A stretch of 64,000 bases of DNA, taken from assembly GCA_017994695.1 (NCBI GenBank), contig JAGOKF010000010.1, positions 230 to 64,229 on the forward strand, written 5' to 3'. Made by a program: the position numbers and the translations under genes. The DNA comes from Myxococcota bacterium. GTDB taxonomy: Bacteria > Myxococcota_A > UBA9042 > DTJE01. The notes beneath the pieces were generated by a model. It ran no database searches, had not been told where the DNA came from, and worked only from the letters and a program-made list of their open reading frames with translations. Within the stretch, counting starts at the first letter, position 1. Each line of letters opens with the position of its first letter. Shown here piece after piece: positions 1-64,000 of the stretch.

Positions 1-721
1 GGGTCCAGTCGAAGGCGAGGTTCCGGGGGAGCCAGTCCAGGAAGACCCCCAGCACGACCGACAGGGCCACCGAGAACCAGACGAAATTCAGGATGATCTT
101 CAGGTACCAGGACCAGTGGCGGCCGTGATGCCCGATGAAGGGCACCAGGGAGAGGTTCATGGCCCCCAGCAGCAGCAGCATCGGCACCCCGATCCAGGCC
201 ATCCACGGGGTCGCCTGGAAGAGGTGCCCGTTCACCAGCGCCACGGTCGTCAGCGCCGAGGCCGGCCGCGGGAACCCGATGAAGAAGGCCGGGACGTCCA
301 GGCGACGGACGTTGAACCGGGCGAAGCGGATGCTGCCCGAGATGACGGGGATGGCCGCCAGCACCACCGCGATCGCCGCCTGGATTCCGGGATGCGCCTC
401 GAGGCCGGGGAGCACGGTGCCCCTGCGGTAGGCCAGGTACACCAGGAACGAGGGGGCCACCGAGTAGGCGACCAGGTCCGCCACGTTGTCGAACTCGGCC
501 CCGAACTTGTTCATCTGCTTCAGGGCCCGGGCGACCACCCCGTCGAAGGAGTCGAAGAAGAAGGCCACCAGGATGCCGAACCCCGACCAGAACAGGTAGG
601 TCCTGACCTGTTCCAGGGGGGCGTCGGCCGGCAGCCCCATGCCCTCCATCGCGACCAGCATCGTCGCGATGCCCCCGGAGATGTTCCCCACCGTCATCAG
701 GTCCTTGGCCTTGAAAAACAT
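1..721 (-). CDS. pssA: CDP-alcohol phosphatidyltransferase, phosphatidylserine synthase-like (3' end beyond window)
   Basis: Minus-strand frame runs off the window edge and is absent from the ORF track. Translation from ATG (719-721) gives MFFKAKDLMTVGNISGG... with motif FDSFDGVVARA...GAEFDNVADLV (D-G-x2-A-R...G-x3-D-x3-D). The start overlaps the stop of the upstream gene (TGATG). Confidence 0.6.
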   Translation of the reverse strand, partial: MFFKAKDLMTVGNISGGIATMLVAMEGMGLPADAPLEQVRTYLFWSGFGILVAFFFDSFDGVVARALKQMNKFGAEFDNVADLVAYSVAPSFLVYLAYRRGTVLPGLEAHPGIQAAIAVVLAAIPVISGSIRFARFNVRRLDVPAFFIGFPRPASALTTVALVNGHLFQATPWMAWIGVPMLLLLGAMNLSLVPFIGHHGRHWSWYLKIILNFVWFSVALSVVLGVFLDWLPRNLAFDWT

Positions 722-1257
722 CAGTTCACCGTCCCTTTCTTGTCGTCCGGATCGCCCTCCCCGGCAGCCCCGGGGCGATCGTCGTTCCCCGACAGCAGTC
801 CCTCCGGGTCCTCGGCGGCCTCGAGGGATTTCAGGAAGCCCATCCATTGGCGCCGCGATGCCTCGGCGACGTCCTGGGGCTGGGCCTTCCGGAAGACCTC
901 GGTCTTCACGTAGAAGGGGGCTCGGGCGAGCAGGCACAGGATCATCGTGTCCGAGGGCCGCGCATCCAGGTCGGTCATCCGTGCCCCCTGGCGGATCCGC
1001 AGCCGGGCGTAGTAGATGTCCTCCCGGAGGTCGGTGACCTCCCCCTCGACCACGTCCATCCCGAAGGCCTTCAGGGTCTCAAAGAACAGTTCGTGGGTCA
1101 TCGGGCGGGGATGCTCGATGTCCTCCCAGACCATGTCCAGCACCTGGGCCTCGGCCATCCCGATCCGGATCACCAGGGATTCCTCCCCCTCGACTGCCCG
1201 GAGGATCACCACCGGCCCCTCCTCCTCGTCGGGGACCAGGACCCCCAGCACATGCAT
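721..1257 (-). CDS. Bifunctional nuclease (BFN/DUF151) family protein
   Basis: C-terminal 178 aa of ORF 721..2184(-) starting MHVLGVLVPDEEEGPVV...ARPSDTMILCLLARAPFYV, typical of BFN-domain proteins. ATG at 1255-1257. The rest of the long ORF is GC-rich junk. Confidence 0.65.
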   Translation of the reverse strand: MHVLGVLVPDEEEGPVVILRAVEGEESLVIRIGMAEAQVLDMVWEDIEHPRPMTHELFFETLKAFGMDVVEGEVTDLREDIYYARLRIRQGARMTDLDARPSDTMILCLLARAPFYVKTEVFRKAQPQDVAEASRRQWMGFLKSLEAAEDPEGLLSGNDDRPGAAGEGDPDDKKGTVN

Positions 1258-1280
1258 CTCCACCCGACCCGGTCCGCGCC

Positions 1281-2690
1281 TCACGATTCCTCCCAGCGGG
1301 CCAGCGTGCCCCGCAGGCTGTGGGCCAGGATCTCGTCCACCAGGACCCGGGCCATCCGTCCCCGGGCCCGTTCCGGCGGGAGGTCTGATCGGAAGTGGAC
1401 CGGCACGTTGGTCCCGGACCTTCCCTGGACCTCCCCCCGCCGATCCCCGGCGCCCTCCCGGCTCCTCGTCGCGTCCCGAGTCGGCCCCTCGACCAGCACG
1501 TCCAGTTCCCGGCCCCGGTACCGTTCCATCCGGGAGGCCGTGATCCCGTCCTGCAACGCCTGGAGCTCCGCCAGTCGCGCCGCCTTCTCCCCGGCCGGGA
1601 CGTCGTCGGGCCAGCGGGCCGCGGCGGTCCCGGGGCGGGGGGAATAGGCGAAACTGAACATGCCGTCGAACCGGGCTTCCCGGACCAGGGCGAGGGTCGC
1701 CTGGAAGTCCTCCCGGGTCTCCCCGGGAAACCCGACGATCACGTCCGTCGACAGGGCGATGTCCGGGCAGGCCCGCCGGACCCGCTCGAGCCGGCCGAGG
1801 TAGTGGGCCGCCGTGTATCCCCGGTGCATCCTCTGCAGCACCGCGTCCGATCCCGCCTGGACCGGGAGGTGCAGGTAGGGGGCCAGGTTCGGCAGGCTTC
1901 CGAAGAGGTCCAGCAGCCGGTCCTCGGCGTCCGCCGGGTGGGACGTGACGAACCGGATGCGCCGCAGGCCCGGGATCGCCGCGACGGTTTCCAACAAATC
2001 CGCAAACCGGGGTTCCCCCGGCAGGCCCCGGCCCCAGGCATTGACGTTCTGTCCCAGCAGCGTGACCTCCCGGACCCCCGCGGAAACCAGGCCCCGGATC
2101 TCCCGGACCAGCATGTCCGGGGGCTTGCTGGCCTCCCGTCCCCGCACGAAGGGCACGATGCAGTAGGAGCAGAAGCGGTTGCATCCCTTGGTGACGGTGA
2201 CGAAGGCCGTGGGCCCGGGCTCCGACGACGGGTCAACCGGAAGGAAGCGGTAGTCCTCCGGGTCGTCCTGGCCGGTGACCGCGACCCTGCTTCCTTCGTC
2301 CAGGTCCCGGATCATCCCCGGGAGGTCCGGGATCCGATCGGGGCCGAACACCAGGTCCAGCCAGGGAACCCGGTCCAGCAGTTCCCGGCCGTGCTGCTGG
2401 GCGACGCATCCGCAGACCGCGATCTTCATCCCCGGGCGGGACTCCTTCAGGGGCCGCAGGCGGGCCAGCGTCCCCAGGACCTTGTTCTCGGGGCGGGCCC
2501 GGACGCTGCAGGTGTTGATCAGGATGAGGTCGGCCCCGGCCGGGTCCGGCGTCTCCCGGTATCCCAGCCGGGCCAGCACCTGGACGATCCTCCGGCTGTC
2601 GTGGACGTTCATCTGGCAGCCGTGGGTGATCACGTGGACCGTCCGGGACGGCGCGTCGCAGCAGGCATCGGTGGAGGGAGTCCCGATCAT
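1281..2690 (-). CDS. miaB: Radical SAM methylthiotransferase, MiaB-like (tRNA 2-methylthio-N6-isopentenyladenosine synthase family)
   Basis: MTTase N-terminal motif VHVITHGCQMNVHDSRR, radical SAM CxxxCxxC (CNRFCSYCIVP) and C-terminal TRAM domain. ATG at 2690 (MIGTPST...) preferred over the TTG-extended ORF start 2726. Confidence 0.7.
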   Translation of the reverse strand: MIGTPSTDACCDAPSRTVHVITHGCQMNVHDSRRIVQVLARLGYRETPDPAGADLILINTCSVRARPENKVLGTLARLRPLKESRPGMKIAVCGCVAQQHGRELLDRVPWLDLVFGPDRIPDLPGMIRDLDEGSRVAVTGQDDPEDYRFLPVDPSSEPGPTAFVTVTKGCNRFCSYCIVPFVRGREASKPPDMLVREIRGLVSAGVREVTLLGQNVNAWGRGLPGEPRFADLLETVAAIPGLRRIRFVTSHPADAEDRLLDLFGSLPNLAPYLHLPVQAGSDAVLQRMHRGYTAAHYLGRLERVRRACPDIALSTDVIVGFPGETREDFQATLALVREARFDGMFSFAYSPRPGTAAARWPDDVPAGEKAARLAELQALQDGITASRMERYRGRELDVLVEGPTRDATRSREGAGDRRGEVQGRSGTNVPVHFRSDLPPERARGRMARVLVDEILAHSLRGTLARWEES

Positions 2691-2700
2691 GCCCGGGAGA

Positions 2701-4914
2701 CTACTTCCCGCGGCCCACCCGGTCAAGGGCTCGGGGCCTCCGGCGCCTGCTCCCCGGGCGGGTCGGCGGCAGCCGGTCCAGCAGGCGGATCACCCGTTCC
2801 GGCAGGTCCTCCGGAACCGGGGAGAACCGGCCGCCAAAGGCCCTCTCGACGTACCAGCGGGCCAGTTCCCGGGCGGTCTCCCCCGCCTCGGGCACCTCCC
2901 GGGCGACCCGCTCGGCGAACTCCCGCTGGGTCTCGGAGGAGGGCCGCTCGACCCCCCGGGACTCCATCGCCCGGACCAGGGTCCGCCAGGATCGGGCCAC
3001 GGGGTCGGCGGCGGGCAGCAGGCCCGGAGGGACGCGTCGCCGGGTGCGGACCCGCCACAGGACCAGCCAGGCGATGGCCAGGGTCCCGGCAATCCCCAGG
3101 GCCCAGCGCCCCCAGGGCACCGATCGCAGAGCGTCCCGCAGGGCCCGAAGGTCGTCCCTGTTCACGGGAGCGGCGAACCCCGTCTGCCCCCGCCGAACCC
3201 CGAAGAGGGCCGCCAGGGCCGAGACCTGCTTCTCCAGGTTGTATTCCACGACCCACCGGTACCAGGCCAGTTTCCAGGCGTCCAGGGCGTCCGAGACCCC
3301 CTTCCACCAGGAGGACCGAGTCCGGAGGTCCAGCGCCGAGGGCGGCGTGGGATCGAAGGTGACGAATCCGGCCTGGGGGAAGAAGACCTCGACCCAGGAG
3401 TGGGCATCCGCCCGGCGCAGGGCGACGTACCCGCCATAGGGGTTCGGGACGCCGCCGTAGAACCCGTTGACGATCCGGGCGGGCACCCCGGCCAGGCGCA
3501 GCAGCACCACCATGGCCGACGCGAAGTACTCGCAGTGTCCCCGCCGGTCCCGGATCAGGAAGTCGGCCAGGGGATCCTCCTCCCCGTGGGAGACGTCCAG
3601 GGAGTATGTGAACTCCCGGCGCAGGAAGGACTCGACCCGGAGGGCCAGATCGTAGCGGTTCGCCGCGCCCCGGGCCAGGTCCTCGGCCAGCCGCCGCACC
3701 TCCTCCTTCTGGGGCGGCAGGTCCAGCCAGAGGTCCCGGACCCAGGAGGGATCGGGCTCCTCGAGCCGGCGGAGCACCTCCGGGTCCTCCCTCCGGGGAT
3801 CGCTCCAGGCGGTGTAGGTGATGGCGACCTGGGGAGGCCCGGTGACGACCACGTCCCCGGCGTCGTCCACGAAGAACCGCCAGTGGGCAGGCCGCAGGGC
3901 CTCCATCACGCTGGAGGGGCGCTGGAAGGCCAGGATGTCCGGTTCCCCGAAGAGGACCCGGGGCGTTCCGGCCATGGGCTCCAGGTACACCTCCTGGACT
4001 CGCAGACCCCCGTCGTCGTCCGGGATGGGAACCCCCGGAAACAGCACCATCCGTCCCTGGGCGTCCATCCGCATCGGGCGCCGCTTCCGGGTGGTCTTGT
4101 GCCAGGCCTTGCCGTCGTACTGGTCGAGGGACTGTCCCTTCATCCGGAACGGCACCTCGGGCGCCCCTCCGGCGACCCGGACGCGCATCACCACCTCGGG
4201 GTCCTCGACGAGGGTCCCGAAATCCCCCAGCCGCACCTCCTCCGAGAACCCCGTCACCGCCATCCCCCGCCGGGACTGCTGGGCGAAGAAGCCCAGTCCC
4301 AGGCGCGGGACCGCGAAGAAGAAAACCAGGGAGAACAGGAAGACCGCCAGCGTGATCCCCGCGGTCATCCACAGGAAGGCCGGCGGGACGATCCCCTTTC
4401 TGGAGAGAGCCAGTTCCAGGCTCCTGGGGTCGTCCCCGGGCCCTCCCAGCACCGCCTCGACGCCGCCCCGGAGATTCGCCAGCAGGAGGCCCATCGTGAG
4501 GATCACGACGTAGGGGAAGAGCAGCACGCCGAAGGACAGGCCGGGGTTCACCACCGCGGCGGAGATCACCATCAGGAAGGACAGGGCATACACCTGGACG
4601 AAGTCCGGTGCCCGAGAAAGCAGCAGCGCCTTCCAGCAGGCCAGGAAGACGGCATAGAAGATCGCCGCGAACAGGTAGTCCCCGGACCGGACGCCCCAGG
4701 CGGCGACCGCCACCCCAACGGCCAGGGCCAGGACGCCGGCCGACCGACGGACCCACTTCCGGGCGGCCCAGGACCCGACGAACGGGCCGGCCCCCAGGAG
4801 GACGAAGGCCGGAGCCCCGATGGCCCACCCGAACTCCCCGGACAGGAAGAGTGCCAGGAAGGCCGTCCAGAGCGTGCCGGCGGTGACCAGTCGGTGAAAC
4901 CGATCGAAGGGCAT
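2701..4914 (-). CDS. Transglutaminase-like domain membrane protein (TgpA-like: DUF3488 N-terminal TM region, transglutaminase core, DUF4129-like tail)
   Basis: Multi-TM N-terminus. Transglutaminase core RGHCEYFASAMVVLLRLAGVPARIVNGF with Cys-His-Asp arrangement. Third gene of the MoxR/DUF58/TGase triad. Confidence 0.8.
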   Translation of the reverse strand: MPFDRFHRLVTAGTLWTAFLALFLSGEFGWAIGAPAFVLLGAGPFVGSWAARKWVRRSAGVLALAVGVAVAAWGVRSGDYLFAAIFYAVFLACWKALLLSRAPDFVQVYALSFLMVISAAVVNPGLSFGVLLFPYVVILTMGLLLANLRGGVEAVLGGPGDDPRSLELALSRKGIVPPAFLWMTAGITLAVFLFSLVFFFAVPRLGLGFFAQQSRRGMAVTGFSEEVRLGDFGTLVEDPEVVMRVRVAGGAPEVPFRMKGQSLDQYDGKAWHKTTRKRRPMRMDAQGRMVLFPGVPIPDDDGGLRVQEVYLEPMAGTPRVLFGEPDILAFQRPSSVMEALRPAHWRFFVDDAGDVVVTGPPQVAITYTAWSDPRREDPEVLRRLEEPDPSWVRDLWLDLPPQKEEVRRLAEDLARGAANRYDLALRVESFLRREFTYSLDVSHGEEDPLADFLIRDRRGHCEYFASAMVVLLRLAGVPARIVNGFYGGVPNPYGGYVALRRADAHSWVEVFFPQAGFVTFDPTPPSALDLRTRSSWWKGVSDALDAWKLAWYRWVVEYNLEKQVSALAALFGVRRGQTGFAAPVNRDDLRALRDALRSVPWGRWALGIAGTLAIAWLVLWRVRTRRRVPPGLLPAADPVARSWRTLVRAMESRGVERPSSETQREFAERVAREVPEAGETARELARWYVERAFGGRFSPVPEDLPERVIRLLDRLPPTRPGSRRRRPRALDRVGRGK

Positions 4915-4942
4915 CGGGAACTGCTCCCCCCTTCTCCGGGGT

Positions 4943-5974
4943 TCAGGGACGGATGAAGACCGCCTCGGCCCCCGCCTCCTTCCGGAGGAATTCCTCCAGC
5001 CGGCTCTCGATCCCCGGCGGATTCATCTCCATCGCCGGCATCGTCGCCAGGGCGTCCAGCAGACGGAGCCCCTGGGCTTCTCCCGCCCCCGGATCCACCA
5101 CCCCGTTCAGGCTTACCAGCCCGACCCGCCGCCCCCGCCGGATCGCCGCGACGGCCACGGACGCGGCCTTCTCGATCGCCTCCTCCAGCCTGGCCTCGCC
5201 GTCCGCGCCGGGCGGCAGCACGTTGGACAGTGCCACCCACAGCACCGGGGAGGTTAGGCGCTCGAACTCCCGCACCAGCGGCGGGTCGATCCCGGCCGAT
5301 CTCCGGTAGGCGATCCACTTGGGCGGGTCCCCCGGGCGAAAGTCCCGGAGTCCCAGAAAATCCCCTCCGGCGCCGGGCTGCAGGCGCCCTCGCTCGTCGC
5401 CGGGGTCGTTCGGGGGCGCCTCGACCTCGGGAACCGGGTGCACCCTCGGATGGACCAGCACCCGGGTGGGCTCCGGGAGGATCAAGGCCTTCCGGAAGAA
5501 GCCGAAGGGGAAGGTCGTCGCCACGACGAGCCCCCTCACGGCGAACTCGCCCCGACGGGGAAAGGTCAGGCGGGCGACTCCCTCGGCCTCCCCGGACGGG
5601 GACAGGACCAGGAAGCGGGCCGGAATGACGGATGCCCCCAGCACGTCCGGCCAGACCTCCAGGGAGTACGCCGGGCGGCTGCGGGCCACCGACCGGACCC
5701 GGAGGGCGACCAGCGAGGTCCCCGAGACGCTCCCCCGCATCTCGGGCATCGGGTCGCAGCGGATGCCGCGAAGATTGGTTTCGGACAGGATCCCGCTGAG
5801 GACGATCAGGGCCAGGGAGAGGCCGAAGACCAGGTAGAGCAGGTTGTTGCCGGTGTTGACCGCGGCGATCCCCAGGCCCACGGCGACCACGAAGACGACC
5901 CGCCCCTCCCGGGTGAACGACAGTTTCCTGGGGAAGAAGTCGCTGCGCCAGACGTAGTTCGCCAGACGGCCCAT
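4943..5974 (-). CDS. DUF58 family protein (VWA-like, MoxR-associated)
   Basis: Typical DUF58 sequence features (GDFLGLRDFRPGDPPKWIAYRRSA...) and position between the MoxR ATPase and the transglutaminase. Confidence 0.75.
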   Translation of the reverse strand: MGRLANYVWRSDFFPRKLSFTREGRVVFVVAVGLGIAAVNTGNNLLYLVFGLSLALIVLSGILSETNLRGIRCDPMPEMRGSVSGTSLVALRVRSVARSRPAYSLEVWPDVLGASVIPARFLVLSPSGEAEGVARLTFPRRGEFAVRGLVVATTFPFGFFRKALILPEPTRVLVHPRVHPVPEVEAPPNDPGDERGRLQPGAGGDFLGLRDFRPGDPPKWIAYRRSAGIDPPLVREFERLTSPVLWVALSNVLPPGADGEARLEEAIEKAASVAVAAIRRGRRVGLVSLNGVVDPGAGEAQGLRLLDALATMPAMEMNPPGIESRLEEFLRKEAGAEAVFIRP

Positions 5975-5986
5975 CGCCCCCCCGGG

Positions 5987-6949
5987 TCAGTCTCCCGGGA
6001 CCGGCGTCCGGGCCAGGAGGTCCGACAGCACCGCCGAGGCCTCCTCCCGGACCAGGGATCCCTGGACGCCCCGTCCCCGGGGCACGACCCGGTGGGCGCA
6101 GGTGGGAAGCAGCATCGCCTTCACGTCGTCCGCCAGCACGAAGTCCCGCCCCTCCAGCAGGGCCCGGGCCCGGCAGGCCGACATCAGGCTCACCGCCCCC
6201 CGGGTCGAGATCCCCAGTTCCAGGCCCTCGTGGCGCCGGGTCCGCTCCACCAGTTCCATCACGTAGTCCATCACCGGAGCCGGAATGGACACCTCGGCCA
6301 CGCGCCGCTGGGCCTCCAGGATGGCCTCGGGCCCCGTGACCGGCACGACCAGGTCCTCGACCTTGTCCGAATAGCCGTTCACCTCGACGATGCGCCGCTC
6401 GGCCTCCCGGGGCGGGTAGCCGATGGTCAGGCGCACCAGGAAGCGATCCATCTGGGACTCGGGCAGGGGATAGGTCCCGTGGTGCTCGTGGGGGTTCTGG
6501 GTGGCGATCACCAGGAAGGGGTCGGGAAGGGGACGGGTCTCCCGGTCGATGGACACCTGCCTCTCGCTCATGGCCTCCAGCAGCGCGGACTGGGTCCGGG
6601 GACCGGCCCGGTTCACCTCGTCGGCCAGCACCACGTGGGCGAAGATCGGGCCGGGATGGAAGGAGAAGGACTCGTTCCTGGGGGACCAGGTGCTGACCCC
6701 CGTGATGTCCGACGGCAGCAGGTCCGAGGTGAACTGGATCCGCCGGAAGTCCCCGCCGATGGCCCGGGCCAGCGCCCGGGCCAGCACCGTCTTGCCGGCC
6801 CCCGGGACGTCCTCCAGCAGCACGTGTCCCCTGGCCAGCAGCGCCGTCACGGCGTGGGTGACCACCCCCTCCTTTCCCAGGAAGACCTTCTCGACCTCCC
6901 GCACCACCGCGGATCCCAACAGGGCCGCCTGTTGAAGCGACGGACTCAA
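5987..6949 (-). CDS. MoxR-like AAA+ ATPase
   Basis: Walker A GHVLLEDVPGAGKT and MoxR signature. Proposed TTG start 6947-6949 with upstream GGGAGGGGAG, overlapping the upstream stop (TTGA). In-frame ATG at 7039 would add an Arg-rich 30 aa and a 90-nt overlap. Confidence 0.75.
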   Translation of the reverse strand: MSPSLQQAALLGSAVVREVEKVFLGKEGVVTHAVTALLARGHVLLEDVPGAGKTVLARALARAIGGDFRRIQFTSDLLPSDITGVSTWSPRNESFSFHPGPIFAHVVLADEVNRAGPRTQSALLEAMSERQVSIDRETRPLPDPFLVIATQNPHEHHGTYPLPESQMDRFLVRLTIGYPPREAERRIVEVNGYSDKVEDLVVPVTGPEAILEAQRRVAEVSIPAPVMDYVMELVERTRRHEGLELGISTRGAVSLMSACRARALLEGRDFVLADDVKAMLLPTCAHRVVPRGRGVQGSLVREEASAVLSDLLARTPVPGD

Positions 6950-9270
6950 CGACTCCCCTCCCGGGCCATGGAACGCATCCGTTCCACCAGGACCTTGACC
7001 GTTTTCGAACCGCAGGCGACGCCGGGGAGGAACCCGCATCCGTCCCAGGACACCACGGACTCCCTTCCCGGGTCCGCCGCCGCCCGGGCAACATAGGCAT
7101 CCCGGACGTCCGTGGGAAGGCCGGCCCCGGGAAGCACCCATAGGACGTGGCCCTCGGCCTTGCCGGCAGCGGATTCGGCATCGACCCGGGACACGATGGC
7201 GGCCGCGGCTCCGGCCCGCCGGAGGTCCCAGCGAACCCTCAGGGCCTCCTGGGGATCCCCCTTGGGGCCGGCCAGGGCCCGGGCGAAGACGCGGGCGAAG
7301 GCCCCGTCGAGGACCTCCGGGCGGAAGCGCTGCTGGGTCTCGACGATCTCCTCGATCCAGGGACGGAAGGGTTCCTCCAGGGCCTCGCGAAGGGCGCGGT
7401 CCAGGTCCTCCGGCCGCCCGGGCAGCGGCGAGGCGATCGCGCCCACCGCCGCGACCACTTCGGGCATCCCGATCCCCAGCCACCGGGCCCAGGTTCCCCC
7501 GATGCCTGACGAAACGAGCATCACCCGGCCCGCCCCCAGCAGCCCGGCCAGGCAGCGGACCTGTCCAGGCGTCGCCAGTCCGGCCCGGGCCTCGGGGCTG
7601 TCCCCCTCCAGGGACACCAGAGCCACCTGCCCGTCATCGGCGAGGTCCCAGATCCACGGCTCCGCCCACGAGAGGTCCATGCCCGGACCGCCGGGCAGCA
7701 CCAGGGCCACCGGCCCCTTCTTCCCCAGGACCCGGGCCGAGGCCCCCTCGCAGGAGACCTCCCGGGACTTCGGAGCCTTGGGCATCCGGGGCGCCCCGAC
7801 CCAGCGCACCTTGCCCTTGCGGGGAGCCTCCAGGCCCATCACCCAGGCGGCCCGGTTCGCCGCCGCGGCGACCTCGGGGTCCCTGTGGGACAGCGCCGAG
7901 GCCACTGCGGACACCTCCCCCTCCCCTCCCAGGAAGGCCAGCACCTCGAGGGCCTTCCCGGCGACCTTCGGCTCCTCGTAACTGGGCTGGCGCCTGGCGA
8001 GGGCCAGGATCGACGAGTCCCCCAGATGCCACCCGACCTCCAGGGCCAGCACCCGGAGGGAAGGGTCCGGGTCCTCTTCGGCCAGTTCCCTCACCAGGTC
8101 CGCCAACGCGTCCGCCCGGGTCTCCTCCAGGACCAGCAGCCCCGCCTTCCGGATGGCCGGGTCCCCGTCGGAAAGGGCCGCCCGCAGCGGCTCCCCGATG
8201 GCCTCGGGCCCGAAGGAGGCCAGGGCCTTCAGCAGGGTCGTCCTGGGGACGGCCCCCTTCCCCTGCAGGAATCGCGACGCCAGTGCCTGCCGCCCCTCGG
8301 GGGTCCGGTGGGTGGTCAGGAAGCGCAGCAGGAACTCCCGTACCCGGGGAGCCGGGTGATCGAGGAGCGGGATCAGGGCGGCGGTGGCTCCGGGCCCCGC
8401 GGCCAGCAGGCACTGCTGAATGCCCTCGTTCCGACCGTCCCCGGTCCGGAGGGCGAATACCAGCCCTTCCAGCCCCGGATCTCCCATGTCCAGCAGCAGC
8501 CGGCACGCCAGGTCCCGGTCCTCCTGCTCCCCGAGCGCCCGGGTCAGGGAGGGGACCGCTTCGGTCCGCTCCCGCATCGCGAGCCCCCGGAGGAGCCGGG
8601 CCCGGAACTCCGGGGCACGATCCCGCCGGGCCAGTTCCTCCCAGGCCTGCACCAGACAGGCGGCCAGCCCCTCGGAAGGCGATCCCAGCATCGCGTCCAG
8701 CGCCAGGTCCCGGAGGTCCCCGTCCGTTCCCAGGATCCAGGGACATCCCAGCCCGGTGTCCACCGGGGTCTTCCGCGTTCGCACCTGCGTCCACGCCGCG
8801 CGGAACACCGGCTCCCAGGCGGCCTCGCGCCCCATCGCCTTCCCCTCGGCCAGGAGGCGCAGGACCCCCTTGCCGAACTCCGGGCAGGAGAAGCGGCCCT
8901 CGTCCCCGGCCAGGGCCGCCCTGGCGAGGGCGGGGCGGCGGATGCCCAGCCGGTTCCCCACGAAGAGGCACCCGGCCTCTCCCTGGGCCTCGGCCACCCG
9001 GACCACCCGGGCAGCGATCTCGTCGTCCTCGGGCCGGGCGTCGGCCACGGCGGCGAGCCCCTTCTCCCAGCGGGGCAACAGGTCCTTTCGGGACAGGAGG
9101 AACTCCTCGGCCCGGTCGCCCTCCTCCCCCGGGGCCGCCAGGGACTTCAGGGCCTGTTCCGGGGTCCGGAAGGGCTTCGGGGCCTGGGAAGGCCGGGCCC
9201 ATGCAACGGCGGCCGTGCACGCCAGCCACCCCACCGTGATCACCGTGTTGCACCAGCGGTTCCCTGCCAT
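6946..9270 (-). CDS. Secreted HEAT/PBS-lyase-repeat protein, hypothetical
   Basis: Signal peptide MAGNRWCNTVITVGWLACTAAVAWA, repeated helical HEAT-like units, RBS AGAGGGGG before ATG 9270. Coupled to MoxR gene by TTGA overlap. Confidence 0.55.
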   Translation of the reverse strand: MAGNRWCNTVITVGWLACTAAVAWARPSQAPKPFRTPEQALKSLAAPGEEGDRAEEFLLSRKDLLPRWEKGLAAVADARPEDDEIAARVVRVAEAQGEAGCLFVGNRLGIRRPALARAALAGDEGRFSCPEFGKGVLRLLAEGKAMGREAAWEPVFRAAWTQVRTRKTPVDTGLGCPWILGTDGDLRDLALDAMLGSPSEGLAACLVQAWEELARRDRAPEFRARLLRGLAMRERTEAVPSLTRALGEQEDRDLACRLLLDMGDPGLEGLVFALRTGDGRNEGIQQCLLAAGPGATAALIPLLDHPAPRVREFLLRFLTTHRTPEGRQALASRFLQGKGAVPRTTLLKALASFGPEAIGEPLRAALSDGDPAIRKAGLLVLEETRADALADLVRELAEEDPDPSLRVLALEVGWHLGDSSILALARRQPSYEEPKVAGKALEVLAFLGGEGEVSAVASALSHRDPEVAAAANRAAWVMGLEAPRKGKVRWVGAPRMPKAPKSREVSCEGASARVLGKKGPVALVLPGGPGMDLSWAEPWIWDLADDGQVALVSLEGDSPEARAGLATPGQVRCLAGLLGAGRVMLVSSGIGGTWARWLGIGMPEVVAAVGAIASPLPGRPEDLDRALREALEEPFRPWIEEIVETQQRFRPEVLDGAFARVFARALAGPKGDPQEALRVRWDLRRAGAAAAIVSRVDAESAAGKAEGHVLWVLPGAGLPTDVRDAYVARAAADPGRESVVSWDGCGFLPGVACGSKTVKVLVERMRSMAREGSR

Positions 9271-9530
9271 CTTCAGCCCCCTCTGCCAGTCCCGCCGTGA
9301 CGCCCGGCCCGGGAAACACCACGGCGAGGGAAGTCTAGCACGCGAGGAATCGACCGACGGAACACGGAGTACACACCTGGAAGGTCGGCTTCCGGCATTC
9401 GGCGGACCCGGACCGGACGACGAAGGCCTTCCGGAGCCCCGGATGGAACTTCCCGTCCGGGCCTCGCACCCGCATCCCTGCCTCGGATCAGGGTCCGGGA
9501 AGAAGAACCCGGATCGCCTGCGATCCGGTC

Positions 9531-9944
9531 CTAGAAGCGGCCGCCCCGGTCCCGGTCGTGGCCCCGATCCCGGCCCCGGCCGCCCCGGTCCTCGAAGCCC
9601 GTGTCGTAGCCGCCACCGGCGTTGTATCCCCGGTCGCCGCCACGGCTTCCGCCGGAATACCCGCCGCCGTAGCCGCCGCCCCGGGGTCCCCGATCCTCGC
9701 GGGGACGGGGCTCATCGACCTTGATGGCCCGGCCGTCGAGCATCGAACCGTCCAGTTCGGCCTTGGCCCGGCTCGCCGCCTCTTCCGTCGCGAACGTGAC
9801 GAACCCGAATCCCTTGGATCGCCCGGTCGCGCGATCCATCACGACCGTCGCCTCGATCACCTCCCCGAACCGCTCGCACGCGGCCCGCAGAGAAGCGTCC
9901 GTCGTCGCCCACGCCAGACCACCGAAAAACAGCTTCGTCCCCAT
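9531..9944 (-). CDS. RRM-type RNA-binding protein with Gly/Arg-rich tail
   Basis: RNP-2 LFFGGL and RNP-1 KGFGFVTF motifs. C-terminal RGG/GGY repeats. RBS GGGAGGAG before ATG 9942-9944. Confidence 0.85.
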   Translation of the reverse strand: MGTKLFFGGLAWATTDASLRAACERFGEVIEATVVMDRATGRSKGFGFVTFATEEAASRAKAELDGSMLDGRAIKVDEPRPREDRGPRGGGYGGGYSGGSRGGDRGYNAGGGYDTGFEDRGGRGRDRGHDRDRGGRF

Positions 9945-10206
9945 CGAACTCCTCCCAAGAACCCCCGGGAAACCCACCGCCCGGCCGGTCGTCCGCCCCT
10001 TGCGGACCTGCGGAAGGCCATCATCCGTCGTCCCTGGTACCCGGGGACCCGGACAGGCCAAGGAACCCCTGAACGCACATCCAGCGAATCGAAGACAGGA
10101 CAGGAGAAGTCGTCGGGGACGCGTCCGGAACCAAGGCCTCTGTGCCGCCTCCAGCGATGCGTCAAAAGTACGCGGCCTGGGGATTGGCTGTCAAGCCCCG
10201 GATCCG

Positions 10207-11001
10207 TCACGTCCTCCGTGCCGGAGCCCCCCGGATCGTCAGGACCAGTTCCGCCGCGATGGCCACCGCGATCTCGGCGGGGGTCTCGGCGCCGATGTCC
10301 AGCCCCACGGGGCAGTGCACCCGGTCCAGGAGGCCGGGGTCCACCCCCTCCGCCAGCAGGGTCTTCCAGAACTCGGCCTTCTTGCGCCGGGATGCCATCA
10401 GGCCGATGTAGGCCACCGGCCTTCCCAGCAGGGCCCGGAGCACCTCCAGGTCGTCCTGGTGGTTCGGGTTCACGATCACGCAGTGATCCCGGGGTCCCAG
10501 GGGCATCTCCCGGGCGAGGGCCTCGGGATCCCCCGAAACGCCCGTCGCCCCGGCCAGCCGTTCGGCCCCGAGGAGTTCCTCCCGGCGGTCCACCACCACG
10601 CGGTCGAACCCCAGCGAGCCCAGGATGGCCTGCAGGGCGATCCCCACGTGCCCGGCGCCGAAGATCACGCCCCGGGGACGGATCCCGAACGGTTCCAGCA
10701 GGAATTCCATCCGCCCCCCGCAGGCCATCCCCCCGGCCTCGTCGGAGGCGAGGTCCCACTCGAACCGGGTCACCTCGGGCGCTTCCAGCAGTTTCCGGGC
10801 CCTCTCGATGACGCGGCTCTCCACCGCCCCTCCCCCGACGGTCCCCTCGAGCCTCCCGTCCGCGGCCACCAGCATCTTGGCCCCGACCTTCCGGGGACTG
10901 GATCCCCGGCTTCCGATCACGGTGGCGACGACGAAGGGCACCCCTTCCCGGACCCATTCGGCCATCGTCCGGACGACCATCTCCGAGTCCAACGTCTTCA
11001 C
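10207..11001 (-). CDS. XdhC/CoxI-family accessory protein (Rossmann-like)
   Basis: XdhC_CoxI N-domain and NAD-binding-like C-domain (VIFGAGHVGIALQAILG). GTG start at 10999-11001 preceded by GAGGGAGG. No xanthine dehydrogenase subunits nearby. Confidence 0.65.
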   Translation of the reverse strand: MKTLDSEMVVRTMAEWVREGVPFVVATVIGSRGSSPRKVGAKMLVAADGRLEGTVGGGAVESRVIERARKLLEAPEVTRFEWDLASDEAGGMACGGRMEFLLEPFGIRPRGVIFGAGHVGIALQAILGSLGFDRVVVDRREELLGAERLAGATGVSGDPEALAREMPLGPRDHCVIVNPNHQDDLEVLRALLGRPVAYIGLMASRRKKAEFWKTLLAEGVDPGLLDRVHCPVGLDIGAETPAEIAVAIAAELVLTIRGAPARRT

Positions 11002-11035
11002 GAGGCCTCCCTCTTTCGCCCTCAATCCTTGAAAG

Positions 11036-14000
11036 TCACCGGAGGAATCCCGCCAGGTTCACCGAAAAGGACTCCCGCCGATCCCAGGCCAGGTCCTGGG
11101 ATCCGAACGCCCCCATCCGGAAGCCGGGGGACCGGACCGCCGTCAGGTTGACCCGCAGGGAGCCGCCCGGGAGCACCGGCTCCCCGATCCAGGCTTCCAG
11201 GTCCGGCAGCCCCACCTCCCGGATTCCCCCGTCGGCGATCACCGACCACGCGGTCCACCCGGAGGAACTGCTGACGAGGGCCTGGAGGTACGAGGGACCC
11301 CCTCCGGCCGGTGCCGCCAGCGGCTCCCAGGCCAGGCGACGCCCATCCCAGAATGCCCCGGCCGCGGGGTCCACGATCCAGGGGTACCCGAGGAAGCCCG
11401 GCAGGCGGTGGAACCGTCGCCCGGCCAGCAGCACCCGGCCCCCGGCGGTCACGCCGGCCCGGAGGTCCACGTCGGATCGGGGCGCGAACACCTCCCAGAA
11501 GGAGTGGCCGTCCCACGTCAGCACCCGCCCCCCGGCCCCGAACATCCAGGCCCGGTCCGGCCCGACCACGACGATGCCCGCGAGGTCCGGGTTCCCCGGC
11601 GCCCGGAGGATCGTCACGTCCTCCGGTCCGACCCGCAGCAGCACTCCCCGGTCCCCCGCCGCCATGCACATGTCCCGGTCCAGGCAGTCCAGTCCCCGCA
11701 GGGTGTCGGTCACCGGCTGGTCCACCTCGAAGCCCCTCCCGGAGACCCCCCGGAACACGATGCCCCCGTCCCCGACGCCCAGGATCTCTCCCCCGGGAAA
11801 GCGCCGGATGGCCCGGATTCCCCGGACCGCCGCCGGGAGGGGCTCCCCGACCCAGGCGGCCCCGTCCCAGGACCAGAGAGACGCCCCCCCTCCCACCGAC
11901 ACGCGATCCCCGGACTCCCCCGCCACCGCGACCAGGTCCACCGCCAGGGGCACCGGGAGATCCCGGACCCCGTCGGCCCGCAGGCGGCGAACGGTTCCCC
12001 CGGCCCCCACGAACCAGATGTCGCCGTCGGAGGCCGCATGGACGCCGTACAGGGGCCGGTCCACCCGGAGAGGCCCGCCCTGGAAGGCGGTCCCGTCGAA
12101 CTCCCAGGTCCCGCCCGAAGCGTCGGTCGCCACGGCCCTCCCGTCGGACAGGGGAGCCATCGCCGTGATCTCGGCCAGGGGGGCCGTCACGGCGGCCAGG
12201 CCCCCGCCGGAGTCCTCCGCCAGCGCGACGCCCCCCGCCCCCGGCGACGGGGGCGCGAAGGGGTCCACCCGGCGCGCCAGGGCGACGCTGTAGGGCATCC
12301 CGTTGGAGGAGGTCCCCGGAGCGGCGGCGGCGGACGTGGTCACGTAGAAGGCGTAGCCAAGGCCCCCGTAGTCCCCTTGGAAATGCCGGGGCTGCCAGGG
12401 GAAGCGGATCCGGTCGCCCTGGCGCTGCTGCACGTTCAGCATCGGCAGCCAGCCGTCCTCCCCCAGTTCATAGGACGCGATCACGTAGGGGGGATTCGAC
12501 CCGAAGGGGGCTTCAGGCAGGGCCCCGGTGGCCAGCACGAACTCGCCGTCGGTCTCCCGGTCCAGGGTCACCACGACCCCCTCGACCCGCCCCGAGGGAC
12601 CGCAGGAAAGCCGCCGCACCAGGCCGTCCCGGATCGTCAAGACCCCCCCTGCCACCGGGTCCGGAGCCAGCAGGCGGCACCAGAGCGCGAAGGTCCCCGA
12701 ACGGCCGATCACGGTGAAAAAGCCCCGGGCATCGGGAACGGCCCGGGGCCCGGGATCGGGTCCCCCAGCGTACTGGCTGGTCCCGCTGGCCTCGCATCGC
12801 ACGAAGGGGGTGGTGGTCAGCCAGGAGGGCTTCACCAGGTATTTCCCGTAGTCCCGGATGCGCCCCTCGACCAGGCAGTCCGTTCCGTCGCCCCCGGTGG
12901 AGGGAGGCGGGTCCCCGGACTCGGGGGAACCGACCGGGGACACGTAGAGCGTCGCGTTCCGACCATCGAACCCGGCGTAGGTGGCCGCCGAGAACCCCGC
13001 CTTCGCCACGGTCAGCACCTGGGGTCCTCGGAGATCGGGGAAGGACAGCGTCACCTGCCCCCGATCATCGGTGATCCCCGCCCCCGGGCCGTCCGCCCCC
13101 AGGATGGCCAGGGCCCCGGGGAGCCTCGCCCCGGTCGCCCCGTTCAGCACGGTGACGTTCAGGTCCCCCCGGATGGGGCCGCCCCAGACCCCTCCCCCGG
13201 CGAGGCGCGGATCGAAGTACAGGAACGACGCGGGCCCCAGGGCTCCCCCGCCCTTCCCGATCACCATCAGGGGAACGGAACCGGTCTCGGCCGCCCGGGG
13301 CGCCCGGACCTCCAGCAGTCCCGAATGCACCAGCCGCAGCCCCGAGGCCTCGGCATTCCCGAAATAGACCCTCGCGGCGCCCTCCAAGTTCGCCCCGTGA
13401 ATCCGCACCCTCGCCCCTCCGGCCCAGGATCCCGTGTCCGGGTCCACGTCCCAGAGGGCGGGTCCCCCCGGCCAGTCGTAGCGATAGCCGTCCGGGAGCA
13501 CCGCCGCGGCGTATCCCTGGCGGACCGCCACGTCCGCGGGACCGGGGCTTCCCGGACCGGTGACCGCCCGGATCCGATCCTCCCCCAGCACCTCCACCGA
13601 CCGCGCGGGCAGGGCCCCGATGCGCACCGCGGCCCCGGGCCGGAAGCCGGCCCCCCGCACCAGGACCTCCGTTCCGCCCTCCCAGGAACCGTGGTCCGGC
13701 TCGATCGCCTCCACCCGGAAGGACGGGTGGCCGGGCCAGGCCTCCTTCTCCTCGTAGCGGAAGGCATCGACGCGCCGGACCTTGTCCTGTCCGCGGACGA
13801 CGGTCACCACGGCAGGCCCCGGATCCCCCGGAGGGGTCACCACCAGCAGGGTCCGGTCGTCCACGGACTGCTGCTCCGGGACCCTCCGCCCTCCGAAGAG
13901 GACCTCCACGGGTTCCGACAGCCCGGTTCCCCGGATCACCACGGGAGTCCCCCCCTCCGCGGGTCCCCGGTCCGGTTCGACACCGGTGACGTCCAGCCTG

Positions 14001-14566
14001 CCACGGTACCGGAAGCCCGCGGCCAGGACCGCCGAGGCCCGGTCCCCCCGGACCACCCGGACATCCACCGTCCCGGCCTCCCCCGGGGGAGCCGTCACGT
14101 TGGCGGTCCGATCCGACAGCACGAAGAGGTCGCGCCCCGCCCGGGCCCCGAAGAAGACCTCCATCCCCTCCCGGAAGCCCCCGCCCCGCAAGGTCACGGT
14201 GGTCGCGGCATCCGAAGGCCCCTCGGAGGGATCCACGGAAAACAGCACCAGCGGCACGGCCGGCCCATCCTCTCCGGAGAGGTTTTCGTCCCCGGCGGCA
14301 TCCCGGTCCTCCGCCCCCGGATCCTCCGGGACGGCGGCGGAATCGGCGGCATCCCTGCCGACCGCCTCCTGGTCGTCCTGCGGCGCCGTCTCCCCGGACA
14401 GGTCCGGCCGGGACGCTCCCGGGTCGGTCCATGCGTCCCTGGCGTCGGTCTCGGATGGGGCCAGGTCGCGGGCGCCAGGGACCTCCAGGCCGCAGCCCGC
14501 CAGGACGACCATCCCGGCCAGCGCCCCCATCCAGGCCCGCCTGTCGATTCCCGCCGCCACGTGCAT
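11036..14566 (-). CDS. Large surface lipoprotein with four IPT/TIG domains and C-terminal beta-propeller-like region
   Basis: Lipobox MGALAGMVVLAGC. Four repeats of the V..V.P..GP..GGT.V.IRG.GF (TIG) pattern. ~1170 aa. Start ATG 14566 or 14530. Confidence 0.7.
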   Translation of the reverse strand: MHVAAGIDRRAWMGALAGMVVLAGCGLEVPGARDLAPSETDARDAWTDPGASRPDLSGETAPQDDQEAVGRDAADSAAVPEDPGAEDRDAAGDENLSGEDGPAVPLVLFSVDPSEGPSDAATTVTLRGGGFREGMEVFFGARAGRDLFVLSDRTANVTAPPGEAGTVDVRVVRGDRASAVLAAGFRYRGRLDVTGVEPDRGPAEGGTPVVIRGTGLSEPVEVLFGGRRVPEQQSVDDRTLLVVTPPGDPGPAVVTVVRGQDKVRRVDAFRYEEKEAWPGHPSFRVEAIEPDHGSWEGGTEVLVRGAGFRPGAAVRIGALPARSVEVLGEDRIRAVTGPGSPGPADVAVRQGYAAAVLPDGYRYDWPGGPALWDVDPDTGSWAGGARVRIHGANLEGAARVYFGNAEASGLRLVHSGLLEVRAPRAAETGSVPLMVIGKGGGALGPASFLYFDPRLAGGGVWGGPIRGDLNVTVLNGATGARLPGALAILGADGPGAGITDDRGQVTLSFPDLRGPQVLTVAKAGFSAATYAGFDGRNATLYVSPVGSPESGDPPPSTGGDGTDCLVEGRIRDYGKYLVKPSWLTTTPFVRCEASGTSQYAGGPDPGPRAVPDARGFFTVIGRSGTFALWCRLLAPDPVAGGVLTIRDGLVRRLSCGPSGRVEGVVVTLDRETDGEFVLATGALPEAPFGSNPPYVIASYELGEDGWLPMLNVQQRQGDRIRFPWQPRHFQGDYGGLGYAFYVTTSAAAAPGTSSNGMPYSVALARRVDPFAPPSPGAGGVALAEDSGGGLAAVTAPLAEITAMAPLSDGRAVATDASGGTWEFDGTAFQGGPLRVDRPLYGVHAASDGDIWFVGAGGTVRRLRADGVRDLPVPLAVDLVAVAGESGDRVSVGGGASLWSWDGAAWVGEPLPAAVRGIRAIRRFPGGEILGVGDGGIVFRGVSGRGFEVDQPVTDTLRGLDCLDRDMCMAAGDRGVLLRVGPEDVTILRAPGNPDLAGIVVVGPDRAWMFGAGGRVLTWDGHSFWEVFAPRSDVDLRAGVTAGGRVLLAGRRFHRLPGFLGYPWIVDPAAGAFWDGRRLAWEPLAAPAGGGPSYLQALVSSSSGWTAWSVIADGGIREVGLPDLEAWIGEPVLPGGSLRVNLTAVRSPGFRMGAFGSQDLAWDRRESFSVNLAGFLR

Positions 14567-14833
14567 CGCCACGATTCGTGCCACCCGTAGCATACCAGTT
14601 GCCGCCGCCTGCCGCGTTCCCGACCCGGCGGCGCACCGCCCCACGTTGCAGTTTCCCTTCCTCCCCGGGCTCCCTCAGGCGTCCCCGCCGGGGTCCCCGG
14701 GGCTTCCATCCCGGCCACCCTCCCGAGGACTGCGGGAAAAATCCCTTGCATTCCCGGAACGGAACCCTTACCCTATGGGCGGTTCTAGGGCAGGGCCTTG
14801 GACCATTTTTCAGTCTCAGTGGGAGGTTGCGCG

Positions 14834-16039
14834 ATGAGGAACATGTCTCGGATCTTCGGTTCCCTGCTGATGGCCGTGGCCCTGTTGGGCTACGCGGCCT
14901 GCAGCGACGACAGCGGCGGCACGGACACCACGACGCCGCAGGACGTCATCCAGGACCAGACGCCCCCGACGGACAACGGCGTGCCCGAGGACACGACCGA
15001 GCCGCGGGACACCACCACCGACAACGTCACGCCCCCGACGGACAACGGCGGCACCGACACCGTGACCCCCCCGACCGACGAGGGCGGCACCGACACCGTG
15101 ACCCCCCCGACTGACGAGGGCTGCGTGCCCAACTGCGAGGGCCGGGTGTGCGGCAACAACGGCTGCGGCGGCGAGTGCGAGCCCGGCTGCGGCGAGAACG
15201 AGGTCTGCAACCTCCAGGGGCAGTGCGACGCCACCTGCGTGTGGGAAGACGACAAGCCCACCTCCTGGGGCCCCGGCGCGGTGGTCTCCTCCCTGGCGAC
15301 CCCCGGTGACGCGGCCGTCGTGAAGGCGACGTGCTTCGATTACACCGGCGAGGGCGACGGCGACAACGGCCTGAAGGGTCTGGCCGGCCAGGTCAACGGC
15401 CCCCTGAGCGGCGCGGTGAACGGCGGCGACATCGCCATCATCTTCGAGCTGGCGGGCGTGACCGACTTCGTGAACACCCCGTCCTTCCAGCTGAACGGCC
15501 TGCTGGGCGAGTCCACCGTGAACCCGCCCGCCCTGACCGGCGACTTCTACGTCCAGGAGGACTCCTACGTGAAGGAGACCTGCCTGCCCATGATCTACTT
15601 CAAGGGCGCGAGCATCACCGACGGCGTCCTGGCGGCGGGCCCCTCCGAGTTCCGGCTGTCCATCCCCGTGATGGAGGGCCTGGTCATCGACGCGACCCTG
15701 ATCCAGGCCCAGCTGAAGGGCACCATCGCCAACGGCGATACCACCGACGGGTTCGAGATCACCGGCGGCGTGCTGTCTGGCGTCCTGACCAAGGAGGAAC
15801 TGGAGAACGCCCTGAACGCCCTGCAGGCCACCTGCGACGCGGCGCCGGCCCCGAAGCCCGACTACTGCGGCTACCTGTCGGTGGCCCGGTCGGCCATGGC
15901 ACTGCTGTTCGACCTGCACCAGAACGGCGACGGCACCTTCAGCCCGAAGAGCAAGGAACTCCCCGGCGACGCCGCCTCGGTGTGCCTGACCTTCGGCGCC
16001 TCCAAGGCGAAGGTGATCGGGTTCCCGCCCGCGAACTGA
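14834..16039 (+). CDS. Secreted lipoprotein with Thr/Pro-rich tandem repeats and Cys-rich EGF-like module, hypothetical
   Basis: RBS GGGAGG 7 nt before ATG 14834. Signal/lipobox MRNMSRIFGSLLMAVALLGYAAC. Repeats GGTDTVTPPTDE. CGNNGCGGECEPGCGENEVCNLQGQC. Confidence 0.7.
   Translation: MRNMSRIFGSLLMAVALLGYAACSDDSGGTDTTTPQDVIQDQTPPTDNGVPEDTTEPRDTTTDNVTPPTDNGGTDTVTPPTDEGGTDTVTPPTDEGCVPNCEGRVCGNNGCGGECEPGCGENEVCNLQGQCDATCVWEDDKPTSWGPGAVVSSLATPGDAAVVKATCFDYTGEGDGDNGLKGLAGQVNGPLSGAVNGGDIAIIFELAGVTDFVNTPSFQLNGLLGESTVNPPALTGDFYVQEDSYVKETCLPMIYFKGASITDGVLAAGPSEFRLSIPVMEGLVIDATLIQAQLKGTIANGDTTDGFEITGGVLSGVLTKEELENALNALQATCDAAPAPKPDYCGYLSVARSAMALLFDLHQNGDGTFSPKSKELPGDAASVCLTFGASKAKVIGFPPAN
14960..15120 (+). 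repeat. In-frame tandem 36-nt repeat (GGTDTVTPPTDE units plus degenerate copies)
   Basis: ggcggcaccgacaccgtgacccccccgac(c/t)gacgag occurs twice in tandem (~15046-15117), preceded by partial copies. Confidence 0.7.
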
Positions 16040-16054
16040 TCCCGGCGTGAAGGT

Positions 16055-16079
16055 CCCCGGAGGCTTCGTGCCTCCGGGG
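16055..16079 (+). terminator. GC-rich hairpin downstream of lipoprotein gene (possible intrinsic terminator)
   Basis: CCCCGGAGGC-ttcgt-GCCTCCGGGG perfect 10-bp stem 16 nt after stop. No U-tract, as is common in high-GC genomes. Confidence 0.4.
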
Positions 16080-16139
16080 CTCCCCTTCCCCGGCCTGCAC
16101 CGTTAGAATCCTCCCCGGCTTCCTCTTAGGGAGATCGCC

Positions 16140-18707
16140 TTGCCCGTCCGCCTGGAGGTCGTCAACCCCCGCAGCCCCCGGATCCTCGCCCGGCTGTTCC
16201 GACTGGCGGGCTTCCTGGCGGTCGCGGGCAGCGTCCTCGCCCTGGAAGCGGCGGGACTGGCCTACCTGCACTTCGCCCGGGACCTCCCCGAGATCCCCCC
16301 CTTCGAGGCCATCCGGTTCCAGACCGCCTCCCGGGTCCTTTCCCGCCACGGGATGCCGCTGGCCGAGCACTTCCAGCAGCGCCGCTACCTGGTCCCCCGG
16401 GAGGCCATCCCCGAGCGGCTGGTCCAGGCGGTGATGGCCTCGGAGGACGCCCGCTTCTTCGAACACCGGGGTCTGGACCTCCGAGGCATCGCCCGGGCGC
16501 TGTGGACCAATCTCCGAGCGGGCGAGGTCCGGGAGGGGGCCAGCACCCTCACCCAGCAGGTGGCCCGGTCGCTGCTGCTGGGGACGGAACGGTCCCTGCG
16601 GAGGAAGGTCCGGGAGGCGATCCTGGCCCGCCGCATCGAGGACCTGTACACCAAGGACCAGATCCTGACCCTGTACCTGAACCTGATCTTCCTGGGCCAG
16701 GGGGCCTACGGCGTGGGGGCCGCGGCGCAGGTCTATTTCGGCAAGCCCCTGGACCAGCTGACGCTCCCGGAAATCGCCGTGCTGGCGGCCCTGCCCCAGT
16801 CCCCGGGCCGGGTGAACCCCGTGTCGGACCCCGAGGAGATGCGGCGGCGGCGGGACCGGGTGATCCGGCGGATGGCCGAGACCGGAGCGATCACGGAGGC
16901 CGAGGAGGAGGAGGCACGGCGGGCCCCCCTGGTCGCGGCCCGGGGACGGGACCTCCTGGGGGACCGGGCCCCCTTCGCGACCCAGGCCGCCTGGGAGGAA
17001 ATCGAGCCCTTCCTCCGGTCCCGGGAGGACGGGAACCTGCTGGAGGGCGGAGGGGGCATCACGGCCTGGATCAGCGTGGATGTCGGTCCGCAACGGGCCG
17101 CCGAGGAGGCGGTCCGCAGGGGAGCCGTGGCGCTCGCCCGGCGGCAGGGCTGGCCCGGGCCCCTGATGCGACTCTCCGAGTCCTCCCGGAAGACCTTCCT
17201 GCAACGCAACCGCGAGTTCCTTTCCGGCCGGGGCCTCCAGGACGGGTCCCCCCCGATGGGCATGGCCGTGCTGGCGATGGTCGCCTCCGTGGACTCCGAA
17301 CGGGCCGTCCTGGACCTGGGGCTGCCCCGGAGGGGACGACTGGTCCTCGACCGGATGCGGTGGGCGACCCCCTACCGGGAATTCCCCCGGGAGGCCGACG
17401 GGAAGCGGCGGGAGATCCCGGCGGTCTCGCTGGACGGACGCCTGAAGAGCGTCTCCGATGCCCTCCATCCCGGCGACGTGGTGCTGGTCCGCCGGGTCGC
17501 CTCGAAGCCTCCCGATCCCCCCGCCCCGAAGAGGCGCGGCAGAAAGGGGGGGAAGGACGTCGCGTCGGCCCCCCAGCCGCAGCCGCCCGAGGCGGCCGCC
17601 CCCCTGGACGACTACGAACTGGACCTGTTCCCGATCGTGCAGGCGGCCCTCGGAGCCCTGGACCACCGCACCGGCGAGTGGATCGCCGAGGTGGGGTCCA
17701 CGGACTGGGACGCCTCCCAGGTCCTCCGCACCGAGTCGGTCCGCCAGTCGGGAAGCACCGTGAAGCCCCTCTACTACTCCTTCGCCTACGACCAGGGCAT
17801 CGCCCCGTCCTCGGTCCTCCCGGCCGCACCCTTCCGGGAAGGCGACTGGGTTCCCGAGGGCGGCACGAAGGAGGAGTCCCTGACGCTCTGGGAGGCCCTG
17901 GTGCAGTCCGAGAACGCCGTGTCGGCGCGCCTGTTCCAGGTCCTGCTGTCCCGCTACGGCGTGGAGGCCCTGAACGCCTTCCTTGCCCGCCTCGGGATCC
18001 GGCATCCGCTGCAGGGGCTCCCGGCCGAGGCCCTGGGGGCGAACCTCTCCCTGGCGGAGATGATCCGGGCCTTCGCCGCCTTCGCCCGCCAGGGCATCCG
18101 GTCGGAGCCGCACCGGCTGATCCGGGTGGTCGACGGGGAGGGCCGGACGCTGCTGGACCGGCGTTCGCCCCTGGACCCGATGGTCGGGCTGCTGGATCTG
18201 GTGGCCCTGGCGGCCCGCCCCCAGGAGGAGGAGACGCGACGGGCCCTGTCGGTCCAGGGGGCCTACCTGATCCGGGAGAACCTCCGGGAGGTCGCCACCC
18301 GGGGCACGGGGTCCCGGGCCAAGGTCCTGAAGCGTCCCGTCGCGGGAAAGACCGGCACCCTCCCCTTCGACGTCTGGTTCCTCGGCTTCACCCCCGAGTG
18401 GGCCGTCGGGACCTGGGTGGGGCAGGATCAGCGGGAGCGCTGGCTCGGGAGGAGCAAGGCCCGGGGTCTGGTCTTCGGGGCCGACACCGCCCTGCCGGTC
18501 TTCATCGACTTCCTGGAACGGGCCACCCGGGACCGCCCGCCGGTGCCCTTCCCCGGATCGCCCCCGGGAATCGTCGAGGTGCCGGTGAACCCGAGAACCG
18601 GGGAACTGCAGTCCGACGGCGGGGTCCGGATGCCCCATATCGAAGGCACGGAGCCGAAGGCCCCCGAGGAGGCGCCAGCGGACCCCGATGCCGCCCTGGA
18701 ATTCTAG
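16140..18707 (+). CDS. mrcA: Bifunctional class A penicillin-binding protein (PBP1A family transglycosylase/transpeptidase)
   Basis: Transglycosylase motifs EDARFFEHRGLD, GASTLTQQ. Transpeptidase STVKP. N-terminal TM anchor. TTG start with AGGGAG RBS. Confidence 0.85.
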   Translation: MPVRLEVVNPRSPRILARLFRLAGFLAVAGSVLALEAAGLAYLHFARDLPEIPPFEAIRFQTASRVLSRHGMPLAEHFQQRRYLVPREAIPERLVQAVMASEDARFFEHRGLDLRGIARALWTNLRAGEVREGASTLTQQVARSLLLGTERSLRRKVREAILARRIEDLYTKDQILTLYLNLIFLGQGAYGVGAAAQVYFGKPLDQLTLPEIAVLAALPQSPGRVNPVSDPEEMRRRRDRVIRRMAETGAITEAEEEEARRAPLVAARGRDLLGDRAPFATQAAWEEIEPFLRSREDGNLLEGGGGITAWISVDVGPQRAAEEAVRRGAVALARRQGWPGPLMRLSESSRKTFLQRNREFLSGRGLQDGSPPMGMAVLAMVASVDSERAVLDLGLPRRGRLVLDRMRWATPYREFPREADGKRREIPAVSLDGRLKSVSDALHPGDVVLVRRVASKPPDPPAPKRRGRKGGKDVASAPQPQPPEAAAPLDDYELDLFPIVQAALGALDHRTGEWIAEVGSTDWDASQVLRTESVRQSGSTVKPLYYSFAYDQGIAPSSVLPAAPFREGDWVPEGGTKEESLTLWEALVQSENAVSARLFQVLLSRYGVEALNAFLARLGIRHPLQGLPAEALGANLSLAEMIRAFAAFARQGIRSEPHRLIRVVDGEGRTLLDRRSPLDPMVGLLDLVALAARPQEEETRRALSVQGAYLIRENLREVATRGTGSRAKVLKRPVAGKTGTLPFDVWFLGFTPEWAVGTWVGQDQRERWLGRSKARGLVFGADTALPVFIDFLERATRDRPPVPFPGSPPGIVEVPVNPRTGELQSDGGVRMPHIEGTEPKAPEEAPADPDAALEF

Positions 18708-19162
18708 GCCCGGGTCTCCTCCTCGCAGATGCGCTTGACCAGCACCGGGTCCACCTCCTCCCGGTGGGCCTTCATCACCGCGCCCATCAGCCGGCCCGCG
18801 GCCGAGGGCCCCGACAGCCCCTGTTCCCGGGCCACCCGCCGGACCAGTTCCCGGGTGGCCGCCTCGTCCAGTTTCCGGGGCAGGTAGGTGGCCAGGTAGT
18901 CCACCTCGAAGCGATACTTCGCGCAGACCGGGTGATCCGCCTGCCCGGCGTCCTGAAGTTCCGCGATGGCCTTCCGCATCATCTTCTGGTAGCCCTCGAT
19001 GACCTCCCGGGCGACCGCGTCGGTCATGGGCCCGGTGAATCCCGGGGAGGTCCGCTTCTCGGCCAGGCGGGTCTTCACCATGCGGATGCAGTCCACGACC
19101 TCCCTCCGGCCCTCCTTCAGAGCCTGGTTCAACTCGGCGGTCAGTCGTTCCTCGATGGTCAT
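18704..19162 (-). CDS. GatB/YqeY domain protein
   Basis: YqeY-like sequence throughout. ATG 19160-19162 preceded by GGAGGA. Convergent 4-nt overlap with PBP gene. Confidence 0.7.
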   Translation of the reverse strand: MTIEERLTAELNQALKEGRREVVDCIRMVKTRLAEKRTSPGFTGPMTDAVAREVIEGYQKMMRKAIAELQDAGQADHPVCAKYRFEVDYLATYLPRKLDEAATRELVRRVAREQGLSGPSAAGRLMGAVMKAHREEVDPVLVKRICEEETRA

Positions 19163-19303
19163 CGGGTCCTCCAGCAAGTCCGGCAGATGGTACACCGGAA
19201 CCGGACCGACGTGGAAAAAACGATTGCGTGATTCGGGGGTTGTCGGCTATGATCCCGCCCTGTTCTGGATTGCCGAGGGACCTCGGCGTTGCGAGGAGGC
19301 TCC

Positions 19304-19828
19304 ATGAAGTTGATGAGCGGAAAGGTGGCGGCACTGGCCCATGACCTGGTGAGCGCCCTCATCGCCTCGGGATCCATCGAGGTGCGTCCCGACGAGTTGA
19401 AAGAGGTCGAGATGGACCTGGAGTCCGTCTTCCGGGAATACATCCGCCTGGACCGGGAGATCACGGACCGGGCCCGGGACGTCATCGCCACCCAGAAGCG
19501 GGATCACACCGAGCTGCACAAGGTGAAGGCCCAGATCGCCCGAGAGCGGAATTTCGCCGTCGGGGAGGGGATGCTGGAATACCTCACCGCACAGATCATC
19601 GAGACGCTGATCCACAGCCGCCACGTGGAGGAGGTCTTCGGGGCCGACAACGACCTGGTGGTGCAGATGACCCCCGTGCTCCGGAAGCACCTGGCCGCCG
19701 ACGAGGAACTGGACGGGGAGGTCCGCAAGCGGATCCGGAACCTGACCGAGGGCACCCTGGCCTGGGACGTCCAGTACCGGAAGGTGATGGAGGAACTGCG
19801 CAAGAGTCGCCGCCTGGACGACGCCTGA
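19304..19828 (+). CDS. DUF507-like conserved hypothetical protein
   Basis: RBS GAGGAGG 4 nt before ATG 19304. Helical, charged 174-aa protein. Confidence 0.55.
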   Translation: MKLMSGKVAALAHDLVSALIASGSIEVRPDELKEVEMDLESVFREYIRLDREITDRARDVIATQKRDHTELHKVKAQIARERNFAVGEGMLEYLTAQIIETLIHSRHVEEVFGADNDLVVQMTPVLRKHLAADEELDGEVRKRIRNLTEGTLAWDVQYRKVMEELRKSRRLDDA

Positions 19829-19954
19829 TCCCCCCGGGCCCATTCCGATTCGCCGTGCCGGATCCCCCGCCGGGTCCGCGCCCGATGGACTGCGTCCTTT
19901 CCTCCGCGTTCCTCCTGCGAATTCCGCGGCCGGACTTGCGAGCAGGACTCGTTT

Positions 19955-21187
19955 ATGCATACTGAACGCGACCCCGTTCCGGGATCGACCGTGGCCGACG
20001 CCCTGGAAGCCAAGCGCATCGACCTGCACGACTCGTCGTCCCGGCGTCGGGTTTCCGGATCCGGCCGGAGGAACTCCCTCCGCTGGCTGGACGAGGAGGA
20101 GTTCCGCCAGCAGGTGCGGAAGGAACGGGAACGTTCCGACCGGACGGGACGTCCCTTCTCGGTCCTCTTCGTGACCCTTCAGGAACCGCGGGATCGCCGG
20201 CGGATGGTCCGACTGGCCTCGGATCACCTCCGGCTGCTGGACGACATCGGTCAGGTCGGCGACCTGCGGCTGGGCATCCTGCTGCCCGAGACCCCCATCG
20301 ACGGGGCCCGGACGCTGGAACAGCGGCTGCTGGAAGGGGCCCGGCAGGCCTCGATTCCCTGCGCGATCAAGTCCTATGCCTACGGCGGACTCTGCGAGAC
20401 CCCCGATCTCTGCGGGCAGGTGTCCTGCTCGGGCAACTGCGTCGGCCGGGGCGTCCCCCGGGGGACCCCCCTGCTGTCCGATGGCGATGGCGCACCGGAC
20501 CCGGGGAATCCGGCACCCGCGAAGGAATCCGGTCCGGACGGAAGACTCGCAGACACCCCGTCGAGCATCTTCCGGCTGCTGGCGCCCCCCATCCCGTGGT
20601 GGAAGCGGGTGCTGGACGTCCTGGGGGCCTCGGTGCTGCTGGTGGCCCTTTCCCCCGTCCTCGCCCTGGCGGCGGTCGCGGTGCGGTTCTCCTCCCCCGG
20701 GCCGATCATCTTCCGCCAGCAGCGGGTCGGACTGGGAGGCCGGGTCTTCTGGTTCTACAAGTTCCGGTCCATGTACGTCGATGCGGAACAGCGGAAGAAG
20801 GACCTGGAGCACCTGAACGAGGCCCAGGGACCGGTGTTCAAGATCGCCCGGGACCCCCGGATCACCCCGGTCGGCCGCTTCCTCCGCGTCACCAGCATCG
20901 ACGAACTGCCCCAGTTGTGGAACGTCCTCCGGGGGGACATGTCCCTGGTCGGCCCGCGGCCGCCCATCCCCGAGGAGGTACGGCAGTACGCCCCCTGGCA
21001 CCGGAGGCGCCTGGAGGTCCCCGGGGGTCTGACCTGCATCTGGCAGGTCAGCGGGCGATGCGACATCCCCTTCGAGGACTGGATGCGGATGGACCTCCGG
21101 TACTCCCGCCAGCAGTCCCTCGCCACGGACCTGGCCCTGCTCTGGAAGACGGTCGGGGCCGTCCTTTCCCGCCGGGGCGCAAGGTAG
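19955..21187 (+). CDS. Polyprenyl-phosphate sugar transferase (Bac_transf/WbaP-like C-domain) fused to N-terminal degenerate GGDEF-like domain
   Basis: C-terminal TM + sugar transferase motifs (PIIFRQQRVG, KFRSM, SLVGPRPP). N-terminal 170 aa resemble a diguanylate-cyclase fold with GGDEF replaced by GDLRLG. Confidence 0.75.
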   Translation: MHTERDPVPGSTVADALEAKRIDLHDSSSRRRVSGSGRRNSLRWLDEEEFRQQVRKERERSDRTGRPFSVLFVTLQEPRDRRRMVRLASDHLRLLDDIGQVGDLRLGILLPETPIDGARTLEQRLLEGARQASIPCAIKSYAYGGLCETPDLCGQVSCSGNCVGRGVPRGTPLLSDGDGAPDPGNPAPAKESGPDGRLADTPSSIFRLLAPPIPWWKRVLDVLGASVLLVALSPVLALAAVAVRFSSPGPIIFRQQRVGLGGRVFWFYKFRSMYVDAEQRKKDLEHLNEAQGPVFKIARDPRITPVGRFLRVTSIDELPQLWNVLRGDMSLVGPRPPIPEEVRQYAPWHRRRLEVPGGLTCIWQVSGRCDIPFEDWMRMDLRYSRQQSLATDLALLWKTVGAVLSRRGAR

Positions 21188-21192
21188 GGTCC

Positions 21193-22653
21193 ATGCGCCT
21201 GCTGCTGGTCAACACCAACACCTGCCGGGACCCGTACCCGGTGGCGCCCCTGGGCGTGTGCCTGCTGGCATCGGCCCTCCGGGACGAGGCGGAGGTGCGG
21301 GTCTTCGACGGGACCTTCCGGGGCAGCGAGGGCCTGCGGGAGACGGTTGAGGACTTCCGCCCGGATCTCGTCGGGCTGTCGGTGCGCAACGTGGACGACC
21401 TGGTGCCCCGGGAGACGACCTTCTTCCTGGACGAGATCCGCCGGGCCTTCGTGAACCCCTTGCGAGAGGCCACCGGGGCTCCCCTGGTCCTCGGTGGCAG
21501 CGCCTTCAGCCTCTTCCCGCTGGAACTGATGCGGGCCTGGCAGGCGGACTACGGAATCGTCGGCGAGGGGGAGGAGGCCCTGCGGACCCTGGTCCGCACG
21601 CTGGAACATGGGGGGGATCCCCGGCGCATCCCCGGACTGCTGGTCGCCGGGGACCGGGAAGTCCCGGCGGCGCCGCGAAGGCCGGCACCGGGTCCCCTGC
21701 GAATCCCCTTCTCCGAGGTGGACCGGCACATCGACTTCGGCCCCTACCGGCACCTGGGTTCGTACCCCATCCAGGCCCGGCGGGGATGCACCCATCGGTG
21801 CATCTACTGCACCTACCCGGCCCTGGAGGGACGCCGTCACCGCCTGCGGGATCCCGAGGAGATCGCCCGGGAGATCGCCGAGGCCGCGGACCGGATTCCC
21901 GGGGTCACCTTCGAGTTCGTGGACAGCACCTTCAACGATCCCAGAGGCCACGCTGAGGCCATCTGCCGGGCCCTGATCCGCCGGGACCTCCGGGTGCGGC
22001 TCCGGACGATGGGAGTCAATCCCGGACACGTGACCGACGAACTGCTGGACCTGATGCAGCAGGCCGGCTTCGCCCAGATCGACTGCACCCCCGACTCGGC
22101 CTCGCCGACGATGATCCGGGCGATGGGCAAGAACTTCTCCCCGGAAGACCTCGTGCGAACGGCCCGGGGAATCCGGCGCAGGGGGATGCCCACCGCGTGG
22201 TTCTTCCTGTTCGGGGGACCGGGAGAGACGGCCGGGACCATCCGGGAGACGATGGATTTCATCGACCGGGAGGTGTCCCCCGAGGACCTGGTGCTGATGG
22301 GCATCGGCCTGCGGATCTACCCCGGGACCCCTCTGCACCGGACCGCGATCCGGGAGGGGATCGTGTCCCCGGAGGAGGACCTGGTCCGTCCCCGGTTCTA
22401 CGTGGCGCCGGACCTGGGCTACGAGCGCATCCGGGACACCCTCGAGGAGGCCGCCGCCGTCCGCCCCCACTGCCTGCCCCCCGGCGAGAACCGCCCGTCG
22501 CCGGAGATGCTGCGGCAGGCCGTCGCGATGCGCCGGGACCAGGGGCTCACGGAGCCGATGTTCCGCACGCTGCTGCGGATCCGCCGGTCGTGGCCCCGCT
22601 TCGCCGGGATCGCCGCCCCCGGGAATGCTCCGGTGCCGTCCGTCACGAAATGA
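21193..22653 (+). CDS. Class B radical SAM enzyme (N-terminal B12-binding domain + radical SAM core)
   Basis: Starts 5 nt after the sugar transferase stop (MRLLLVNTN...). CxxxCxxC = CTHRCIYC. The long N-terminal extension in ORF 20596..22653 is an out-of-frame overlap artefact. Confidence 0.8.
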   Translation: MRLLLVNTNTCRDPYPVAPLGVCLLASALRDEAEVRVFDGTFRGSEGLRETVEDFRPDLVGLSVRNVDDLVPRETTFFLDEIRRAFVNPLREATGAPLVLGGSAFSLFPLELMRAWQADYGIVGEGEEALRTLVRTLEHGGDPRRIPGLLVAGDREVPAAPRRPAPGPLRIPFSEVDRHIDFGPYRHLGSYPIQARRGCTHRCIYCTYPALEGRRHRLRDPEEIAREIAEAADRIPGVTFEFVDSTFNDPRGHAEAICRALIRRDLRVRLRTMGVNPGHVTDELLDLMQQAGFAQIDCTPDSASPTMIRAMGKNFSPEDLVRTARGIRRRGMPTAWFFLFGGPGETAGTIRETMDFIDREVSPEDLVLMGIGLRIYPGTPLHRTAIREGIVSPEEDLVRPRFYVAPDLGYERIRDTLEEAAAVRPHCLPPGENRPSPEMLRQAVAMRRDQGLTEPMFRTLLRIRRSWPRFAGIAAPGNAPVPSVTK

Positions 22654-23989
22654 CGTGGGTCCCCGCCCGGATGCCCCAGAGGCTTCCCGCTTCCCGGTAG
22701 AACCGGTCCAGGGGCAGGCGGGTCCGCAGCACGCAGTTGAAGAAGTTGTAGCGGGCCAGGTCGAAGTCCACGATGCGGTCCCGCATCCGGCGATGCAGCG
22801 CCGTGCCGGGCATCGGGGTCAGCACGGTGTACCCGGCGTAGGCGGTCTGGTGGGCCGAGGCGAACTCGGCCAGGGCGTGGAATTCGGGGAGGTCCCAGTC
22901 GGGGTCCACCACGTAGTTCGCCCGGAGCAGGATGCCGTGGTCGGCGAAGACCCGGAGCCCCTCGGCGATGTGGTCCGGGGTCAGGGATTTCCGATAGCGC
23001 CGCAGGTCCTCGGGGCGGGGGGACTCGACGCCGGTGATCACCACCCGGAGCCCCGCCCGGGCCAGGCGCCCGATCAGGTCCGGATGGCGGGCCGCCGTGT
23101 CCAGCCGGATGTCCATCACCAGGGTCTTGCGGATGCCCTCGGCCTCCAGGCGGTCCAGCAAGGCGTGGGTCCAGGGGATGTCCACCACCGTGTTCGCGTC
23201 GGCGAACCGCACCACCTCGTACTCGTCCAGCAGCCGCATCTCGGACACGATGCTGTCGATGGACCGGAGGAAGTAGCCTCCCCGGCGCTGGGGCCAGATG
23301 CTACAGAAGGAGCAGCGGGAGGTGCAGCCGAGGGAGGTGTACAGGTAGGTCACGGGCCTCGGGTCCCCCCCGACGGTGTAACTGTCCATCCAGGGTCGCA
23401 GGTAGGACCGGTCGGGCACCAGGAAATCCCGGCCGGCGGGCTCCAGGGGCGGAGGGGGAGCGGGCATGGGCTGCAGGCGACCCGACCTCCGGAACCGGAC
23501 CCCGGGAAGGTCCGCGGTCCGTCCCCGTTCCCGGAGGGATCGCAGCATGTCCCGAAAGACCAGCGCCCCGTCACCGGGGATCAGGACGTCCACGTCCGGG
23601 TGGTCGTAGTCCCCGGGGCAGAGGGTGGGATGGATGCCTCCGGCGACGGTCAGGATGTCCGGGTCCACGAAGCGGGCCGCCCGGAAGATCTCCATGCCCG
23701 CGGGGTGTTCCGAGGCGATGAAGGTCACCCCCACGACGTCGGCCGGGTGGTCCCGGAGGTAGGCGACCATCCAGTCGAAGACCGGGGGCGATTCGGGGCG
23801 CAGGTCGTACTCGCCCTTGAGGTCCAGGAATGCCACGTCCGCCTCCTCCCGGGCGGCCACCGCCACGGTCAGAAGTCCCAGGGGCGGACCCACCAGCCTC
23901 GTGTGAACGAATCGCCGGACCTCCTCGGGGGCATGGTCCCGCAGGGCGTTGCAGGGCGAACGGGGCGGGTTGACTAGGAGCACCTTCAT
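22643..23989 (-). CDS. Class B radical SAM enzyme (B12-binding + radical SAM), second copy
   Basis: Real start ATG 23987-23989 (MKVLLVNPPRSP...). CxxxCxxC = CTSRCSFC. The N-terminal 193 aa of ORF 22643..24568 are junk. ATGA overlap with upstream crotonase. Confidence 0.8.
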   Translation of the reverse strand: MKVLLVNPPRSPCNALRDHAPEEVRRFVHTRLVGPPLGLLTVAVAAREEADVAFLDLKGEYDLRPESPPVFDWMVAYLRDHPADVVGVTFIASEHPAGMEIFRAARFVDPDILTVAGGIHPTLCPGDYDHPDVDVLIPGDGALVFRDMLRSLRERGRTADLPGVRFRRSGRLQPMPAPPPPLEPAGRDFLVPDRSYLRPWMDSYTVGGDPRPVTYLYTSLGCTSRCSFCSIWPQRRGGYFLRSIDSIVSEMRLLDEYEVVRFADANTVVDIPWTHALLDRLEAEGIRKTLVMDIRLDTAARHPDLIGRLARAGLRVVITGVESPRPEDLRRYRKSLTPDHIAEGLRVFADHGILLRANYVVDPDWDLPEFHALAEFASAHQTAYAGYTVLTPMPGTALHRRMRDRIVDFDLARYNFFNCVLRTRLPLDRFYREAGSLWGIRAGTHVIS

Positions 23990-24594
23990 CGCGCCTCTTC
24001 CACCGACGGTCGGATGCGAAGCCTGCGGGCGGCCATCTCGGCCATGCCCGGCCCCTGGGCCCTCTCCACGACGCCGTGGATCAGGCCCAGGCGGGCCGCC
24101 TCCTCGGCGTCCACCAGGCGTCCCGACAGCACCAGGTCCAGGGCCTGGGAGATCCCGATCCGGCGGGTCGCCCGCCAGGTTCCCCCGCAGCCGGGCATCA
24201 CCCCGAAGGAGGACTCGGGAAAGCCCAGCACCGCGCCGGGAGCCGCCAGGATCAGGTGTGCGCACAGCGCCAGTTCCAGGCCGCTGCCCAGGCAGGCGCC
24301 CTCGACCCACGCGATCACCGGAATCGAGAGGTCCGAGATGGCCGTGAAGAGGGCCTGGTGGCGGGAGATGGCCTCCCGGTCCCGCCACAGCGGCTGCATC
24401 GCCGCCCGGTCGGCCCCGGCGGAGAAGTGCCGTCCCTTTCCCCGGATCACCAGTCCCCTCACCTCGCGTCTCCGGACCTCCGCCAGGGCGCCTTCCAGGC
24501 TTTCGAAGAACTCCGGGTCCATCAGGTTTCCGGGAGGCGCGTCGAGCCACCAGTGCCCGATCTCCCATTCCCCCACTTCCAGCAAGACCTTCAC
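23986..24594 (-). CDS. Enoyl-CoA hydratase/isomerase (crotonase) family protein, short form
   Basis: Crotonase fold (GKGRHFSAGAD..., oxyanion-hole region). GTG 24592-24594 preceded by GGAGGGGG. GTGA overlap with upstream stop. Confidence 0.7.
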   Translation of the reverse strand: MKVLLEVGEWEIGHWWLDAPPGNLMDPEFFESLEGALAEVRRREVRGLVIRGKGRHFSAGADRAAMQPLWRDREAISRHQALFTAISDLSIPVIAWVEGACLGSGLELALCAHLILAAPGAVLGFPESSFGVMPGCGGTWRATRRIGISQALDLVLSGRLVDAEEAARLGLIHGVVERAQGPGMAEMAARRLRIRPSVEEAR

Positions 24595-24938
24595 CGCGCC
24601 CCCTCCGGCCCGACCGCCAGCCCGCAGGCGGTGTCCCGGGAATGGCTGATCGCCACCCGGACCCCGGCCAGCACGCCCGGGCCTCCGGGGACCTCGTCCA
24701 GCAGCCTGGGGGCCCCGTTCGGACCCCGTCCGATCCGGAAGTCCCTGGGAGTTCCAGGCAGTTCCCGGTACTGCCACAGCCGGGCCAGGGCCTCCTTCAG
24801 GGCCATCCGGCCAGCCCAGGTCCGCAGCGGAGCCCCTGCCAGTTCCGCCGCCTCCCCGTCGTCGAAATACCGGGATCGCTCCCGGACCAGGCGTTCCTCG
24901 GCCTCGGGAATCGGCAGGGAGCAGAGGACCGCCCTCAC
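24591..24938 (-). CDS. AcpS-family 4'-phosphopantetheinyl transferase paralogue, divergent (Mg-site Asp replaced)
   Basis: C-terminus of ORF 24591..26696(-). AcpS motif 2 RMALKEALARLW and motif 3 VRVAISHSRDTACGLAV. N-terminal GxD motif reads AVLCSL. GTG start overlaps crotonase stop (GTGA). Confidence 0.5.
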   Translation of the reverse strand: MRAVLCSLPIPEAEERLVRERSRYFDDGEAAELAGAPLRTWAGRMALKEALARLWQYRELPGTPRDFRIGRGPNGAPRLLDEVPGGPGVLAGVRVAISHSRDTACGLAVGPEGAR

Positions 24939-25654
24939 GACGCCACCTCCCGGGCCAGTTCCAGGAAGAGTTCCGTTTCCCGGCGAAGGGCCTCCTCCCG
25001 GGGGCGGCGCCAGGCATTCCCCACGGACTCCAGGATCGCCCGGACCTGGAGCGGCGTCCGATCGCCGATCCAGCGGTGGATGAGCGCCCGGCATTCCTCC
25101 TCGAGTCGTCCGGCCGGGGCCACCCGGTCCACCAGGCCCCACTCCAGGGCCTCCTCGGCCCCGATCAGCCGCCCGGTCAGGATCCACTCCAGTCTTCGGC
25201 TTCGGGCGATCCGGTTCCCCGTCTCCAGGGTACCCCCGAGGCCCGGCATCAGGCCCAGTTCCGATTCGGGAAATCCCATCATCGCCCCCGAGGCCGCCAC
25301 CCGGGCATGGCAGGCCAGGGCGATCTCCATCCCCGCCCCGAGGCACTGGCCGGAGATGGCGGCGACGACGGGCACCGGGGCATCCCGGATGCGGTCCAGC
25401 AGCACCTTCCCAGCATCCAGGGACCGGGCCAGGGACTCGGGGTCCGGCAGCCGTTTCCGCAGGGCCTGGAGGTCCGCTCCACCGCAGAAGTGCCTCCCGA
25501 ATCCGGTCAGCACGACGGCCCGGATCCCCTCCTGGCCGAAAAACCTCTCCAGGATTCCGGGATCCACGAACACGGGGTCGTCCAGCGTGTTCCGGGGCGG
25601 GCGATCCAGCACGATCCGGCCCAGGTCCCCGTCCCGTTCCAGCCGCACCTCCAT
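24935..25654 (-). CDS. Enoyl-CoA hydratase/isomerase (crotonase) family protein
   Basis: Crotonase motifs (GFGRHFCGGADL, AAISGQCLGAGMEIALACH). RBS GGAAGGGGAGG before ATG 25654. Confidence 0.8.
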   Translation of the reverse strand: MEVRLERDGDLGRIVLDRPPRNTLDDPVFVDPGILERFFGQEGIRAVVLTGFGRHFCGGADLQALRKRLPDPESLARSLDAGKVLLDRIRDAPVPVVAAISGQCLGAGMEIALACHARVAASGAMMGFPESELGLMPGLGGTLETGNRIARSRRLEWILTGRLIGAEEALEWGLVDRVAPAGRLEEECRALIHRWIGDRTPLQVRAILESVGNAWRRPREEALRRETELFLELAREVAS

Positions 25655-25675
25655 GCCCGCCTCCCCTTCCGCCGT

Positions 25676-26764
25676 TCAACCCGGCCCGCCTGTCCCTTCC
25701 ATGCCGGAAACCACGGGAGGGCGCCACCAGGGCAGGCCCGTCTGCCGGAATCGCATCCCGCAGCGATCCCGCCATTCCCGCTCCCGTGGTCCCGGGGGTG
25801 GCCACGGGGCCTGGAACAGGCCCGCCAGGGCGATCCTCAGGTCGTCCTCGCTCAGAAGGCCCGATCGCACCGCCTCCCGGCAGGTCCGGAAGAACAGGGC
25901 CTCGGCGTCCCGGGTCAGTTCCTCCATCGATCCGGCTGCCACGACGGGCGGTGCCGATTCCTTCGAAACTGCCGGCGCCTCGGCCGGCCCCCAGCATCCC
26001 CGGCGGATCCGGTCCCCGATGGCCGATTCCAGCGCCTCGTAGGACCGGGCCTCCTCGGCCCCCATCCGCAGGCGGTAGAAGGCCACCGATCGGGCGATGG
26101 TCTTCATGCCCACCGACTCCATCAGGGTCAGGGGCCGCAGGCCGGGCCAGGCCTGTCCGAAGGCCCGGTCCACCTGTTCCTGGTCCAGGCCCCGCCCGAC
26201 CAGGTGGACGGCCCAGGCCTGGGAGGGGAGCATGAGGCGGTTGACCGCCTGGGCCTGGCGGGCCCCGATCTGTACGACGGAGGACAATCCCAGCCGGGCC
26301 GCCAGCGTTACCAGGCGCTGCCGGACCGGTTCCCCGCCACCTTCCGGAAGGATCACCTCGCAGAATCCCGACAGGATCGACGGGTAGAACAGGTGCAGGC
26401 CCAGGACCTCGGGACGGATCTCCCAGGGGAGCAGCGACGAGGAGTTGGTCAGCACCAGGCCGTCGGGTGCCCGGAAGGGAAGCCACCATTGCAGCACCTC
26501 CCGCTTCGACTGCAGGTCCTCCTCGACGGTCTCGAACAGCACGTCGAAGGGGGCCTCGGGCTTGGTGCCGACCAGGAGGCCCCCGACCTTCCCGACCATG
26601 GAGCCGGCGTCCCCCAGACGCCGCGCCTCCCGATCGAGGTGCTTCAGGCACGCGGCCAGGCGATCCCGGTCCCGGGAGGCGACGGTCACGTCCCACCCGG
26701 CGCCGAGGATCGTCCGGGCGGCGTCCCTCCCCATCCGCCCGGTGCCGATGACGAGGATCCTCAC
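25676..26764 (-). CDS. 3-hydroxyacyl-CoA dehydrogenase family (NAD-binding + C-terminal domain)
   Basis: Rossmann VRILVIGTGRMG, LTNSSSL, GLHLFYP (HFFNP-like). GTG start 26762-26764 with GGAGGG RBS. GTGA overlap with upstream stop. Confidence 0.75.
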   Translation of the reverse strand: MRILVIGTGRMGRDAARTILGAGWDVTVASRDRDRLAACLKHLDREARRLGDAGSMVGKVGGLLVGTKPEAPFDVLFETVEEDLQSKREVLQWWLPFRAPDGLVLTNSSSLLPWEIRPEVLGLHLFYPSILSGFCEVILPEGGGEPVRQRLVTLAARLGLSSVVQIGARQAQAVNRLMLPSQAWAVHLVGRGLDQEQVDRAFGQAWPGLRPLTLMESVGMKTIARSVAFYRLRMGAEEARSYEALESAIGDRIRRGCWGPAEAPAVSKESAPPVVAAGSMEELTRDAEALFFRTCREAVRSGLLSEDDLRIALAGLFQAPWPPPGPREREWRDRCGMRFRQTGLPWWRPPVVSGMEGTGGPG

Positions 26765-27666
26765 GGGAGATCCCTCCAGTGGCGGGCGCCCCACCAGGGC
26801 CGGGAATCGGGGAGCATCCGGGCCAGGGCCACCAGGGAGGTGCCGATGCCGCACTCCACGAACCCGGACGCCCCCGACGCCGCCTCCACCGCCAGGGGCC
26901 ACCGGACCGGCGAGCAGAGATTCGCCCGGATCATCGCCAGGGCCTCCGCTGCCGTCCGGGCCACCGATCCGTCCACCGCGGAGCAGACCGGGACGTCCGG
27001 GTCCCGCCAGGGTTCCCGGACCGCGATCCCGGCGAGCCGGTCGGCCGCCCGGGAAAGCCGTCCCGGATGGTGGTAGGCGACCCGGTCCGTCCACTGGACC
27101 GCCTTCAGGGCCCCGGCCTCCATCGCCCGTGCCTGGAGCACCTCCAGGGTCTCGGGGGTCCCGGCGACCACCAGGGACCAGGGGCCGTTGACCAGCACCA
27201 CCTGCGCCCGATCCATCCCCGGCAGCGACAGGACCTCCTGCTCCCCCAGTCCCACGATGCCCAGCATCCCGAGGGGGTCCGACTCGTAGGCCTCCCGGAC
27301 CAGGCGCCAGGCCTCCCGGACCAGCATCAGGCCCGACGCGACCGGCAGGGCACCCGCCGCCACCACGGCCGCGTACGCTCCGAGGCTGTGGCCCAGCGTC
27401 CCGGCCACCGTCACCCCGGCCTGGCGCACCGCCTCCGCCACGGCGATCCCGAAGGCCTGCAGGAAGACCTGCCGGGCCCCTTCCTCGAGCCCGGAGGCGT
27501 CCTCGACGGCTACCCGCGCCAGGTCTGTCCCGACGACCTGGGAGGCCTCCTCCATCACCCGGTCGAAGACCGACCGGTGGGCCTCCCGGAAGGCCTCCTC
27601 GGGTCCCGCGGGCTGCACGAAGGCCCCGGGAAAGGCCAGGGCGACGGGACCTCGAATCCTCTCCAT
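26761..27666 (-). CDS. Malonyl-CoA:ACP transacylase-like acyltransferase (FabD family)
   Basis: Active-site GHSLGAY, 301 aa, ATG 27664-27666. Confidence 0.75.
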   Translation of the reverse strand: MERIRGPVALAFPGAFVQPAGPEEAFREAHRSVFDRVMEEASQVVGTDLARVAVEDASGLEEGARQVFLQAFGIAVAEAVRQAGVTVAGTLGHSLGAYAAVVAAGALPVASGLMLVREAWRLVREAYESDPLGMLGIVGLGEQEVLSLPGMDRAQVVLVNGPWSLVVAGTPETLEVLQARAMEAGALKAVQWTDRVAYHHPGRLSRAADRLAGIAVREPWRDPDVPVCSAVDGSVARTAAEALAMIRANLCSPVRWPLAVEAASGASGFVECGIGTSLVALARMLPDSRPWWGARHWRDLP

Positions 27667-27668
27667 CC

Positions 27669-28790
27669 CTAGCCGTCCCCACGGCGCAGGAGCCAGCCGG
27701 CCTGCATGAACTGGCTGACCTCCGTGACGAAGGAGGCCAGGCGACGTCCCGGGGCCAGTCCGGTCTCCCGCAGGAACGCGTCCATCGCCAAAAACGTCAT
27801 CGGCGGCCCGGCGTATCCCATCCGGGCCATCCGCTGGTCGATGCGATCCCTCGGGAACCCGATTCCCTCCAGTTCGGCGGCCACCGACTCGACGATGTGC
27901 CGGGCCGGCAGGTTCACCTGGAGGTGGTCCACCTCCAGGGGATCGATGCCCGCCCGGGCCAGCATCCGCAGGTATCCCTTCAGAAAGACGCTTCCCCCGG
28001 GCTCCTGGAACACCCCTGTCGCCAGCTCGTTCCGGAAGGTCTGTCGCAGGTGATGGGAGGCGGTGCGGAACTCCTCGACCGGGTTCATCCAGTAGGCCGG
28101 CCGGAGGTTGAACATCAGCGACGGTCGGTTCCCGCCCACCGATTCCACGTAGGAGCACTCCACCTCGATCACCGGGCCCCGGGCAGGAGGATCCACGCCC
28201 AGCACCGCCGCTCCCGCCCCGTCCGACAGGAACCACCGGAGGAACAGCGACTCCTTGTCCACCTTCTCCTGGTTGAAGTACTCGGCCCGGAGTTCCGACG
28301 ACGAGATCCCCGCCGACACCGCCAGGGCCCGGTCGTAGTGGCCGTCGGCCAGCAGGTGGTGGGCCAGGTAGAGGGCCTTGTAGGCCGACGTGCAGTTGGC
28401 ATGGATCGAGAACTCGGCGCAGGAGTCGATGCCCAGGGCCTTCTGGATGCGCACCGAGGCCGTGGGCATCTGGTCCTGGTGCGCGGACCCGTAGCAGAGG
28501 AGGTCCACGTCCGCAGGGACCATCCCCGCCGCCTCCAGGGCCTGCCGGGCCGCCTTCTCGGCCATCGAGACGTTGTCCTCGGTGAACTGCCTCGTCCGGG
28601 GATCCAGGGCGTAGTGGACCACCTCGATGTCCAGCAACTGGCGCATCACCGGGCCCATCTCCTCCATCCAACGGCGGATCCGCGGTGGCGCGTCCACGAG
28701 GGGTCCCAGGACCTCCTGGGCCCGTTCCACGGGGATCGGTTCCCCCGGGAGATGGCGACCGGTCCCGAGCAGGAAGACCTTCCGGCTCAT
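27669..28790 (-). CDS. KAS III-like (FabH/thiolase-fold) condensing enzyme
   Basis: FabH-like fold, Cys in HANCTSAYKA, 373 aa. RBS GGGAGGG. ATGA overlap with upstream KAS stop. Confidence 0.7.
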   Translation of the reverse strand: MSRKVFLLGTGRHLPGEPIPVERAQEVLGPLVDAPPRIRRWMEEMGPVMRQLLDIEVVHYALDPRTRQFTEDNVSMAEKAARQALEAAGMVPADVDLLCYGSAHQDQMPTASVRIQKALGIDSCAEFSIHANCTSAYKALYLAHHLLADGHYDRALAVSAGISSSELRAEYFNQEKVDKESLFLRWFLSDGAGAAVLGVDPPARGPVIEVECSYVESVGGNRPSLMFNLRPAYWMNPVEEFRTASHHLRQTFRNELATGVFQEPGGSVFLKGYLRMLARAGIDPLEVDHLQVNLPARHIVESVAAELEGIGFPRDRIDQRMARMGYAGPPMTFLAMDAFLRETGLAPGRRLASFVTEVSQFMQAGWLLRRGDG

Positions 28791-30010
28791 CCCTCGCCCT
28801 CCCACCGACGGAAGATCACCACCCCGTTCTGGCCGCCGAAGGCGAAGGAATTGCTGACGACGGTGCGGAGGGAGGCGCGCCGGGGGCCGTCCGCCACATA
28901 GTCCAGGTCGCACTCGGGGTCCGGGCAGGCCAGGTTCAGCGTGGGCGGGATCACCCCCTCGACCAGGGCCTTCACCGCCAGCACCGCCTCGACGCCGGCA
29001 GCCCCCGACAGGCAGTGTCCCGTGGCGCCCTTGGTCGAGGAGACCGGCATCCTCCGGGCATGGGATCCGAAGACGCGGTGGATGGCCTGGGTCTCGTAGA
29101 GGTCGTTCAGGGGGGTCGATGTCCCGTGGGCGTTCACGTAGTCCACGTCCTCCGGCGCCAGGCCCGCGCTGGCCAGTGCCCGCTCCATCGTCCGGGCCAT
29201 GCCGACGCCGCCGGGTTCCGGCGACAGGATGTTGTAGGCCTCGCTGGAGAGTCCCGGGCGGTGCATCACCGCCAGGATGCGCGCCCCCCGGCGCCGGGCG
29301 TGGTCCAGGCTCTCCAGGACCAGGAAGCCGGCCCCCTCCCCCATCACGAACCCCTTTCGCCGGGCGTCGAAGGGCCGGGACAGGCCCTCGACGTCGTCGT
29401 CGGGTTCCGCCAGGGCCATCAGGGCCGTGAATCCCCGGATGTCCAGGGGGTTCAGCGCCGACTCGGCCGCCCCGGCCACCACCGCGTCGCAATCCCCCCG
29501 GACGATCCACTCCCAGGCCGACGCCAGGGCATAGGCCCCGCTGCTGCAGGCGGTGCTGACCACCATCGAGGGCCCGGTCCAGCGTCCCCGCAGGGAGATC
29601 CAGGCCGCCGATGCCGAGGTCATGTTCCGGAGGATTCGGTTTGGATCCTCCTCGCCGTCCATGGGGGCATAGCCGGTGCCGGTCGCTCCGACCACGACCC
29701 CCACCCGGGAAGGATCCACCGCCGGCGCCGCCAGGCCCGCGTCGGCCACCGCCGCCTCGGCGCAGCAGGTCGCCGCCTGGGTGGCCCGGGTCATCTGGCT
29801 CCGGGTCCGGGGCTTGAAGCGCCCTCGGAAGACCTCCTCCGCCCCGTCAGGAAACTGCACCCCCACGGGGACCTCCAGGCCGGCGGGGTCGAAGTTCGTG
29901 TACCGCCGGATCACCCGGCGCCGATCCAGGATGCCCCGCCACGTCTCGTCCACGTCCAGGCCCAGGCCGGTCATGCAACCCAGGCCGGTGACCGCCACGA
30001 CCGGTTCCAT
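28787..30010 (-). CDS. Beta-ketoacyl-ACP synthase I/II-like (FabF/FabB family)
   Basis: Cys site VVSTACSSG. His sites HGTSTPLND and KGATGHCLSGAAG. ATG 30008-30010 with GGCGAGGAG RBS. Confidence 0.8.
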   Translation of the reverse strand: MEPVVAVTGLGCMTGLGLDVDETWRGILDRRRVIRRYTNFDPAGLEVPVGVQFPDGAEEVFRGRFKPRTRSQMTRATQAATCCAEAAVADAGLAAPAVDPSRVGVVVGATGTGYAPMDGEEDPNRILRNMTSASAAWISLRGRWTGPSMVVSTACSSGAYALASAWEWIVRGDCDAVVAGAAESALNPLDIRGFTALMALAEPDDDVEGLSRPFDARRKGFVMGEGAGFLVLESLDHARRRGARILAVMHRPGLSSEAYNILSPEPGGVGMARTMERALASAGLAPEDVDYVNAHGTSTPLNDLYETQAIHRVFGSHARRMPVSSTKGATGHCLSGAAGVEAVLAVKALVEGVIPPTLNLACPDPECDLDYVADGPRRASLRTVVSNSFAFGGQNGVVIFRRWEGEG

Positions 30011-30011
30011 C

Positions 30012-30425
30012 TCACTCCTCGCCGGGGTCGTTCCCCGGTTCGACACCCCGCAGGAATTCCCCGGGCACCGGGGCCGGACCCCCGGCCACCGCGTCCCGGA
30101 AGGCGATGACGGTCCGGGCCCGGGCGATCGTCTCCCCGTCCCGAAGAACCCGGTAGCCCAGGGTCAGTCGGAAGTCGTCCTCCTCCCGCAGGCGGACCTC
30201 CACCTCGAGACGGTCCATCAGGCGGGCCGGCCGAAGGAACCGCATCGAGAGATCCGCCATCACCGGGACGCAGCCATCCGGGTGCACCGGCAGCCCCCGG
30301 TCCACCAGGAAGCGCAGGCGGGCCCGCTCCAGGAAGGCGACCAGGCGGGCGTGGTGGGCGATGCCGTAGGAGTCCACGTCCTCGAACTCCACCGTCACCG
30401 GCACCCGCAGAGACGCTTCCTTCAT
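30012..30425 (-). CDS. Hotdog-fold acyl-CoA/acyl-ACP thioesterase (4HBT/YbgC-like)
   Basis: 137-aa 4HBT-like sequence (VTVEFEDVDSYGIAHHARLVAFLERAR). ATGA overlap with AcpS stop. Confidence 0.7.
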   Translation of the reverse strand: MKEASLRVPVTVEFEDVDSYGIAHHARLVAFLERARLRFLVDRGLPVHPDGCVPVMADLSMRFLRPARLMDRLEVEVRLREEDDFRLTLGYRVLRDGETIARARTVIAFRDAVAGGPAPVPGEFLRGVEPGNDPGEE

Positions 30426-30835
30426 CCCGTCTCCCCCTCTCCCAGGGCGGCCCCGTCATGGACCAGCACCGCCGCCCGGATCTCCTCGGGGTCCCGCCAG
30501 ATGCGGACCTCCAGGACCGTCCCCCGGAGTCGGACGGCCAGGTCCCCGTGCAGGAGGACTTCCGCCCGGTCCGCTTCCGGATCGGCGATCACCTCGCACT
30601 CCCGCAGGTCGTAGGGCTCCTCGAGGGCCTTCCAAAGGGCCTCCTTGACGCAGAAGCCCGCGCACAGCCGTTCGGCGTCCCGCCCGTCCCCGCGGGAAGC
30701 CCGAAGGCGCTCCCCGGGGCCGAACACCCCTTCCAACGGTTCCCTGCGGAATCGCTCGATCCGCTCTGCGTCCACCCCTGCCCCCCGCAGGGGCCCCGGG
30801 CCGTCAGAGGTCCACGTGCAGAATGTCGTCCCCAT
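30422..30835 (-). CDS. acpS: Holo-ACP synthase (AcpS-type phosphopantetheinyl transferase)
   Basis: AcpS motifs GAGVDAERIERF (GxD), FCVKEALWKAL. ATG at 30835 would overlap the ACP gene by 32 nt. The true start may be the in-frame CTG ~30 nt downstream. Confidence 0.65.
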   Translation of the reverse strand: MGTTFCTWTSDGPGPLRGAGVDAERIERFRREPLEGVFGPGERLRASRGDGRDAERLCAGFCVKEALWKALEEPYDLRECEVIADPEADRAEVLLHGDLAVRLRGTVLEVRIWRDPEEIRAAVLVHDGAALGEGETG

Positions 30836-31112
30836 GACGCACGATCGCCACCGAGAGGTCCACCACCTGCCCGATGGTCTGGGCGGGCTTCTTCATCAGG
30901 TGCCGGGCCAGGGTCTTCAGTTCGATCCCGATCCCCCAGCGCTTCCGGACCTTCTCCAGCAGCGAGAGGAACATCAGCGAGTCCCCCTCCAGCTCCTCGA
31001 TGATCCGGGTCCCGGGGTGAAGCCGGGATCGATCGATGTCGCACTCGGCAGCGAAGAAGTCGTACACCAGGTCGGTGATCTCCTGCACGGTCGCCGGGTC
31101 GAGTTCCTTCAT
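30804..31112 (-). CDS. Acyl carrier protein
   Basis: Phosphopantetheine-attachment motif LEGDSLMFLSLL. RBS GGGAGGAA 5 nt before ATG 31110-31112. First gene of the operon. Confidence 0.8.
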   Translation of the reverse strand: MKELDPATVQEITDLVYDFFAAECDIDRSRLHPGTRIIEELEGDSLMFLSLLEKVRKRWGIGIELKTLARHLMKKPAQTIGQVVDLSVAIVRHGDDILHVDL

Positions 31113-31284
31113 CCGGTTTCCTCCCGCCTCTGGTGGGTCCGTTCCATCCCGGCCGGGAAATCCTCCCGCATTCTCCCCGCGCCCGGCGGAAAGTCAAGGG
31201 AAGGCCCCGTTTCCGCCATCCCCCGGCCCGCGCCCCTGCGGCGAAATGCACCGGGAGTCCCGCGCTTCTGCTATCCTCCGCCGG
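31113..31284. promoter_or_regulatory. Divergent promoter region between ACP operon and Cys-rich hypothetical gene
   Basis: 172-bp non-coding gap upstream of both first genes. No confident sigma-70 hexamers found by eye. Confidence 0.3.
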
Positions 31285-31878
31285 ATGGGCGATGCCTCGA
31301 CCCGGTACCCCGGCGATCGGATCCTCTGCGAGGGGAAGTTCCTCCGCTACGTGGTGGCCTGCATGCGGAACTGCCCCTACCCGGATCACTGCCGGGAGTT
31401 CTGGGCCTACTTTCGCGCCCAGGGGATGCAGCCCAGAGAGTGGCTCCGTCTTCACGGACTACCGGAGGACCTCATGAAACGCATCGTCTTCGACTGTGAC
31501 CGCTGCGGGAAGAAGGACATCGGCGCCCCCTTCAGCCTCTTCCGGACCTCCGGGGAGGCCGAGGGAAGCCGGATGTCCCCGGAGGAGTTCCAGCCGGTCT
31601 TCGAGGCCCTGGGCCCCCAGGGCTGCTCCCAGGCCTTCCTGGAATCCGTGCTGGCGGCCCTGAAGGACCAGTGCGGCTACGAGCACTACTGCGAGGGGTG
31701 CTTCCGGAAGATCGGCAGTCTGGCGACGGCCCTGGTGAACCGTCCCGCCCCCAAGGCGCCGGCCAGGATGTCCCGGCAGCCGGCGGTGGTGGAAGCCCTG
31801 TCGGCCTCCCGGACACGGAAGGAACCCCCTCCCCGAACCGAGGAACCCCGGCCCGCGGGACGGAAGCGCCCGACCTGA
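31285..31878 (+). CDS. Cys-rich hypothetical protein (two CxxC pairs; possible zinc-ribbon)
   Basis: Protein-like composition from MGDASTRYPGDRILCEGKF. CDRCGKK and CEGCFRK motifs. Strong internal RBS GGAGGA before ATG 31474, so a shorter 135-aa product is possible. Confidence 0.4.
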   Translation: MGDASTRYPGDRILCEGKFLRYVVACMRNCPYPDHCREFWAYFRAQGMQPREWLRLHGLPEDLMKRIVFDCDRCGKKDIGAPFSLFRTSGEAEGSRMSPEEFQPVFEALGPQGCSQAFLESVLAALKDQCGYEHYCEGCFRKIGSLATALVNRPAPKAPARMSRQPAVVEALSASRTRKEPPPRTEEPRPAGRKRPT

Positions 31879-32055
31879 CGAGGGGGCAGCCCGGAACGCG
31901 GGATTGCCGGATCGCGAGGGAGGTCCGTCCCCGATCGCCCCTGACGGACCCTCCTGGCGGCCCGTTCCCGGGCCGTCCCCCAGGATCGCCGACCGGTTTG
32001 CATCGCGAGACCCCGGCGGAGTACCCTTGACGGGAATCTCGCGGAGGAACGCCCG

Positions 32056-32499
32056 ATGCCCAGGACCCTCTTCTGGCTGCTCGCCTGTTGCGGACTGTCC
32101 GCCCCTGCGATCGCACAGGTCCCCTCCCCGGCGGGACGGTGGATCACCGTGGATGACAAGACGGGACGCGAGAAGTCCGTCGTCGTGATCACCGAGCAGG
32201 ACGGGGAGATCCGGGGCCGCATCGAGCGCCTGTACCGGGAGCCGGGGGAGGACCCGGACCCCCGTTGCGACAAGTGCCCGGGCCCGAAGAAGGACCAGCC
32301 GGTGATCGGCCTGGAGATCCTCTGGGGTCTCCGTTGGAACGGCGAGGAGTGGGCTGGGGGGCAGATCCTGGACCCGGAGAACGGCAAGACCTACAAGTGC
32401 TGGATCCAGGTCATCGACGAGGGCCGTCGGCTGAAGGTCCGGGGCTTCATCGGGTTCAGCCTGCTGGGGCGCACCCAGTACTGGAAGAAGGCCCCCTAG
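32056..32499 (+). CDS. DUF2147 family periplasmic protein
   Basis: RBS GGAGGA, signal peptide MPRTLFWLLACCGLSAPAIAQ, characteristic WITVDDKTGREKSVVVI...GEIRGRI. Confidence 0.7.
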   Translation: MPRTLFWLLACCGLSAPAIAQVPSPAGRWITVDDKTGREKSVVVITEQDGEIRGRIERLYREPGEDPDPRCDKCPGPKKDQPVIGLEILWGLRWNGEEWAGGQILDPENGKTYKCWIQVIDEGRRLKVRGFIGFSLLGRTQYWKKAP

Positions 32500-32562
32500 G
32501 CCGCCGCGCCGCCGCAGCAACCCCCGATTCCCCGGGTCTCCCCCGGAGCCTGCCGGACCCGT

Positions 32563-32718
32563 TCATTCCTTGCGGGTGTTGATCACCAGCGCCCCGATCA
32601 CCCCGGGCACCCACCCGGCGATCGTCAGCAGGGTCACCAGGATCAGCGATCCGCAGCCCCGGTCCAGCACCGCCAGCGGCGGGAACAGGATGCAGAGCAG
32701 CGTCCTACCGATTCCCAT
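32563..32718 (-). CDS. Pmp3/YqaE (UPF0057) family small membrane proteolipid
   Basis: 51 aa MGIGRTLLCILFPPLAVLDRGCGSLILVTLLTIAGWVPGVIGALVINTRKE. RBS GGAGG 7 nt upstream. Buried inside junk ORF 32563..33105. Confidence 0.7.
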   Translation of the reverse strand: MGIGRTLLCILFPPLAVLDRGCGSLILVTLLTIAGWVPGVIGALVINTRKE

Positions 32719-32882
32719 TTCCGGACCTCCACGGGGCCCCGTCCCCGGCAGCGGCAAGCCCCCGGACGTGAGAGAGGATCCCCGAACGCTATTGTCCGCC
32801 GGGGCCGAACGTGCTTCAATCCCCCATCGTGCAAGGCAACGAAACCGACAACCGGACTTCCCTGGACTCAAGGACGGATTCG

Positions 32883-33935
32883 ATGAGCGACCTCGCGTTG
32901 GACCCCGGACTGGTGGACCAGTTGCTGGCCCTGGCCCGGGAGGTGGAACGCCTGACGGTGGAGGCTTCCCGGGGGCGTCCCCGGAATCCCGGATGGAGGG
33001 CCTCGGTTCTGGAACAATGCCAGAGGGCGCGACAGAAGGCCGAGTCCCTGGCGCAGGCGCTCCGGGCCACGGGGCAGACGGTCGGCGACTCCTGCCGGGA
33101 GGCACGCCAGCAGGCCTCCGATCGGGTCCAGGCCATGTCGGCCACGCTGGACCGGATCCAGCGGGAGGCGGCCCGCCTGGCGGACCAGTTGACCCCCGAC
33201 GCCACCCGGATGTCCCTGAAGGCGTACATCCGCAGCCTGGGCGAGGCCTACGAGGACCTGCGCCGCCAGTTGAAGCCCCTGCTGCCCTCGTCGTTCCTGA
33301 AGGGACCCGCGCTGGAGCGCCTGAAACTGACCCAGTACCGGCGGAACCTCTTCCACGTAGGCAACGGCCTTGCGGCCGCCATCGCGTATCCCTGGCTGCT
33401 GACCCGGCAGCAGGCGCTGATCGTGATGTCGATCCTGCTCGGCATCGTCGTGGTGCTGGAAATCACCCGCCGCCTCTGGGGGCGCTGGAACGAGGTGCTG
33501 ACCCGCAAGAACCCGATGTTCCGGTCCATCATCCGCCCCTGGGAGAAGGACCGCCCCAACTCGGCCTCGTGGTACGTCCTGTCCCTCTTCCTGCTGGCGC
33601 TGCTGGTCCCTCCGCCGGCGGCCCAGATGGCGGTGCTGATCCTCGGCTTCGGGGACCCGATGGCAAGCCTGGTGGGAAGGCGCTTCGGTTCCATCAAGAT
33701 CCACCGCCGCAAGAGCCTCCAGGGGTCGCTGGCGCTCTTCCTGGTGGCCTTGCTGGTGAGCCTGCTGGTCCCGTGGATGCACGGGCTGACGATGGGGATC
33801 GGGGCGCGCCTGGGCATGGCCTTCACCGTGGCCCTGGGAGCGACCCTGGCGGAACTGTACAGCGACGTCGTGGACGACAACCTGACCGTGACGCTGGGCT
33901 CCGGAGGAATCGCCGCGATCTGGATGACGTTCTAG
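32883..33935 (+). CDS. Polyprenol/dolichol-kinase-like CTP-dependent membrane protein with N-terminal coiled-coil extension
   Basis: C-terminal multi-TM region with GDPMASLVGRRFG and KSLQGSLA motifs of the phytol/dolichol kinase-CdsA superfamily. N-terminal ~150 aa helical. Start ATG 32883; ORF 32811 starts at an upstream GTG. Confidence 0.55.
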   Translation: MSDLALDPGLVDQLLALAREVERLTVEASRGRPRNPGWRASVLEQCQRARQKAESLAQALRATGQTVGDSCREARQQASDRVQAMSATLDRIQREAARLADQLTPDATRMSLKAYIRSLGEAYEDLRRQLKPLLPSSFLKGPALERLKLTQYRRNLFHVGNGLAAAIAYPWLLTRQQALIVMSILLGIVVVLEITRRLWGRWNEVLTRKNPMFRSIIRPWEKDRPNSASWYVLSLFLLALLVPPPAAQMAVLILGFGDPMASLVGRRFGSIKIHRRKSLQGSLALFLVALLVSLLVPWMHGLTMGIGARLGMAFTVALGATLAELYSDVVDDNLTVTLGSGGIAAIWMTF

Positions 33936-35938
33936 AACCGTTCCAGCCGGAACAGGCGGACCGACCGCCCCGGGACCAGCAGGGCCTCGTCCGGGTCCAG
34001 CCACACCCGGTTCTCGCCGGGGACCTCCGTGGCTTCCCGCCGGCCGCCACCGGGAATCCCCTCGACCCGGGGAGCGATGGCCGCGGCGATGTCGTTCAGG
34101 TTGACCAGTGCGATCCACCGGACCGGCATCCCCGCCTCCTCGCCGTCCGCGACGATCTGGGTCGGAAGGAAGCGCCCGTGGCGGTCGGGCACGAAGGCCG
34201 GACCCGACCGGGAGGCCAGCAGGCGCATCGCCACCGGGTCGTCGAAGGGTCCCTTCCGGAGGTCATGGCCGACGGTCAGGGACGACCCGGCCAGGGAGGC
34301 CACGACCGCCAGGGCCCGGGCCTGGTCCTCCGGCACCCCCTGCTGGATCAGCGCATCCCCGTCGCCGGACCACAGGATGCCGTCCCCGTGGCACCGCTGG
34401 ATCGACCCCGCCAGGTTGTTCCGGATCCCCGGGGTCAGGAAGTCCCGGCCGGCCTCCTGCATCCAGGTCCGCCAGGCGGGCGTCCCGTAGGCGGTGTCCG
34501 GCCCCAGACGCTGCACGTCGATCACCCCTGCATTGCCCAGGACCGGCCCGATCCCCGCCAGCATCCGGGCATCCTCCCCGACCCCCTCCCGGACCGCCTC
34601 GATCCCCAGGCGGTAGGCCCGGGCCCGGGTGGCGGAGGGGTCGGATCGCACGCCCGGCACCGCGGCAGCCGTCAGGAAATCCACCTTGAACAGCCGGAAT
34701 CCCATCGATCGCAGGGTCCGATAGACCGATGCCAGGTGCTCCCGGACCTCGGGCCTCGTGGTGTCCAGCCCGTAGTAGAACCGGGGTCCCCGGGCCCCCA
34801 TGATGAAGCCCGCCGGCACCTTCCGACCGCGCCGGTTCCGGACGATCCAGTCCGGGTGTTCCCGGAAGAGGTCGCTGTCGGGGGACACGGCGAAGGGGGC
34901 GGTCCAGATCCCGGGAAGGAATCCGGCCTGCTCCACCGAACGGGCCAGGGACTCCAGGCCGGACGGGAACTTGCGGTTCGTCTGGAGCCAGTCCCCGATG
35001 GCCCGCTGCCAGCCGTCGTCCAGTTGCATGTACTCGACGGGGAGACCAGTCCTTCGGGCCAGCCGCACGTTTTCCAGGAAGGCCGCCTCGTCCACCCGGT
35101 CGTAGAGGCCCGAGTACCAGGAGCACCAGAGGCGGCAGGGGCGGACCCGGGATCCGTGCCGATCGGCCATCGCCCGGGCATGGGCCTGCAAGGTGCCGTC
35201 GGGATGGGCCGCCCACGCCAGCAGCACGGGCTCCAGATCCCGGGCGGACCCCGGGTCCTGCACGGCGCCGTCCATCAGGGCCCAGGCGATCGCCGACCGA
35301 TCCGGCAGGGAGACCTCGACCTGGGAGAAGTGCTCCGCCGTCCCGGCGAACCCGAACAGCAGCGAGGTCCCGTCGGGGTCCGTCAGGACCGTGAACCACT
35401 CGGACTGGACCTCCCCGGGACGTTTCGAAAACCGGGTTCCCGTGTTGAAGGTCATGTGACGGACCGACCTGGGCAGCAGGGCGTAGGGAACCCGCAGGAA
35501 GCATTCCCGTTCCCGCATGCCCGGCACCAGGAATCCCGAGGGCGACGCGACGTTCCACCCCATCTTGTAGAGAGCCACCGCGTGCCGGTCCCGGCCGATC
35601 AGGAGGCCCCCAGGCGTGCCGATCCCGACCCGGTCCAGCGCCACCGGGCGATCCCCGGCGTTCACCAGCCGGGGACGGGCCACGACGCGCCCTTCCGCGA
35701 GGGTCCACCGGCAGTCCATCCGCAGGCCGCCTCCCAGGGGCTGCACGACCCGCACCTCCCCCTCGCCGGGATGGACCTCCGCGTCCTCCGGCTCCTCCGG
35801 AAGGGCCGGCCGGCCCTCGGCGAACCAGCGCAGCCCCCGGAGCAGGAAGCGCCCGTCCGAGGTCTGGACCTGGACCTCCCCCGAGGGGTCGACCCGCAGT
35901 TCCATGCCCCCGTCCCGGGTCACCCACTGTGGCTCCAT
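33932..35938 (-). CDS. GH36-family alpha-galactosidase-like glycoside hydrolase
   Basis: YMQLDDGWQ and KVDF motifs. 668 aa. RBS GGAGG 5 nt before ATG 35938. Confidence 0.65.
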   Translation of the reverse strand: MEPQWVTRDGGMELRVDPSGEVQVQTSDGRFLLRGLRWFAEGRPALPEEPEDAEVHPGEGEVRVVQPLGGGLRMDCRWTLAEGRVVARPRLVNAGDRPVALDRVGIGTPGGLLIGRDRHAVALYKMGWNVASPSGFLVPGMRERECFLRVPYALLPRSVRHMTFNTGTRFSKRPGEVQSEWFTVLTDPDGTSLLFGFAGTAEHFSQVEVSLPDRSAIAWALMDGAVQDPGSARDLEPVLLAWAAHPDGTLQAHARAMADRHGSRVRPCRLWCSWYSGLYDRVDEAAFLENVRLARRTGLPVEYMQLDDGWQRAIGDWLQTNRKFPSGLESLARSVEQAGFLPGIWTAPFAVSPDSDLFREHPDWIVRNRRGRKVPAGFIMGARGPRFYYGLDTTRPEVREHLASVYRTLRSMGFRLFKVDFLTAAAVPGVRSDPSATRARAYRLGIEAVREGVGEDARMLAGIGPVLGNAGVIDVQRLGPDTAYGTPAWRTWMQEAGRDFLTPGIRNNLAGSIQRCHGDGILWSGDGDALIQQGVPEDQARALAVVASLAGSSLTVGHDLRKGPFDDPVAMRLLASRSGPAFVPDRHGRFLPTQIVADGEEAGMPVRWIALVNLNDIAAAIAPRVEGIPGGGRREATEVPGENRVWLDPDEALLVPGRSVRLFRLERF

Positions 35939-36013
35939 CCATGCCTCCGGAAATGCGATGGGGTTCCTATCGCACGTTTCCCGGGAAAATCAATCCCCGA
36001 AGCGGCGTGCGGA

Positions 36014-38557
36014 CTACTCCCAGGCGATCGCCAGGGGAGTGAGGGGATTCAGCAGGTCGGGATGCCTGGGAACGACCCGTGCCGCGAATCCCATCCGGCC
36101 GGCCCGACGGCAGACCGCCCGGGCGACGAAGAGGTGTTCGCTCCCCTGCTGCCCGGCCGGTTCCGCACGGACCACCTCCGCCTGCTGGACCTGCTGGTCG
36201 GGGCCCAGGGGGCCGATCCGGACCTCCACCGAGACCTCGTCGGGCCCCAGGTCTCCCAGGACGACCCGGACGGGGATTTCCAGGGTCTGCCCCAGTTCCA
36301 CCTCCTCGACCGGGAAGTCCCCCAGGGAGATTCGCACCTGACCCCAGGCGGCGGCCACCCGGGCCCTCCACTGGGCCAGGGCCTCGGGACCCGCCAGCCC
36401 GCCCTCCCGCCAGCGCCGTCCCAGGCGATGACCCGGCAGGTAGGCCTGTTCCGTGTATTCCCGGAGCATCCGGTGGGTGTTGAACCGCCCGCCGATCTTC
36501 CGGATGCTGGCCTTCATCATGCGGATCCATTCCCGGGGCAGTCCCGATCGGTCCCGGTCGTAGAACAGCGGGACGATCTCGCTTTCCAGCAGATGGAACA
36601 GGGCCTCCGACTCCAGGCGGTCCTGCTCCTCGGCGTCCGGATGGACGGTCCCGTCCCCGATGGCCCAGCCCAGGTCGGGCTCGTAGCCCTCGGCCCACCA
36701 TCCGTCCAGCACCGAGCAGTTCAGGGCCCCGTTGGCCGCGGCCTTCATCCCCGAGGTCCCCGAGGCCTCCAGGGGCCGCCTGGGGGTGTTCAGCCAGACA
36801 TCCACGCCCTGCACCAGGTACCGGGCGGCATGCATGTCGTAGTCCTCCAGGAACACCAGGTGCCCCGCCAGGCGGGGATCCCGGGCGAAGGCGACGACCG
36901 ACCGGATCAGTTCCTTGGCCGGGAAGTCCTGGGGATGGGCCTTGCCCGCGAAGACGATCTGCACGGGCCTCTCGGGATGGGTCAGCAGGCGGATCAGGCG
37001 CTCCGGCTGCCGGAACAGCAGCCCGGCCCGCTTGTAGGTCGCGAATCGCCGGGAGAATCCCAGGGTGAGGACCGCCGGGTCCAGGACCTCCATCGCCGCC
37101 GTCTGGGCCGACAGGCCCGCCCCCTGGCGTCGCACCTGGGCGGTCATCCGCTTGCGGACGAAGAAGACCAGGCGCTCCTTGCGGACCTGGTGGGTCCGCC
37201 ACAGCTCCGAGTCGGGGATCGTGTCCACCTTGTCCCAGAGCCCCGCATCACCCGGGTCCTCGGCCCACCGCGGGCCCAGGTAGCGCAGGAACAGGTCCGC
37301 CATGTCGTGGCTGACCCAGGTCCGCGTGTGGACCCCGTTGGTCACGTGGTGCAGGGGCACCTCCTCGGCCGGCAGTCCCGGCCAGAGGTCCTTCCACATC
37401 TCCCGGGCCACCTCCCCGTGGAGCGCGCTGACCCCGTTGCTGAAGGCCGCCGTGTGCAATGCCAGCACGGTCATGCCGAAGGAACCGCCGCTCTGGGGGC
37501 CGTCATGCCCCATCGCCAGCAGCCGTTCCGGCGAAAGCCCGATTTCTCGGGCCAGGGGACCCAGGTAGCGCAGGACCAGTTCCTGGTCGAAGACCTCGTT
37601 GCCCGCGGGAACCGGCGTGTGGGTGGTGAAGACGCTGGTCGCCCGGACCATCTCCAGGGCGGCCTCCAGGGACAGGCCCTCCTCCCGGACCAGGTGGCGA
37701 AGACGCTCCAGGACCAGGAAGGCCGAGTGCCCCTCGTTCATGTGATAGACCGTCGGGACATGGCCCATCTCGCGAAGGGCCCGGACCCCGCCCACCCCCA
37801 GGACGACCTCCTGGCGGATGCGCATCTCCCGGTCCCCTCCGTAGAGGGTCGAGGTGACCTCGCGCTGCCTGGGCGAGTTCTCGGGAAGGTTGGTGTCCAG
37901 CAGCAGCAGGGGCGTGCGTCCCACCTGGACCCTCCAGATCCGGGCCGCCACGGACTCCCCGGCCAGGTCCACGTGGACCATCCTGGGACGCCCCTGGTCG
38001 TCCTTTTCCTGGTGCACGGGCATGTTGTACCAGTCGTTGTCCGGGTAGGTCTCCCCCTGCCACCCGTCGGGGTTCAGGACCTGCCGAAAGTACCCCTTCT
38101 GGTAGAGCAGCCCGATCCCGATGAGGGGAAGACCCAGGTCCGATGCCGTCTTCAGGTGATCCCCCGACAGCACTCCCAAGCCGCCCGAGTAGATGGGAAG
38201 ACCGGCATCCAGGCCGTACTCCGTGCTGAAATAGGCCACCAGCATGTCCCGCTCGGTCCCGTGCTGGCGGTGGTACCATCCCGGTTTCGCCAGATCCCGC
38301 TGGAACTGCTCGTGAACCCGGTTCAAGGTCGCGACGAACGACTCGTCCCGGGCGAGTTCCTCCAGGTGTTCCTGGGGGATGCGCCCCAGCATGGCCACGG
38401 GATTCTGGTGGCATTCCTCCCAGAGCCCGGGCTCGATCCGGATGAACAGCTGGATGGCGTCCCAGTTCCACGAATACCAGAGGTTGTTGGCCAGGGTCCA
38501 CAGGGGTTCCAGGGAAGCCGGCAACCGGGGCCGGACCTGGAAGGAATGGATCTTCAT
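36014..38557 (-). CDS. glgP: Alpha-glucan (glycogen/maltodextrin) phosphorylase, GT35 family with DUF3417 N-terminus
   Basis: PLP-Lys motif EASGTSGMKAAANG. Phosphorylase fold throughout. ATG 38555-38557 (MKIHSFQVRP...). Confidence 0.85.
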   Translation of the reverse strand: MKIHSFQVRPRLPASLEPLWTLANNLWYSWNWDAIQLFIRIEPGLWEECHQNPVAMLGRIPQEHLEELARDESFVATLNRVHEQFQRDLAKPGWYHRQHGTERDMLVAYFSTEYGLDAGLPIYSGGLGVLSGDHLKTASDLGLPLIGIGLLYQKGYFRQVLNPDGWQGETYPDNDWYNMPVHQEKDDQGRPRMVHVDLAGESVAARIWRVQVGRTPLLLLDTNLPENSPRQREVTSTLYGGDREMRIRQEVVLGVGGVRALREMGHVPTVYHMNEGHSAFLVLERLRHLVREEGLSLEAALEMVRATSVFTTHTPVPAGNEVFDQELVLRYLGPLAREIGLSPERLLAMGHDGPQSGGSFGMTVLALHTAAFSNGVSALHGEVAREMWKDLWPGLPAEEVPLHHVTNGVHTRTWVSHDMADLFLRYLGPRWAEDPGDAGLWDKVDTIPDSELWRTHQVRKERLVFFVRKRMTAQVRRQGAGLSAQTAAMEVLDPAVLTLGFSRRFATYKRAGLLFRQPERLIRLLTHPERPVQIVFAGKAHPQDFPAKELIRSVVAFARDPRLAGHLVFLEDYDMHAARYLVQGVDVWLNTPRRPLEASGTSGMKAAANGALNCSVLDGWWAEGYEPDLGWAIGDGTVHPDAEEQDRLESEALFHLLESEIVPLFYDRDRSGLPREWIRMMKASIRKIGGRFNTHRMLREYTEQAYLPGHRLGRRWREGGLAGPEALAQWRARVAAAWGQVRISLGDFPVEEVELGQTLEIPVRVVLGDLGPDEVSVEVRIGPLGPDQQVQQAEVVRAEPAGQQGSEHLFVARAVCRRAGRMGFAARVVPRHPDLLNPLTPLAIAWE

Positions 38558-38714
38558 CGCTGCCTCGCTCCAACGAGTGGTCGAGCGGCCGTCGCCCGCG
38601 GGCGATAGGGAAACAAAGGACGGCCTTCCGGTCAAGAGGAACGATGGGCCCGCCGGGACCCGCGACCGCTCGGCAGAAGCACGCGGGACCTCGGTGCCGA
38701 TGCGGGGACGGAGG

Positions 38715-39215
38715 TCACCAGGCCCGCAGACCGCCGTACAGGGCCCGGGACCGCCGGTGATCCCGGCGCATCAGGAAGGAGACCCGCCGGGCATACCGCT
38801 CACCCGCTGCGCCGACCAGCACGCCCTCGTTGTAGTGGGCGACCCACCACGGGGCACCCGTGAGCGAGGAGGCCCGCCGTTCCTGGACGTAGGACAGAAT
38901 CGAGATCCCCGCCCGGATGTTGCGGTGCCGGTCCAGCAGATCGTCGCAGGATCCCAGGCGCAGGGCCTCCTTCCAGGCCCGGCAGTTGACCTGGAAGCGC
39001 CCGTAGTTGCCCTGGGAGACGACCCGGTCCCTCCGGCCGTCGGCCTCGGGGATGTTGCCCGTCTCCGCCCGGGCAACGGCGAGCGCCACGTGAGGATTGA
39101 CCCCCTGGACCAGGGAGACCAGCACGATCTCGGTCTCCGGGGACCATCGATCCGGGTCCAGCGGTCCCTCGGCCGTGGCGGCCACGGCTGCCGTCAGCAA
39201 CAGGATTGTCAACAT
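38715..39215 (-). CDS. Secreted lytic transglycosylase (SLT-domain) protein
   Basis: Signal peptide MLTILLLTAAVAATA. Catalytic region ARAETGNIPEA...GNYGRFQVN. Strong RBS GGGGGAGGAGAGG. The rest of ORF 38715..41072 is junk. Confidence 0.65.
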   Translation of the reverse strand: MLTILLLTAAVAATAEGPLDPDRWSPETEIVLVSLVQGVNPHVALAVARAETGNIPEADGRRDRVVSQGNYGRFQVNCRAWKEALRLGSCDDLLDRHRNIRAGISILSYVQERRASSLTGAPWWVAHYNEGVLVGAAGERYARRVSFLMRRDHRRSRALYGGLRAW

Positions 39216-39446
39216 GACCTCTCCTCCCCCGCCGGGCCGGCGTCCCGAGGAAGCCGACATGACGGGACGTCGCGGGGACCGACCAGGGCGGCCCCCGGGA
39301 CCGTAGGACGTGATTGTAACCATTCCGTCGGGTTTGACCAGGGGGAAGGCCCGGTCGTCTTGCCGGATGGCCGATTTCGGGGATAATCCGCTGCGGGCGG
39401 AAGGTCCCATGGGCGGGACCGGGCCCCGCAACGGAGGAGGATTCCC

Positions 39447-40490
39447 ATGGCGATGGTTTCCCTGCGGCAACTGCTGGATCACGCGGCCGAGCACGGATAC
39501 GGGGTCGGGGCATTCAACGTCAACAACATGGAACAGATCCAGGCGATCCTGGAGGCGGCCCGGGAGACCGAGTCCCCGGTGATCGTCCAGGCCTCCCGGG
39601 GAGCCCGGAAGTACACCAACGACCGCTTCCTGTACCACCTGATGCTGGCGGCCGTGGAACTCTACCCGGAGATCCCCATCGTGCTGCACCAGGACCACGG
39701 CAACAGCCCCGACACCTGCGCCTCGGCCATCGAGAACGGCTTCACCTCGGTGATGATGGACGGGTCCCTGATGGAGGACGGCAAGACCCCGGCCACCTTC
39801 GAGTACAACGTCGAGGTGACCCGGAAGGTGGTGGACCTGGCCCACCGGAAGGGGGTCAGCGTCGAGGGGGAACTGGGGGTCCTGGGCCACCTCTCGGGCC
39901 ACGCCGGGGAGAAGGAGGACGGCCACGGCGCCGAGGGGGTGCTTCGCCGGGAGGACCTGCTGACGGACCCGGACCAGGCGGCGGAGTTCGTGCGGCAAAC
40001 CGGGGTGGACGCCCTGGCGGTGGCCATCGGGACCAGTCACGGGGCCTACAAGTTCACCTCGCGGCCGACGGGGGAGGTCCTGGCGATGGACCGGATCGAA
40101 GAGATCCACCGCCGCCTGCCCAACACCCACCTGGTCATGCACGGGTCCTCGTCGGTGCCCCAGGAACTCCAGGACCTGATCAACCGGTACGGCGGCCGGA
40201 TGAAGCAGACCTACGGAGTGCCCATCGAGGAGATCCAGCGGGGCATTCGCCACGGCGTGCGGAAGATCAACGTGGACACCGACAACCGGATGGCCATCAC
40301 CGCGGCCATCCGGAAGGTCTTCGCCGAGACCCCCGAGAAGTTCGACCCCCGGGACTACCTGGGACCGGCCCGGGACATGATGAAGAAGGTGGTTGCGGAG
40401 CGGATGGTGCAGTTCGGCCAGGCCGGTCAGGCCCCGAAGATCCGGGCGATCCCCCTGTCGGAGATGGTGAAGTACTACGGGCTTTCCTGA
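39447..40490 (+). CDS. fba: Class II fructose-1,6-bisphosphate aldolase
   Basis: Full-length match to class II FBA (HLDHG-type region [14 protein letters not shown]). RBS GGAGGAGG 6 nt before ATG. Confidence 0.9.
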
Positions 40491-41968
40491 TGTCCCGCCG
40501 GCTGCCGGGACGTTCCGGCGGTGGCCCCCCATCCCAGGGTTTCCAGCAGGTCCCGGGGTTCCAGGCCAAAGAGGGAGCGGGACCATACCGCCACCGCCTC
40601 GGGGACGTCGGCGGACAGCGCGAGGCAGCGCAGGAAGGCGTCGGCCAGGAGATCGAGGGTCTCGGGGGCGGTCCCCTCGCACCAGCGGCGTTTCCAGTCC
40701 TCCCGGAGCCGGTCTGCGAGTTCCCCGGAGAGGCGCCGGATCCGCTCCCGGACCCAGTCCCGCCTGGAGGTCAGTTCGACGGGATCCGGTTGCAGCCCGA
40801 TGTCGGGCCGATCGACGTCGTGGGTGATGTCGGTCTGCTCCAGCACGTCGGAGACCGCGGCCCGGTAGGACTGGTCCCCCAGGCGCATCGTGGCGTCCAG
40901 TTGCAGCCGGAGGGACTGGCGGATCCGGCGCCCGGAGAATCGCAGGACCTGAGGCTCGACGCGGACCTTCGCGACCTCCCGGGTCCGGGTCCGGCACTCC
41001 GATCGGGTCCCGGTGACGGTGACCTGCTTCCCGTTCTCCCAGCGGGTGGACGTCACGGGAACCTGGGTCCACTCGCAGTACTCCTCGAGATCCGAGTAGG
41101 GGACCTGGATCACGTAGGCATGTTCCAGGGGGATCTCCTCCGACGCGCTGCGGGCCACCAGGGTTCCCCGGGCCTCGACAGTCACCCGGGAGGCGCTGCG
41201 GGGGTCGAACCAGGGGGTGGACTGGAGGGCCTCCGACAACATCCCCCGCAGGTCCTCGAGTTCCGCTTCCTCGAACCCGCCGACGCCCATGGACCCGGCC
41301 TCGAGCACCCCGAACCGCCCGGCCGCCAGGGCCAGCCGGAAGGGAGAATCGAGGGTCTTCTGGACCCCGAAGACCGCACAGTAGCGGGCCAGGAACTCCG
41401 CGAAGAACGGGGCCCTGGGGGAGGCGATCCTCCAGAGGGCCTCGCAGTGGCCTGTCCCGGCCCGGACGACCTGCTCCTGCCGCTCGTTCCAGAGGCGGAC
41501 GCCGTTGTAGCCATCCCCGAACACGTCCCGGTGGTTCTCAAGGAACCGGGCGACGGCCAGGGGCCGGGTCCAGAGAGGCCGGAGACGTTCGTCCAGGATG
41601 GACACCAGGGCCGCGGCCTCCTGGTCGTACTCGGGACCGGTGTCGGCCGGGACGGCCATTTCCCAGGCCCGTGCCTGGACAACCACCCGTTTCATCCCGT
41701 CCAGAGCCTCGTCGAGGCTGCCCGAGAGCCGGAGGGAACGGACCCTCTGGAGGGCCTTCCGGACCCAACCGCTCCGGGCCCGTGCAAGCCCCTGCTGCAG
41801 ATCCGCGTCCCCCGGCCGGGACTCGAGGGCCTTCCGGTAGAACGCCTCCGCCTCCCCGTAGGACTCCCGGGCCAGCAGATCCTCCCCCACGCGATCTCTC
41901 CGGTCCGTGGCGCCGGTGGACACGCAGGCGGAAAAGGCCAGGATTCCCGCGGCGATTGCCCTGGTCAT
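40475..41968 (-). CDS. Lipoprotein, hypothetical (TPR-like N-terminal helices)
   Basis: Lipobox [25 protein letters not shown] 4 nt before ATG 41968. Confidence 0.6.
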
Positions 41969-42123
41969 GGGGACCTCCTTGGGGGCATCAGTCTCCCCCG
42001 GGGAAGCCAGGCGGTCAAGCCTGGGGACAGTCCCCTTTTTCAGCCAGCGTTTCCATCAAGAAAACAGATGGTTGAGGATGATAAAAAGGTGACTGTCCCC
42101 GGATTTTCGGCTACCCTGGCGAC

Positions 42124-42858
42124 ATGGATCGCCCGACCCTTCGCCCCGGCGCCGGCCCCCGCAAGCGGTGGTGGTGGATCCCCCTCGCCATGGCGGTCGG
42201 CGGGGTGTGGTCCTGCGGGTTCCGGGGACGGGCGGGCCGGCCGCTGGAACCGGAGGAGGCCCCACCCCGCCCCTGGGTGATCGTCCCGGGTGCCCGGGTG
42301 CTCCCGGATGGACGCCCCTCGCCGGCCCTGGAGGACCGGCTGGCCTGCGCGCTGGAACTCCGCCGCCGGGGCCTCGCGGCAAAGGTGCTCGTTTCGGGCA
42401 ACGCCGCCTCGCCCTGGGGCGACGAAACGGAGGCGATGCGGACCTGGCTCCTCTCCCGGGGGGTGCCCGAGGACGACGTCCGGCTCGATCCCGAGGGAAT
42501 CCGGACGCTGGCCACCCTGGACCGGGCGATCCGGGTCTTCGGCATCCCCGCCGCCCTGGTCTGCAGCCAGGCCTACCACCTGCCCCGGATCCTCTACCTC
42601 TCCCGGGCCGTGGGCCTGGACGCGACCGGCGTGGTCGCGTCGGGGCATCCGGTCCCGCTGCGGGACCGACTCCGGGAGGTGCTGGCCTGGATCCGGGCGG
42701 TGATCGACGTGTCCCGGATCAATGGGCTCGACAGGACTCCAGAACCTGGTCCCGGGTCTTCGGGCAGAAGGATCCCTTCCCCAGGTAGCTATCCCACAGC
42801 ATCTCCTGGAAGCGCTTTCCCTTCAGCGGAGGGCCCAGGGGATGGCCGTCCCGGGTGA
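42124..42858 (+). CDS. sanA: SanA/YdcF (DUF218) family protein
   Basis: N-terminal TM, then DUF218 core (VIVPGARV...LVSGN...AYHLPR). Low-complexity C-terminal tail overlaps the convergent gene by 140 nt. Confidence 0.6.
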   Translation: MDRPTLRPGAGPRKRWWWIPLAMAVGGVWSCGFRGRAGRPLEPEEAPPRPWVIVPGARVLPDGRPSPALEDRLACALELRRRGLAAKVLVSGNAASPWGDETEAMRTWLLSRGVPEDDVRLDPEGIRTLATLDRAIRVFGIPAALVCSQAYHLPRILYLSRAVGLDATGVVASGHPVPLRDRLREVLAWIRAVIDVSRINGLDRTPEPGPGSSGRRIPSPGSYPTASPGSAFPSAEGPGDGRPG

Positions 42859-43294
42859 TCCGGGTCCCCTCCCCGGGGACGTACAGCATCTCCAGCACCG
42901 TGCCGTCCCGGACCTCGGTGCGCATCATCGCGATGAAGGCCTCGGCCTGCCGACGGTCCTCCTCGGTGAGGTCCGGGGGCATCCGGGGTTCGGTGACCTT
43001 GCGGGTCTCCGACTCGAGGCGCCGATCGGACACGGTCCGGACGAACTCCTGGCGGATCATCTTCACCCGGTCGTCCCGGACCATCGCGACGGGATCGCAG
43101 GATCCGTCCTCCGTGTAGATCCCCAGCACGAAGACGTCGAGGGTGTACTTCTCCCGCAAGCCCAGACCCACCAGCCGCAGGGTCTTCCCACCCCTCTCCA
43201 GGGAGTCGGGGAAGGTTCGGCCGTAGGCCTCCCGTCCTGCGGCCCCGGCGGGCAGCAGAGCCGCCACCAGCATCATCGCAGCGATCCGCTTCAC
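42719..43294 (-). CDS. Chalcone-isomerase-like (Chalcone_3) periplasmic protein
   Basis: GTG start 43292-43294 preceded by AGGAGGAA. Signal VKRIAAMMLVAALLPAGAAG. Core FPDSLERGGKTLRLVGLGLREKYTLDVFVLGIY. Confidence 0.6.
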   Translation of the reverse strand: MKRIAAMMLVAALLPAGAAGREAYGRTFPDSLERGGKTLRLVGLGLREKYTLDVFVLGIYTEDGSCDPVAMVRDDRVKMIRQEFVRTVSDRRLESETRKVTEPRMPPDLTEEDRRQAEAFIAMMRTEVRDGTVLEMLYVPGEGTRITRDGHPLGPPLKGKRFQEMLWDSYLGKGSFCPKTRDQVLESCRAH

Positions 43295-43364
43295 CGACTG
43301 TTCCTCCTGCCGTGCAGGCTGGGAACCGCCCGCCCGGCGACCGCGGTTCCCGCCATGTCCGCCG

Positions 43365-43844
43365 TCACAGGATCCGCGAGAGCCAGCGCCGGCTGGCCCG
43401 ATCCATGGCCTTCCGGTCGGGCACCCACCACCGGATGCCATGGGAGTCCGCCACCAGCACCCCGCCCTTGCCGACGAGCCGGATGTGCTCGTCCGCCGTG
43501 ACCAGGAACGAGGCGGGGCCCCGGTCGGTCTCCACCTCCCAGAGGGACGGGTAGTCCACCGGGGAAATGGACCGGATGCGGCGGATCACTGGCAGGAATT
43601 CCCACCGCTCCATCTCTTCCTCGACGAGTCGGCGGTCCCCGGGAGGAAGCCGGTCCAGGCGAGGGACCCAGCCCACCTCCCTGCCCCCTTCGTCGCAGAA
43701 AGCCACCAGTCCCTCGGGGTCCGACAGCGGGAAGGCCCGGACGGGCATCACCCCCACCACCTCGGTGCCGTCCGGCCTCCGCAGGACCAGGCGGCCCCGG
43801 GAATCGATCCGGAACCCGAAGTCCGTGGACACCCCGCCGCTCAT
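43365..43844 (-). CDS. Conserved hypothetical protein coupled to ABC exporter (possibly DUF1854-like)
   Basis: 159 aa. ATGA overlap with ABC exporter stop. RBS GGGGGAGG. Confidence 0.5.
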   Translation of the reverse strand: MSGGVSTDFGFRIDSRGRLVLRRPDGTEVVGVMPVRAFPLSDPEGLVAFCDEGGREVGWVPRLDRLPPGDRRLVEEEMERWEFLPVIRRIRSISPVDYPSLWEVETDRGPASFLVTADEHIRLVGKGGVLVADSHGIRWWVPDRKAMDRASRRWLSRIL

Positions 43845-46120
43845 GCCCTCCCCCTCTCGACCTCCTGGCGGGCCTGGGCCTCCCAGAGCGCCCGGTACAG
43901 ACCCCCCGCCGCCATCAGGACCTCGTGGGTCCCTTCCTCGACCACCCGGCCTCCCTCCAGCACCACCACGCGGTCCGCCTTGCGCAGCGTGCTGAGCCGG
44001 TGGGCGATGGCGATGGTCGTCCTTCCCCGGACCAGGTGGTCCAGGGCTTCCTGGATCTCCATCTCCGTCCGGGTGTCCACCGAGGAGGTCGCCTCGTCCA
44101 GGACCAGGATCCTCGGGTCAATCAGGATGGCCCGGGCGATGCTGATGCGCTGGCGCTCCCCGCCCGAAAGGGTCTGCCCCCGCTCGCCGACCAGGGAGTC
44201 GTAGCCCTCGGGCAGTTGGAGGATGAAGTCGTGGGCCCGGGCGGCCCTCGCCGCGGCGACGATCTCGTCCCGGGTGGCCTCCGGGCGCCCGTAGGCGATG
44301 TTGTCGGCGATGGTCCCGTAGAAGAGGAACGGCTCCTGGAGCACGATGCCGATGTGCCTGCGGTAGTCCACCACGGCCATCTCCCGGAGATCGACGCCGT
44401 CCACCCGGATGGCCCCTTCGGTCGGGTCGCGGAACCGGCAGATCAGGTCCAGCAGCGTCGTCTTGCCCGCACCAGTGGGGCCGACGATCCCCACCATCTC
44501 CCCGGGGCGGATCCGGATCGTCACGTCCTCGATCACCCGTCGGCTGCCGTAGCGGAAGCCCACCCGATCCAGTTCCACCTCGCCCCGGACCGACCTCACC
44601 GGCACCGGCGTCGAAGGGTCGGGCACGCTGGGCATCCGGTCCAGGATCTCGAAGATCCGCTGGGCGCTGGCCGCCGCCCGCTGGGTCGATCCCCCCATCC
44701 GGGTCATCGCCTCGATCCGGGAGTAGAACCGGGCGATGTAGGCCAGGAACGCCGTCAGGACGCCCACCGTGATCTGCTGATCCCAGACCCGCCAGGCCCC
44801 GAAGGCCCAGGCGACCACCACGCCCAGCTGGTTCACCATCCCGACCGTGGGCCACAGGAACGTCCAGAGGCGGTTCACCTGGTTGTTGGAGGCCACGATG
44901 CGGGCGTTGGCCTCCTCGAAGCGCCGCACCTCCCGGCGCTCCTGGGCGAAGGCCTTCACCACCTTGATCCCCGGGATCGTGTCGGCCAGCATCGCCGTCA
45001 TCTCGGCCCAGGTGCGGCTGCTCCGGAGGAAGCCCTCCGAAAGTCGCTTCCGGGTCGCCCAGGTGGTCAGGAACACCACGGGCAAAGTCCCCAGGGTCGC
45101 GGCGGCCAGCACCGGGTCCATGTAGAAGAGCATCCCCGCCGATCCCAGCAGCATCAGCAGGTCCGTGGTGAAGTCGGTGAGGGTGTCCGACAGGAAATAG
45201 CAGATCCGGTCCGTGTCGCTGCCGATCCGGGAGACCAGGTCCCCGGTCCGGCGGGCGCTGAAGTAGTCGATGGACAGGGTCTGGAGGTGGGCGTAGGTGC
45301 GGTTCCGCAGCCCGGCACTGACCCGTTCCGAGAGGCTCGCCAGGACCCAGCCCTGGGCCCAGGCCAGCAGCCAGGCCGCGACGGCCGCGCCGAGCATCCC
45401 GGCCAGCAGCCAGGGCACCCGACCGAAGGTCGAGGCCCCCGTCTCCCGGAGCGACTCCAGTTCCTGCCGGACCTCCTCGGGTCTGCGCGAGGGGTCCTCC
45501 CGGAGGGTCCGGGTCTGCTCCTGGTAGGGGGTGAGGATCTCGTCCACCAGGGGCCAGGTGAGCAGGGGTGGCACCAGGCCGATTCCCGTCGATCCCAGCG
45601 TCAGCAGAACCCCGAGGACCAGGGACGCGAGGTGAGGCCTGGCGAAGGGCAGCAGGCGCAGGAGCACCCCGACGCGAGGCTTCTGGTCCGGGGCCGCCTC
45701 CTCGGGCTCCCGGGCCTCGTCCCCCGCTTCCTCGCCCCCGGCTGAAATCACCTCTGCCGGCGATCGCCGGAAGTCGTCCACGAACTTCCCGACCTCCGGC
45801 GCCAGGGCCACCGTGTAGTGCCACCGCCCCAGCAGCCGTTCCCGGGAGCGGGCTTCCAGGGTTCCCAGGCCGGACCGATCCCGGTGCACCAGTTCGACAA
45901 CGTCCTCCCTGGGAATGCTCAGGATCCGGGGTTCCCCGCCCTGCCCCACTTCGACGGCCACCAGTTCCCGGTCGGTCAGGGCAAGGAGGGTGGGCCGAAA
46001 ACTCCGCCGGGAGTCGAGGTCCAGCCAGAGGATGCGGGCAGGCACGCTTCCCAGGGCCCGGACCAGCGCCTGGTGCAGCGCGGCCCGGGCGGCATCCGCT
46101 GCGGGTTCCTTCCGGTCCAA
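43841..46120 (-). CDS. ABC exporter, fused permease + ATP-binding domains, with ~160-aa N-terminal cytoplasmic domain
   Basis: Six TM helices. Walker A GPTGAGKTT, signature LSGGERQR, Walker B ILVLDEAT. No in-frame ATG in the first ~300 codons, so a TTG start at 46118-46120 (GAGGGAAA upstream) is inferred. Confidence 0.75.
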   Translation of the reverse strand: MDRKEPAADAARAALHQALVRALGSVPARILWLDLDSRRSFRPTLLALTDRELVAVEVGQGGEPRILSIPREDVVELVHRDRSGLGTLEARSRERLLGRWHYTVALAPEVGKFVDDFRRSPAEVISAGGEEAGDEAREPEEAAPDQKPRVGVLLRLLPFARPHLASLVLGVLLTLGSTGIGLVPPLLTWPLVDEILTPYQEQTRTLREDPSRRPEEVRQELESLRETGASTFGRVPWLLAGMLGAAVAAWLLAWAQGWVLASLSERVSAGLRNRTYAHLQTLSIDYFSARRTGDLVSRIGSDTDRICYFLSDTLTDFTTDLLMLLGSAGMLFYMDPVLAAATLGTLPVVFLTTWATRKRLSEGFLRSSRTWAEMTAMLADTIPGIKVVKAFAQERREVRRFEEANARIVASNNQVNRLWTFLWPTVGMVNQLGVVVAWAFGAWRVWDQQITVGVLTAFLAYIARFYSRIEAMTRMGGSTQRAAASAQRIFEILDRMPSVPDPSTPVPVRSVRGEVELDRVGFRYGSRRVIEDVTIRIRPGEMVGIVGPTGAGKTTLLDLICRFRDPTEGAIRVDGVDLREMAVVDYRRHIGIVLQEPFLFYGTIADNIAYGRPEATRDEIVAAARAARAHDFILQLPEGYDSLVGERGQTLSGGERQRISIARAILIDPRILVLDEATSSVDTRTEMEIQEALDHLVRGRTTIAIAHRLSTLRKADRVVVLEGGRVVEEGTHEVLMAAGGLYRALWEAQARQEVERGRA

Positions 46121-46280
46121 CCCGTTTCCCTCGCCGGTTCCGGTGCGAGTCTACACGGGAACGCCGCCGGCGCTCCATCCCCGGACCTTCCACCCGGGGC
46201 GATTGTGCCACTCTGGAAGCCGGCGTATCATCATGCCCCTGTTCGGTGGCCCCCTTCGGTTCGTTCGCAGGAGAGGACGG
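46121..46280. promoter_or_regulatory. Divergent promoter region (ABC exporter <-> cphA pair)
   Basis: 160-bp non-coding gap between divergently oriented first codons. Confidence 0.3.
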
Positions 46281-48410
46281 ATGAAGGTCTTGAGGGTGCG
46301 GGCGCTCCGGGGTCCCAACTTCTGGTCGCGACGGACCTGCATGGAAGCGCTGGTGGACCTGGAGGAACTCCGGGACGCCCCCAGCAACTCCCTGCCGGGA
46401 TTCAACGACCGCCTGCTGGCATGGCTGCCCTCCCTCGAGGAGCACCGCTGCGGCGTCGGGGAGCGGGGGGGATTCCTGATGCGGCTCCGGGAAGGGACCT
46501 GGATGGGCCACGTGCTGGAACACGTGGTGCTGGAACTCCAGAGCCTGGCCGGCACGCCGGTGGGCTTCGGGAAGACCCGGGAGACCTGCGTGCCGGGCAT
46601 CTACAAGGTCGCCTTCCGGTACCGGGACGAGACGGTGGCCCGGGCGGCCCTCCAGGCGGCCCTGGACCTCCTGAAGGCCGCCATCGAGGACCGCCCCTTC
46701 GACGTCCGGATGGTCATCGCGGACCTGCGGGACCAGGTGGACCGGCACTGGATCGGCCCCTCCACCCGGGCCATCGCCGAGGCGGCCGAGGCCCGGGACA
46801 TCCCCTGGCAGCGCCTCCATGACGGGAACCTGCTGCAACTGGGATACGGGGCGAAGGCGCGCCGGGTCTGGACCGCCGAGACCGACCGCACCTCGGCCAT
46901 CGCGGAGACCATCTCCCGGGACAAGCACCTGACCCGTTCCCTGCTGGCGGCGGCCGGCGTGCCGGTGCCTGAGGGACAGGTCGTCCGGAACGCCGAGGAG
47001 GCCTGGGAGGTCGCCTCGGAGGACATCGGCCTGCCGGTGGTGGTGAAGCCGGTGGACGGGAACCACGGCCGGGGCGTCTGCCTGGACCTCCGGACCCGGG
47101 AGGAGGTCTTCGAGGCCTGGCGACTGGCGGAACCCGAAGGGTCCGGGGTGATGGTGGAGCGTTTCGTCCCGGGCGTGGAGCACCGGCTGCTGGTGGTGGG
47201 ATCGAAGGTCCAGGCGGCCGTCCGGGGGGAGACCGCCTGGGTGGTCGGGGACGGGAAGTCCACGATCCAGCAGTTGATCGACGCCCAGTTGAACCGGGTC
47301 CCCTGGCGGGGAACCCACGAGGATGCGCCCTACAACCTGATCCGGCTCAGCGACGACCCGGTCTGCCTCTTCGACATCCGACGCCAGGGTCTCGAGGGCC
47401 CCGACTCGGTGCCCGCCGAAGGGCAGCGGGTCCTGGTCCAGCGGAACGGCAACGCCATCCACGACTGCACGGACCTGGTCCACCCGGAGGTGGCGGCGAC
47501 GGCCGTGCTGGCGGCCCGGGTGATCGGCCTGGACGTGGCCGGCATCGACCTGGTCGCCGAGGACATCTCCCGCCCCTTGCAGGAACAGCGGGGTGCCATC
47601 GTCGAGGTCAACGCCGGTCCCGGGCTCCTGATGCACCTGCGGCCGGCGACGGGAACTCCGCGCCCCGTCGGAGAGGCCATCGTCGAGCAGGTCTTCCCGA
47701 ACGGCCAGAACGGCCGGATCCCCCTGGCCTGCATCACGGGGAACCGCTGGCGCGCCCTGACGACCCGCATGGTGGAGAGCATCCTGGAATGGACGGGCCA
47801 GCGCCTGGGCGTCGCGGCCAGCGACGGCGTCCGGGTGGGGAAGAGGGTGCTGGACCCGTCCCCGAGGGCCGACGCCCTGGGGGCGCGCAAGGTGCTCCGG
47901 AATCCCCAGGTCGAAATCGCGCTGCTGGAGGCCGATCCCCTGGGCATCCTCCGGGAGGGGCTGGGCTTCGACCGGTGCCGAGTCGCCGTGGTGACCGACG
48001 TGGGGGATCCGGAAGGCCTCGAGGAGGAATCCATCCGGACCTCCGACGAGTTCTACGGCGTGCTGAGGTGCCCCGTGGACGTCGTGTCGGCGCTCGGATA
48101 CGCGGTGCTGAACGGGGAGGATCCCCAGGCGGCCGACATGGCCCGCCTGTCCGACGGAGGCGTCATCCTCTTCGCCCGGGATCCCGAGACGCCCTCCCTG
48201 CAGGATCACCGGAAGCGCGAAGGGCTGGCGGTCACGATCCGGGAGGGTCGCCTGGTGCTCTGGGACGAGTCGGAAACGGACCTCGGGGAGATCGGCCCCG
48301 GCGACCCGGTCCCGATCCTGGCCGCGGCAGCCACGGGATGGGCCCTGGGACTGGACCCGGAAACCATCCGGTCCGGTCTCCAACCCTGGATGCAGGAGGC
48401 GTCCCGATGA
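46281..48410 (+). CDS. cphA: Cyanophycin synthetase-like protein with degenerate Mur-ligase P-loop (CphA' / CphA2-like)
   Basis: N-terminus MKVLRVRALRGPNFWSRR matches the CphA hallmark. ATP-grasp region is present. The M-domain P-loop reads IPLACITGNRWRALTT instead of GTNGKTTT. 709 aa. Real start inside ORF 45915..48410. Confidence 0.75.
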   Translation: MKVLRVRALRGPNFWSRRTCMEALVDLEELRDAPSNSLPGFNDRLLAWLPSLEEHRCGVGERGGFLMRLREGTWMGHVLEHVVLELQSLAGTPVGFGKTRETCVPGIYKVAFRYRDETVARAALQAALDLLKAAIEDRPFDVRMVIADLRDQVDRHWIGPSTRAIAEAAEARDIPWQRLHDGNLLQLGYGAKARRVWTAETDRTSAIAETISRDKHLTRSLLAAAGVPVPEGQVVRNAEEAWEVASEDIGLPVVVKPVDGNHGRGVCLDLRTREEVFEAWRLAEPEGSGVMVERFVPGVEHRLLVVGSKVQAAVRGETAWVVGDGKSTIQQLIDAQLNRVPWRGTHEDAPYNLIRLSDDPVCLFDIRRQGLEGPDSVPAEGQRVLVQRNGNAIHDCTDLVHPEVAATAVLAARVIGLDVAGIDLVAEDISRPLQEQRGAIVEVNAGPGLLMHLRPATGTPRPVGEAIVEQVFPNGQNGRIPLACITGNRWRALTTRMVESILEWTGQRLGVAASDGVRVGKRVLDPSPRADALGARKVLRNPQVEIALLEADPLGILREGLGFDRCRVAVVTDVGDPEGLEEESIRTSDEFYGVLRCPVDVVSALGYAVLNGEDPQAADMARLSDGGVILFARDPETPSLQDHRKREGLAVTIREGRLVLWDESETDLGEIGPGDPVPILAAAATGWALGLDPETIRSGLQPWMQEASR

Positions 48411-51016
48411 AGGTGGAGCGCATCCGCTCCCTCCATGGACCCAACATCTGGTCCAGGCACCCCGTGATCGAGGCGATGGTCACGCTGGACCCCGACGAAC
48501 TCTCGGACGAACTTCCTCCCGGACTGGACGAGCACTGCCGGGAACTGCTGGCGGCGCTCGAAGGGACCAACGGAGGGACCGTCCTGCCCCGGACGCCGGC
48601 GCACCTGCTGGGACGGATCGCCCTGGGCCTGATGGTCCGCGCCGGGTGTCCGGTGTCGTTCTGCAAGGTGGTCCCGGCCAGGCCCGAGCGCACCTTCCGG
48701 GTGGTCGTGGAGTACGTGGACGAGGAGGTCGGGCTGCTGGCGCTGGAACTGGCCCGGAAGGCGTGCCAGGAGTGCGCGGAGGGACGGTTCCTGGACGTCA
48801 CCACGCTGGTGGAAGAGGTCCGGGACCTCGACGACCAGGTCCGACTGGGTCCGAGCACGGGGGCCATCGTCCGGGCCGCCAGGAAACGAGGCATCCCGGT
48901 CCAGCGCCTGACCCGCGGGAGCCTGGTGCGGCTGGGCTGGGGGGTGCGCCAGCGGCGGATCCTGGCCGCCGAGACGGACCGATCCCCGGCCATCGCCGAG
49001 GGCATCGCCCAGGACAAGCAACTGACGAAGGACCTGCTGGCCGCCGGGGGCGTCCCGGTCCCGGAAGGCCGCGCGGTGGAGACCCAGGAGGACGCCTGGA
49101 AGGCCGCCCTGGAGGTCGGCCTCCCGGTGGTCGTGAAGCCCCGGAATGGCAACCAGGGCAAGGGCGTCAGCGTCAACCTGTCCCGGCGGGAGGAGGTCGA
49201 GGAGGCCTTCCGGGCCGCCCGGGCCTTCGACGATTCGGTGCTGGTGGAGCAGTACGTCCAGGGGCGCGACTACCGGCTGCTGGTCGTCGGGAACCGGATG
49301 GTGGCCGCGGCGCGGCGGGACCCCCCGGTGGCCGTCGGGGACGGCGTACGGTCGGTGCGGGCCTTGGTGGAAAAGATCAACGCCGACCCGAGGCGACGGG
49401 AGGGCCATGCCTCGTCCCTGAGCCGGGTCCGCCTGGACGACATCGCCCTGGCGCTGCTGTCCCAGCAGGGACTCACTCCCGAATCGGTGCCCGACCCGGG
49501 CCAGGTGGTGGTGCTGCGGCGCAACGCAAACCTCAGCACGGGGGGAACGGCCACCGACGTCACCGACGAGGTCCACCCGGACGTCGCCGACCAGGCCGTC
49601 GAGGCGGCCCACATGATCGGCCTGGACGTCTGCGGGGTGGACATCATCGCTCCCCGGATCGACCGTCCCCTCCAGGAGACCCGGGGCGCCGTGGTGGAGG
49701 TCAACGCCGCTCCGGGCCTCCGCATGCACCTGGACCCGTCCTACGGGAAGGGCCGCCCGGTGGGCGAGGCCATCGTCTCCCTGCTGTTCGGCCCGGGCGA
49801 CGACGGGCGGATCCCCGTCGTGGCGGTTTCGGGAACCAACGGCAAGACGACCACCGTTCGGCTGATCACCCACGTGCTGGCGACCATGGGACGCACGGTG
49901 GGCATGACCTGCTCCGACGGCGTCTACGTCGGTCCAAGGAGACTGGACCACGGGGACTGCAGCGGACCCCGGAGCGCCCGGAACGTCCTGTCCCACCCGG
50001 ACGTCGAGGCGGCGGTGCTGGAAACGGCCCGGGGAGGCATCCTCCGGGAGGGCCTGGGTTTCGACTTCTGCGACGTGGCCGTGGTGACCAACGTCGGGCA
50101 GGGGGACCACCTGGGACTGGCGTTCATCGACAGCGTCGAGGACCTCGCGGTGGTGAAGCGGGTGATCGTCCAGGCCGTCGCCCCCCACGGAACCGCCGTG
50201 CTGAACGCGATGGATCCCCTGGTGGTCCGGATGGCCGATGCCTGCCGGGGATCGGTGCTGTTCTTCGCGATGGACCCGGGCCACCCGGTCCTGGACCGGC
50301 ACCGGACCAGGGACGGCCGGGCCCTGTTCCTGGACGGCAGGTCCCTGCGGGCGGTCCGGGGGGAGGACGACGAGATCGAGATTCCCCTGTCCCGCGTGCC
50401 CCTGACCCGGGACGGGCGGATCCCCTTCCAGGTCGAGAACGCGATGGCGGCGGTGGGCGCCTGCTGGGCCCTGGGCGTCCCCTGGGAGGTCATCCTCCAC
50501 GGACTGGAGACCTTCCGGAGCACGCCGGACATGGCCCCGGGACGCTTCAACTGGATGGAGTGGAACGGCGCCACGGTCATCGCCGACTACGGCCACAATC
50601 CCGACGCCATGGAGGCCCTCACCCGGGCCATCGAACACGTGCCGGCCGGGAAGCGGGTGATCGTGATCAGTGCCGCCGGGGACCGCCGCGATGCCGACAT
50701 CGTCCGCCAGGGACAGATCATCGGGGCCTTCTTCGACGAGGTGGTCCTGTACCAGGATCGCTGCCAGCGGGGCCGGGCCGACGGGGAGGTGATCGCCCTG
50801 CTGCGCCAGGGTCTCCAGGGATCCCCCCGGGCACGCATCGTCGCCGAGGTCCGGGGGGAGTTCCTGGCCATCGACACGGGGCTGTCCCGGCTGGCGCCGG
50901 GGGACGTGGGCCTGATCCTGGTGGACCAGGTCGAGGAGTCCCTGGCCTACCTGGGGCAGAAGATCCGGGACGCGAAGACGGAGCCGGCGACCGGCGAGGA
51001 CGACCCTCAGAGGTAG
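48407..51016 (+). CDS. cphA: Cyanophycin synthetase (full-length, ATP-grasp + MurE-like domains)
   Basis: MKVERIRSLHGPNIWSRHPVIEAMV N-terminus. Intact P-loop VSGTNGKTTT. 869 aa. ATGA overlap with upstream cphA-like stop. AGGAGG RBS. Confidence 0.85.
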   Translation: MKVERIRSLHGPNIWSRHPVIEAMVTLDPDELSDELPPGLDEHCRELLAALEGTNGGTVLPRTPAHLLGRIALGLMVRAGCPVSFCKVVPARPERTFRVVVEYVDEEVGLLALELARKACQECAEGRFLDVTTLVEEVRDLDDQVRLGPSTGAIVRAARKRGIPVQRLTRGSLVRLGWGVRQRRILAAETDRSPAIAEGIAQDKQLTKDLLAAGGVPVPEGRAVETQEDAWKAALEVGLPVVVKPRNGNQGKGVSVNLSRREEVEEAFRAARAFDDSVLVEQYVQGRDYRLLVVGNRMVAAARRDPPVAVGDGVRSVRALVEKINADPRRREGHASSLSRVRLDDIALALLSQQGLTPESVPDPGQVVVLRRNANLSTGGTATDVTDEVHPDVADQAVEAAHMIGLDVCGVDIIAPRIDRPLQETRGAVVEVNAAPGLRMHLDPSYGKGRPVGEAIVSLLFGPGDDGRIPVVAVSGTNGKTTTVRLITHVLATMGRTVGMTCSDGVYVGPRRLDHGDCSGPRSARNVLSHPDVEAAVLETARGGILREGLGFDFCDVAVVTNVGQGDHLGLAFIDSVEDLAVVKRVIVQAVAPHGTAVLNAMDPLVVRMADACRGSVLFFAMDPGHPVLDRHRTRDGRALFLDGRSLRAVRGEDDEIEIPLSRVPLTRDGRIPFQVENAMAAVGACWALGVPWEVILHGLETFRSTPDMAPGRFNWMEWNGATVIADYGHNPDAMEALTRAIEHVPAGKRVIVISAAGDRRDADIVRQGQIIGAFFDEVVLYQDRCQRGRADGEVIALLRQGLQGSPRARIVAEVRGEFLAIDTGLSRLAPGDVGLILVDQVEESLAYLGQKIRDAKTEPATGEDDPQR

Positions 51017-52266
51017 TGCCCGCCGGCCATCCGAAGCACGAATGGCTCCCGCGACAGCAGGCAGATTCGGAACCAGGACTCCCAGGCGATCCGCCCGGTC
51101 TCGGGGTCCTTCTGAAGATTCCCGTGGCAGCCGGTAGCCCCCAGGTCCTTGCAGCGGGCGAAGACTCCCGAGACCCCGCAGGACAGCGACGGGTCGATGC
51201 CCCGGGCCATCGCCTCGGCGTCCTCGTCCCCTGCGGGAAGGCAGATTTCGTAGAAATCGAAGCGATCGGGATTGTCCCGGGAAAACCCGATCCGCTCCAG
51301 GTCGCATTCCGGTCCATCGACCCGGATCAGGGCCTCCAGCCACTGGGTGGGATAGTCGGCACACTGGTAGGTGCCCGGCTGGATCGCGTAGGCGTTCAGC
51401 ACCCGGTAGAAGACGGCCCGGTTGGCCTCGTTTCGCCCCTCCTCGCCCCTGCGGAAGGTCATCGGCACCTCGCTGGAGGCGACTCCGCCGAAAGCCAGCA
51501 GTTCCACCGGCGGCAGGTTCCGCATCCCGCAGTCCCCCTCGACCGGGGGACAGGGGTCCGCGAGTCCCCGGGCCGTGGGCCACCAGATCGGGGTTTCCGG
51601 GATCGGGTACCAGGGGCCGTCCGTGTTCAGCGAAGAGGCAGAGTGGTAGAGGAACCGCGGCGTGCGGTTCCCGTCCCAGAGGACCAGCACCAGGTCCCGC
51701 CACCAGGGCACCTGCTGGGCCGCGTAGATCGTCACCGGATCCCCGACCTCGAAGGGCGGGCCCTGGTCCAGCGGCAGGTTCGTTTCGATGGTCACGGGGG
51801 ACCCGTCCTCCATCCGGAACACGTACCGGTGCCCGGACCGCGTCTCCTCCACCCTGGCAAGAGTGGCGGAGCCGAAGATCACCCCCTGGCCCCACGGAGG
51901 CATGGGGCTCCCTTCGGTGGGAAACCCGAAGACCTCGAAGTTCGCGTAGGTGGCCGGAGGAGGCTCCCGGCACTCGCCGGACCCCGTGTCCCATCCGCCG
52001 ACATCGACCGGGCCGTCCCCGCCGAGATCCATGCCCCCGACGTCCGTCGGGGCGGGATCGACCCCAGGATCCGGCGTTTCCCCAAGGTCCCGGAGGTCGA
52101 GGGACGGGTCCGTTCCCCCCTCGACCACGTCCCCGGGCGGGACGGGAACGTCCGGCTGGATCGCATCCTCCGGGATCCGGTGATCCCGGGAGGACCCGCC
52201 GGGTTCCAGCAGGCATCCAGCCACCAGCGCCAGGCACGGGACCAGGCTCCAGAGCCGCCGCGACAT
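51007..52266 (-). CDS. Lipoprotein, hypothetical
   Basis: Lipobox MSRRLWSLVPCLALVAGC. Acidic Pro/Asp-rich linker, then globular domain. Convergent 10-nt overlap with cphA. Confidence 0.55.
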   Translation of the reverse strand: MSRRLWSLVPCLALVAGCLLEPGGSSRDHRIPEDAIQPDVPVPPGDVVEGGTDPSLDLRDLGETPDPGVDPAPTDVGGMDLGGDGPVDVGGWDTGSGECREPPPATYANFEVFGFPTEGSPMPPWGQGVIFGSATLARVEETRSGHRYVFRMEDGSPVTIETNLPLDQGPPFEVGDPVTIYAAQQVPWWRDLVLVLWDGNRTPRFLYHSASSLNTDGPWYPIPETPIWWPTARGLADPCPPVEGDCGMRNLPPVELLAFGGVASSEVPMTFRRGEEGRNEANRAVFYRVLNAYAIQPGTYQCADYPTQWLEALIRVDGPECDLERIGFSRDNPDRFDFYEICLPAGDEDAEAMARGIDPSLSCGVSGVFARCKDLGATGCHGNLQKDPETGRIAWESWFRICLLSREPFVLRMAGGHYL

Positions 52267-52338
52267 GAGGTGCTCCGAGAAGGAGTACGGCGAAAGCATA
52301 GGATTTTCCGCGGAAGAATCGACCGGATGGCCGGGAAT

Positions 52339-52842
52339 TCAGAACGGGTCGAACCCGCCGCCGTCGAACAGGTCCCTGCGGAGGTCCTGGAACAGTTCCC
52401 GGAGCGTGTCGTAGTGCTGCCTCTCCCAGTCGGCCAGGAAGCGGTAGAAGTTCCGCACCTCCTCCTCGGCGGCCCCCTCGGCCTGCCCCTGGAACAGGGC
52501 GATGGCGTTGGACTCCAGCGTCAGGCCGATGGAGAGGGCCGAGACCTCGAAGGCGGCCTCCCGGGCCTGGGCCCGGAACCGGTCGGTCAGCACCCGGTCC
52601 ACGAAGGCCCGGGTCCCGGGATCGGACCGGGGAACCAGGAAGGCGGCGGCCCCCTCCCGGTCATGCCGCGCGGCGACGTCCTTCAGGAAGGCCTTGTGCT
52701 GGACCTCGTCCCGGGCCAGTTTCTCGAAGACCTCCCGGACCGCATCGTGGTCGGTCCGCTGGGCCACCATCGAGTAGAAGGCGAATCCGTCGTTCTCGAT
52801 CTGCCAGGCCCGGGACAGGATCTCGCGGATCTCCGGTCGCAT
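52339..52842 (-). CDS. Rubrerythrin/ferritin-like diiron domain protein
   Basis: Ferritin-like four-helix pattern with paired E..H motifs (ENDGFAFY...DEVQHKAF; ESNAIALF...WERQHYDTL). ATG 52840-52842 after AGGAGG. Confidence 0.6.
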   Translation of the reverse strand: MRPEIREILSRAWQIENDGFAFYSMVAQRTDHDAVREVFEKLARDEVQHKAFLKDVAARHDREGAAAFLVPRSDPGTRAFVDRVLTDRFRAQAREAAFEVSALSIGLTLESNAIALFQGQAEGAAEEEVRNFYRFLADWERQHYDTLRELFQDLRRDLFDGGGFDPF

Positions 52843-52873
52843 GGTCACCTCCTGTGGCAAGGCTCCCGCCCCA

Positions 52874-53335
52874 TCATCGTTCCCCGGTCATCCCGGATGC
52901 CGGGGGCTCGGCGGGTCGCACGGCGGCCGAGGGTTGCAGCCAGGCCAGCGCGCCGGTGGGACAGAACGGGACGCACCGGGGATCGCCGCCGCAGAGGTCG
53001 CACTTGGCGACCTCGTGCCTCCCCTCGTCCCAGTGCATGTTGCCGAAGGGACAGGCGGCGACGCACATCCGGCACCGGATGCAGGTCTCGTGGGAGACCT
53101 CGATGGCGCCGGTCCGGAGGTTCCAGGACAGGGCCCCGACCGGGCAGACGGCCAGGCAGGCCGCATCGTCGCACTGGAGGCACACCACCGGAGTCCCGGC
53201 CTCGGGCCCCCGTCGGAAGATGTGGATGCGGCTCTGGGCGGGCCGACCGTCGCTCCCGTGGGCGAAGGAGCAGGCCAGTTCACACTTCCCGCAAGCGATG
53301 CAGGACTGCGGCGTCACCCGGTAGATGCGATCCAT
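52874..53335 (-). CDS. 4Fe-4S dicluster ferredoxin-domain protein
   Basis: Multiple CxxCxxCxxxCP motifs (CIACGKCELAC, CLQCDDAACLAVCP, CIRCRMCVAACP, CDLCGG...CVPFCP). Confidence 0.8.
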   Translation of the reverse strand: MDRIYRVTPQSCIACGKCELACSFAHGSDGRPAQSRIHIFRRGPEAGTPVVCLQCDDAACLAVCPVGALSWNLRTGAIEVSHETCIRCRMCVAACPFGNMHWDEGRHEVAKCDLCGGDPRCVPFCPTGALAWLQPSAAVRPAEPPASGMTGER

Positions 53336-53378
53336 GGTTCTCCCCTCTGCTCTCCCCCCGGTCCCCGGTCGCCGACCT

Positions 53379-54158
53379 TCACGAAGCGGCGGACCCCTTC
53401 GGCCCCGATCCCAGCGTCACGGTGGCAGCGGCCATCTCCCGCCGCTTGCAGGCGTCGCAGACCTCGAACTCCTCCGGAGGCCATCCCATGCGCTTCCCGT
53501 ACCACTCCGCCTGGGCCTTCGTGATGTGGGCCCTTCCGCACCGGGGGCACCGGACCATCTCGAAGTCCCGGTTCCAGATCCGCCGACCCCCGGGACCCGA
53601 CTCGAAGCGGATGAACCCCGTGGGGCAGATCTCCGCGCAGGCAAGGCACCCGACGCAGGCCGCCGGGGGTTCGTGGAAGGGCGGCGCGACGACCCGGCCG
53701 GCTCCCCGGTCGGCGGTCCCGATGGCCGAGTGTCCCAGGCGGTCGCAGATCCGCACGCACAGGCCGCACAGGATGCAGTCCGTCGGGTCGGGGTTGGGCT
53801 CGTAGGAGGTCTTCTCGATGCCGTGTTCCCGGGCGAGACGCTGGATCAGCGGCGTCCGGGGGGAACGGGCCAGCAGGAGGTCCAGCACGACCTTCCGGGT
53901 CTCGACCACCCGCTCCGACCGCGTGTCCACGATCAGGCCGTCCTCCACGGGGTAGAGGCACGACACCACCATCTTCCGCCATCCGTCCCACTCGGGCCGG
54001 GTCACGTCCACCACGCAGAGACGGCACCCGCCGTAGGGCTCCACCGCTGGGTGTTCGCAGAGGGTCGGAACCGGCACTCCGGCCTGCCGGCAGGCCTGGA
54101 GCAGGAAGGTCCCCGCCGGGGCCTCCACGCGCCGTCCGTCAATGGTCAGCGTGGGCAT
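53379..54158 (-). CDS. NuoG/HoxU-like iron-sulfur subunit (N-terminal 2Fe-2S + 4Fe-4S clusters only)
   Basis: MPTLTIDGRRVEAPAGTFLLQACRQAGVPVPTLCEHP... typical of NuoG/HoxU N-terminus. 259 aa. No catalytic (molybdopterin or H-cluster) domain. Confidence 0.7.
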   Translation of the reverse strand: MPTLTIDGRRVEAPAGTFLLQACRQAGVPVPTLCEHPAVEPYGGCRLCVVDVTRPEWDGWRKMVVSCLYPVEDGLIVDTRSERVVETRKVVLDLLLARSPRTPLIQRLAREHGIEKTSYEPNPDPTDCILCGLCVRICDRLGHSAIGTADRGAGRVVAPPFHEPPAACVGCLACAEICPTGFIRFESGPGGRRIWNRDFEMVRCPRCGRAHITKAQAEWYGKRMGWPPEEFEVCDACKRREMAAATVTLGSGPKGSAAS

Positions 54159-56043
54159 GGCTCGCCTCCTCCTTCCCTCCGCCCCGGGGCAGGAACTCGA
54201 TGCAGTTCTCGGGGCAGACGTCGTAACAGGACCCGCAGGAAATGCACTTCTCGGACAGGATCCGGTGCTTCTGCCGGGGACGGCCCTCGATGGCCTCCAC
54301 GGGGCACGCCTTCGTGCACTGGTGGCAGCCGGTGCAGGGGTCCTCGACGATGCGGTAGATCGTCAGGTCCCGACAGATCCCCGCGGGGCAGGCCTTCCGT
54401 TCGATGTGGGCCTCGTACTCGTCCCGGAAGTAGCGCAGCGTGGACAGGACCGGGTTCGGGGCCGACTTGCCCAGTTCGCAGAGGCTCCCGAGCTGCATGC
54501 CCCGGGACAGGCGCTCGATCCGCTCGATGTCCCCCGGGCGCCCCCGCCCCTCGCAGAGGTCGTCGAAGATGCGGAGCATCTGCCGGAGCCCCTCCCGGCA
54601 GGGCACGCACTTCCCGCAGGACTCCTCAGACAGGAACTTCAGGAAGTACCGGGCCACGTCCACCATGCAGGTCCGGTCGTCCATCACGATCATGCCCCCG
54701 GACCCCATCATGCTGCCGTTCTCGGTCAGCACCTCGTAGTCCACGGGCAGGTCCAGCCGGTCGGCCGGCAGACACCCGCCGGACGGGCCTCCGGTCTGCA
54801 CCGCCTTGAAGGGCCGGTCCTTCAGGATGCCGCCGCCGATGTCGAAGATGATGCGCCGGAGCGATTCGCCCATCGGCAGTTCGATGAGCCCGGTGTTCTT
54901 GACCTTGCCCACCAGGGAGAAGGCCTTGGTGCCCTTCGACTTCGCCGTGCCGTACGCCGCGAACCACTCCCCGCCGTGGGCGAGGATCGCCCCCACGTCG
55001 GCCCAGGTCTCGACGTTGTTCAGCACCGTGGGCAGGTCGAACAGCCCCCGGTCGCTGGCATGGATGTACTTCGCCCGGGGCTCCCCGACCTTGCCCTCGA
55101 TGCTCCGCATCAGGGCCGAGGACTCGCCGCAGACGAAGGCGCCTCCCCCGCGGCTCACCCGGAGGTCGAAATCGAAGCCGCTGCCCAGGATGTCCCGGCC
55201 CAGGAGGCCCCGCTCCCGGGCGTCCTCGATGGCCTTCTGGACCTGGACCACCGCCAGGGGATACTCGTCCCGGACGTAGATGTAGCCTTCGTGGGCCCCC
55301 ACGGCGTAGGCCCCGATGATCATGCCCTCCAGCACGCTGTGGGGGTCCCCCTCGAGGATGCTCCGATCCTTGAAGGCCCCGGGATCCCCCTCGTCGCCGT
55401 TGCACAGGACGAATTTCCGGTCCCCCCGGGCCTTCCGGGCCGCCGCCCACTTCCGGGCCGTCGAGAATCCCGCCCCGCCCCGCCCCCGGAGCCCCGCCTT
55501 CCGGACCTCCTCGATGACCTCCTCCGGGGTCTTCTCGAAGAGGGCCTTCACCAGCCCTCCGTAGGCCCCCAGGGCCAGGGCATCGTCCAGGTCCCCGGGG
55601 TCCAGGCGACCGATGTGGCGCATCGCGATCCGGGTCTGGTGGCGGTAGAAGGGGATCTCCTCGTAGCGGGCCACCGGAGCCCGGGTGTTCGGGTCCCGGT
55701 AGAGCAGCCGCTCGACGACCTCTCCCTTGCGGATGGTCTTGTCCAGGATTTCAGGGACGTCCCTGGCCTGGACCCGGGTGTAGAGGATCCCCTCGGGCTG
55801 CACCACCACCAGCGGGCCCCGCTGGCAGAAGCCGTGGCACCCGGTCGTCTTCGTGTACACCCCCAGGCCCGCCTGGATCCCCTCGGACTCGATCCGCGAC
55901 CGGAAGGCCTCGGCCACCGCCGCCGACCCGTTGGCCAGGCACCCGGTGCCGCAGCAGACCCAGATGTCCCGGGTCCGGGCCTCCCGCCGGGCCCGGGCCT
56001 CCGCGACCACCTCCTCGAAGCGCTGCCTCGACTCGATCCGCAT
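54139..56043 (-). CDS. NuoF/HoxF-like NAD(H)-binding FMN flavoprotein subunit with N-terminal thioredoxin-like 2Fe-2S and C-terminal 2x4Fe-4S domains
   Basis: 51-kDa subunit motifs (GRGGAGFSTARKW, CNGDEGDPGAF, ESCGKCVPCREG). Extra Fd domains, as in HndC/HydB-type subunits. Confidence 0.8.
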   Translation of the reverse strand: MRIESRQRFEEVVAEARARREARTRDIWVCCGTGCLANGSAAVAEAFRSRIESEGIQAGLGVYTKTTGCHGFCQRGPLVVVQPEGILYTRVQARDVPEILDKTIRKGEVVERLLYRDPNTRAPVARYEEIPFYRHQTRIAMRHIGRLDPGDLDDALALGAYGGLVKALFEKTPEEVIEEVRKAGLRGRGGAGFSTARKWAAARKARGDRKFVLCNGDEGDPGAFKDRSILEGDPHSVLEGMIIGAYAVGAHEGYIYVRDEYPLAVVQVQKAIEDARERGLLGRDILGSGFDFDLRVSRGGGAFVCGESSALMRSIEGKVGEPRAKYIHASDRGLFDLPTVLNNVETWADVGAILAHGGEWFAAYGTAKSKGTKAFSLVGKVKNTGLIELPMGESLRRIIFDIGGGILKDRPFKAVQTGGPSGGCLPADRLDLPVDYEVLTENGSMMGSGGMIVMDDRTCMVDVARYFLKFLSEESCGKCVPCREGLRQMLRIFDDLCEGRGRPGDIERIERLSRGMQLGSLCELGKSAPNPVLSTLRYFRDEYEAHIERKACPAGICRDLTIYRIVEDPCTGCHQCTKACPVEAIEGRPRQKHRILSEKCISCGSCYDVCPENCIEFLPRGGGKEEASHAHADH

Positions 56044-56045
56044 GG

Positions 56046-56528
56046 CTACTCCTTGGGCTCCAGGTAGTCCCCCACGGAGGCGGGGCGCACGCCGCCGTGG
56101 TACCGGTCGTTGACGATCACCACCGGCGCCATCGCGCAGGCCCCGACGCAGTTCACGGTCTCCAGCGTGAACCCCAGGTCCGGCGTCGTCTCCCCCGGAC
56201 CGATGCCCAGGCGCCGGTGCACCTCGTCGATGATCTGGGGAGCCCCGCGGATGTGGCAGGCGGTCCCGGTGCAGACCTTGATCACCACCTTCCCCTTGGG
56301 GGTCAGACTGAAGGCCCGATAGAAGGTCGACACCTGGAAGACCTTCGACAGGGGAACGCCCAGTTCCGCGGCCACGCGTTCCAGAACCTCGCAGGGGAGG
56401 TAGCGGTAGGCCCGCTGCACGTCCTGGAGCACCTGGATCAGGGACGGCTCCTCCCGGGGATACCTCCGAAGGATGTCCTCCAGGGGGGCCATGTCCGTGC
56501 AGGCGACCGGTCGGGTGGAACTCTCCAT
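56046..56528 (-). CDS. NuoE/HoxE-like thioredoxin-fold 2Fe-2S subunit
   Basis: Cys ligands ...CTGTACH...CVGACAMAP. 160 aa. RBS GAGGGAGG. Confidence 0.75.
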   Translation of the reverse strand: MESSTRPVACTDMAPLEDILRRYPREEPSLIQVLQDVQRAYRYLPCEVLERVAAELGVPLSKVFQVSTFYRAFSLTPKGKVVIKVCTGTACHIRGAPQIIDEVHRRLGIGPGETTPDLGFTLETVNCVGACAMAPVVIVNDRYHGGVRPASVGDYLEPKE

Positions 56529-56542
56529 CGGTCCTGCCTCCC

Positions 56543-57118
56543 TCAAGCGCCCGGGGCCGCCGGGCGATCCCGTCCTTCCACGCACCGCCGCGCCTCGGCG
56601 TACCCGGCCTGGAGGCATTGGAGGTTCACGTCCACCAGGGCCGGCTTCCGGGCGAAGGTCTCCCGGACCAGGGCCTCCACCTGGGCCATCGGCACCACCT
56701 CCGTGGCCCCGACGAAGGCTCCCAGAGCCACCATGTTGGCGCCCTTCGGATTGCCCAGGGAGTTGGCCAGGTCGTTCGCGGCGACGGGCACCACCAGGAC
56801 GTCGGACCGGCGGCACTCCCGGTTCACCAGCGACGTGTTGTAGAGGATGACGCCCCCGGGACGCACCGCGTCCTCGAAGCGGTCCAGGGACGGCAGGTTC
56901 AGGGCCATCAGGGCCCGGGGCCGCTGGACCACCGGCGACCCGACGGGCCGGTCGGAGATCACCACCGTGCAGTTGGCCGTCCCGCCCCGCATCTCGGGGC
57001 CGTAGGATGGGAACCACGAAACCTCCCGGCCTTCCTTCATCCCGGCGTAGGCCAGCATCTTGCCGATCAGCAGGGCGCCCTGGCCTCCGAAACCCGCGAT
57101 GATCATCTCGTACTGCAT
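56543..57118 (-). CDS. 2-oxoacid:ferredoxin oxidoreductase gamma subunit
   Basis: MQYEMIIAGFGGQGALLIGKML hallmark of Por/Kor/Vor gamma. RBS AGGAGGGGA. Confidence 0.8.
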   Translation of the reverse strand: MQYEMIIAGFGGQGALLIGKMLAYAGMKEGREVSWFPSYGPEMRGGTANCTVVISDRPVGSPVVQRPRALMALNLPSLDRFEDAVRPGGVILYNTSLVNRECRRSDVLVVPVAANDLANSLGNPKGANMVALGAFVGATEVVPMAQVEALVRETFARKPALVDVNLQCLQAGYAEARRCVEGRDRPAAPGA

Positions 57119-57136
57119 CGGCCGTCCCCTCCTGCC

Positions 57137-57964
57137 TCACTCCCGTTCCAGGGGCCTCGGGGCCCGGTCCCCGCCGTCGGGCGTCTTGAAGACCCCCAGG
57201 GGGTAGTAGGGCACCATGTTCTTCTCGACCCAGTCGCAGGCCTCGTGAGGCGGGATCCCCCAGTTGGTCGGACAGGTCGAGAGGAGTTCCACCAGGCTGA
57301 AGCAGCGCCCCTCCTCCTGGAACCGGAAGGCCCGGCGAAGCAGCCGCCTGGCCTCGACCACGTGGAGAGGGGTGTGGACCGCCCCCCGGGCGATGAACGC
57401 GGGCGTCCGCAGGGCGCTGACCAGTTCCGCCACCCTCAAGGGATGTCCCGCCAGGGAGACGTCCCGCCCCAGGGGCGACGTGGTCGTCACCTGGCCGGGC
57501 ATCGTGGTGGGCGCCATCTGCCCGCCGGTCATCCCGTAGATGGCGTTGTTGACGAAGACCACGGTGACCTTCTCGCCCCGGTTGGCGCAGTGGAGGATCT
57601 CGCTGAGGCCGATGGAGGCCAGGTCCCCGTCGCCCTGGTAGGTGAAGACGACCAGGTCCGGTCGGGCCCGCTTGATGCCCGTGGCGACGGCCGGGGCACG
57701 CCCGTGGCTGGCTTCGTGCATGTCCGTGGCGAAGTAGTTGTAGGCCAGCACCGCGCAGCCGACCGGGGACACGCCGACGGTCCGCTCCCGGACTCCCAGT
57801 TCGTCCAGCACCTCGGCGATCATCCGGTGGATCACCCCGTGGGTGCATCCCGGACAGTAGTGGGTGATCACCTTCCGCAGGGACTCGGGGTGGCCGAAGG
57901 CCTTGGCCCGGGACCGTTCCGGCTCCCCTGCCCGGACCTCCTCCTGCACCACGGGACTAGACAT
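57137..57964 (-). CDS. 2-oxoacid:ferredoxin oxidoreductase beta subunit (TPP-binding)
   Basis: CPGCTHG and GDGD TPP motifs. ATG 57962-57964 overlaps alpha stop by 8 nt. Confidence 0.8.
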   Translation of the reverse strand: MSSPVVQEEVRAGEPERSRAKAFGHPESLRKVITHYCPGCTHGVIHRMIAEVLDELGVRERTVGVSPVGCAVLAYNYFATDMHEASHGRAPAVATGIKRARPDLVVFTYQGDGDLASIGLSEILHCANRGEKVTVVFVNNAIYGMTGGQMAPTTMPGQVTTTSPLGRDVSLAGHPLRVAELVSALRTPAFIARGAVHTPLHVVEARRLLRRAFRFQEEGRCFSLVELLSTCPTNWGIPPHEACDWVEKNMVPYYPLGVFKTPDGGDRAPRPLERE

Positions 57965-59045
57965 CCTCCACCTCCCGGGAACGCCCCTCCAGGACATCGA
58001 TCATGCGGGCCGCGGCCTCCTCGGGCGAGATCAGGTTGCCCCCGGTGCGCCCGTGGAAGTGGATCGGCCGGGACCGTCCCAGGGCCAGCCGGACGTCCTC
58101 CACCATCTGGCCCGCGGACAGTTCCAGCACCAGCACCGCCTTGGCCTTTTCCGCCGCCGCGGCCAGTTCCCCGTAGGGATAGGGAAAGAGGCTGATCGGT
58201 CGGAACAGCGCCACCCGACGCCCCTGGTCCCGCAACTCCTCGATGGCGCTCAGGGCGACCCGGGCCACGGTCCCGTAGGCCACCACCAGCAGGTCGCAGT
58301 CCCCGTCGTCGAAGCGCACCTGGAAGCGCCGTTCCCGTTCCCGGATCAGCCGGTACTTCTGCTGGAGGTTGCGGTTGTGCGCCTCCAGGGTGTCCGCGTC
58401 GAGGTAGAGGCTGTTGATCACCGCCCGGGGGCGATCCCCCTTCCATCCGGTCGAGGCCCAGGTCTTCGGAGGGAGGTCCGGAGCCGGGAGGCGCTCGTCC
58501 GGCAGTTCCACGGGCTCCATCATCTGGCCGATCAGGCCGTCGCCGAGGACCATCACGGGGGTGCGGTATCGGTCCGCGATGTCGAAGGCCTCCATCGTCA
58601 GGTCCGCCGCTTCCTGGACCGACCAGGGGCCCAGCACCGGCACCCGGTAGTCCCCGTGCCCTCCCCCCTTCGTGGCCTGCAGGTAGTCGGCCTGGGAGGG
58701 GAGGATCCCCCCGAGTCCCGGACCAGCCCGCATGATGTTCACGATCACCACCGGGAGTTCGGACCCGGCCATGTAGGAGACGGCCTCCTGCATCAGGCTG
58801 ATCCCCGGGCTGGACGAAGAGGTGAGGACCCTCACCCCGGCCCCCGAGGCCCCGTAGAGCATGTTCGAGGCGGCCACCTCCGACTCGGCCTGGACGTAGG
58901 TTCCTCCCACCTGGGGCAGCCGGTGGGACAGGTACTCGGGAATCTCGTTCTGGGGGGTGATGGGATAGCCGAAGAAGAGGCGGCACCCTGCTCGGATGGC
59001 CGCCTCCGCGATGGCCTCGGTCCCCTTCATCAGCTTTCTGGCCAT
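57957..59045 (-). CDS. 2-oxoacid:ferredoxin oxidoreductase alpha subunit
   Basis: MARKLMKGTEAIAEAAIRAGCRLFFGYPITPQNEI N-terminus typical of Por/Kor alpha. Confidence 0.8.
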   Translation of the reverse strand: MARKLMKGTEAIAEAAIRAGCRLFFGYPITPQNEIPEYLSHRLPQVGGTYVQAESEVAASNMLYGASGAGVRVLTSSSSPGISLMQEAVSYMAGSELPVVIVNIMRAGPGLGGILPSQADYLQATKGGGHGDYRVPVLGPWSVQEAADLTMEAFDIADRYRTPVMVLGDGLIGQMMEPVELPDERLPAPDLPPKTWASTGWKGDRPRAVINSLYLDADTLEAHNRNLQQKYRLIRERERRFQVRFDDGDCDLLVVAYGTVARVALSAIEELRDQGRRVALFRPISLFPYPYGELAAAAEKAKAVLVLELSAGQMVEDVRLALGRSRPIHFHGRTGGNLISPEEAAARMIDVLEGRSREVEDV

Positions 59046-59057
59046 GTCGGTTCGCCC

Positions 59058-59291
59058 TCAGTAGCGGAAGTAATGCACCAGCGTCCCGTTCACCTCCATC
59101 GAGAGGGCCACGTCGGGACAGGTGATGCAGCAGACGCGACACCCGATGCAGTGCCGCTGGCGGGCCACCTTCACGAAGAAGTAGCCCTTGGCGTTCAGGT
59201 CCCGGCCCATCTCCAGCACCTGCCGGGGACAGGCCCGGACACAGAGCTCGCATCCCTTGCAGCGATCCGGCTCCACGACGATCCGAGGCAT
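59058..59291 (-). CDS. 2-oxoacid:ferredoxin oxidoreductase delta subunit (2x4Fe-4S ferredoxin)
   Basis: 77 aa MPRIVVEPDRCKGCELCVRACP...CIGCRVCCITCP. RBS GGGAGGAGG 5 nt before ATG. Upstream part of ORF 59058..59471 is junk. Confidence 0.8.
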   Translation of the reverse strand: MPRIVVEPDRCKGCELCVRACPRQVLEMGRDLNAKGYFFVKVARQRHCIGCRVCCITCPDVALSMEVNGTLVHYFRY

Positions 59292-59325
59292 GTCGGCCTC
59301 CTCCCGGCCCCTTCGGGGGCTCCGT

Positions 59326-60042
59326 TCATCGCAACACGAACAGCGGCCCGGAACGGGGCACCCGGGGCCCGTCCACCGGGGGCTGGACGATCCGGTGCAG
59401 GGGAAGCACCTCGCAACCAGGGTCCCCGGGGCCCACCAGCGCATCCTCCCGTCCCGCCTCGACGCCGACACCGACCACCGGGACCCCCAGGGCCTCGGCG
59501 GTCCAGCGGGCCATCGACAGGCCCTCCTCGACCACCTCCCGGGTGGTCCGGTCCATCAGGTGGGTGTTCGAAAAGACCCCTGTCACCTTCAGGCGCGACA
59601 CCCGTTCGATTTCCCGGGCCATCGCCACGGCCGACTCGGGATCGGGGGTGAAGGGGCGGCGGAAGTTCACGACCAGCACCAGTTCATGATCCGCCGGCCG
59701 GAGGACGTCCGACAGCGCCCCCAGAATCCGGGCCCCGTTCTCGTCCCCCCCGACATCCATCACCACCCGCCCGGCATGGTCGGCGCAGATCGTCCGGACC
59801 CGGGGAAGCAGGATGGGAAGGTCCGCGGTGGCCAGGTCCCCTTCCGGGGCGACCAGGTCCACGCCCAGGCGGGCCAGCGTCGCCGCGGCTTCGCGGCTCC
59901 GGAAATAGGGCTTCACGACGTCCAGGTCCGCCAGCACCACCCGGTCCCCGGCCCGGGCCATCCCGATGGCGGCGTTGACGGCCACCTCGGTCTTCCCGCT
60001 CCCGAAGTGCCCGACCAGGATGGCGAGGGATTTCCGGAACAT
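59326..60042 (-). CDS. P-loop NTPase, uncharacterized (Walker A GHFGSGKT; SIMIBI-like)
   Basis: MFRKSLAILVGHFGSGKTEVAVNAAIGMARAGDRVVLADLD. 34 nt upstream of porD, same strand. Confidence 0.5.
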   Translation of the reverse strand: MFRKSLAILVGHFGSGKTEVAVNAAIGMARAGDRVVLADLDVVKPYFRSREAAATLARLGVDLVAPEGDLATADLPILLPRVRTICADHAGRVVMDVGGDENGARILGALSDVLRPADHELVLVVNFRRPFTPDPESAVAMAREIERVSRLKVTGVFSNTHLMDRTTREVVEEGLSMARWTAEALGVPVVGVGVEAGREDALVGPGDPGCEVLPLHRIVQPPVDGPRVPRSGPLFVLR

Positions 60043-60191
60043 GATCCTTCCCCGAGGCCAGGGGAAACATAGGCTGCCGCAAAAGGGGAAGTCAAGCGGA
60101 ACCCGGCTCCGCCCGGCCCGGTGGACCCCGGAAGGTCGGGTTTCGGAACCCCGCCGGTTCGGCTAGACTTCGACCGACGGCCGGAGGGTCC

Positions 60192-61175
60192 ATGGCACCC
60201 CGCGGGGCAGGTCCGGAAACCGGCAGGATGGGACGGGCGATCGGCCCCCGGGGACCGGTCGTGGTCCTGTGGCTTTTCCTCGCCACCTCCTGGGCCTGCG
60301 CCACCCCGCCGACGACGCTCCCGGTTCCCCGTCCCGTGCCCGCACCGGCCCCGGACTGCCGGCGTTCCTCCACGCGCCCCGCGGAGTTTCGATTCGGACT
60401 CCTGTCCGGCGTGGTTCGTTCGGGGCAGGACCTGGCAGGCCTGGAGTCCTGGATCACGTCGCGGATGGGCATCCCGGCCAGGATCGAGGTCCTCGAACGG
60501 TACGACGACCTGGGAAGTCGGATGCTCCAGGGAACCCTGGAAGCGGCGATGCTCCCGCCTCTGGAGTACGTTCGCACCCGGAGCCGCGACCCGTGCATCG
60601 GCGCCCGGCTGACCGCGGTGGTCAGCGGATCGGTGCGGTATTCCTCGTTCCTGGTGGCCCGGAAGGATTCCCGCATCCGGCGGCTTCAGGACCTCCGGGG
60701 AGCCCGGGGGGCCTTCGTGTCGCCGGACTCCGCCTCGGGCTGGCTCTTCGCGTTGCGACGGATGCAGGAGGCGGGCCTGGACCCCTGGAAGGACCTGGCG
60801 GAGGTCCGTTTCCTGGGCTCCCACGCCGCCGTCATCGAGGCGGTGATCCGCGGCGAGAGCGACCTGGGAGCGACCTTCGACGGGGCCCTTGTCGCCGCTC
60901 GCCAGGGTGGGTGGGACACTGCATCCCTCTCCCTGGTCGCCCTGGGGGGCCGTGTCCCCTTCGACGCCGTCGTGGTCTCTCCGGAGGTTCCCGAAGACCT
61001 GGCGAACCTGTTTCTGGGGGCACTGGCGGCCATCGACACCACGACCCCGGAAGGGCGATCGATCCTGTCGGTCCTGCCCAACTACAGCGGATTCGTCCCC
61101 ACCGACGACTCCTTCTACGACGACGTGCGGAGGGTCGCGGAGGAGGTCCTCATGGACTCGGGGAGGTCCCGGTGA
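60192..61175 (+). CDS. Periplasmic substrate-binding protein, PhnD/SsuA-like (phosphonate/phosphate ABC-type SBP fold)
   Basis: Signal peptide. PBP type-2 fold. GGAGGG RBS before ATG 60192 (alternative ATG 60228). Confidence 0.6.
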   Translation: MAPRGAGPETGRMGRAIGPRGPVVVLWLFLATSWACATPPTTLPVPRPVPAPAPDCRRSSTRPAEFRFGLLSGVVRSGQDLAGLESWITSRMGIPARIEVLERYDDLGSRMLQGTLEAAMLPPLEYVRTRSRDPCIGARLTAVVSGSVRYSSFLVARKDSRIRRLQDLRGARGAFVSPDSASGWLFALRRMQEAGLDPWKDLAEVRFLGSHAAVIEAVIRGESDLGATFDGALVAARQGGWDTASLSLVALGGRVPFDAVVVSPEVPEDLANLFLGALAAIDTTTPEGRSILSVLPNYSGFVPTDDSFYDDVRRVAEEVLMDSGRSR

Positions 61176-62527
61176 GACTGCGAACCCGGATTCTCGGCCT
61201 GGGAGGGGCTCTGGCCCTGACCTCCAGCCTGGGCCTGGGCCTGCTGCTGCTGTCCCTCCAGCGGGACCGGGACGTCCGGGACATGGAACTGAGGGCCCGG
61301 GCCTTCCTGGAGGCCGTCCAGGTGGGCGTGCTCCCCATGATGGCCGAACAGCGGGTCACCGACCTGGATCGCCTGGTGTCCGAGATCCGGGAGCACCGGC
61401 TGGAAGACCTCGACCTGGTGTTCCTGGCGGTCCTGGACCCCGAGCGGAGAGTCCTGGGACACACGGACCCCCTGCTCTTCGGCACCCTCCTGGACGACGA
61501 CAGCGCCCGGCGGTTCTCGGAGGAGGACCAGGGACGGGTGGAGCAGGTCCACGACGAGGACCGGGAAATCCTGGTGGTGAGCCTCCCGGTCGTCTCCCGG
61601 GTGCCGGGATATCCGGGGATCCGGTGGGGAACCCTGGTTGCCGGATTCGACCTCACCGGAGCCCGGAAAGCCTGGACGAAGGCGGTCATCGGGACCGTGG
61701 CGCTGATCCTCGTCGCCGCCCTCGCGGCCGCCGGACTGGCGGTCCTGCTCCTCGACGGCCAGGTGGTTCGTCCCGTGCAGCGCCTGACGGAGGTCGCCGC
61801 CCAGCTGGGAAGCGGCAACCTGTCCGCACGGGTTCCGCTGTCGGGACGGGACGACGACCTGGCGGTCCTGGGGCGCACCTTCAACCAGATGGCCGAGGCC
61901 CTGGAGCAGCACACCCACGGACTGGAGAAGCAGGTCCGCCAGCGGACCCGGGAACTGGAGCGGGCGAACCGCCAGTTGCAGGAAGCCAACGAGCGGCTGC
62001 AGCGCCTGGCGGTCACCGACGGCCTGACCGGGCTCTACAACTTCCGCTACCTGCGCCAGACCCTGGAAATGGAACTGCACCGGGCCTCCAGGCAGAAGAG
62101 CCCCCTCTCCCTGCTGATGCTGGACGTGGACCTCTTCAAGCAGTTCAACGATCGGTACGGGCACCCGGCGGGGGACCGGGTGCTCCAGCGCATCGCCTGG
62201 ATCCTGCAGAAGCGGCTCCGCGTCACGGACATCCCCTGCCGCTACGGAGGGGAGGAGTTCGCGGTGGTCCTCCCGGACACCGATTCCCCGGCCGCCATCC
62301 AGGTCGCCGAGGAAATCCGGCGCCGGGTGGAGGGGGAGGACTTCTCCGAGGGGACGGGCGTCGATCACGCGACCCTGACCATCAGCATCGGGGTCGCCTC
62401 GTTCCCCGGGCACGGGAAGGATCCCGAGACCCTGCTGAAGGCCGCGGACACGGCCCTGTACCGGGCCAAGGATTCCGGACGCAACCGCGTGGTCCTGGCA
62501 AGTCCCCTGGAGGAGGCGACCTCATGA
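61172..62527 (+). CDS. Sensor diguanylate cyclase (TM-periplasmic region-TM-HAMP-GGDEF)
   Basis: GTG start overlapping SBP stop (GTGA) after GGGGAGG. HAMP. GGDEF motif RYGGEEF with upstream RxxD-like region. Confidence 0.8.
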   Translation: MRLRTRILGLGGALALTSSLGLGLLLLSLQRDRDVRDMELRARAFLEAVQVGVLPMMAEQRVTDLDRLVSEIREHRLEDLDLVFLAVLDPERRVLGHTDPLLFGTLLDDDSARRFSEEDQGRVEQVHDEDREILVVSLPVVSRVPGYPGIRWGTLVAGFDLTGARKAWTKAVIGTVALILVAALAAAGLAVLLLDGQVVRPVQRLTEVAAQLGSGNLSARVPLSGRDDDLAVLGRTFNQMAEALEQHTHGLEKQVRQRTRELERANRQLQEANERLQRLAVTDGLTGLYNFRYLRQTLEMELHRASRQKSPLSLLMLDVDLFKQFNDRYGHPAGDRVLQRIAWILQKRLRVTDIPCRYGGEEFAVVLPDTDSPAAIQVAEEIRRRVEGEDFSEGTGVDHATLTISIGVASFPGHGKDPETLLKAADTALYRAKDSGRNRVVLASPLEEATS

Positions 62528-63549
62528 CCCCCGAGGCACTGGCAGCCCGGATCGATGCCCCCGTCCGAGTCGTCCAGGTCCGATCCCGCGACGGCACCTC
62601 CCTGACGGCCTACGAGGCCGGCCGGGGACGGGAAACCCTGGTGCTCTGTCCCGGCCTCGGGGGGAACCTCCTGTGCTGGAAGCACGTGCTGGAGGGATTC
62701 CAGGGGGTGTACCGGATGATCACCTGGGACCCCCGGGGAACCTATTTCTCGGCCGCCCCCGCTGACCGGGATCGCATCGGGGTGCCGAACCACGTGGACG
62801 ACCTCGAGGCCGTGATGGAGGCCCTGGGGGTGAGCCGGTGCATCCTCGGCGGCTGGAGCATGGGGGTCCAGGTCGCCATCGCCTTCGTCCACCGCCACCC
62901 CGACCGGATGCCCCGGGCGCTGCTGCTCCTGCAGGGCCATCCGGGCCACCTCCTCCGGGACGTGCTGGACCTGCCCTGGATGGAGCCGGTGTTGCAGACC
63001 GCCCTGGCCACCCTGATTCCCCTCTCGAGGTACCTCCAGCCCTTCCTGGGCCCCCTGTTCCGGCAGCCCGGAATGATTCCCCTGCTGAACGAGGTCGGCC
63101 TCGTCGCCACCCGGGACGGAGTCTTCCCGGAGGTCCTGGCGGCGTTCAGCCACCTGCACTTCCCGAGGTATCTGCGCATGATCGACCGCCTCGGTCGCCA
63201 CAGCACCGAGGACTGGCTCGGGGAGATCCGCTGCCCCACGCTGATCACCGCCGGTTCCCGGGACGTGCTGACTCCCCCCTCGGTGGCGAGGCGGGCCCGG
63301 GAACGGATCCCGGGATCGCGCCTGGTCGTCTTCGAAGGGGGCACCCACTACACGATGATGGAGATGCCCGACCGGATGCACCGGGTCCTGGAGGAGTTCC
63401 TGCGGGAAGTGGACCCGGCGTCCTTCGCTCCCCTGCCGTCCATCGACCCATCGGACCGGGCGAGGCGACACGCTCCCCGTGGCCGGGGCTCCCGCCGACC
63501 TCCGGCGGCAGGGCAGCCTCCGATCGCGGGTTCGACGGGGCCCGGTTGA
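62524..63549 (+). CDS. Alpha/beta-fold hydrolase
   Basis: ATGA overlap with GGDEF stop. GWSMG nucleophile elbow. Typical AB_hydrolase_1 layout. Confidence 0.7.
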   Translation: MTPEALAARIDAPVRVVQVRSRDGTSLTAYEAGRGRETLVLCPGLGGNLLCWKHVLEGFQGVYRMITWDPRGTYFSAAPADRDRIGVPNHVDDLEAVMEALGVSRCILGGWSMGVQVAIAFVHRHPDRMPRALLLLQGHPGHLLRDVLDLPWMEPVLQTALATLIPLSRYLQPFLGPLFRQPGMIPLLNEVGLVATRDGVFPEVLAAFSHLHFPRYLRMIDRLGRHSTEDWLGEIRCPTLITAGSRDVLTPPSVARRARERIPGSRLVVFEGGTHYTMMEMPDRMHRVLEEFLREVDPASFAPLPSIDPSDRARRHAPRGRGSRRPPAAGQPPIAGSTGPG

Positions 63550-63603
63550 CAGCACGCCGGCCCTCTCCGTAAGGTTGCATCCAAGTCCTGCAGGGAGGCG
63601 TTC

Positions 63604-64000
63604 ATGTCCGGGAAACGAGTGGCGGTCGTTCTGTCGGGATGCGGGGTCTTCGACGGATCCGAGATCCACGAGGCCACCCTGTCGCTGCTGGCGCTGGACC
63701 GGAGGGGGGCGGGGATGGTCCTCGCCGCACCGGACATTCCCCAGACCCGGGTGCACGACCATGGCCTCGGCCAGGACGTTCCCGGAGAGGTGCGGAACGT
63801 GCGGACCGAGGCCGCCCGCATCGCCCGCGGGCCCGTCCGGGCGGTGAAGGATCTCCGGCTGGAGGAACTGGACGCGGTGCTGATCCCCGGGGGCTACGGC
63901 GCGGCACTGAACCTGTCCAGCCTGGCCCGGGACGGGGCCGCCATGACCCTCGAGCCCACGCTGGCCCGCTTCCTGGGGGAGGCGAGGAAGGCCGGGAAGG
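63604..64000 (+). CDS. elbB: Isoprenoid biosynthesis glyoxalase ElbB (DJ-1/PfpI superfamily), 5' portion
   Basis: RBS AGGGAGG 5 nt before ATG 63604. MSGKRVAVVLSGCGVFDGSEIHEATL matches the ElbB N-terminus. Runs off the window end. Confidence 0.75.
   Translation, partial: MSGKRVAVVLSGCGVFDGSEIHEATLSLLALDRRGAGMVLAAPDIPQTRVHDHGLGQDVPGEVRNVRTEAARIARGPVRAVKDLRLEELDAVLIPGGYGAALNLSSLARDGAAMTLEPTLARFLGEARKAGK

Follow-up and report, generated by a model that had tools for sequence, protein, structure and literature searches.

The 64,000-nucleotide window of Myxococcota DNA that we analysed contains a real, tightly packed locus of 13 genes whose product would be a lipid- or polyketide-like compound. 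The same 13 genes were obtained from an analysis of third-position GC by frame and from gene calls made independently on identical metagenome contigs, and their domains were confirmed by Pfam and NCBIfam profile searches. Eleven of them run head to tail on the minus strand, from an acyl carrier protein (ACP) gene to one for a B12-binding radical-SAM enzyme, and converge with a plus-strand unit of two genes, the two units meeting in radical-SAM genes that overlap by 11 nt. The coordinates and domain assignments that a preliminary description had given for both units proved correct, with the exception of one misleading label, that of a "FabH-like KASIII". Six of the ten junctions within the minus-strand operon are 4-nt ATGA/GTGA overlaps, while the other four consist of a 32-nt overlap of the AcpS gene with the 3' end of the ACP gene and spacers of 1, 2 and 21 nt, so that the earlier wording of such overlaps at nearly every junction was a mild overstatement. 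The proposal of a single coupled operon is supported. Linkage is kept in relatives, and no terminator-like site was found inside the operon. An Rfam search of the operon gave no match. The sole promoter-like match in 18500-32600, and the only one on the minus strand, is a sigma-70-like candidate directly 5' of the ACP gene (31170..31197, minus strand; TTGACT-16-GAGAAT, 9/12), which is weak evidence since about 0.6 such matches are expected by chance.

The operon (all minus strand) opens with a dedicated ACP of 102 amino acids with a DSL serine motif (30804..31112), which contains LEGDSLMF, matches PF00550 with 25.3 bits against a cutoff of 20.8 and is 38-81% identical across syntenic loci. It is paired with an active-looking AcpS-type phosphopantetheinyl transferase of 137 amino acids (30422..30835; PF01648, 33.5 bits). 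Its GxDxE...R and KEA motifs do not vary among 14 orthologues, and conservation of the N-terminal 18 residues supports the long start. These genes are followed by a hotdog thioesterase of the YbgC/4HBT_2 type (30012..30425; PF13279, 70.3 bits), which scores under the cutoff on YbgC/FadM models, and by a FabF-like elongating ketosynthase (KS, 28787..30010; PF00109 and PF02801) that reaches 387 bits on TIGR03150, under the cutoff of 493.75, and has an intact Cys-His-His triad (motifs TACSSG, HGTST and GHCLSGAG). Beyond a KASIII-fold enzyme (KS3) lies a malonyl-type, FabD/MdcH-like acyltransferase with a GHSLG motif (AT, 26761..27666; PF00698, 53.5 bits), scoring below cutoff on both MdcH (117 bits) and FabD (103 bits).

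Processing enzymes of the beta-oxidation type, as had been described, make up the next part of the operon. A divergent NAD-type 3-hydroxyacyl-CoA dehydrogenase of 362 amino acids with a C-terminal extension (HADH, 25676..26764; 3HCDH, PF02737, 52.9 bits) shows a GxGxxG motif and a His/Glu pair, and its best PDB match is 3-hydroxybutyryl-CoA dehydrogenase (E 3.8e-9). The crotonase ECHa (239 amino acids, 24935..25654; PF00378, 141.5 bits) has both catalytic Glu residues and shows the motifs GAGMEIA and FPESE. Both Glu residues are also present in the short crotonase ECHb (202 amino acids, 23986..24594; PF00378, 117.5 bits), which covers positions 11-178 of the 251 of the ECH_1 model, has, like ECHa, genuine hydratases as its best PDB matches and is consistently about 180-230 amino acids long among orthologues. 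Between the two crotonase genes is an AcpS-like protein of 115 amino acids (24591..24938) for which no significant Pfam match was found. Its orthologue profile aligns with residues 24-115 of Bacillus subtilis AcpS (1f7l; E 1.6e-11) and it is without the N-terminal GxD and the catalytic Asp, findings that support its earlier designation as a degenerate AcpS. Myxococcota versions and some of those in Bacteroidales also have, between their two ECH genes, an ORF of 115-144 amino acids with no significant Pfam match. FabG, FabZ and FabI are absent and none of the 13 proteins matches a Pfam enoyl-reductase family, confirming that the locus has no enoyl reductase.

An ACP, a KS, a thiolase-fold enzyme, an AT and two crotonases are superficially the parts of an HMG-synthase-type beta-branching cassette (ACP, decarboxylating KS, HMGS, ECH1, ECH2 and AT). 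Residue and HMM tests effectively refute this candidate, which we consider very improbable: the KS keeps its active-site Cys where decarboxylating KS(0) enzymes have Ser, KS3 scores 27-30 bits on HMG-CoA synthase models with cutoffs of 244-360, both crotonases are like ordinary hydratases, down to the two hydratase Glu residues, and a HADH is not needed by such a cassette.

Most genes of the locus also occur as a group in Myxococcota, Desulfocapsaceae, Fibrobacterota, Bacteroidales, Spirochaetes and other groups, mostly in uncultured organisms, and synteny of the set is conserved over at least 10 higher taxa. Such recurrence across many phyla is not due to chance, and the locus is not a one-off but belongs to a widespread conserved cassette. 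In the 39 loci where the KS3 gene is flanked by 8 kb or more on both sides, ECHa and KS are each present in 38, HADH in 37, ECHb in 35, ACP in 27, AT in 26, the operon's radical-SAM enzyme (rSAM-B) in 25 and its plus-strand counterpart (rSAM-A) in 19, with another B12 radical SAM in 16. We found no described cluster type that matches it, in agreement with the preliminary description, and no published account of the gene set. A variant of housekeeping FAS II, which would account for the wide occurrence and for ACP, AcpS, FabD-like, FabF-like and KASIII-fold genes, is the least probable of the explanations considered: the proteins do not reach the equivalog cutoffs for FabF, FabD and FabH, the FAS II processing enzymes are missing, phyla differ in gene order and in the accessory genes that they carry, and the search patterns are fitted by only 221 stretches in 185,579 species genomes, a lower bound limited by those patterns. 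Judged from its sequences, the cassette is widespread, conserved and neither housekeeping nor functionally annotated, and its genes are linked in relatives with no terminator found inside the operon, contrary to what would have refuted the preliminary description.

The versions in other bacteria vary in gene content. A Bacteroidales subset has TE-ECH-ECH-KS3-HADH-KS, without ACP, AT or radical SAM within 10 kb. The thioesterase gene of our locus has its counterpart directly ahead of ECHa in Bacteroidales versions. Certain Bacteroidales have the module fused to a flexirubin/APE-type gene set that runs in the same direction, the gaps around the thioesterase gene being no larger than 3 nt, and one protein of this set exceeds the NCBIfam cutoff for flexirubin LolB2; the module there occupies what we take to be the position of DarAB in flexirubin clusters. 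Accessory genes elsewhere encode a phenolic-type O-methyltransferase, a phytoene-desaturase-like flavoprotein (present in the Desulfocapsaceae version), MMPL, LolA, an AMP-ligase and an IOR-like 2-oxoacid:ferredoxin oxidoreductase, and would suit an exported lipid that is oxidised or aromatic. A DarA/StlC-type aromatase was recognised in none of the versions examined. One locus, which shares an amine-oxidase gene with the Desulfocapsaceae version, has genes for a BtrH_N-like ACP-dependent acyltransferase and another ACP ahead of rSAM-A.

Both radical-SAM enzymes have B12-binding and radical-SAM domains, as expected of the class-B assignment made earlier. The gene for rSAM-B (448 amino acids, 22643..23989, minus strand; PF02310 and PF04055) is the last of the operon, is joined to ECHb by an ATGA overlap and directly follows ECHb in most non-Bacteroidales versions. 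The protein contains CxxxCxxC, its best NCBIfam scores are 123 bits on HpnR (cutoff 650) and 93 bits on BchE (cutoff 481), and its best PDB match is TokK (E 9e-8). The convergent rSAM-A (486 amino acids, 21193..22653, plus strand) is, by profile comparison, a sister of TIGR04072 (324.7 bits, cutoff 360; 319-334 bits for orthologues from four other loci), with TsrM (nearest solved structure, 6wte, E 3.3e-36) and BzaD (194.9 bits) as its nearest characterised relatives. TsrM and BzaD methylate aromatic sp2 carbons, and class-B radical-SAM enzymes are most often C-methylases. Neither enzyme matches the NCBIfam hopanoid radical-SAM models, the matches listed including HpnR, far below its cutoff, but no HpnP, Tes, Mss or Grs model; within this scope the link once drawn, very speculatively, to modifiers of membrane-spanning lipids finds no support.

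NCBIfam labels TIGR04072 a "lipid biosynthesis B12-binding/radical SAM protein", and its short name there continues to be rSAM_ladder_B12. A pathway akin to the anammox clusters, making a ladderane-like lipid or one cyclised by radicals in another way, would accord with this name, with a true TIGR04072 member in the Calditrichaceae version and with the phytoene-desaturase-like gene of Desulfocapsaceae, as in anammox Cluster I. Moreover, Myxococcota, Fibrobacterota and Desulfobacterota, which have antiSMASH "ladderane" calls of unknown function (PMC9902471), also carry the cassette, an overlap at the level of taxonomic groups. We regard this origin as improbable, however, since the defining anammox set (amxFabZ, the FabF2/FabF-mut pair and PDH) is absent from the window and ladderanes are on record strictly for anammox Planctomycetota.

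The remaining gene, which shares the strand of rSAM-A and lies 5 nt ahead of it, encodes a polyprenyl-phosphate glycosylphosphotransferase (19955..21187, plus strand; 282.8 bits on TIGR03025, just under the cutoff of 295.55) with a Bac_transf domain at residues 217-404 (PF02397, 216 bits) and an N-terminal domain of about 210 amino acids that has no Pfam match. Its position led to the suggestion of a product linked to a polyprenyl-phosphate sugar, and acyl decoration of a polyprenyl-phosphate-linked glycan (exopolysaccharide, O-antigen or capsule) would also accord with the BtrH_N-like acyltransferase and second ACP ahead of rSAM-A in the one locus above. Comparative support is lacking, however: the transferase lies beside rSAM-A in two close relatives only (L006 and L010, with about 550 nt between the genes in the latter), it is present in 1 of the 39 loci with full flanks, and the genes examined from 16.1 to 35.9 kb include no other glycan-assembly gene, be it for a flippase, a polymerase or a further glycosyltransferase. 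The transferase is probably a lineage-specific neighbour outside the core, and glycan decoration is unlikely, if slightly less so than a ladderane.

Taken together, the locus most probably (about 0.85, on the sequence evidence) encodes a conserved acyl-ACP pathway that is dedicated rather than housekeeping and in which B12 radical-SAM enzymes do the tailoring. KS3 (27669..28790, minus strand) is a non-canonical KASIII-fold condensing enzyme related to StlD and DarB by profile and predicted fold. Its profile matches StlD over the full length (E 2.7e-29) and FabH over the N-terminal half only (about 1e-18), and its AF2 model (pLDDT 90.1) is closest in Foldseek to StlD (TM 0.85), then AbyA1, then FabHs (about 0.72), with ChlB3 also among the structural matches. 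KS3 forms a tight family (E<=1e-30 in 32 of 1.84e9 cluster representatives) and no other protein of the set is as conserved, with 51-72% identity between phyla versus 21-43% for AT and HADH. The nucleophilic Cys133 is retained, Asn293 and Tyr326 stand where His and Asn are canonical, and all three residues are invariant in the family, which argues against decarboxylative initiation of the FabH type.

The favoured explanation, tentative and with distinctly less than an even chance, is that KS3 forms a ring. AT would load malonyl onto ACP and KS would extend an acyl primer to a 3-oxoacyl thioester, part of which HADH and ECHa would convert to the 2-enoyl thioester. Cys133 of KS3 would then condense the 3-oxoacyl with the 2-enoyl (or a similar) partner head-to-head, giving a cyclohexanedione- or resorcinol-type carbocycle, as with DarB and StlD. 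ECHb and the thioesterase would aid processing and release, and rSAM-B, whose gene is always the last of the operon, and the TsrM/BzaD-like rSAM-A may C-methylate the product or remodel it in some other oxygen-independent way. The known substrates of DarB are 3-oxoacyl and 2-enoyl thioesters (PMC6836626), and the cluster encodes exactly the enzymes for both. Further points in favour are the ranking of StlD and AbyA1 ahead of all FabHs, the fused flexirubin/APE-type Bacteroidales module and the aromatic-carbon chemistry of the rSAM-A relatives. Counting against ring formation are the scores of KS3 below the NF005293 (95.7 bits, cutoff 450) and DarB (60.8, cutoff 550) cutoffs, the want of a recognised aromatase and the Bacteroidales subset that has no nearby ACP, AT or radical SAM; in addition, as both crotonases resemble ordinary hydratases, a plain KR/DH cycle fits equally well.

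Such a cycle belongs to a linear FAS-like pathway, whose methyl-branched acyl product is almost as likely as a carbocycle. Here KS, HADH and ECH would elongate, ketoreduce and dehydrate without enoyl reduction, the radical-SAM enzymes would C-methylate the chain, and KS3 would act as a loading or off-loading acyltransferase like ChlB3, CerJ or DpsC; the methyl-branched, unsaturated or hydroxy acyl product would be released by the thioesterase or moved to a membrane lipid. Each enzyme then has a conventional role, consistent with the intact KS triad, the AT motif, the hydratase glutamates, the starter-supplying oxidoreductase and ligase genes of some versions and the "lipid biosynthesis" label of the family neighbouring rSAM-A. 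KASIII-like acyltransferases typically lack the His/Asn pair, as does KS3. On the other hand, the conservation of KS3 is unusual for a simple transferase, loading is already covered by AT, and the closest relatives of KS3 in sequence and fold are ring-forming condensing enzymes, not transferases.

In comparison with known systems, KS3 is, on its profile scores, neither a FabH nor a member of the DarB/StlD family. FabH has the canonical His-Asn pair for malonyl decarboxylation that KS3 has lost, and against the FabH model KS3 reaches 63.8 bits, with a cutoff of 292.1. True DarB/StlD-like relatives keep LPH(Y)SS and GNTGSAS where the KS3 family has NLPxxH and GY.GPP, so the chemistry may differ, for example towards acyl transfer. 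The earlier verdict that the cluster is not of the Dar type agrees with the scores below the DarB-family cutoffs, but was too quick a dismissal given that StlD, a ring-forming ketosynthase of the DarB type, is the closest solved relative. StlD and the tetronate-forming AbyA1, the two nearest folds, do not initiate fatty-acid synthesis but form rings from a pair of thioester-bound substrates.

The eleven minus-strand genes that run consecutively from 31112 down to 22643, together with the two plus-strand genes that converge on this operon, make up a locus that is real, conserved and uncharacterised. From its upstream end the operon encodes ACP, AcpS, a hotdog thioesterase (TE), a FabF-like enzyme (KS), a KASIII-fold protein (KS3, 27669-28790), AT, HADH, ECHa, a 115-aa AcpS-like ORF, ECHb and a B12 radical SAM protein (rSAM-B, 22643-23989). 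The convergent genes encode a sugar transferase (19955-21187) and a second B12 radical SAM protein (rSAM-A, 21193-22653). Since the G+C content is ~71% across the whole window, genes were called on both strands by third-position GC and start-codon context. An independent call on 5 metagenome contigs, which carry an identical rSAM-A protein and whose proteins are 98-100% identical to those of the window, gave the same gene models except that its AcpS was shorter; since 14 orthologues conserve the first 18 residues of the longer AcpS model, that model is preferred. Identical contigs occur in ERZ27257506, SRR32942125 and SRR21285877. ECHb starts with a GTG codon at 24594.

Gene junctions within the operon are tight. 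Six of them are 4-nt ATGA/GTGA overlaps, the ACP and AcpS genes overlap by 32 nt, and the spacers are 1 nt (TE/KS), 2 nt (KS3/AT) and 21 nt (HADH/ECHa), while the rSAM-A and rSAM-B genes overlap tail-to-tail by 11 nt. A single promoter-like match lies directly upstream of the ACP gene, and no terminator-like site was found inside the operon. A search of 15000-36000 against Rfam families, including the cobalamin riboswitch, gave no match. All of the domains named in the preliminary description could be recovered with Pfam and NCBIfam models, and its account is largely right; the points needing correction are the condensing enzyme, the sugar transferase and the uniqueness of the locus.

The condensing enzyme had been described as a FabH-like KASIII. 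This label does not hold, as KS3 scores only 63.8 bits on the FabH model TIGR00747 (cutoff 292.1), and StlD is nearer to it than FabH both by profile and by predicted fold. The best NCBIfam match is the StlD/DarB family NF005293 (95.7 bits), which like the DarB model NF053539 (60.8 bits) stays below its cutoff (450 and 550, respectively). A profile of 35 KS3 sequences searched against the PDB aligned with StlD over its full length (E 2.7e-29) and with FabHs only over the N-terminal half (~1e-18). The AF2 model of KS3 (pLDDT 90.1, pTM 0.91) gave a concordant picture in Foldseek, where StlD ranked first (TM 0.84-0.85, E 2.6e-29), followed by AbyA1 (~0.75) and FabHs (~0.72). AbyA1 was also the best PDB match of the single KS3 sequence (E 1.6e-13, identity ~20%).

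Only one residue of the StlD/DarB Cys-His-Asn triad is retained in KS3. The invariant Cys133 occupies the position of the StlD nucleophile Cys126, whereas in the alignment the invariant Asn293 takes the place of StlD His302 and the invariant Tyr326 that of the Asn of GNTGSAS; likewise, FabH His244 and Asn274 are not conserved in the KS3 family. When distant relatives are aligned, true StlD/DarB-like proteins keep LPHYSS and GNTGSAS; in the KS3 family, as in relatives closer to it, the motifs are NLPxxH and GY.GPP. Because Cys133 is kept and the His and Asn are replaced, KS3 is predicted to retain the acyl-Cys nucleophile and to have lost the residues for malonyl decarboxylation. The family is both tight and isolated, its members being 51-94% identical across phyla and matching only 32 of 1.84 billion 50%-identity cluster representatives at E<=1e-30. 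Taken together, these residues and this constraint show KS3 to be a highly constrained, predicted non-decarboxylating enzyme of the KASIII fold. Canonical FabH initiation was rejected because of the FabH HMM score and the missing His and Asn of the triad.

The active-site residues of the remaining enzymes were also inspected. KS has the Cys-His-His triad, with the Cys of TACSSG intact, AT carries a GHSLG motif, HADH has its Rossmann motif and His/Glu pair, and both hydratase glutamates are kept in ECHa and ECHb, even though ECHb is only 202 aa long and matches the 251-position ECH_1 model no further than position 178. HMGS-type branching is unlikely: the KS Cys shows no Cys-to-Ser change, HMG-CoA synthase models give 27-30 bits against cutoffs of 244-360, and the ECH residues are hydratase-like. 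A housekeeping FAS is also an unlikely reading. No enoyl reductase is present among the cassette genes. The 115-aa ORF gave no significant Pfam match, and its pairwise and profile similarity to the cluster's own AcpS was not significant. Homology became visible only when a profile of its orthologues was searched against the PDB, where it matched residues 24-115 of B. subtilis AcpS (E 1.6e-11). The ORF lacks the N-terminal GxD with its Mg-binding Asp and does not conserve the KEA glutamate, features that mark the ORF as a degenerate AcpS homologue by sequence and bear out an early guess to that effect.

Both radical-SAM proteins score above cutoff for PF02310 and PF04055 and have a CxxxCxxC motif after the B12-binding domain (CTSRCSFC and CTHRCIYC), placing them in class B, the predicted cobalamin-binding radical SAM enzymes. 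Against TIGR04072 ('lipid biosynthesis B12-binding/radical SAM protein'), rSAM-A reaches 324.7 bits and its orthologues 319.3-334.3, none attaining the cutoff of 360, which indicates that they form a sister group of this family rather than members of it. A true TIGR04072 member (384.8 bits), which is a different radical SAM protein, lies inside the Calditrichaceae version of the locus. The nearest characterised relatives of rSAM-A are BzaD (195 bits on the model) and TsrM (PDB 6wte, E 3.3e-36), with scores well below the family cutoffs of both TsrM and BzaD (500 and 450). TsrM and BzaD both methylate aromatic sp2 carbons. For rSAM-B, there is only distant similarity to HpnR, BchE and TokK.

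Far from being unique, the locus is one version of a cassette that recurs in MAGs belonging to at least 10 higher taxa. A scan of species-representative genomes yielded 190 KS3 relatives, and the best 80 of these fall in Myxococcota, Rokuibacteriota, Fibrobacterota, Calditrichaceae, Hydrogenedentota, Desulfocapsaceae, Thermodesulfobacteriota, Kiritimatiellia, Spirochaetales, Leptospirales, Syntrophothermus and many Bacteroidales. The window itself stems from a Myxococcota-like MAG lineage, for which the nearest record with a name is a MAG, 'Deltaproteobacteria bacterium JPNA_maxbin.075', whose KS3 is 94% identical; the names of cluster members revealed no cultured named carrier and were either generic or those of MAG or metagenome records. 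Synteny by tblastn showed that outside Bacteroidales the order is ACP-AcpS-(TE)-KS-KS3-AT-HADH-ECHa-(AcpS-like)-ECHb-rSAM-B, with rSAM-A often convergent. In Bacteroidales it is rearranged to TE-ECHa-(AcpS-like)-ECHb-KS3-(third B12 radical SAM)-HADH-KS-ACP-AT, after which come rSAM-A and rSAM-B. Across the 39 loci that extend 8 kb or more to either side of the KS3 gene, ECHa and KS are each present in 38, HADH in 37 and ECHb in 35. ACP (27), AT (26), rSAM-B (25) and rSAM-A (19) follow, and 16 of the loci have another B12 radical SAM. Literature searches covering TIGR04072, radical SAM in combination with crotonase, HADH, ketosynthase and ACP, and DarB/StlD together with radical SAM found no publication describing this gene set; the published 'ladderane' reports concern a different gene set or antiSMASH labels only.

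Individual versions differ in their accessory genes. The Desulfocapsaceae version has a phytoene-desaturase-like flavoprotein and a DUF4070 B12 radical SAM, a Myxococcota chromosome version has an LPG_synthase_TM protein, and a locus with an amine-oxidase gene also has AMP-ligase, MMPL and sulfotransferase genes and a second ACP with a BtrH_N-like transferase. On metagenome contig ERZ1757541 contig_12061 (L087:16349-21128) the operon continues past rSAM-B with a 2-oxoacid:ferredoxin oxidoreductase resembling indolepyruvate:ferredoxin oxidoreductase alpha (509 bits against a cutoff of 651), together with a POR gamma-like gene and 2 more B12 radical SAM genes; this added set might supply a starter acyl-CoA or reductant. 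The low-GC (30%) Bacteroidales locus L063 is reduced to TE-ECHa-(AcpS-like)-ECHb-KS3-(unknown 216 aa)-HADH-KS (L063:7828-14194, plus strand), with no ACP, AT or radical SAM within 10 kb. Divergently upstream of this module is a phenolic/COMT-type O-methyltransferase with Methyltransf_2 and dimerisation domains (L063:6602-7702, minus strand). On the Bacteroidales chromosome OY820914.1 (L046:19-8427), a flexirubin/APE-type set runs into TE-ECH-ECH-KS3, and the junctions around the TE gene are overlapping or 3 nt. This set comprises ACP, two KS and CLF-like pairs, a polysaccharide deacetylase, LolA, an ApeI-like dehydratase and flexirubin LolB2, which scores 102.5 bits against a cutoff of 60. Two further proteins encoded within the module are cytochrome-c-like (Haem_bd) and PNPOx-like.

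The sugar transferase, which the preliminary description counted as part of the locus, belongs to Bac_transf (PF02397, 216.2 bits vs cutoff 27) and falls slightly below the cutoff of TIGR03025 (282.8 bits vs 295.55). It adjoins rSAM-A only in two close relatives, occurs in one of the 39 loci with full flanks, and is probably a lineage-specific neighbour. Glycan acylation, a role that a sugar transferase next to rSAM-A would suit, is unlikely given how seldom the two are found together. The N-terminal ~210 aa of the protein (19955-20584, plus strand), which precede one hydrophobic helix and then the Bac_transf domain, have no Pfam match even at E<=5, and a possible GGDEF-like pattern (RPFSVLFVTL...GD.RLGILLPET) was noted there by eye. 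On the other side of the operon, a 197-aa ORF (31285-31878, plus strand) is divergent from the ACP gene; it is also called as a gene on the identical contigs and matches no Pfam or NCBIfam family, even at E<=5. The DUF2147 gene that follows (31945-32499) is also a cluster neighbour in the related Myxococcales MAGs L007, L010, L051 and L061.

Several other genes of the window were recorded in passing. A large fused Fe-S flavoprotein at 54139-56625 (minus strand) combines thioredoxin-like 2Fe-2S, NuoF 51K FMN and 4Fe-4S ferredoxin domains, and we take it to resemble the diaphorase subunit of bifurcating hydrogenases or formate dehydrogenases, a likeness that would hint at an anaerobic lifestyle of the host. 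A cyanophycin-synthetase-like ATP-grasp protein (45819-48410, plus strand) adjoins an ABC exporter on the opposite strand (43841-46150, minus strand); their stop-to-stop frames overlap by ~330 nt, and one of the two genes must therefore start further in. Upstream of the PBP1A gene are three large surface or envelope-type proteins, all on the minus strand (2701-5022, 6946-9711 and 11036-14674): a TgpA-like transglutaminase, a HEAT-repeat protein and a 1212-aa TIG-domain protein, which appear to have no relation to the biosynthetic locus.

The enzymes predicted here show a self-contained carrier-protein pathway, with one canonical elongating KS, a beta-oxidation-type KR/DH pair, a thioesterase, B12 radical-SAM tailoring and a KASIII-fold enzyme. 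In the mechanism we favour, KS would produce 3-oxoacyl thioesters, part of which HADH and ECHa would convert to 2-enoyl thioesters. The StlD-related KS3 would then join both thioesters head to head into a carbocycle, and the radical-SAM enzymes would methylate or remodel it independently of oxygen. As a whole this ring-forming mechanism is the most likely reading, with a probability of roughly one in three. The flexirubin-type fusion, the affinity of rSAM-A to TsrM and BzaD, and the O-methyltransferase and desaturase-like accessories are consistent with ring formation and do not prove it. Almost as likely, and equally tentative, is that KS3 acts as a loading or off-loading acyltransferase and that the product is a linear, methyl-branched, unsaturated acyl chain; the nearness of KS3 to StlD speaks more readily for ring formation.

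It is possible, if doubtful, that the cassette represents an O2-independent route, spread over many phyla whose bacteria are mostly uncultured, to a new class of carbocyclic lipids. These lipids, resembling cyclohexanediones or resorcinols or condensed head to head in some other way, would carry methyl groups added by B12 radical-SAM enzymes. At its centre would stand a new KASIII-fold clade with a Cys/Asn/Tyr site, which would stand in for DarAB in flexirubin-type pathways of some Bacteroidales, and the route might explain part of the 'ladderane' BGC calls in non-anammox MAGs. The cassette genes are currently labelled generically in MAGs, as "3-oxoacyl-ACP synthase III", "enoyl-CoA hydratase" or "B12-binding radical SAM". 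If the product is a distinct class of lipid or pigment, a conserved gene set in MAGs of at least 10 higher taxa would gain a function, some 'ladderane-type' genome-mining calls outside anammox bacteria could be accounted for, and there would be a new catalytic variant of the KASIII fold and new class-B radical-SAM substrates in the form of carrier-bound or lipid intermediates. Such compounds could be candidate environmental biomarkers for anoxic sediments. If the product is an ordinary branched fatty acid, the locus would be a modest addition to FAS II diversity.

Among known systems, the StlD/DarB pathways share most with the cassette. StlD is the nearest solved relative of KS3 with the nucleophilic Cys kept, a dedicated ACP is present, the cassette enzymes are able to supply both DarB substrate types, and some Bacteroidales versions have a flexirubin-type gene set fused to the module. 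The substrates of DarB and StlD are 3-oxoacyl and 2-enoyl thioesters (PMC6836626). On the other hand, KS3 is far below the family cutoffs and has invariant Asn and Tyr in place of the catalytic His and Asn, and DarABC lacks the KS, AT, HADH and ECHs that the cassette brings along, as well as its B12 radical SAM genes, which number from one to four. No DarA/StlC aromatase was detected in the window, either among the 12 of 13 proteins compared with NCBIfam (all but the 115-aa ORF) or among the Pfam assignments, and the unassigned ORFs of other versions gave no match. The tetronate-forming AbyA1, second-best structural match of KS3, resembles StlD in joining two carrier-bound substrates into a ring without fatty-acid initiation, but the glyceryl-ACP (FkbH-type) machinery of such systems is absent from the window. 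TsrM and BzaD, B12-dependent C-methyltransferases, are the closest characterised relatives of rSAM-A without including it in their families.

The TIGR04072 or anammox 'ladderane' setting is alike in that rSAM-A has its nearest neighbour there, both settings are FAS-like with dedicated ACPs, and the Desulfocapsaceae version has a phytoene-desaturase-like gene. Ladderane-like cyclisation is nevertheless unlikely. Anammox Cluster I combines amxACP, amxFabZ, an amxFabF2/FabF-mut pair, a PDH-like protein and a radical SAM, whereas the window has no FabZ, second FabF or PDH; conversely, KS3, HADH and ECH genes are not reported in the anammox clusters by their published description. The nearest published observations are antiSMASH 'ladderane' calls, with function unassigned, in Myxococcota, Fibrobacterota and Desulfobacterota (PMC9902471). 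Flexirubin and APE clusters share the type II FAS/PKS logic with a dedicated ACP and thioesterase; some Bacteroidales modules share a co-directional run with ACP, KS, CLF-like, LolA, LolB2 and ApeI-like dehydratase genes, and MMPL and AMP-ligase genes adjoin the cassette in the locus with the amine-oxidase gene. They differ in that the window has no KS/CLF pair, ApeI/ApeP dehydratase, LolA, LolB or MMPL, and to our knowledge no B12 radical SAM occurs in APE or flexirubin clusters. Overall, the locus falls outside the DarB/StlD, FabH, HMGS cassette, TIGR04072 and anammox Cluster I groups, while its class-B radical SAM and Bac_transf assignments stand. It is best described as a new architecture, working most like a DarB/StlD-type or type II FAS/PKS-type system.

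Follow-up and report, generated by a model that had tools for sequence, protein, structure and literature searches.

We identify two convergent genes, rSAM1 and rSAM2, in a 64,000-nucleotide stretch of DNA from a Myxococcota MAG (here called the window), and on balance we favor the view that they encode different cobalamin-type radical SAM enzymes that are core members of one conserved cassette of approximately 12 genes, whose products would assemble and modify a small acyl or polyketide chain on a dedicated acyl carrier protein (ACP). This carrier-protein-based lipid or polyketide pathway is present in many uncultured anaerobic bacteria, and our literature search found no paper describing the cassette. 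Most likely, each enzyme performs a C-alkylation or C-C-forming reaction distinct from that of the other, with an intermediate tethered to pantetheine as substrate, in a pathway with no enoyl reductase (ER).

Two distinct radical SAM proteins with predicted B12-binding domains

The gene pair comprises the following features.

21193..22653, + strand: rSAM1, 486 aa, B12-binding radical SAM protein of a TsrM/BzaD/TIGR04072-like clade
22643..23989, - strand: rSAM2, 448 aa, B12-binding radical SAM protein, final gene of the ACP operon
22643..22653: 11-nt 3' overlap of the convergent rSAM1 and rSAM2; TCACGAAATGA contains both stop codons

Both open reading frames are real genes. Their GC contents by codon position (0.72/0.51/0.91 for rSAM1 and 0.71/0.48/0.92 for rSAM2) show a coding-type bias that is lacking in the open reading frames antisense to them, and both gene calls were recovered independently in five metagenome contigs. 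The rSAM1 TGA occupies 22651-22653 on the + strand and the rSAM2 TGA 22643-22645 on the - strand (TCA when read on the + strand), which confirms the convergent arrangement with stop codons overlapping by 11 nt given in a preliminary description of this DNA. An identical overlap is seen in two relatives (L006 and L009), while the junction is a 6-nt gap in L008 and holds a 2.4-kb insert in L007. In other phyla the orthologous genes are co-directional or divergent, and the convergent overlap is therefore a gene-order accident specific to the Myxococcota lineage and no feature of the system.

Both proteins are of the class-B radical SAM type, as first described, judging from Pfam domains, cobalamin (Cbl) and SAM motifs, and predicted folds, with Cbl binding itself being a prediction. 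Pfam scores are 49.0 and 53.8 bits for the B12-binding domain PF02310 (cut-off, 32.1) and 88.7 and 54.7 bits for Radical_SAM PF04055 (cut-off, 29.5) in rSAM1 and rSAM2, respectively. The cysteines of the [4Fe-4S]/SAM motifs, CTHRCIYC in rSAM1 (residues 199-206) and CTSRCSFC in rSAM2 (residues 222-229), are invariant as CxxxCxxC across 45 and 54 aligned relatives. The AF2 models (pLDDT, 91.9 and 91.5) both superpose on B12-radical SAM structures, with top PDB matches to enzymes of this kind, including TsrM and OxsB; neither model lacks the B12 fold, and SAM- and Cbl-binding motifs are present in both. Aligned with each other, the two proteins share 24% identity, which argues against a recent duplication and settles the choice between duplication and distinct subfamilies in favor of the latter. 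Given this divergence, the separate subfamilies, and the different cofactor environments described below, we regard them as two separate catalysts and not as an iterative pair that arose by duplication; the earlier suggestion of iterative or successive methylations by paired enzymes finds no support.

Among the curated NCBIfam families, rSAM1 scores highest against TIGR04072, the model for a “lipid biosynthesis B12-binding/radical SAM protein” (324.7 bits, just under the cut-off of 360), which is also the top-scoring family for all 45 aligned relatives (best match, E 1.8e-107, an estimated ~360 bits). Other scores are 194.9 bits for BzaD and 140.4 bits for the TsrM model TIGR04428 (cut-off, 500), followed by the AprD4-type NF033070 (60.5 bits; cut-off, 500), BchE (55.7 bits; cut-off, 481), and HpnR (40.9 bits; cut-off, 650), so that rSAM1 falls under the cut-off of each of these last four models as well. 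The top Foldseek match of the model is TsrM (6wte; TMq, 0.80; E 5e-32), which aligns also by sequence (E 3e-36). Using motif definitions for TsrM and TokK from the literature (PMC9204698), we find in an alignment with TsrM, TokK, and OxsB the Cbl motifs G61xS63xR65, G101-G102, and G124-E125, which correspond to Gly65-x-Thr67-x-Arg69, GG, and GE of TsrM. Arg65, invariant in the rSAM1 family, stands at the position of TsrM Arg69, a residue that sits under the cobalt (PMC9204698), and D301 aligns with the ribose residue D335 of TsrM. The segment D244-S245-T246, with a nearly invariant Thr246, aligns with D271-S272-E273 of TsrM, in which Glu273 is a ligand to the unique iron that replaces SAM and is the basis of the non-radical mechanism (PMC9204698). 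From these residues, rSAM1 probably has the usual binding of SAM to the cluster together with TsrM-like tuning of the cobalamin, and an sp2 or activated carbon may be its target.

rSAM2 belongs to a tightly conserved family (approximately 446 aa, with 45-58% identity across phyla) for which no curated NCBIfam model matched above its cut-off; in the same profile search TIGR04072 gave no match to rSAM2, and the AprD4-type NF033070 gave 22 bits (cut-off, 500). The best matches are HpnR (123.1 bits) and then BchE (93.4 bits), and JGI calls some homologs “hopanoid C-3 methylase,” as would be expected if the pair were HpnR/HpnP-type hopanoid methylases or a BchE-type cyclase that had come to lie here by chance. 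We give this identity scarcely any credence and consider it effectively refuted by the curated cut-offs (650 for HpnR and 481 for BchE) and by genomic context, since the conserved neighbors are ACP and ketosynthase (KS) genes and the 64 kb hold no squalene-hopene cyclase or bacteriochlorophyll genes. rSAM1 and rSAM2 alike lie outside the BchE, HpnP, and HpnR families, a grouping that the preliminary description had named as a way in which it could fail.

Foldseek matches of the rSAM2 model are TsrM, AprD4 (TM, 0.74-0.76), OxsB (0.69), MgmA, CysS, and TokK. The highest TM-scores belong to AprD4, a cobalamin-independent radical SAM dehydratase; fold by itself is thus no proof of Cbl use, and this result counts against reading rSAM2 as a Cbl enzyme. 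However, the sequence alignment with AprD4 extends over the radical SAM half only, and the N-terminal domain aligns by sequence to TokK, TsrM, and OxsB and not to AprD4. The motifs here are G87xT89xI91xS93, G117-G118, G139-D140 (Asp replacing Glu), and D264-A265-N266; the first aligns with AxSxYxW of TokK, the GG pair with GG, and D264-A265-N266 with the TokK ‘GGE’ motif D250-A251-N252. Because it combines a TokK-type D-A-N with a small hydrophobic residue under the corrin, the predicted active site fits hydrogen abstraction by a 5'-deoxyadenosyl radical followed by transfer of methyl from methyl-cobalamin to an sp3 carbon.

The ACP operon and its neighbors

As proposed at the outset, the pair spans two transcription units: rSAM2 ends a tightly packed minus-strand operon, mostly with 4-nt overlaps, that begins with an ACP gene, and rSAM1 follows a + strand glycosylphosphotransferase gene, beginning 5 nt after it. 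The features around the pair are listed below.

19955..21187, + strand: polyprenyl-phosphate glycosylphosphotransferase (Pfam Bac_transf, 215.9 bits; TIGR03025, 282.5 bits against a cut-off of 295.6)
23986..24594, - strand: short crotonase, 202 aa (Pfam ECH_1, 117.6 bits; both catalytic Glu positions; without the C-terminal helical part)
24591..24938, - strand: small conserved ORF (115 aa) flanked by the crotonase genes
24935..25654, - strand: crotonase / enoyl-thioester hydratase-dehydratase, 239 aa (Pfam ECH_1, 141.5 bits; both catalytic Glu)
25676..26764, - strand: 3-hydroxyacyl-thioester dehydrogenase-like protein, 362 aa (3HCDH_N, from the annotation of the identical gene call)
26761..27666, - strand: malonyl-CoA:ACP acyltransferase-like protein with GHSLG (Pfam Acyl_transf_1)
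27669..28790, - strand: StlD/DarB-like KASIII-type ketosynthase (NF005293, 89.1 bits against a cut-off of 450)
28787..30010, - strand: FabF-like ketosynthase (Pfam ketoacyl-synt and Ketoacyl-synt_C)
30012..30425, - strand: 4HBT (hot-dog) thioesterase (Pfam 4HBT_2, 70.3 bits)
30422..30835, - strand: AcpS-type phosphopantetheinyl transferase (PPTase) (Pfam ACPS, 33.5 bits; start uncertain)
30804..31112, - strand: dedicated ACP with GDSL serine (Pfam PP-binding, 25.3 bits)
31170..31197, - strand: putative sigma-70-like promoter (TTGACT-16-GAGAAT, 9/12; consensus match only)

The sigma-70-like site, just upstream of the ACP gene, is the sole match in 18600-32000. ACP orthologs in the cassettes share 35-79% identity, and alignment with the orthologs of L089 and L090 places the PPTase motif GxGxDxExIxRF upstream of the start at 30736 called on the metagenome contig. 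The thioesterase is found also in L086, L087, L089, and L090. An intact Cys-His-His triad is present in the FabF-like ketosynthase (‘STACSSG’, ‘AHGTSTP’, and ‘ATGHCL’), which scores 387 bits against fabF (cut-off, 494), and the acyltransferase-like protein scores 117 bits against MdcH and 103 bits against FabD in NCBIfam, both under the cut-off.

The KASIII-like ketosynthase is the best conserved protein of the cassette (51-55% identity across phyla), and its family profile aligns over the full length with StlD 5gk0 (E 2.5e-25). Its Cys133 is invariant, the triad His could correspond to either Asn293 or His298, and Tyr326 occupies the position of the Asn in the ‘GNTGSAS’ stretch of StlD, which we take to be the triad Asn. 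Besides scoring under the NF005293 cut-off, the protein thus departs from the Cys-His-Asn triad, and the missing Asn counts against a clear assignment of its reaction.

Among the remaining genes, orthologs of the 362-aa dehydrogenase carry both 3HCDH_N and 3HCDH, and the best PDB matches of the 239-aa crotonase are ordinary enoyl-CoA hydratases. The short crotonase reads ‘GLELAL...FPES’ and is conserved in the cassette. The 115-aa ORF has no Pfam match at default thresholds, but its family shows faint matches to 4PPT_N/AASDHPPT_N, the N-terminal half of Sfp-type PPTases (best member, 3.9e-05), and orthologs occupy the equivalent position in L089 and L090. Pfam and NCBIfam profile searches detected no ER-type domain in any cassette protein.

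We also considered and rejected an HMG-synthase beta-branching cassette. HMG-CoA synthase models score 27-30 bits (cut-offs, 244-360), the decarboxylating KS of such a system requires a Cys-to-Ser change where the window KS retains Cys, and both window crotonases resemble ordinary hydratases rather than ECH1/ECH2.

Linkage of the two families across phyla

rSAM1 and rSAM2 occur with a shared cassette in Myxococcota, Bacteroidota, Spirochaetota, and Rokubacteria, with a variable gene order. This cassette comprises the ACP, PPTase, 4HBT thioesterase, FabF-like KS, StlD-like KASIII, malonyl acyltransferase, 3-hydroxyacyl dehydrogenase, and two crotonases. A Bacteroidales MAG (L089) has the same 12 genes in a different order, and L090 has 12 genes in the order of the window, with a true TIGR04072 member (379.8 bits) in the place of rSAM1. 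Since rSAM1 scores under the TIGR04072 cut-off and shares 33% identity with this member, we assign it to a sister clade.

An rSAM1 ortholog (at least 40% identity) lies within 10 kb at 30 of the 77 genome loci with an rSAM2 ortholog, and at 17 of those 30 it is directly downstream of rSAM2 on the same strand. Where at least 8 kb is available on each side (34 loci), 20 loci have an rSAM1 ortholog and another 5 a more distant rSAM1-like protein. Twenty-six loci have at least five of the six scored core genes, and an rSAM1 ortholog is present at 22 of them. From locus to locus, the identity of the rSAM2 ortholog to its window counterpart is correlated with that of the rSAM1 ortholog (r = 0.95). 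Approximately a quarter to a half of rSAM2 orthologs are found in other contexts, for example in L014, with only acyltransferase-PPTase-ACP genes, another B12-radical SAM gene, a sulfotransferase, and a BtrH-like protein, so that the two are often but not always partners. An rSAM1 homolog is likewise seen without FAS-type genes in L086. Because orthologs of both are found within the same cassette in several phyla, a functional tie to the ACP locus, in which the preliminary description had placed both genes, is supported.

Could the two genes nevertheless be unrelated neighbors, with rSAM1 serving the glycosylphosphotransferase in envelope glycan or polyprenyl chemistry and rSAM2 alone acting in the ACP pathway? 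The position of rSAM1 close behind the Bac_transf gene, on the strand opposite the ACP operon, speaks for this, as does a glycosylphosphotransferase gene near rSAM1 in L006, L007, and L009. However, in L007 the two are separated by 3.7 kb, and beyond the Myxococcota relatives rSAM1 has the ACP cassette nearby but no glycosylphosphotransferase homolog. PBP1A-YqeY-DUF507-PGT looks like a housekeeping block abutted by the cassette, and the glycosylphosphotransferase is a lineage-specific neighbor outside the conserved cassette. We consider separate functions improbable.

The cassette would probably be labeled as ladderane by genome-mining tools, and a ladderane or ladderane-precursor cluster of the anammox kind has some points in its favor: the top curated family of rSAM1, TIGR04072, carries the model name rSAM_ladder_B12, ‘ladderane’ BGC calls are reported from phyla that include Myxococcota and Fibrobacterota (PMC9902471), and one relative (L088) resembles the Kuenenia clusters (PMC2649909) in that its ACP gene is followed by a phytoene-desaturase-like gene. 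Yet ladderanes are known from anammox Planctomycetota only (PMC9902471), the source here is a Myxococcota MAG, and rSAM1 does not reach the TIGR04072 cut-off. The window moreover has no amxFabZ-type dehydratase, phytoene-desaturase-like (amine-oxidase-type) gene, or KS/CLF-like inactive KS, and the Kuenenia homolog of rSAM2 lies outside any lipid cluster. This identity appears very unlikely.

Proposed role of the cassette

Under the favored reading of one joint cassette, the PPTase would activate the ACP, the acyltransferase would load malonyl onto it, and the FabF-like KS would extend the chain. The 3-hydroxyacyl dehydrogenase and the crotonases would then convert the 3-keto to a 2-enoyl thioester with no further reduction, although a housekeeping ER could act in trans. 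The StlD-like ketosynthase would either prime the chain or join or cyclize keto and enoyl partners. rSAM1 and rSAM2 would differ in the alkyl group, most likely methyl, or the C-C bond that each introduces into the pantetheine-tethered intermediate, and the hot-dog thioesterase would release the product. B12-radical SAM methylases have been crystallized with pantetheinylated substrates (CysS 9n1b/9n1c and TokK 7kdy, from PDB titles), and we infer methyl transfer for rSAM1 and rSAM2.

One or both enzymes may instead be non-methylating and catalyze radical ring closure, rearrangement, dehydration, or C-C coupling on an unsaturated carrier-bound chain, which we regard as a minor but real possibility. 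OxsB performs a ring contraction, AprD4 a diol dehydration, and BchE a cyclization, and the first two are among the structural neighbors of rSAM2. Because the cassette has no ER, radical-accepting enoyl intermediates are to be expected, and similar logic is found in the ladderane ‘type c’ scheme of KS, reductase, dehydratase, and a radical SAM enzyme acting on 2-enoyl-ACP (PMC10139942). Against it stand the Cbl-binding motifs, invariant in both families, the sequence alignment of the rSAM2 N-terminal domain to TokK, TsrM, and OxsB and not to AprD4, and the nearest curated families of rSAM1 (BzaD, TsrM, and PhpK), which are methyltransferases.

Comparison with known systems

TsrM is the closest solved structure to rSAM1 and shares with it the Gly-x-Ser/Thr-x-Arg, GG, and GE motifs and the ribose-binding Asp, but it has Glu273 in place of Thr246 and belongs to thiopeptide biosynthesis rather than to an ACP pathway. 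In the case of rSAM2, TokK/ThnK and CysS are B12-radical SAM methylases with pantetheinylated substrates, and a carrier- or pantetheine-bound substrate, as in TokK and CysS, fits its ACP context. TokK and CysS, both among its structural matches, are however proteins of 620-680 aa with extra C-terminal domains compared with 448 aa, and their carbapenem and cystobactamid pathways differ from the window cassette. The sequence alignment of rSAM2 with TokK is limited to the N-terminal ~150 residues (E 4e-10), and the position of TokK Trp76 is taken by Ser93.

At the level of the locus, a lipid-type ACP/ketosynthase cluster is the location common to the window and the true TIGR04072 member of L090. 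The Kuenenia clusters kuste2802-2805 and kuste3603-3608 resemble the window in that a B12-radical SAM gene is accompanied by KS genes and a dedicated ACP, and radical tailoring of an incompletely reduced acyl-ACP has been proposed for them (PMC2649909, PMC10139942). In the window, 3HCDH and crotonases replace amxFabZ, and, unlike the anammox clusters, the window has two B12-radical SAM genes and a StlD-like ketosynthase.

The full-length alignment of the KASIII-like protein to StlD recalls the StlD/DarB dialkylresorcinol (DAR)/cyclohexanedione pathway. The reaction of StlD and DarB couples a beta-ketoacyl thioester to a 2-enoyl thioester, and on our analysis the KS, dehydrogenase, and crotonases of the cassette could supply both substrates. 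The DarA model had no match among nine cassette proteins searched against NCBIfam (a set without the thioesterase, PPTase, and ACP), and a literature search found no paper linking DAR clusters with B12-radical SAM genes.

A last comparison is with jawsamycin. Jaw5 is a HemN-like radical SAM enzyme that does not bind B12, and Jaw4 is a type I iterative polyketide synthase. In the Jaw4/Jaw5 system, an iterative synthase without an ER forms enoyl intermediates that are modified by the radical SAM enzyme (PMC13459092), and the proposed cassette would similarly combine radical SAM chemistry with enoyl intermediates formed without an ER.

Two different B12-binding radical SAM genes at one locus

Two convergent B12-binding/radical SAM ORFs with overlapping 3' ends, as the preliminary description had proposed, are borne out in every detail. 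Both proteins, here called rSAM1 and rSAM2, exceed the Pfam thresholds for B12-binding and Radical_SAM, and at a window G+C of ~71% their third-position G+C reaches 0.91 (rSAM1) and 0.92 (rSAM2). Their codon-position pattern matches that of real genes of the same genome, a pattern not seen in the long antisense ORFs. We mapped the genes from a frame plot together with Pfam and NCBIfam, and the features on which the argument rests are the following.

Features of the gene pair and the adjoining cassette
21193-22653, + strand, rSAM1, 486 aa, CTHRCIYC
22643-23989, - strand, rSAM2, 448 aa, CTSRCSFC
23986-24594, - strand, short crotonase, 202 aa, Pfam ECH_1 match ending at model position 178 of 251
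24591-24938, - strand, conserved 115-aa ORF between the crotonase genes, faint 4PPT_N/AASDHPPT_N matches (best member, 3.9e-05)
27669-28790, - strand, StlD-like (KASIII-like) ketosynthase (KS), full-length profile alignment to StlD
30422-30835, - strand, AcpS-type phosphopantetheinyl transferase (PPTase), adjoining the ACP gene
30804-31112, - strand, acyl carrier protein (ACP)

A recent duplication as the origin of the pair is ruled out, since rSAM1 and rSAM2 share only 24% identity in an alignment with many gaps; judged by their sequences, they are different enzymes. The protein identical to rSAM2 is named “cobalamin-dependent protein [Myxococcota bacterium]” at NCBI, the same locus is present on several metagenome contigs, and the feature flagged in the preliminary description is an annotation-level one. 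rSAM1 starts 5 nt after a polyprenyl-phosphate glycosylphosphotransferase gene, on the same strand and opposite to the ACP operon, and that gene is itself preceded by DUF507, YqeY, and PBP1A genes. No cobalamin riboswitch or other RNA element in the window reached its Rfam gathering threshold, and a search for tRNA genes returned none.

The 11-nt overlap of the stop codons was also correctly described, with both stops lying inside 22643-22653. It recurs in the same form (11 nt) in two Myxococcota relatives (L006 and L009), while a third (L008) has a 6-nt gap in its place. In the Myxococcales relative L007, a 2.4-kb insert (L007 11333-13775) parts the two genes, each of which retains its own 3' end, and ~12 nt of junction sequence (CACGTCATTTCG) are found at both insert ends, as if the overlapping 3' ends had been duplicated upon insertion. 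A functional meaning of the overlap was rejected, as the junction has no terminator-like hairpin and the arrangement is confined to close relatives and lost in L007 and L008. We treat it as inherited tight gene packing in one lineage, with no evident function.

The remainder of the 64 kb is housekeeping in character and includes rubrerythrin, 2-oxoacid:ferredoxin oxidoreductase, glycogen, and cyanophycin genes; this content suggests an anaerobic lifestyle. Genes for rubrerythrin, a NuoF-like Fe-S flavoprotein with ferredoxin domains, and a three-subunit 2-oxoacid:ferredoxin oxidoreductase lie together at 52339-59057 (- strand) and point to anaerobic or microaerophilic life, which fits oxygen-sensitive radical SAM enzymes. 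The window also encodes a MiaB/RimO-type radical SAM protein (UPF0004 plus Radical_SAM; 1281-2789, - strand), probably a housekeeping methylthiotransferase unrelated to the cassette. Elsewhere, we observe an ABC exporter with fused membrane and ATPase domains (43841-46150, - strand) divergent from the gene of a cyanophycin-synthetase-like ATP-grasp protein (45819-48410, + strand); their maximal ORFs share ~330 nt at the 5' ends, so that at least one start codon must lie further in. A ~1200-aa protein with four IPT/TIG domains (11036-14674, - strand) adjoins the PBP1A gene.

A compact carrier-protein operon ending in rSAM2

rSAM2 is the last gene of a minus-strand operon whose neighboring genes mostly overlap by 4 nt. 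From the ACP end, the order is ACP, AcpS-type PPTase, 4HBT thioesterase, FabF-like KS, KASIII-like KS, malonyl-type acyltransferase, 3-hydroxyacyl dehydrogenase-like protein, crotonase, 115-aa ORF, short crotonase, and rSAM2. Within 18600-32000, a sigma-70-like match occurs just once, immediately upstream of the ACP gene, and the whole cassette spans ~10 kb. As read from sequence, the FabF-like KS has an intact Cys-His-His triad, both crotonases have two catalytic Glu residues, the ACP carries the DSL serine, and the acyltransferase carries GHSLG; an enoyl reductase-type domain was not found in the cassette. A beta-branching cassette of the HMG type (ACP, KS, HMGS, and two ECH) was considered and set aside: its condensing enzyme does not resemble HMGS, the KS Cys is kept, and the crotonases resemble ordinary hydratases.

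Two of the small proteins are unusual. Because the ECH_1 match of the short crotonase stops where it does, the typical crotonase C-terminal part is missing; both catalytic Glu residues are retained, and its counterparts from other phyla are similarly short (L088, L089, and L090, three loci with rSAM2 relatives; 179-207 aa). The 115-aa ORF faintly resembles the N-terminal half of Sfp-type PPTases and might form a split Sfp-like PPTase with the separate AcpS-type protein, to which its profile-profile similarity is weak (hhalign probability, 12.7%).

The cassette is shared across phyla

Relatives of rSAM2 were confirmed at at least 537 loci (537 of the 600 pattern-matching stretches listed) in a pattern scan of a species-level collection with one genome per species. 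The best 80 of these loci, kept for context analysis, come from MAGs labelled Myxococcales/Deltaproteobacteria, Rokuibacteriota, Bacteroidota, Spirochaetota, Fibrobacterota, Calditrichaceae, Kuenenia, and others. Proteins of the window cassette were searched against them by tblastn, with at least 40% identity defining an rSAM1 orthologue. Such an orthologue lies within 10 kb of rSAM2 in 30 of 77 loci (from the best 80 of at least 537). Where at least 8 kb is available on each side (n = 34), 20 loci have an rSAM1 orthologue, 5 have a more distant rSAM1-like gene, and 9 have none; among loci carrying at least five of the six scored core genes, rSAM1 is present in 22 of 26.

The arrangement of the pair varies considerably. 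Among the best 80 loci, rSAM1 lies directly downstream of rSAM2 on the same strand in 17, mostly from Bacteroidales, and convergent pairs occur only in the Myxococcota relatives L006-L009; in Spirochaetota the genes are ~4 kb apart, and in L012 and L089 they are divergent. Locus L090 (Pfam annotated) reproduces the window order exactly (ACP-ACPS-4HBT-KS-KASIII-AT-3HCDH-ECH-small ORF-ECH-rSAM2), with a B12-radical SAM gene divergent from the ACP end whose product is 33% identical to rSAM1 and scores 379.8 bits against TIGR04072, above the cut-off. In the Bacteroidales MAG locus L089, these twelve genes recur, split into three blocks that differ in orientation. Recurrence of one constant gene set across phyla, but in varying order, usually points to a single functional module. 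Among the loci compared, only the Myxococcota relatives have the glycosylphosphotransferase gene beside rSAM1.

Several loci carry variants of this theme. L088 (variant cluster at 14011-19283) has a phytoene-desaturase-like gene after the ACP gene; its rSAM1 is accompanied by an ACP of its own and neighbors genes for a BtrH_N/DUF4872 protein and an ABC transporter. A minimal version, L014 (10001-18472), comprises rSAM2, an acyltransferase, a PPTase, an ACP, another B12-radical SAM gene, a sulfotransferase, and a BtrH-like protein. BtrH_N/DUF4872 proteins are of an ACP-dependent acyl-transfer type, and these variants hint that a carrier-bound product is passed to an acceptor and sulfated in some lineages. 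Many Bacteroidales cassettes contain a third B12-radical SAM gene, HpnJ-like with 102 bits and far below the cut-off, for instance:

L024 16986-18548, - strand, third B12-radical SAM gene, 520 aa, between the dehydrogenase and StlD-like genes

By tblastn, the phytoene-desaturase-like, BtrH_N/DUF4872, sulfotransferase, and third B12-radical SAM genes are absent from the window. An rSAM1 homologue on a 5.98-Mb contig (P0219) has a different context, with 4HBT and two DUF4070 B12-radical SAM genes. What the variants have in common is a B12-radical SAM enzyme that accompanies a dedicated carrier protein loaded with malonyl.

Families, folds, and active sites of rSAM1 and rSAM2

Both proteins fall short of every curated-family cut-off. 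The rSAM2 family (~446 aa) is very uniform (mean column identity, 68%; n = 54 sequences), and its best curated matches are HpnR (123 versus 650 bits) and BchE (93 versus 481 bits). The rSAM2 model (pLDDT 91.5) matches TsrM, AprD4 (TM 0.74-0.76), OxsB, MgmA, CysS, and TokK. Its cobalamin (Cbl) domain can be aligned by sequence to those of TokK, TsrM, and OxsB, whereas the alignment with AprD4 is confined to the radical SAM half; this speaks for rSAM2 as a probable genuine Cbl binder. Using motif definitions for the cobalamin and SAM sites from PMC9204698, we compared rSAM2 with TokK: G87xT89xI91xS93 stands opposite TokK A70xS72xY74xW76, GG stands opposite GG, and D264-A265-N266 corresponds to the D-A-N version of the “GGE” SAM motif in TokK.

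Among curated families, rSAM1 scores highest against TIGR04072, “lipid biosynthesis B12-binding/radical SAM protein” (324.7 bits versus a cut-off of 360), followed in NCBIfam by BzaD (194.9 bits) and TsrM (140.4 bits). TIGR04072, a family without experimental function, is the best family for all 45 aligned rSAM1 relatives, of which the best (E 1.8e-107) is estimated at ~360 bits, at the cut-off. These scores place rSAM1 in a putative sister clade of TIGR04072. Its closest solved structure is TsrM, both by sequence (E 3e-36) and by fold (TMq 0.80; model pLDDT 91.9). Gly61-x-Ser63-x-Arg65 corresponds to TsrM Gly65-x-Thr67-x-Arg69, whose Arg sits under the cobalt, and Arg65 is invariant in the rSAM1 family; the Gly-Gly and Gly-Glu motifs are present, and the ribose-binding Asp is D301 (TsrM D335). 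The two differ at TsrM Glu273, which replaces SAM as the ligand of the unique iron and has Thr246 at its position in rSAM1. With Arg65 present and the Glu273 equivalent absent, rSAM1 would combine the cobalamin environment of TsrM with a seemingly ordinary SAM-binding cluster. Such a natural variant, with Arg under the cobalt and no Glu on the cluster, bears on the question of polar versus radical methyl transfer.

An StlD-like ketosynthase and the proposed chemistry

The KASIII-like protein is the most conserved member of the cassette (67% column identity over six phylum-spanning sequences). Its family profile aligns end to end with StlD (E 2.5e-25), and against NF005293 it scores 89 bits versus a cut-off of 450. 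Invariant Tyr326 (“GYAGPPM”) stands opposite the Asn of StlD “GNTGSAS”, which we take to be the triad Asn, and the StlD His (mutated to Ala in entry 5gk2) aligns with Asn293, an invariant His298 following five residues on; this catalytic set is unusual for a KASIII-type enzyme. StlD and DarB condense a beta-ketoacyl thioester with a 2-enoyl thioester to a cyclohexanedione. The nine cassette proteins searched against NCBIfam gave no match to the DarA model, and condensation of the StlD/DarB type is only a lead to the cassette chemistry.

If that lead holds, the KS, the 3-hydroxyacyl dehydrogenase, and the crotonases, with no enoyl reductase, would supply beta-ketoacyl and 2-enoyl thioesters for an StlD-like condensation. 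Alternatively, the chain would be elongated iteratively and the radical SAM enzymes would act on enoyl-ACP intermediates, the same logic as in jawsamycin (PMC13459092) and in the “type c” ladderane proposal (PMC10139942). Either route would present rSAM1 and rSAM2 with pantetheine-tethered substrates, as crystal titles indicate for TokK and CysS too; rSAM2 would then be a TokK-like sp3 methylase and rSAM1 its TsrM-like partner. We think it fairly probable that both enzymes belong to a pathway on a carrier-bound chain. Because tethered substrates are expected either way, we assign to them, with less confidence than the pathway itself, C-alkylation (most likely methylation) or C-C bond formation on that chain. 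A less probable extension is that the product, a small lipid or polyketide that is C-alkylated or carbocyclic, represents a class not described so far, made by uncultured anaerobes in several phyla. At least one of the two B12-radical SAM enzymes would then catalyze a reaction new to its class, for example, radical alkylation or ring closure with an enoyl or cyclohexanedione intermediate still bound to the carrier. If true, there would be just two precedents for the tailoring of a fatty-acyl-type lipid by a radical SAM enzyme.

Comparison with known systems

The papers searched on ladderanes, brGDGT, Cbl-radical SAM enzymes, TIGR04072, and DarB/StlD yielded no description of this cassette. A ladderane cluster was rejected: the window has no amxFabZ-type dehydratase, phytoene-desaturase-like, or inactive KS gene, and its source is a Myxococcota MAG. 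Anammox clusters differ from it in their reductive enzymes and host, and the window cassette adds the StlD-like KS and a second B12-radical SAM gene. In “Candidatus Kuenenia stuttgartiensis”, the rSAM2 homologue (L079 3781-5124; 41% identity) is surrounded by genes for a solute-binding protein, a metallophosphoesterase, and beta-helix proteins, with no recognizable lipid cluster among these neighbors. Surveys report “ladderane” BGC calls of unexplained function in non-anammox phyla, including Myxococcota and Fibrobacterota (PMC9902471), and clusters like the one described here may account for some of them. At ~10 kb, the cassette is compact enough to be expressed heterologously, which could give access to a new product and perhaps to B12-radical SAM chemistry not seen before. 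The cassette is an orphan case of B12-radical SAM tailoring in a carrier-protein pathway. According to a 2026 review, radical SAM tailoring of fatty-acyl (“ketoacyl”) lipids has so far been proposed only for ladderanes and jawsamycin (PMC13459092); to these the cassette adds a third setting, compact and widespread, in which two different B12-type radical SAM enzymes are tied to a dedicated ACP system.

Follow-up and report, generated by a model that had tools for sequence, protein, structure and literature searches.

The idea that a 2-oxoacid:ferredoxin oxidoreductase (OFOR) works together with a BfuABC core is not new, but equals the 2022 prediction by Schut et al. of Por-Bfu, a pyruvate oxidoreductase-BfuABC of Dehalococcoides and syntrophic Proteobacteria (PMC9304861). 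No purified or assayed OFOR-Bfu enzyme was found in the literature searched, only this prediction and a remark from 2025. That remark, in the paper on WorABCSL, the electron-bifurcating tungsten aldehyde oxidoreductase of Acetomicrobium mobile (PDB 9MQX), notes that Por-Bfu has neither a WorS homologue nor the C-terminal helix of WorA, which in WorABCSL recruits WorS and brings its cluster S4 within 10.7 Å of A4 (PMC12318220). PadEFGHI, the NAD+-dependent phenylglyoxylate dehydrogenase of Azoarcus/Aromatoleum, is an OFOR-type enzyme whose electrons go to NAD+. The NAD module of PadEFGHI is a different flavoprotein, not a BfuBC core, and the enzyme is not known to bifurcate.

The window analysed here is a 64-kb stretch of DNA from a Myxococcota bacterium. 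Its minus strand carries, between 52339 and 60042, ten co-directional and tightly packed genes, given here in gene order behind a promoter-like site:

60066-60095, minus strand: match to a sigma-70-like promoter (TTGACT-18-TATGTT), by consensus only, ahead of the first (P-loop) gene
59326-60042, minus strand: P-loop NTPase of the SIMIBI class, 238 aa, conserved at the head of the block
59058-59291, minus strand: OFOR delta, 77 aa, 2x[4Fe-4S]; Fer4 families, two CxxCxxCxxxCP motifs
57957-59045, minus strand: OFOR alpha, 362 aa; Pfam POR_N and PFOR_II, YPITP motif
57137-57964, minus strand: OFOR beta, 275 aa, TPP and [4Fe-4S] site; TPP_enzyme_C, GDGD...NN motif, CPGC; 8-nt overlap with alpha
56543-57118, minus strand: OFOR gamma, 191 aa; Pfam POR, 6e-43
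56046-56519, minus strand: BfuC, NuoE/HydC-like, [2Fe-2S] C1; 2Fe-2S_thioredx 8.7e-50, CTGTAC and CVGAC motifs
54139-56043, minus strand: BfuB, NuoF/HydB-like, 634 aa, FMN/NAD(H) site and five metal sites; Pfam domains given below
53379-54158, minus strand: BfuA, Type 2, HoxU/NuoG-N-terminal-like, 259 aa, Fe-S sites only; 20-nt overlap with bfuB
52874-53335, minus strand: WorS-type polyferredoxin, 153 aa, 4x[4Fe-4S], with four [4Fe-4S] Cys motifs
52339-52860, minus strand: rubrerythrin-family di-iron protein, 167-173 aa; Pfam Rubrerythrin 1.9e-14, no rubredoxin domain

An earlier, sequence-only reading had listed these genes and proposed gaps of at most ~45 nt with overlaps of 8 and 20 nt. Pfam and NCBIfam searches confirm every gene on its list, all on the minus strand, and the measured junctions match: +34 (P-loop/delta), +12 (delta/alpha), -8 (alpha/beta), +18 (beta/gamma), +23 (gamma/bfuC), +2 (bfuC/bfuB), -20 (bfuB/bfuA), +43 (bfuA/polyferredoxin, the largest gap) and +13 nt (polyferredoxin/di-iron gene), with overlaps at two of them. 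Its extent of 52339-59291 holds for the genes named but stops short of the P-loop gene, with which, as synteny shows, the conserved block begins. Independent gene calling in a relative whose BfuB is 93% identical gave the same gene lengths; the di-iron protein probably starts at the ATG at 52842, and the start of BfuC may lie 9 nt further upstream, the relative's gene call being 160 aa. The promoter match is the sole site found on this strand between 50800 and 60600, where 0.3 were expected. Flanking genes are unrelated to the block: one side has a divergent phosphonate-binding/GGDEF gene, the other a 430-aa ORF without Pfam match and convergent cyanophycin synthetase genes. The closest relative encodes phosphotransacetylase and acetate kinase ~5 kb from its cluster. 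Pfam annotation of ~30 further genes revealed no hydrogenase, formate dehydrogenase (FDH), CODH or WOR in the 64-kb window, and no hydrogenase or FDH partner was found in the 10-kb flanks of the relatives' loci either.

By sequence, the OFOR is Oor/Kor-like, its delta-alpha-beta-gamma order being the D-A-B-C order common to OorDABC- and KorDABC-type oxidoreductases. The best NCBIfam matches of delta are OorD and OGOR_delta, both below cut-off. The nearest PDB chains of alpha are 1yd7 (P. furiosus), 8ys5 (2-oxoglutarate synthase alpha) and 6n2n (MmOGOR), and those of beta are 6n2n_B, 8ys5_C and 5b46_B. However, the window proteins are far below the cut-off of every Oor/Kor equivalog model, and the sole model passed is the 'VorB' subfamily NF005507, by alpha (511.8 bits versus a cut-off of 399).

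Judged by their conserved residues, BfuB, BfuC and BfuA carry all the cofactor ligands that define the electron-bifurcating Bfu family, as specified in the supplement of PMC9304861, including the sites that set bifurcating Bfu enzymes apart from plain NuoEF diaphorases. In Pfam terms, BfuB comprises Complex1_51K, NADH_4Fe-4S, an extra N-terminal 2Fe-2S domain and two C-terminal Fer4 domains (2x[4Fe-4S]). Its ligands (N-terminal [2Fe-2S], C30/31, C35, C69, C73; B1, C476, C479, C482, C522; B2/Zn site, C459, H546, C552, C557; B3, C570-C580; B4, C600-C610) are invariant across 121 BfuB sequences with the single exception of C459 (120/121). The best PDB chain is 9mqx_B (5e-235), followed by bifurcating HydB/NfnB chains; for BfuC it is 9mqx_C (4.7e-44), followed by HydC chains. 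BfuA has the [2Fe-2S] A1, two [4Fe-4S] sites, a Zn finger and a predicted C-terminal helix, and 16 cysteines that are invariant among 38 sequences; a His-ligated A3 motif was not found in it. WorA (9mqx_A) is its best PDB chain (2.5e-61 over residues 4-244), the match taking in the Zn finger and the C-terminal segment. The helix (235-250) was predicted by AF2, whose model also has 9mqx_A as its top Foldseek match, with a TM-score to WorA of only 0.43 and low confidence for residues 125-161.

The polyferredoxin is proposed to be the electron wire between the OFOR and BfuA. WorS (9mqx_E) is its best PDB chain (4.4e-37 over residues 1-136, including all 16 cysteines), followed by AorA and the WOR5 small subunit. 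The sequence-only reading was right about a ferredoxin gene, but its product is by homology a WorS-type connector subunit and not a free ferredoxin. Two further observations bear on this role. First, PadI is a Rosetta-stone fusion in which a homologous N-terminal polyferredoxin domain (4.5e-30) is joined to the TPP domain of an OFOR beta subunit. Second, the BfuA C-terminal extension and a WorS homologue nearly always co-occur across loci: window-type loci have the polyferredoxin gene directly after bfuA, neither feature was found in Smithella-type loci, and the only exceptions (L047, L054 and possibly L057) have the extension without a detectable polyferredoxin. The nanowire helix of WorS, on the other hand, is not conserved, the window protein having a Pro-rich tail and several phyla no tail at all.

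The block has been kept together over a wide range of bacteria. Among the 80 BfuB-related loci fetched, 33 have the window-type OFOR and about 30 have the genes from P-loop to polyferredoxin in the same order, spanning at least seven phyla (Myxococcota, Acidobacteriota, Methylomirabilota, Planctomycetota, Zixibacteria, Ignavibacteria, Calditrichota); no further flanking genes conserved across phyla were found around it. Two loci from Planctomycetota, L047 and L054, carry this OFOR together with BfuCBA, but neither a P-loop nor a polyferredoxin gene could be detected in them. A gene of citrate-synthase/citryl-CoA-lyase size adjoins the cluster in seven FCB-group loci. In a neighbor-joining tree, the BfuB proteins of window-type, Smithella-type and Firmicutes-type loci fall apart, and BfuB phylogeny thus follows partner type. 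Neighbourhood and phylogeny, together with the cofactor sites and the lack of a rival partner, support the NAD(H)-linked OFOR supercomplex, possibly bi- or confurcating, of the sequence-only reading as far as computation allows.

On balance, then, the operon probably encodes one multi-subunit enzyme, an OFOR plugged into an electron-bifurcating BfuABC by the WorS-type polyferredoxin. In such an enzyme, a 2-oxoacid and CoA would be oxidatively decarboxylated at the alpha/beta TPP site, and the electrons would pass to the [4Fe-4S] cluster of beta, the two of delta and the four of the polyferredoxin, which would be docked on the C-terminal helix of BfuA and, by analogy, on the OFOR. From the ferredoxin-type cluster A4 they would run via A2 to the [2Fe-2S] A1, arriving at the FMN/B1/B5/C1 centre of BfuB-BfuC, where two turnovers would supply four electrons, two of them going to NAD+ as a hydride and two, at low potential, leaving via B3/B4 to free ferredoxin. 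In sum, the reaction would be 2 oxoacid + 2 CoA + NAD+ + 2 Fd(ox) -> 2 acyl-CoA + 2 CO2 + NADH + 2 Fd(red), and it is expected to be reversible.

Why would an OFOR need a bifurcating core? OFOR couples lie at about -500 mV, around the potential of ferredoxin itself, so bifurcation from such a donor lacks the usual thermodynamic rationale, and for Por-Bfu only an argument from low substrate concentration has been offered (PMC9304861). Furthermore, Bfu-type clusters are necessary for bifurcation but not proof of it. It is conceivable, although rather unlikely, that the same complex does not bifurcate and is an NAD+-reducing 2-oxoacid oxidoreductase with BfuABC as its diaphorase, like phenylglyoxylate:NAD+ oxidoreductase or the NAD-linked AorABC: from a donor at about -500 mV, direct reduction of NAD+ is strongly exergonic by itself and needs no coupling (PMC9304861, Table 1), and NAD-linked OFOR/WOR systems with WorS-type polyferredoxin domains exist, as in the PadI match and AorABC (PMC12318220). 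However, every one of the nearest relatives with a solved structure bifurcates, and sites B2-B5, which are missing in characterised non-bifurcating homologues (PMC9304861), are all present here and, C459 (120/121) excepted, invariant in the 121 homologues, which argues that they are used.

The physiological direction of the complex could also be the opposite one: as a confurcating synthase of 2-oxoacids, it would use NADH together with reduced ferredoxin to drive the reductive carboxylation of acyl-CoA, whether for anaplerosis, for amino-acid synthesis or for an rTCA-like route. Pyruvate synthesis from NADH and ferredoxin was proposed for Por-Bfu (PMC9304861), and the nearest solved relatives of the OFOR include 2-oxoglutarate synthases. 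The citrate-synthase-like neighbour would also suit a synthase, but occurs in a single group of related phyla. However, where the reaction itself lies at -500 mV, NADH (about -280 mV) plus ferredoxin (about -500 mV) is less reducing than ferredoxin alone, so that the reductive direction needs strong product removal, and the phosphotransacetylase and acetate kinase of the closest relative fit better with an oxidative, ATP-yielding direction. A physiological synthase is improbable.

The di-iron protein is a lineage-specific accessory. Its gene comes last in the operon both here and in 16 relatives, occurs only in loci from Acidobacteriota and in some from Myxococcota, and is absent from the Myxococcales locus L001 and most phyla keeping the OFOR-BfuCBA-polyferredoxin block; the earlier assignment to the rubrerythrin family stands. 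Residues E22, E52, H55, E116, E146 and H149 have at most one exception each among 17 sequences, and the only PDB relatives are the uncharacterised 2fzf and TM1526. The protein may serve against oxidative stress in some lineages. Two enzymes in one operon, an ordinary ferredoxin-dependent OFOR and a separate BfuABC-polyferredoxin(-di-iron) module reducing, for example, peroxide or oxygen like the Rub-Bfu already predicted in the literature, are very unlikely: the delta ferredoxin domain could indeed reduce free ferredoxin and the di-iron gene recurs at the operon end, but that gene is missing in most phyla with the block, its product, unlike true rubrerythrins, has no rubredoxin domain, the published Rub-Bfu has no BfuA, BfuB clades track OFOR type, and the close packing of genes (gaps of 2-23 nt, overlaps) continues across the OFOR/Bfu boundary.

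The P-loop NTPase is strictly conserved in the block, with homologues of 39-59% identity at the same position of window-type loci from several phyla, which lends support to the earlier suggestion of a maturation factor; it may be dedicated to assembly or maturation of the single OFOR-Bfu enzyme. It has weak CbiA/ParA Pfam matches below cut-off, no NCBIfam match, and 2707 homologues nearly all annotated 'hypothetical'. Walker A (G11-K17) is invariant, as are D39/D41, and the best folds for its AF2 model (pLDDT 88) are SRP GTPases (TM ~0.5).

How, then, does the locus relate to the known systems? The Pad models (NCBIfam NF0457xx) leave all window proteins far below their cut-offs. Among solved structures, WorABCSL comes closest to BfuB, BfuC, BfuA and the polyferredoxin, chain for corresponding chain, and it shares the same logic of catalytic module -> 4x[4Fe-4S] subunit -> A4 -> A2 -> A1 -> bifurcating BC core. 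Its catalytic module, however, is the tungstopterin WorL and not a TPP/Fe-S OFOR, and the WorS C-terminal helix that builds its (WorSL)3 nanowire is not evident here; the cluster has in addition the conserved NTPase and, in some lineages, the di-iron protein. With Por-Bfu, itself known from prediction alone, the locus shares four OFOR subunit genes beside bfuC-bfuB-bfuA in one operon, a Type 2 BfuA (A1, A2, A4; no A3/A5) with Zn-finger motif, and a proposed reaction that ties together 2-oxoacid, NAD(H) and ferredoxin. The Smithella-type loci fetched differ in having an OFOR only 24-28% identical, with other subunit sizes and the order gamma-delta-alpha-beta, no P-loop or polyferredoxin gene even at relaxed thresholds, a BfuB in a separate clade, and a BfuA that stops at the Zn finger ('...CTECR*') where that of the window runs on into the predicted helix. 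The kind of enzyme has thus been predicted in print and never purified, and the window locus is a Por-Bfu variant that is built differently, with an Oor/Kor-like OFOR, a WorS-type polyferredoxin, a WorA-type BfuA helix and a SIMIBI NTPase as its first gene.

The window is about 70% G+C, and the real genes were therefore picked by third-position GC and then confirmed by domain searches. They form a block of ten genes, head to tail on the minus strand, which encodes a 2-oxoacid:ferredoxin oxidoreductase (OFOR) next to a set of Bfu proteins:

59326-60042, minus strand: P-loop NTPase, 238 aa
59058-59291, minus strand: OFOR delta, 77 aa, two [4Fe-4S] motifs
57957-59045, minus strand: OFOR alpha, POR_N and PFOR_II domains
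57137-57964, minus strand: OFOR beta, TPP_enzyme_C domain
56543-57118, minus strand: OFOR gamma, POR domain
56046-56519, minus strand: NuoE-like protein (BfuC), 157 aa
54139-56043, minus strand: NuoF-like protein (BfuB), 634 aa, with extra N-terminal [2Fe-2S] and C-terminal 2x[4Fe-4S] domains
53379-54158, minus strand: NuoG-N-terminal/HoxU-like protein (BfuA), 259 aa
52874-53335, minus strand: polyferredoxin, 153 aa, four [4Fe-4S] motifs
52339-52860, minus strand: rubrerythrin-family protein, 167-173 aa

The successive junctions measure +34, +12, -8, +18, +23, +2, -20, +43 and +13 nt, in agreement with the genes, tight gaps and overlaps described in the sequence-only reading. The extent of the block had to be corrected, as the P-loop gene, which that reading left just upstream, also belongs to the unit. 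A sigma-70-like consensus match lies just upstream of the P-loop gene and is the only one on this strand between 50.8 and 60.6 kb. The terminator scan gave fewer matches than were found in shuffled sequences. On a metagenome contig whose NuoF-like protein is 93% identical, the genes called independently are the same ten, and their lengths agree.

The flanking genes are unrelated to the block. On one side are a divergent phosphonate-binding protein gene and a HAMP-GGDEF gene; on the other are a 430-aa ORF without a Pfam match and two convergent cyanophycin-synthetase-like genes. The ORF (51007-52299, minus strand) has a lipoprotein-like N-terminus, starts 39 nt after the operon on the same strand, and is kept in the closest relative, locus L081 (431 aa), and in none of the other loci. 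The cyanophycin-synthetase-like genes, a tandem pair on the plus strand (45915-51016) also present in L081, encode one protein with only a Cyanophycin_syn N-terminal domain and ATP-grasp (45915-48410) and another with ATP-grasp and Mur-ligase M and C domains (48413-51016), which may together be a split or two-component cyanophycin synthetase. Three more distant minus-strand genes also appear unrelated to the locus: an accessory gene of the XdhC family, without a molybdoenzyme nearby (10207-11025), a gene for a 1202-aa TIG-domain protein (11036-14644) and a B12-binding radical SAM gene (22643-24568). With about 30 more genes annotated by Pfam, the 64 kb showed no sign of a hydrogenase, a formate dehydrogenase, CODH or a tungsten oxidoreductase, nor of any AOR/WOR-family gene that could be the counterpart of WorL, the tungstopterin catalytic subunit of the bifurcating aldehyde oxidoreductase WorABCSL of Acetomicrobium mobile. 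A hidden catalytic partner of these kinds was rejected, there being none in the window or in the flanks of the relatives; this includes the hydrogenase or formate dehydrogenase that, on the sequence-only reading, could have been the true partner of the NuoEFG-like genes.

A search with the NuoF-like protein against one genome per GTDB species gave 562 relatives, and the window proteins were mapped onto the best 80 loci. The window's OFOR (alpha more than 45% identical) is contiguous with bfuCBA in 33 of these best 80 of 562, and about 30 have the complete order P-loop, delta, alpha, beta, gamma, NuoE-, NuoF- and NuoG-like, polyferredoxin, but such proportions are not population frequencies, since similarity to a single protein, in a pattern-based scan, determined which loci were taken. 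Carriers of this OFOR (window-type loci) are found in Myxococcota, Acidobacteriota (Thermoanaerobaculia, Holophagae), Methylomirabilota, Planctomycetota, Zixibacteria, Ignavibacteria, Calditrichota and unclassified MAGs, so that the association of OFOR with NuoEF-like genes is kept across at least seven phyla. All of the roughly 30 window-type loci are from MAGs. The locus is real and strongly conserved. Most of the seeming gene absences among window-type loci are contig ends. Real exceptions are L047 and L054 (Planctomycetota/Brocadiia), which have the window-type OFOR and BfuCBA and in which the P-loop and polyferredoxin genes were not detected; the BfuB of these two loci lies on a branch separate from the main window-type clade. 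Beyond the block, the fetched loci share no gene across phyla, the most frequent neighbors being a sigma-54-type regulator (8 loci) and a citrate-synthase-like ORF (7 FCB-group loci).

The three Nuo-like proteins can be compared with the BfuABC family (formerly HydABC) defined by Schut et al. 2022, who tabulated its ligands in their supplement (PMC9304861). BfuB matches Complex1_51K (2.8e-44) and NADH_4Fe-4S (3.7e-33) in Pfam. Its best solved relative is WorB (PDB 9MQX, 5e-235), followed by NiFe-HydB, three FeFe-HydB chains and NfnB, all from bifurcating enzymes, with complex I NuoF far behind and matching the central domain only. In an alignment of the window protein with its 120 closest homologues (121 sequences), ligands were invariant for the B1 (N3-type) [4Fe-4S] cluster (C476, C479, C482, C522), the N-terminal [2Fe-2S] cluster (C30/31, C35, C69, C73), B3 (C570, C573, C576, C580) and B4 (C600, C603, C606, C610). 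The B2/Zn site (C459, H546, C552, C557) is likewise invariant except for C459, which is Cys in 120 of the 121. The extra-site ligands align to those of 9mqx_B and 7t2r_B. A [2Fe-2S] cluster at B2, as in NiFe-HydB, was rejected: the window protein has a fifth ligand, C497, found in only 5 of the 121 sequences, and B2 in this family is therefore most likely a four-ligand, Zn-type site. The equivalent of C497 in the A. mobile NiFe-HydB is C476, the fifth ligand of its [2Fe-2S] site at B2; this position is Val in 95 of the 121, and the Cys may be incidental or may mark a cluster/Zn switch at B2.

BfuC (2Fe-2S_thioredx, 8.7e-50) has the CTGTAC and CVGAC motifs predicted to hold one [2Fe-2S] cluster (C1), and its best PDB chains are 9mqx_C and then HydC chains. 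None of the 16 Cys of BfuA varies among the 38 closest homologues; they include those of A1 (Cys 34, 45, 48, 67), two CxxCxxCxxxC motifs, and the C-terminal CxxC...CxxC (C204, C207, C234, C237). The position of the His-ligated A3 cluster reads 'LLLARSP', with no H/C motif, and the A5 domain is also absent; with A1, A2 and A4 present, BfuA is therefore of "Type 2", the type that goes with extra catalytic subunits. The alignment of BfuA with WorA (2.5e-61) spans the protein from end to end and takes in the two halves of the WorA zinc finger. All four zinc-finger Cys are replaced in 13 of the fetched loci (L007, L009-L012, L014, L015, L026, L032, L035, L044, L050 and L057), for example 'LRDPGTGDAV...ETSDRSKR', with the C-terminal extension still kept. 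These are some of the more distant window-type loci, and the finger therefore seems to be dispensable for this architecture.

How would the OFOR be connected to the Bfu core? WorA of WorABCSL uses its C-terminal helix to recruit the 4x[4Fe-4S] subunit WorS, whose S4 cluster is thereby brought within 10.7 Å of A4, and electrons enter the bifurcating core by the route S4-A4-A2-A1 (PMC12318220). The polyferredoxin of the window is a full-length WorS homologue (9mqx_E, 4.4e-37, residues 1-136, all 16 Cys, four motifs), the next PDB matches being AorA and the WOR5 small subunit, and its gene directly follows bfuA. BfuA, in turn, runs 22 residues beyond the zinc finger; in the extension, K238 and R239 never vary, and L249 hardly does, among the 38 closest homologues, and AlphaFold2 predicts a helix at 235-250 (pLDDT 82-89). 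The top Foldseek match of the BfuA model is WorA, although the poor packing of the cofactor-free model keeps the overall TM-score low. In the 80 loci, the extension and the WorS homologue nearly always co-occur. Both are found in window-type loci and in Firmicutes-type loci (polyferredoxin and Bfu genes without OFOR), the exceptions being L047, L054 and possibly L057, which have the extension and no detectable polyferredoxin. In the OFOR-Bfu loci of Smithella and Syntrophus (Smithella-type), on the other hand, BfuA always ends in '...C..CR', and the polyferredoxin is absent even at relaxed thresholds. Contact between polyferredoxin and OFOR is supported by analogy with PadI, the beta subunit of an NAD-dependent phenylglyoxylate dehydrogenase, in which the OFOR TPP domain shares one polypeptide with a homologue of the polyferredoxin (4.5e-30). 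The polyferredoxin tail is variable: that of the window, 'PSAAVRPAEPPASGMTGER', is Pro-rich, those of Acidobacteriota share 'VPAxxAAxxPEPL', and in Planctomycetota and some Zixibacteria the protein stops right after the last cluster motif. These sequences give no sign of the tail helix by which WorS assembles the (WorSL)3 nanowire, and a single bridging copy is thus the conservative expectation.

The reading favored here, which is given somewhat better than an even chance, is that all of these subunits form one complex that oxidizes a 2-oxoacid and splits the electrons reversibly between NAD+ and ferredoxin. Electrons would pass from delta to the polyferredoxin and on through A4, A2 and A1 to FMN/B1/B5/C1, the site of the proposed reversible split. 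Why would such an enzyme bifurcate at all? With a donor at about -500 mV, the usual reason to do so is gone, and the same complex might simply work without bifurcation. However, the B2-B5 sites, which are absent from non-bifurcating NuoF/HoxF/FdsB homologues (PMC9304861), are all present in BfuB, making this alternative unlikely.

The OFOR itself is complete, with a Pfam set (POR_N, PFOR_II, TPP_enzyme_C, POR, Fer4) that covers alpha, beta, gamma and delta and with the motifs YPITP, GDGD/NN, CPGC and, in delta, two CxxCxxCxxxCP. Hints as to its substrate from homology and a weak genomic context disagree: for alpha, only the "VorB" subfamily model NF005507 passes (511.8 against a cut-off of 399) while all equivalog models fail, whereas the nearest solved chains, at only 90-190 bits, are 2-oxoglutarate and broad-specificity enzymes. 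Flanking genes were discarded as a pathway clue, there being nothing common across phyla and phosphotransacetylase and acetate kinase genes near the cluster in the closest relative only, which is too weak to name a substrate. These two genes lie 4-6 kb past the P-loop end of the cluster in L081 (1-1756), and the matching position would fall just outside the window; they would fit a pathway that makes ATP from an acyl-CoA product. The citrate-synthase-like ORF, about 255 aa (the size of citryl-CoA lyase), accompanies a lipoprotein-like ORF at a distance of about 1 kb from the cluster; the two occur in seven loci of Zixibacteria, Ignavibacteria and Calditrichota (L021 14077-14844, L029 873-1643, L032 4169-4936, L044 4223-4999, L050 4278-5051, L052 and L067), and may reflect a TCA/rTCA link or simply inherited local synteny. 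That the physiological role is the opposite one, of a confurcating 2-oxoacid synthase, is given a somewhat lower probability than the same complex without bifurcation.

In a neighbor-joining tree of BfuB, the window-type sequences form one clade, those of Smithella and Syntrophus a second, and those of Firmicutes loci with a polyferredoxin gene upstream and no OFOR a third. The clades follow the type of partner; therefore, the flavoprotein co-evolves with its partner, as a physical complex predicts, and the view that two unrelated enzymes merely share an operon is improbable. Together with the conserved block and the Bfu sites, the partner-tracking tree indicates that the sequence-only reading was right to regard the OFOR as hard-wired to an NAD(H)/ferredoxin module.

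The P-loop protein belongs to a family with 2707 matches, almost all annotated as "hypothetical" and mostly without Pfam domains. Assignment to a known family failed, as Pfam hits were below cut-off, NCBIfam gave none, and the PDB sequence search had E > 0.08. The Walker A motif and the aspartates are invariant, and the AlphaFold2 model (pLDDT 88) has a generic SIMIBI fold by Foldseek, nearest to SRP GTPases (TM about 0.5). Many SIMIBI proteins are metallocenter assembly factors, and by this analogy a role in maturation is a reasonable proposal.

The last gene had been read as a rubrerythrin giving oxidative protection. The rubrerythrin-family di-iron site is indeed there: the Pfam Rubrerythrin score is 54.7 bits against a cut-off of 22.8, the ligand set is complete (E, ExxH, E, ExxH), and E22, E52/H55, E116 and E146/H149 are invariant or have at most one exception in 17 sequences. 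The protein is nevertheless no canonical rubrerythrin: the rubredoxin-type FeCys4 domain is absent, and the whole sequence is without Cys. Its only PDB relatives are the uncharacterized ferritin-like proteins 2fzf and TM1526. Its gene comes after that of the polyferredoxin in 16 loci besides the window, all from Acidobacteriota or from a part of the Myxococcota, and is missing from the Myxococcales locus L001. With so restricted a distribution, it is an add-on, and a true "third substrate" module (Rub-Bfu) was rejected as a general explanation for the same reason. The Zixibacteria locus L021 has another ferritin-/rubrerythrin-like ORF (5140-5667, 175 aa, ExxH motifs) just upstream of the P-loop gene, with no similarity to the window protein detected at E < 0.01; a di-iron protein may have been recruited there independently.

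A wider proposal, put forward tentatively, is that these loci represent a second, independently assembled OFOR-Bfu class in at least seven phyla, in which an Oor/Kor-like OFOR, a WorABC-type "plug", a WorS-type wire and their own SIMIBI NTPase truly bifurcate or confurcate by a flavin-based mechanism, using a 2-oxoacid/acyl-CoA couple at ferredoxin potential. If so, Bfu chemistry would reach a donor that has no thermodynamic "need" of bifurcation, and many non-fermentative anaerobes and microaerophiles would have an NADH-yielding 2-oxoacid oxidation or, alternatively, an NADH-subsidized, CO2-fixing carboxylation. OFORs have a central place in anaerobic carbon metabolism and CO2 fixation; their normal electron partners are thought to be ferredoxin or flavodoxin only. 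A hard-wired OFOR-Bfu link would alter the way in which redox balances are worked out for Acidobacteriota, Myxococcota, Planctomycetota, Zixibacteria, Ignavibacteria and others, in which such genes are currently annotated as "VorB", "NuoF" or "bidirectional hydrogenase diaphorase". For the bifurcation field, it would add an abundant, uncharacterized Bfu class with thousands of homologues in metagenomes, along with a conserved, unannotated NTPase that such complexes may need for heterologous expression.

How does this compare with known systems? The general idea in the sequence-only reading equals the pyruvate oxidoreductase-BfuABC (Por-Bfu) prediction of Schut et al. and was thus already published; that prediction covered 12 sequences from Dehalococcoides and syntrophic Proteobacteria, with co-expression in D. 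mccartyi (PMC9304861). No assay of an OFOR-Bfu enzyme, and no characterization of Por-Bfu after 2022, was found in the literature searched, which excluded most subscription journals. According to the 2025 WorABCSL paper, the WorA homologue of Por-Bfu has a Zn finger and no C-terminal helix, and Por-Bfu has no WorS homologue (PMC12318220). The Smithella locus L042 (fumarase, gamma, delta of 92 aa, alpha of 391 aa, beta of 317 aa, bfuC, bfuB and bfuA of 237 aa), without P-loop or polyferredoxin genes, matches this description exactly. The window shares with Por-Bfu the four OFOR subunits contiguous with bfuCBA. However, its OFOR is only 24-28% identical to that of the Smithella type, has the order delta-alpha-beta-gamma, and is nearest to the Oor/Kor/2-oxoglutarate-synthase type; its BfuB falls in a separate clade (the comparison with Dehalococcoides being indirect, via the Smithella type); and it has a wire subunit, a BfuA helix and a conserved NTPase, all of which the Smithella type lacks. 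As in WorABCSL, there is a WorA-type BfuA with Zn finger and predicted C-terminal helix and a WorS-type 4x[4Fe-4S] subunit, but with an OFOR in place of the tungstopterin WorL. The combination of WorS-type wire, WorA-type helix, Oor-like OFOR and dedicated NTPase is undescribed in the literature searched, and, as predicted from the genes, contradicts the published generalization that Por-Bfu lacks a WorS-type wire. With these five differences, in OFOR lineage, BfuB clade, wire subunit, BfuA helix and NTPase, the window type is best seen as a second case, apparently independent of the first, in which an OFOR was joined to a Wor-type Bfu core.
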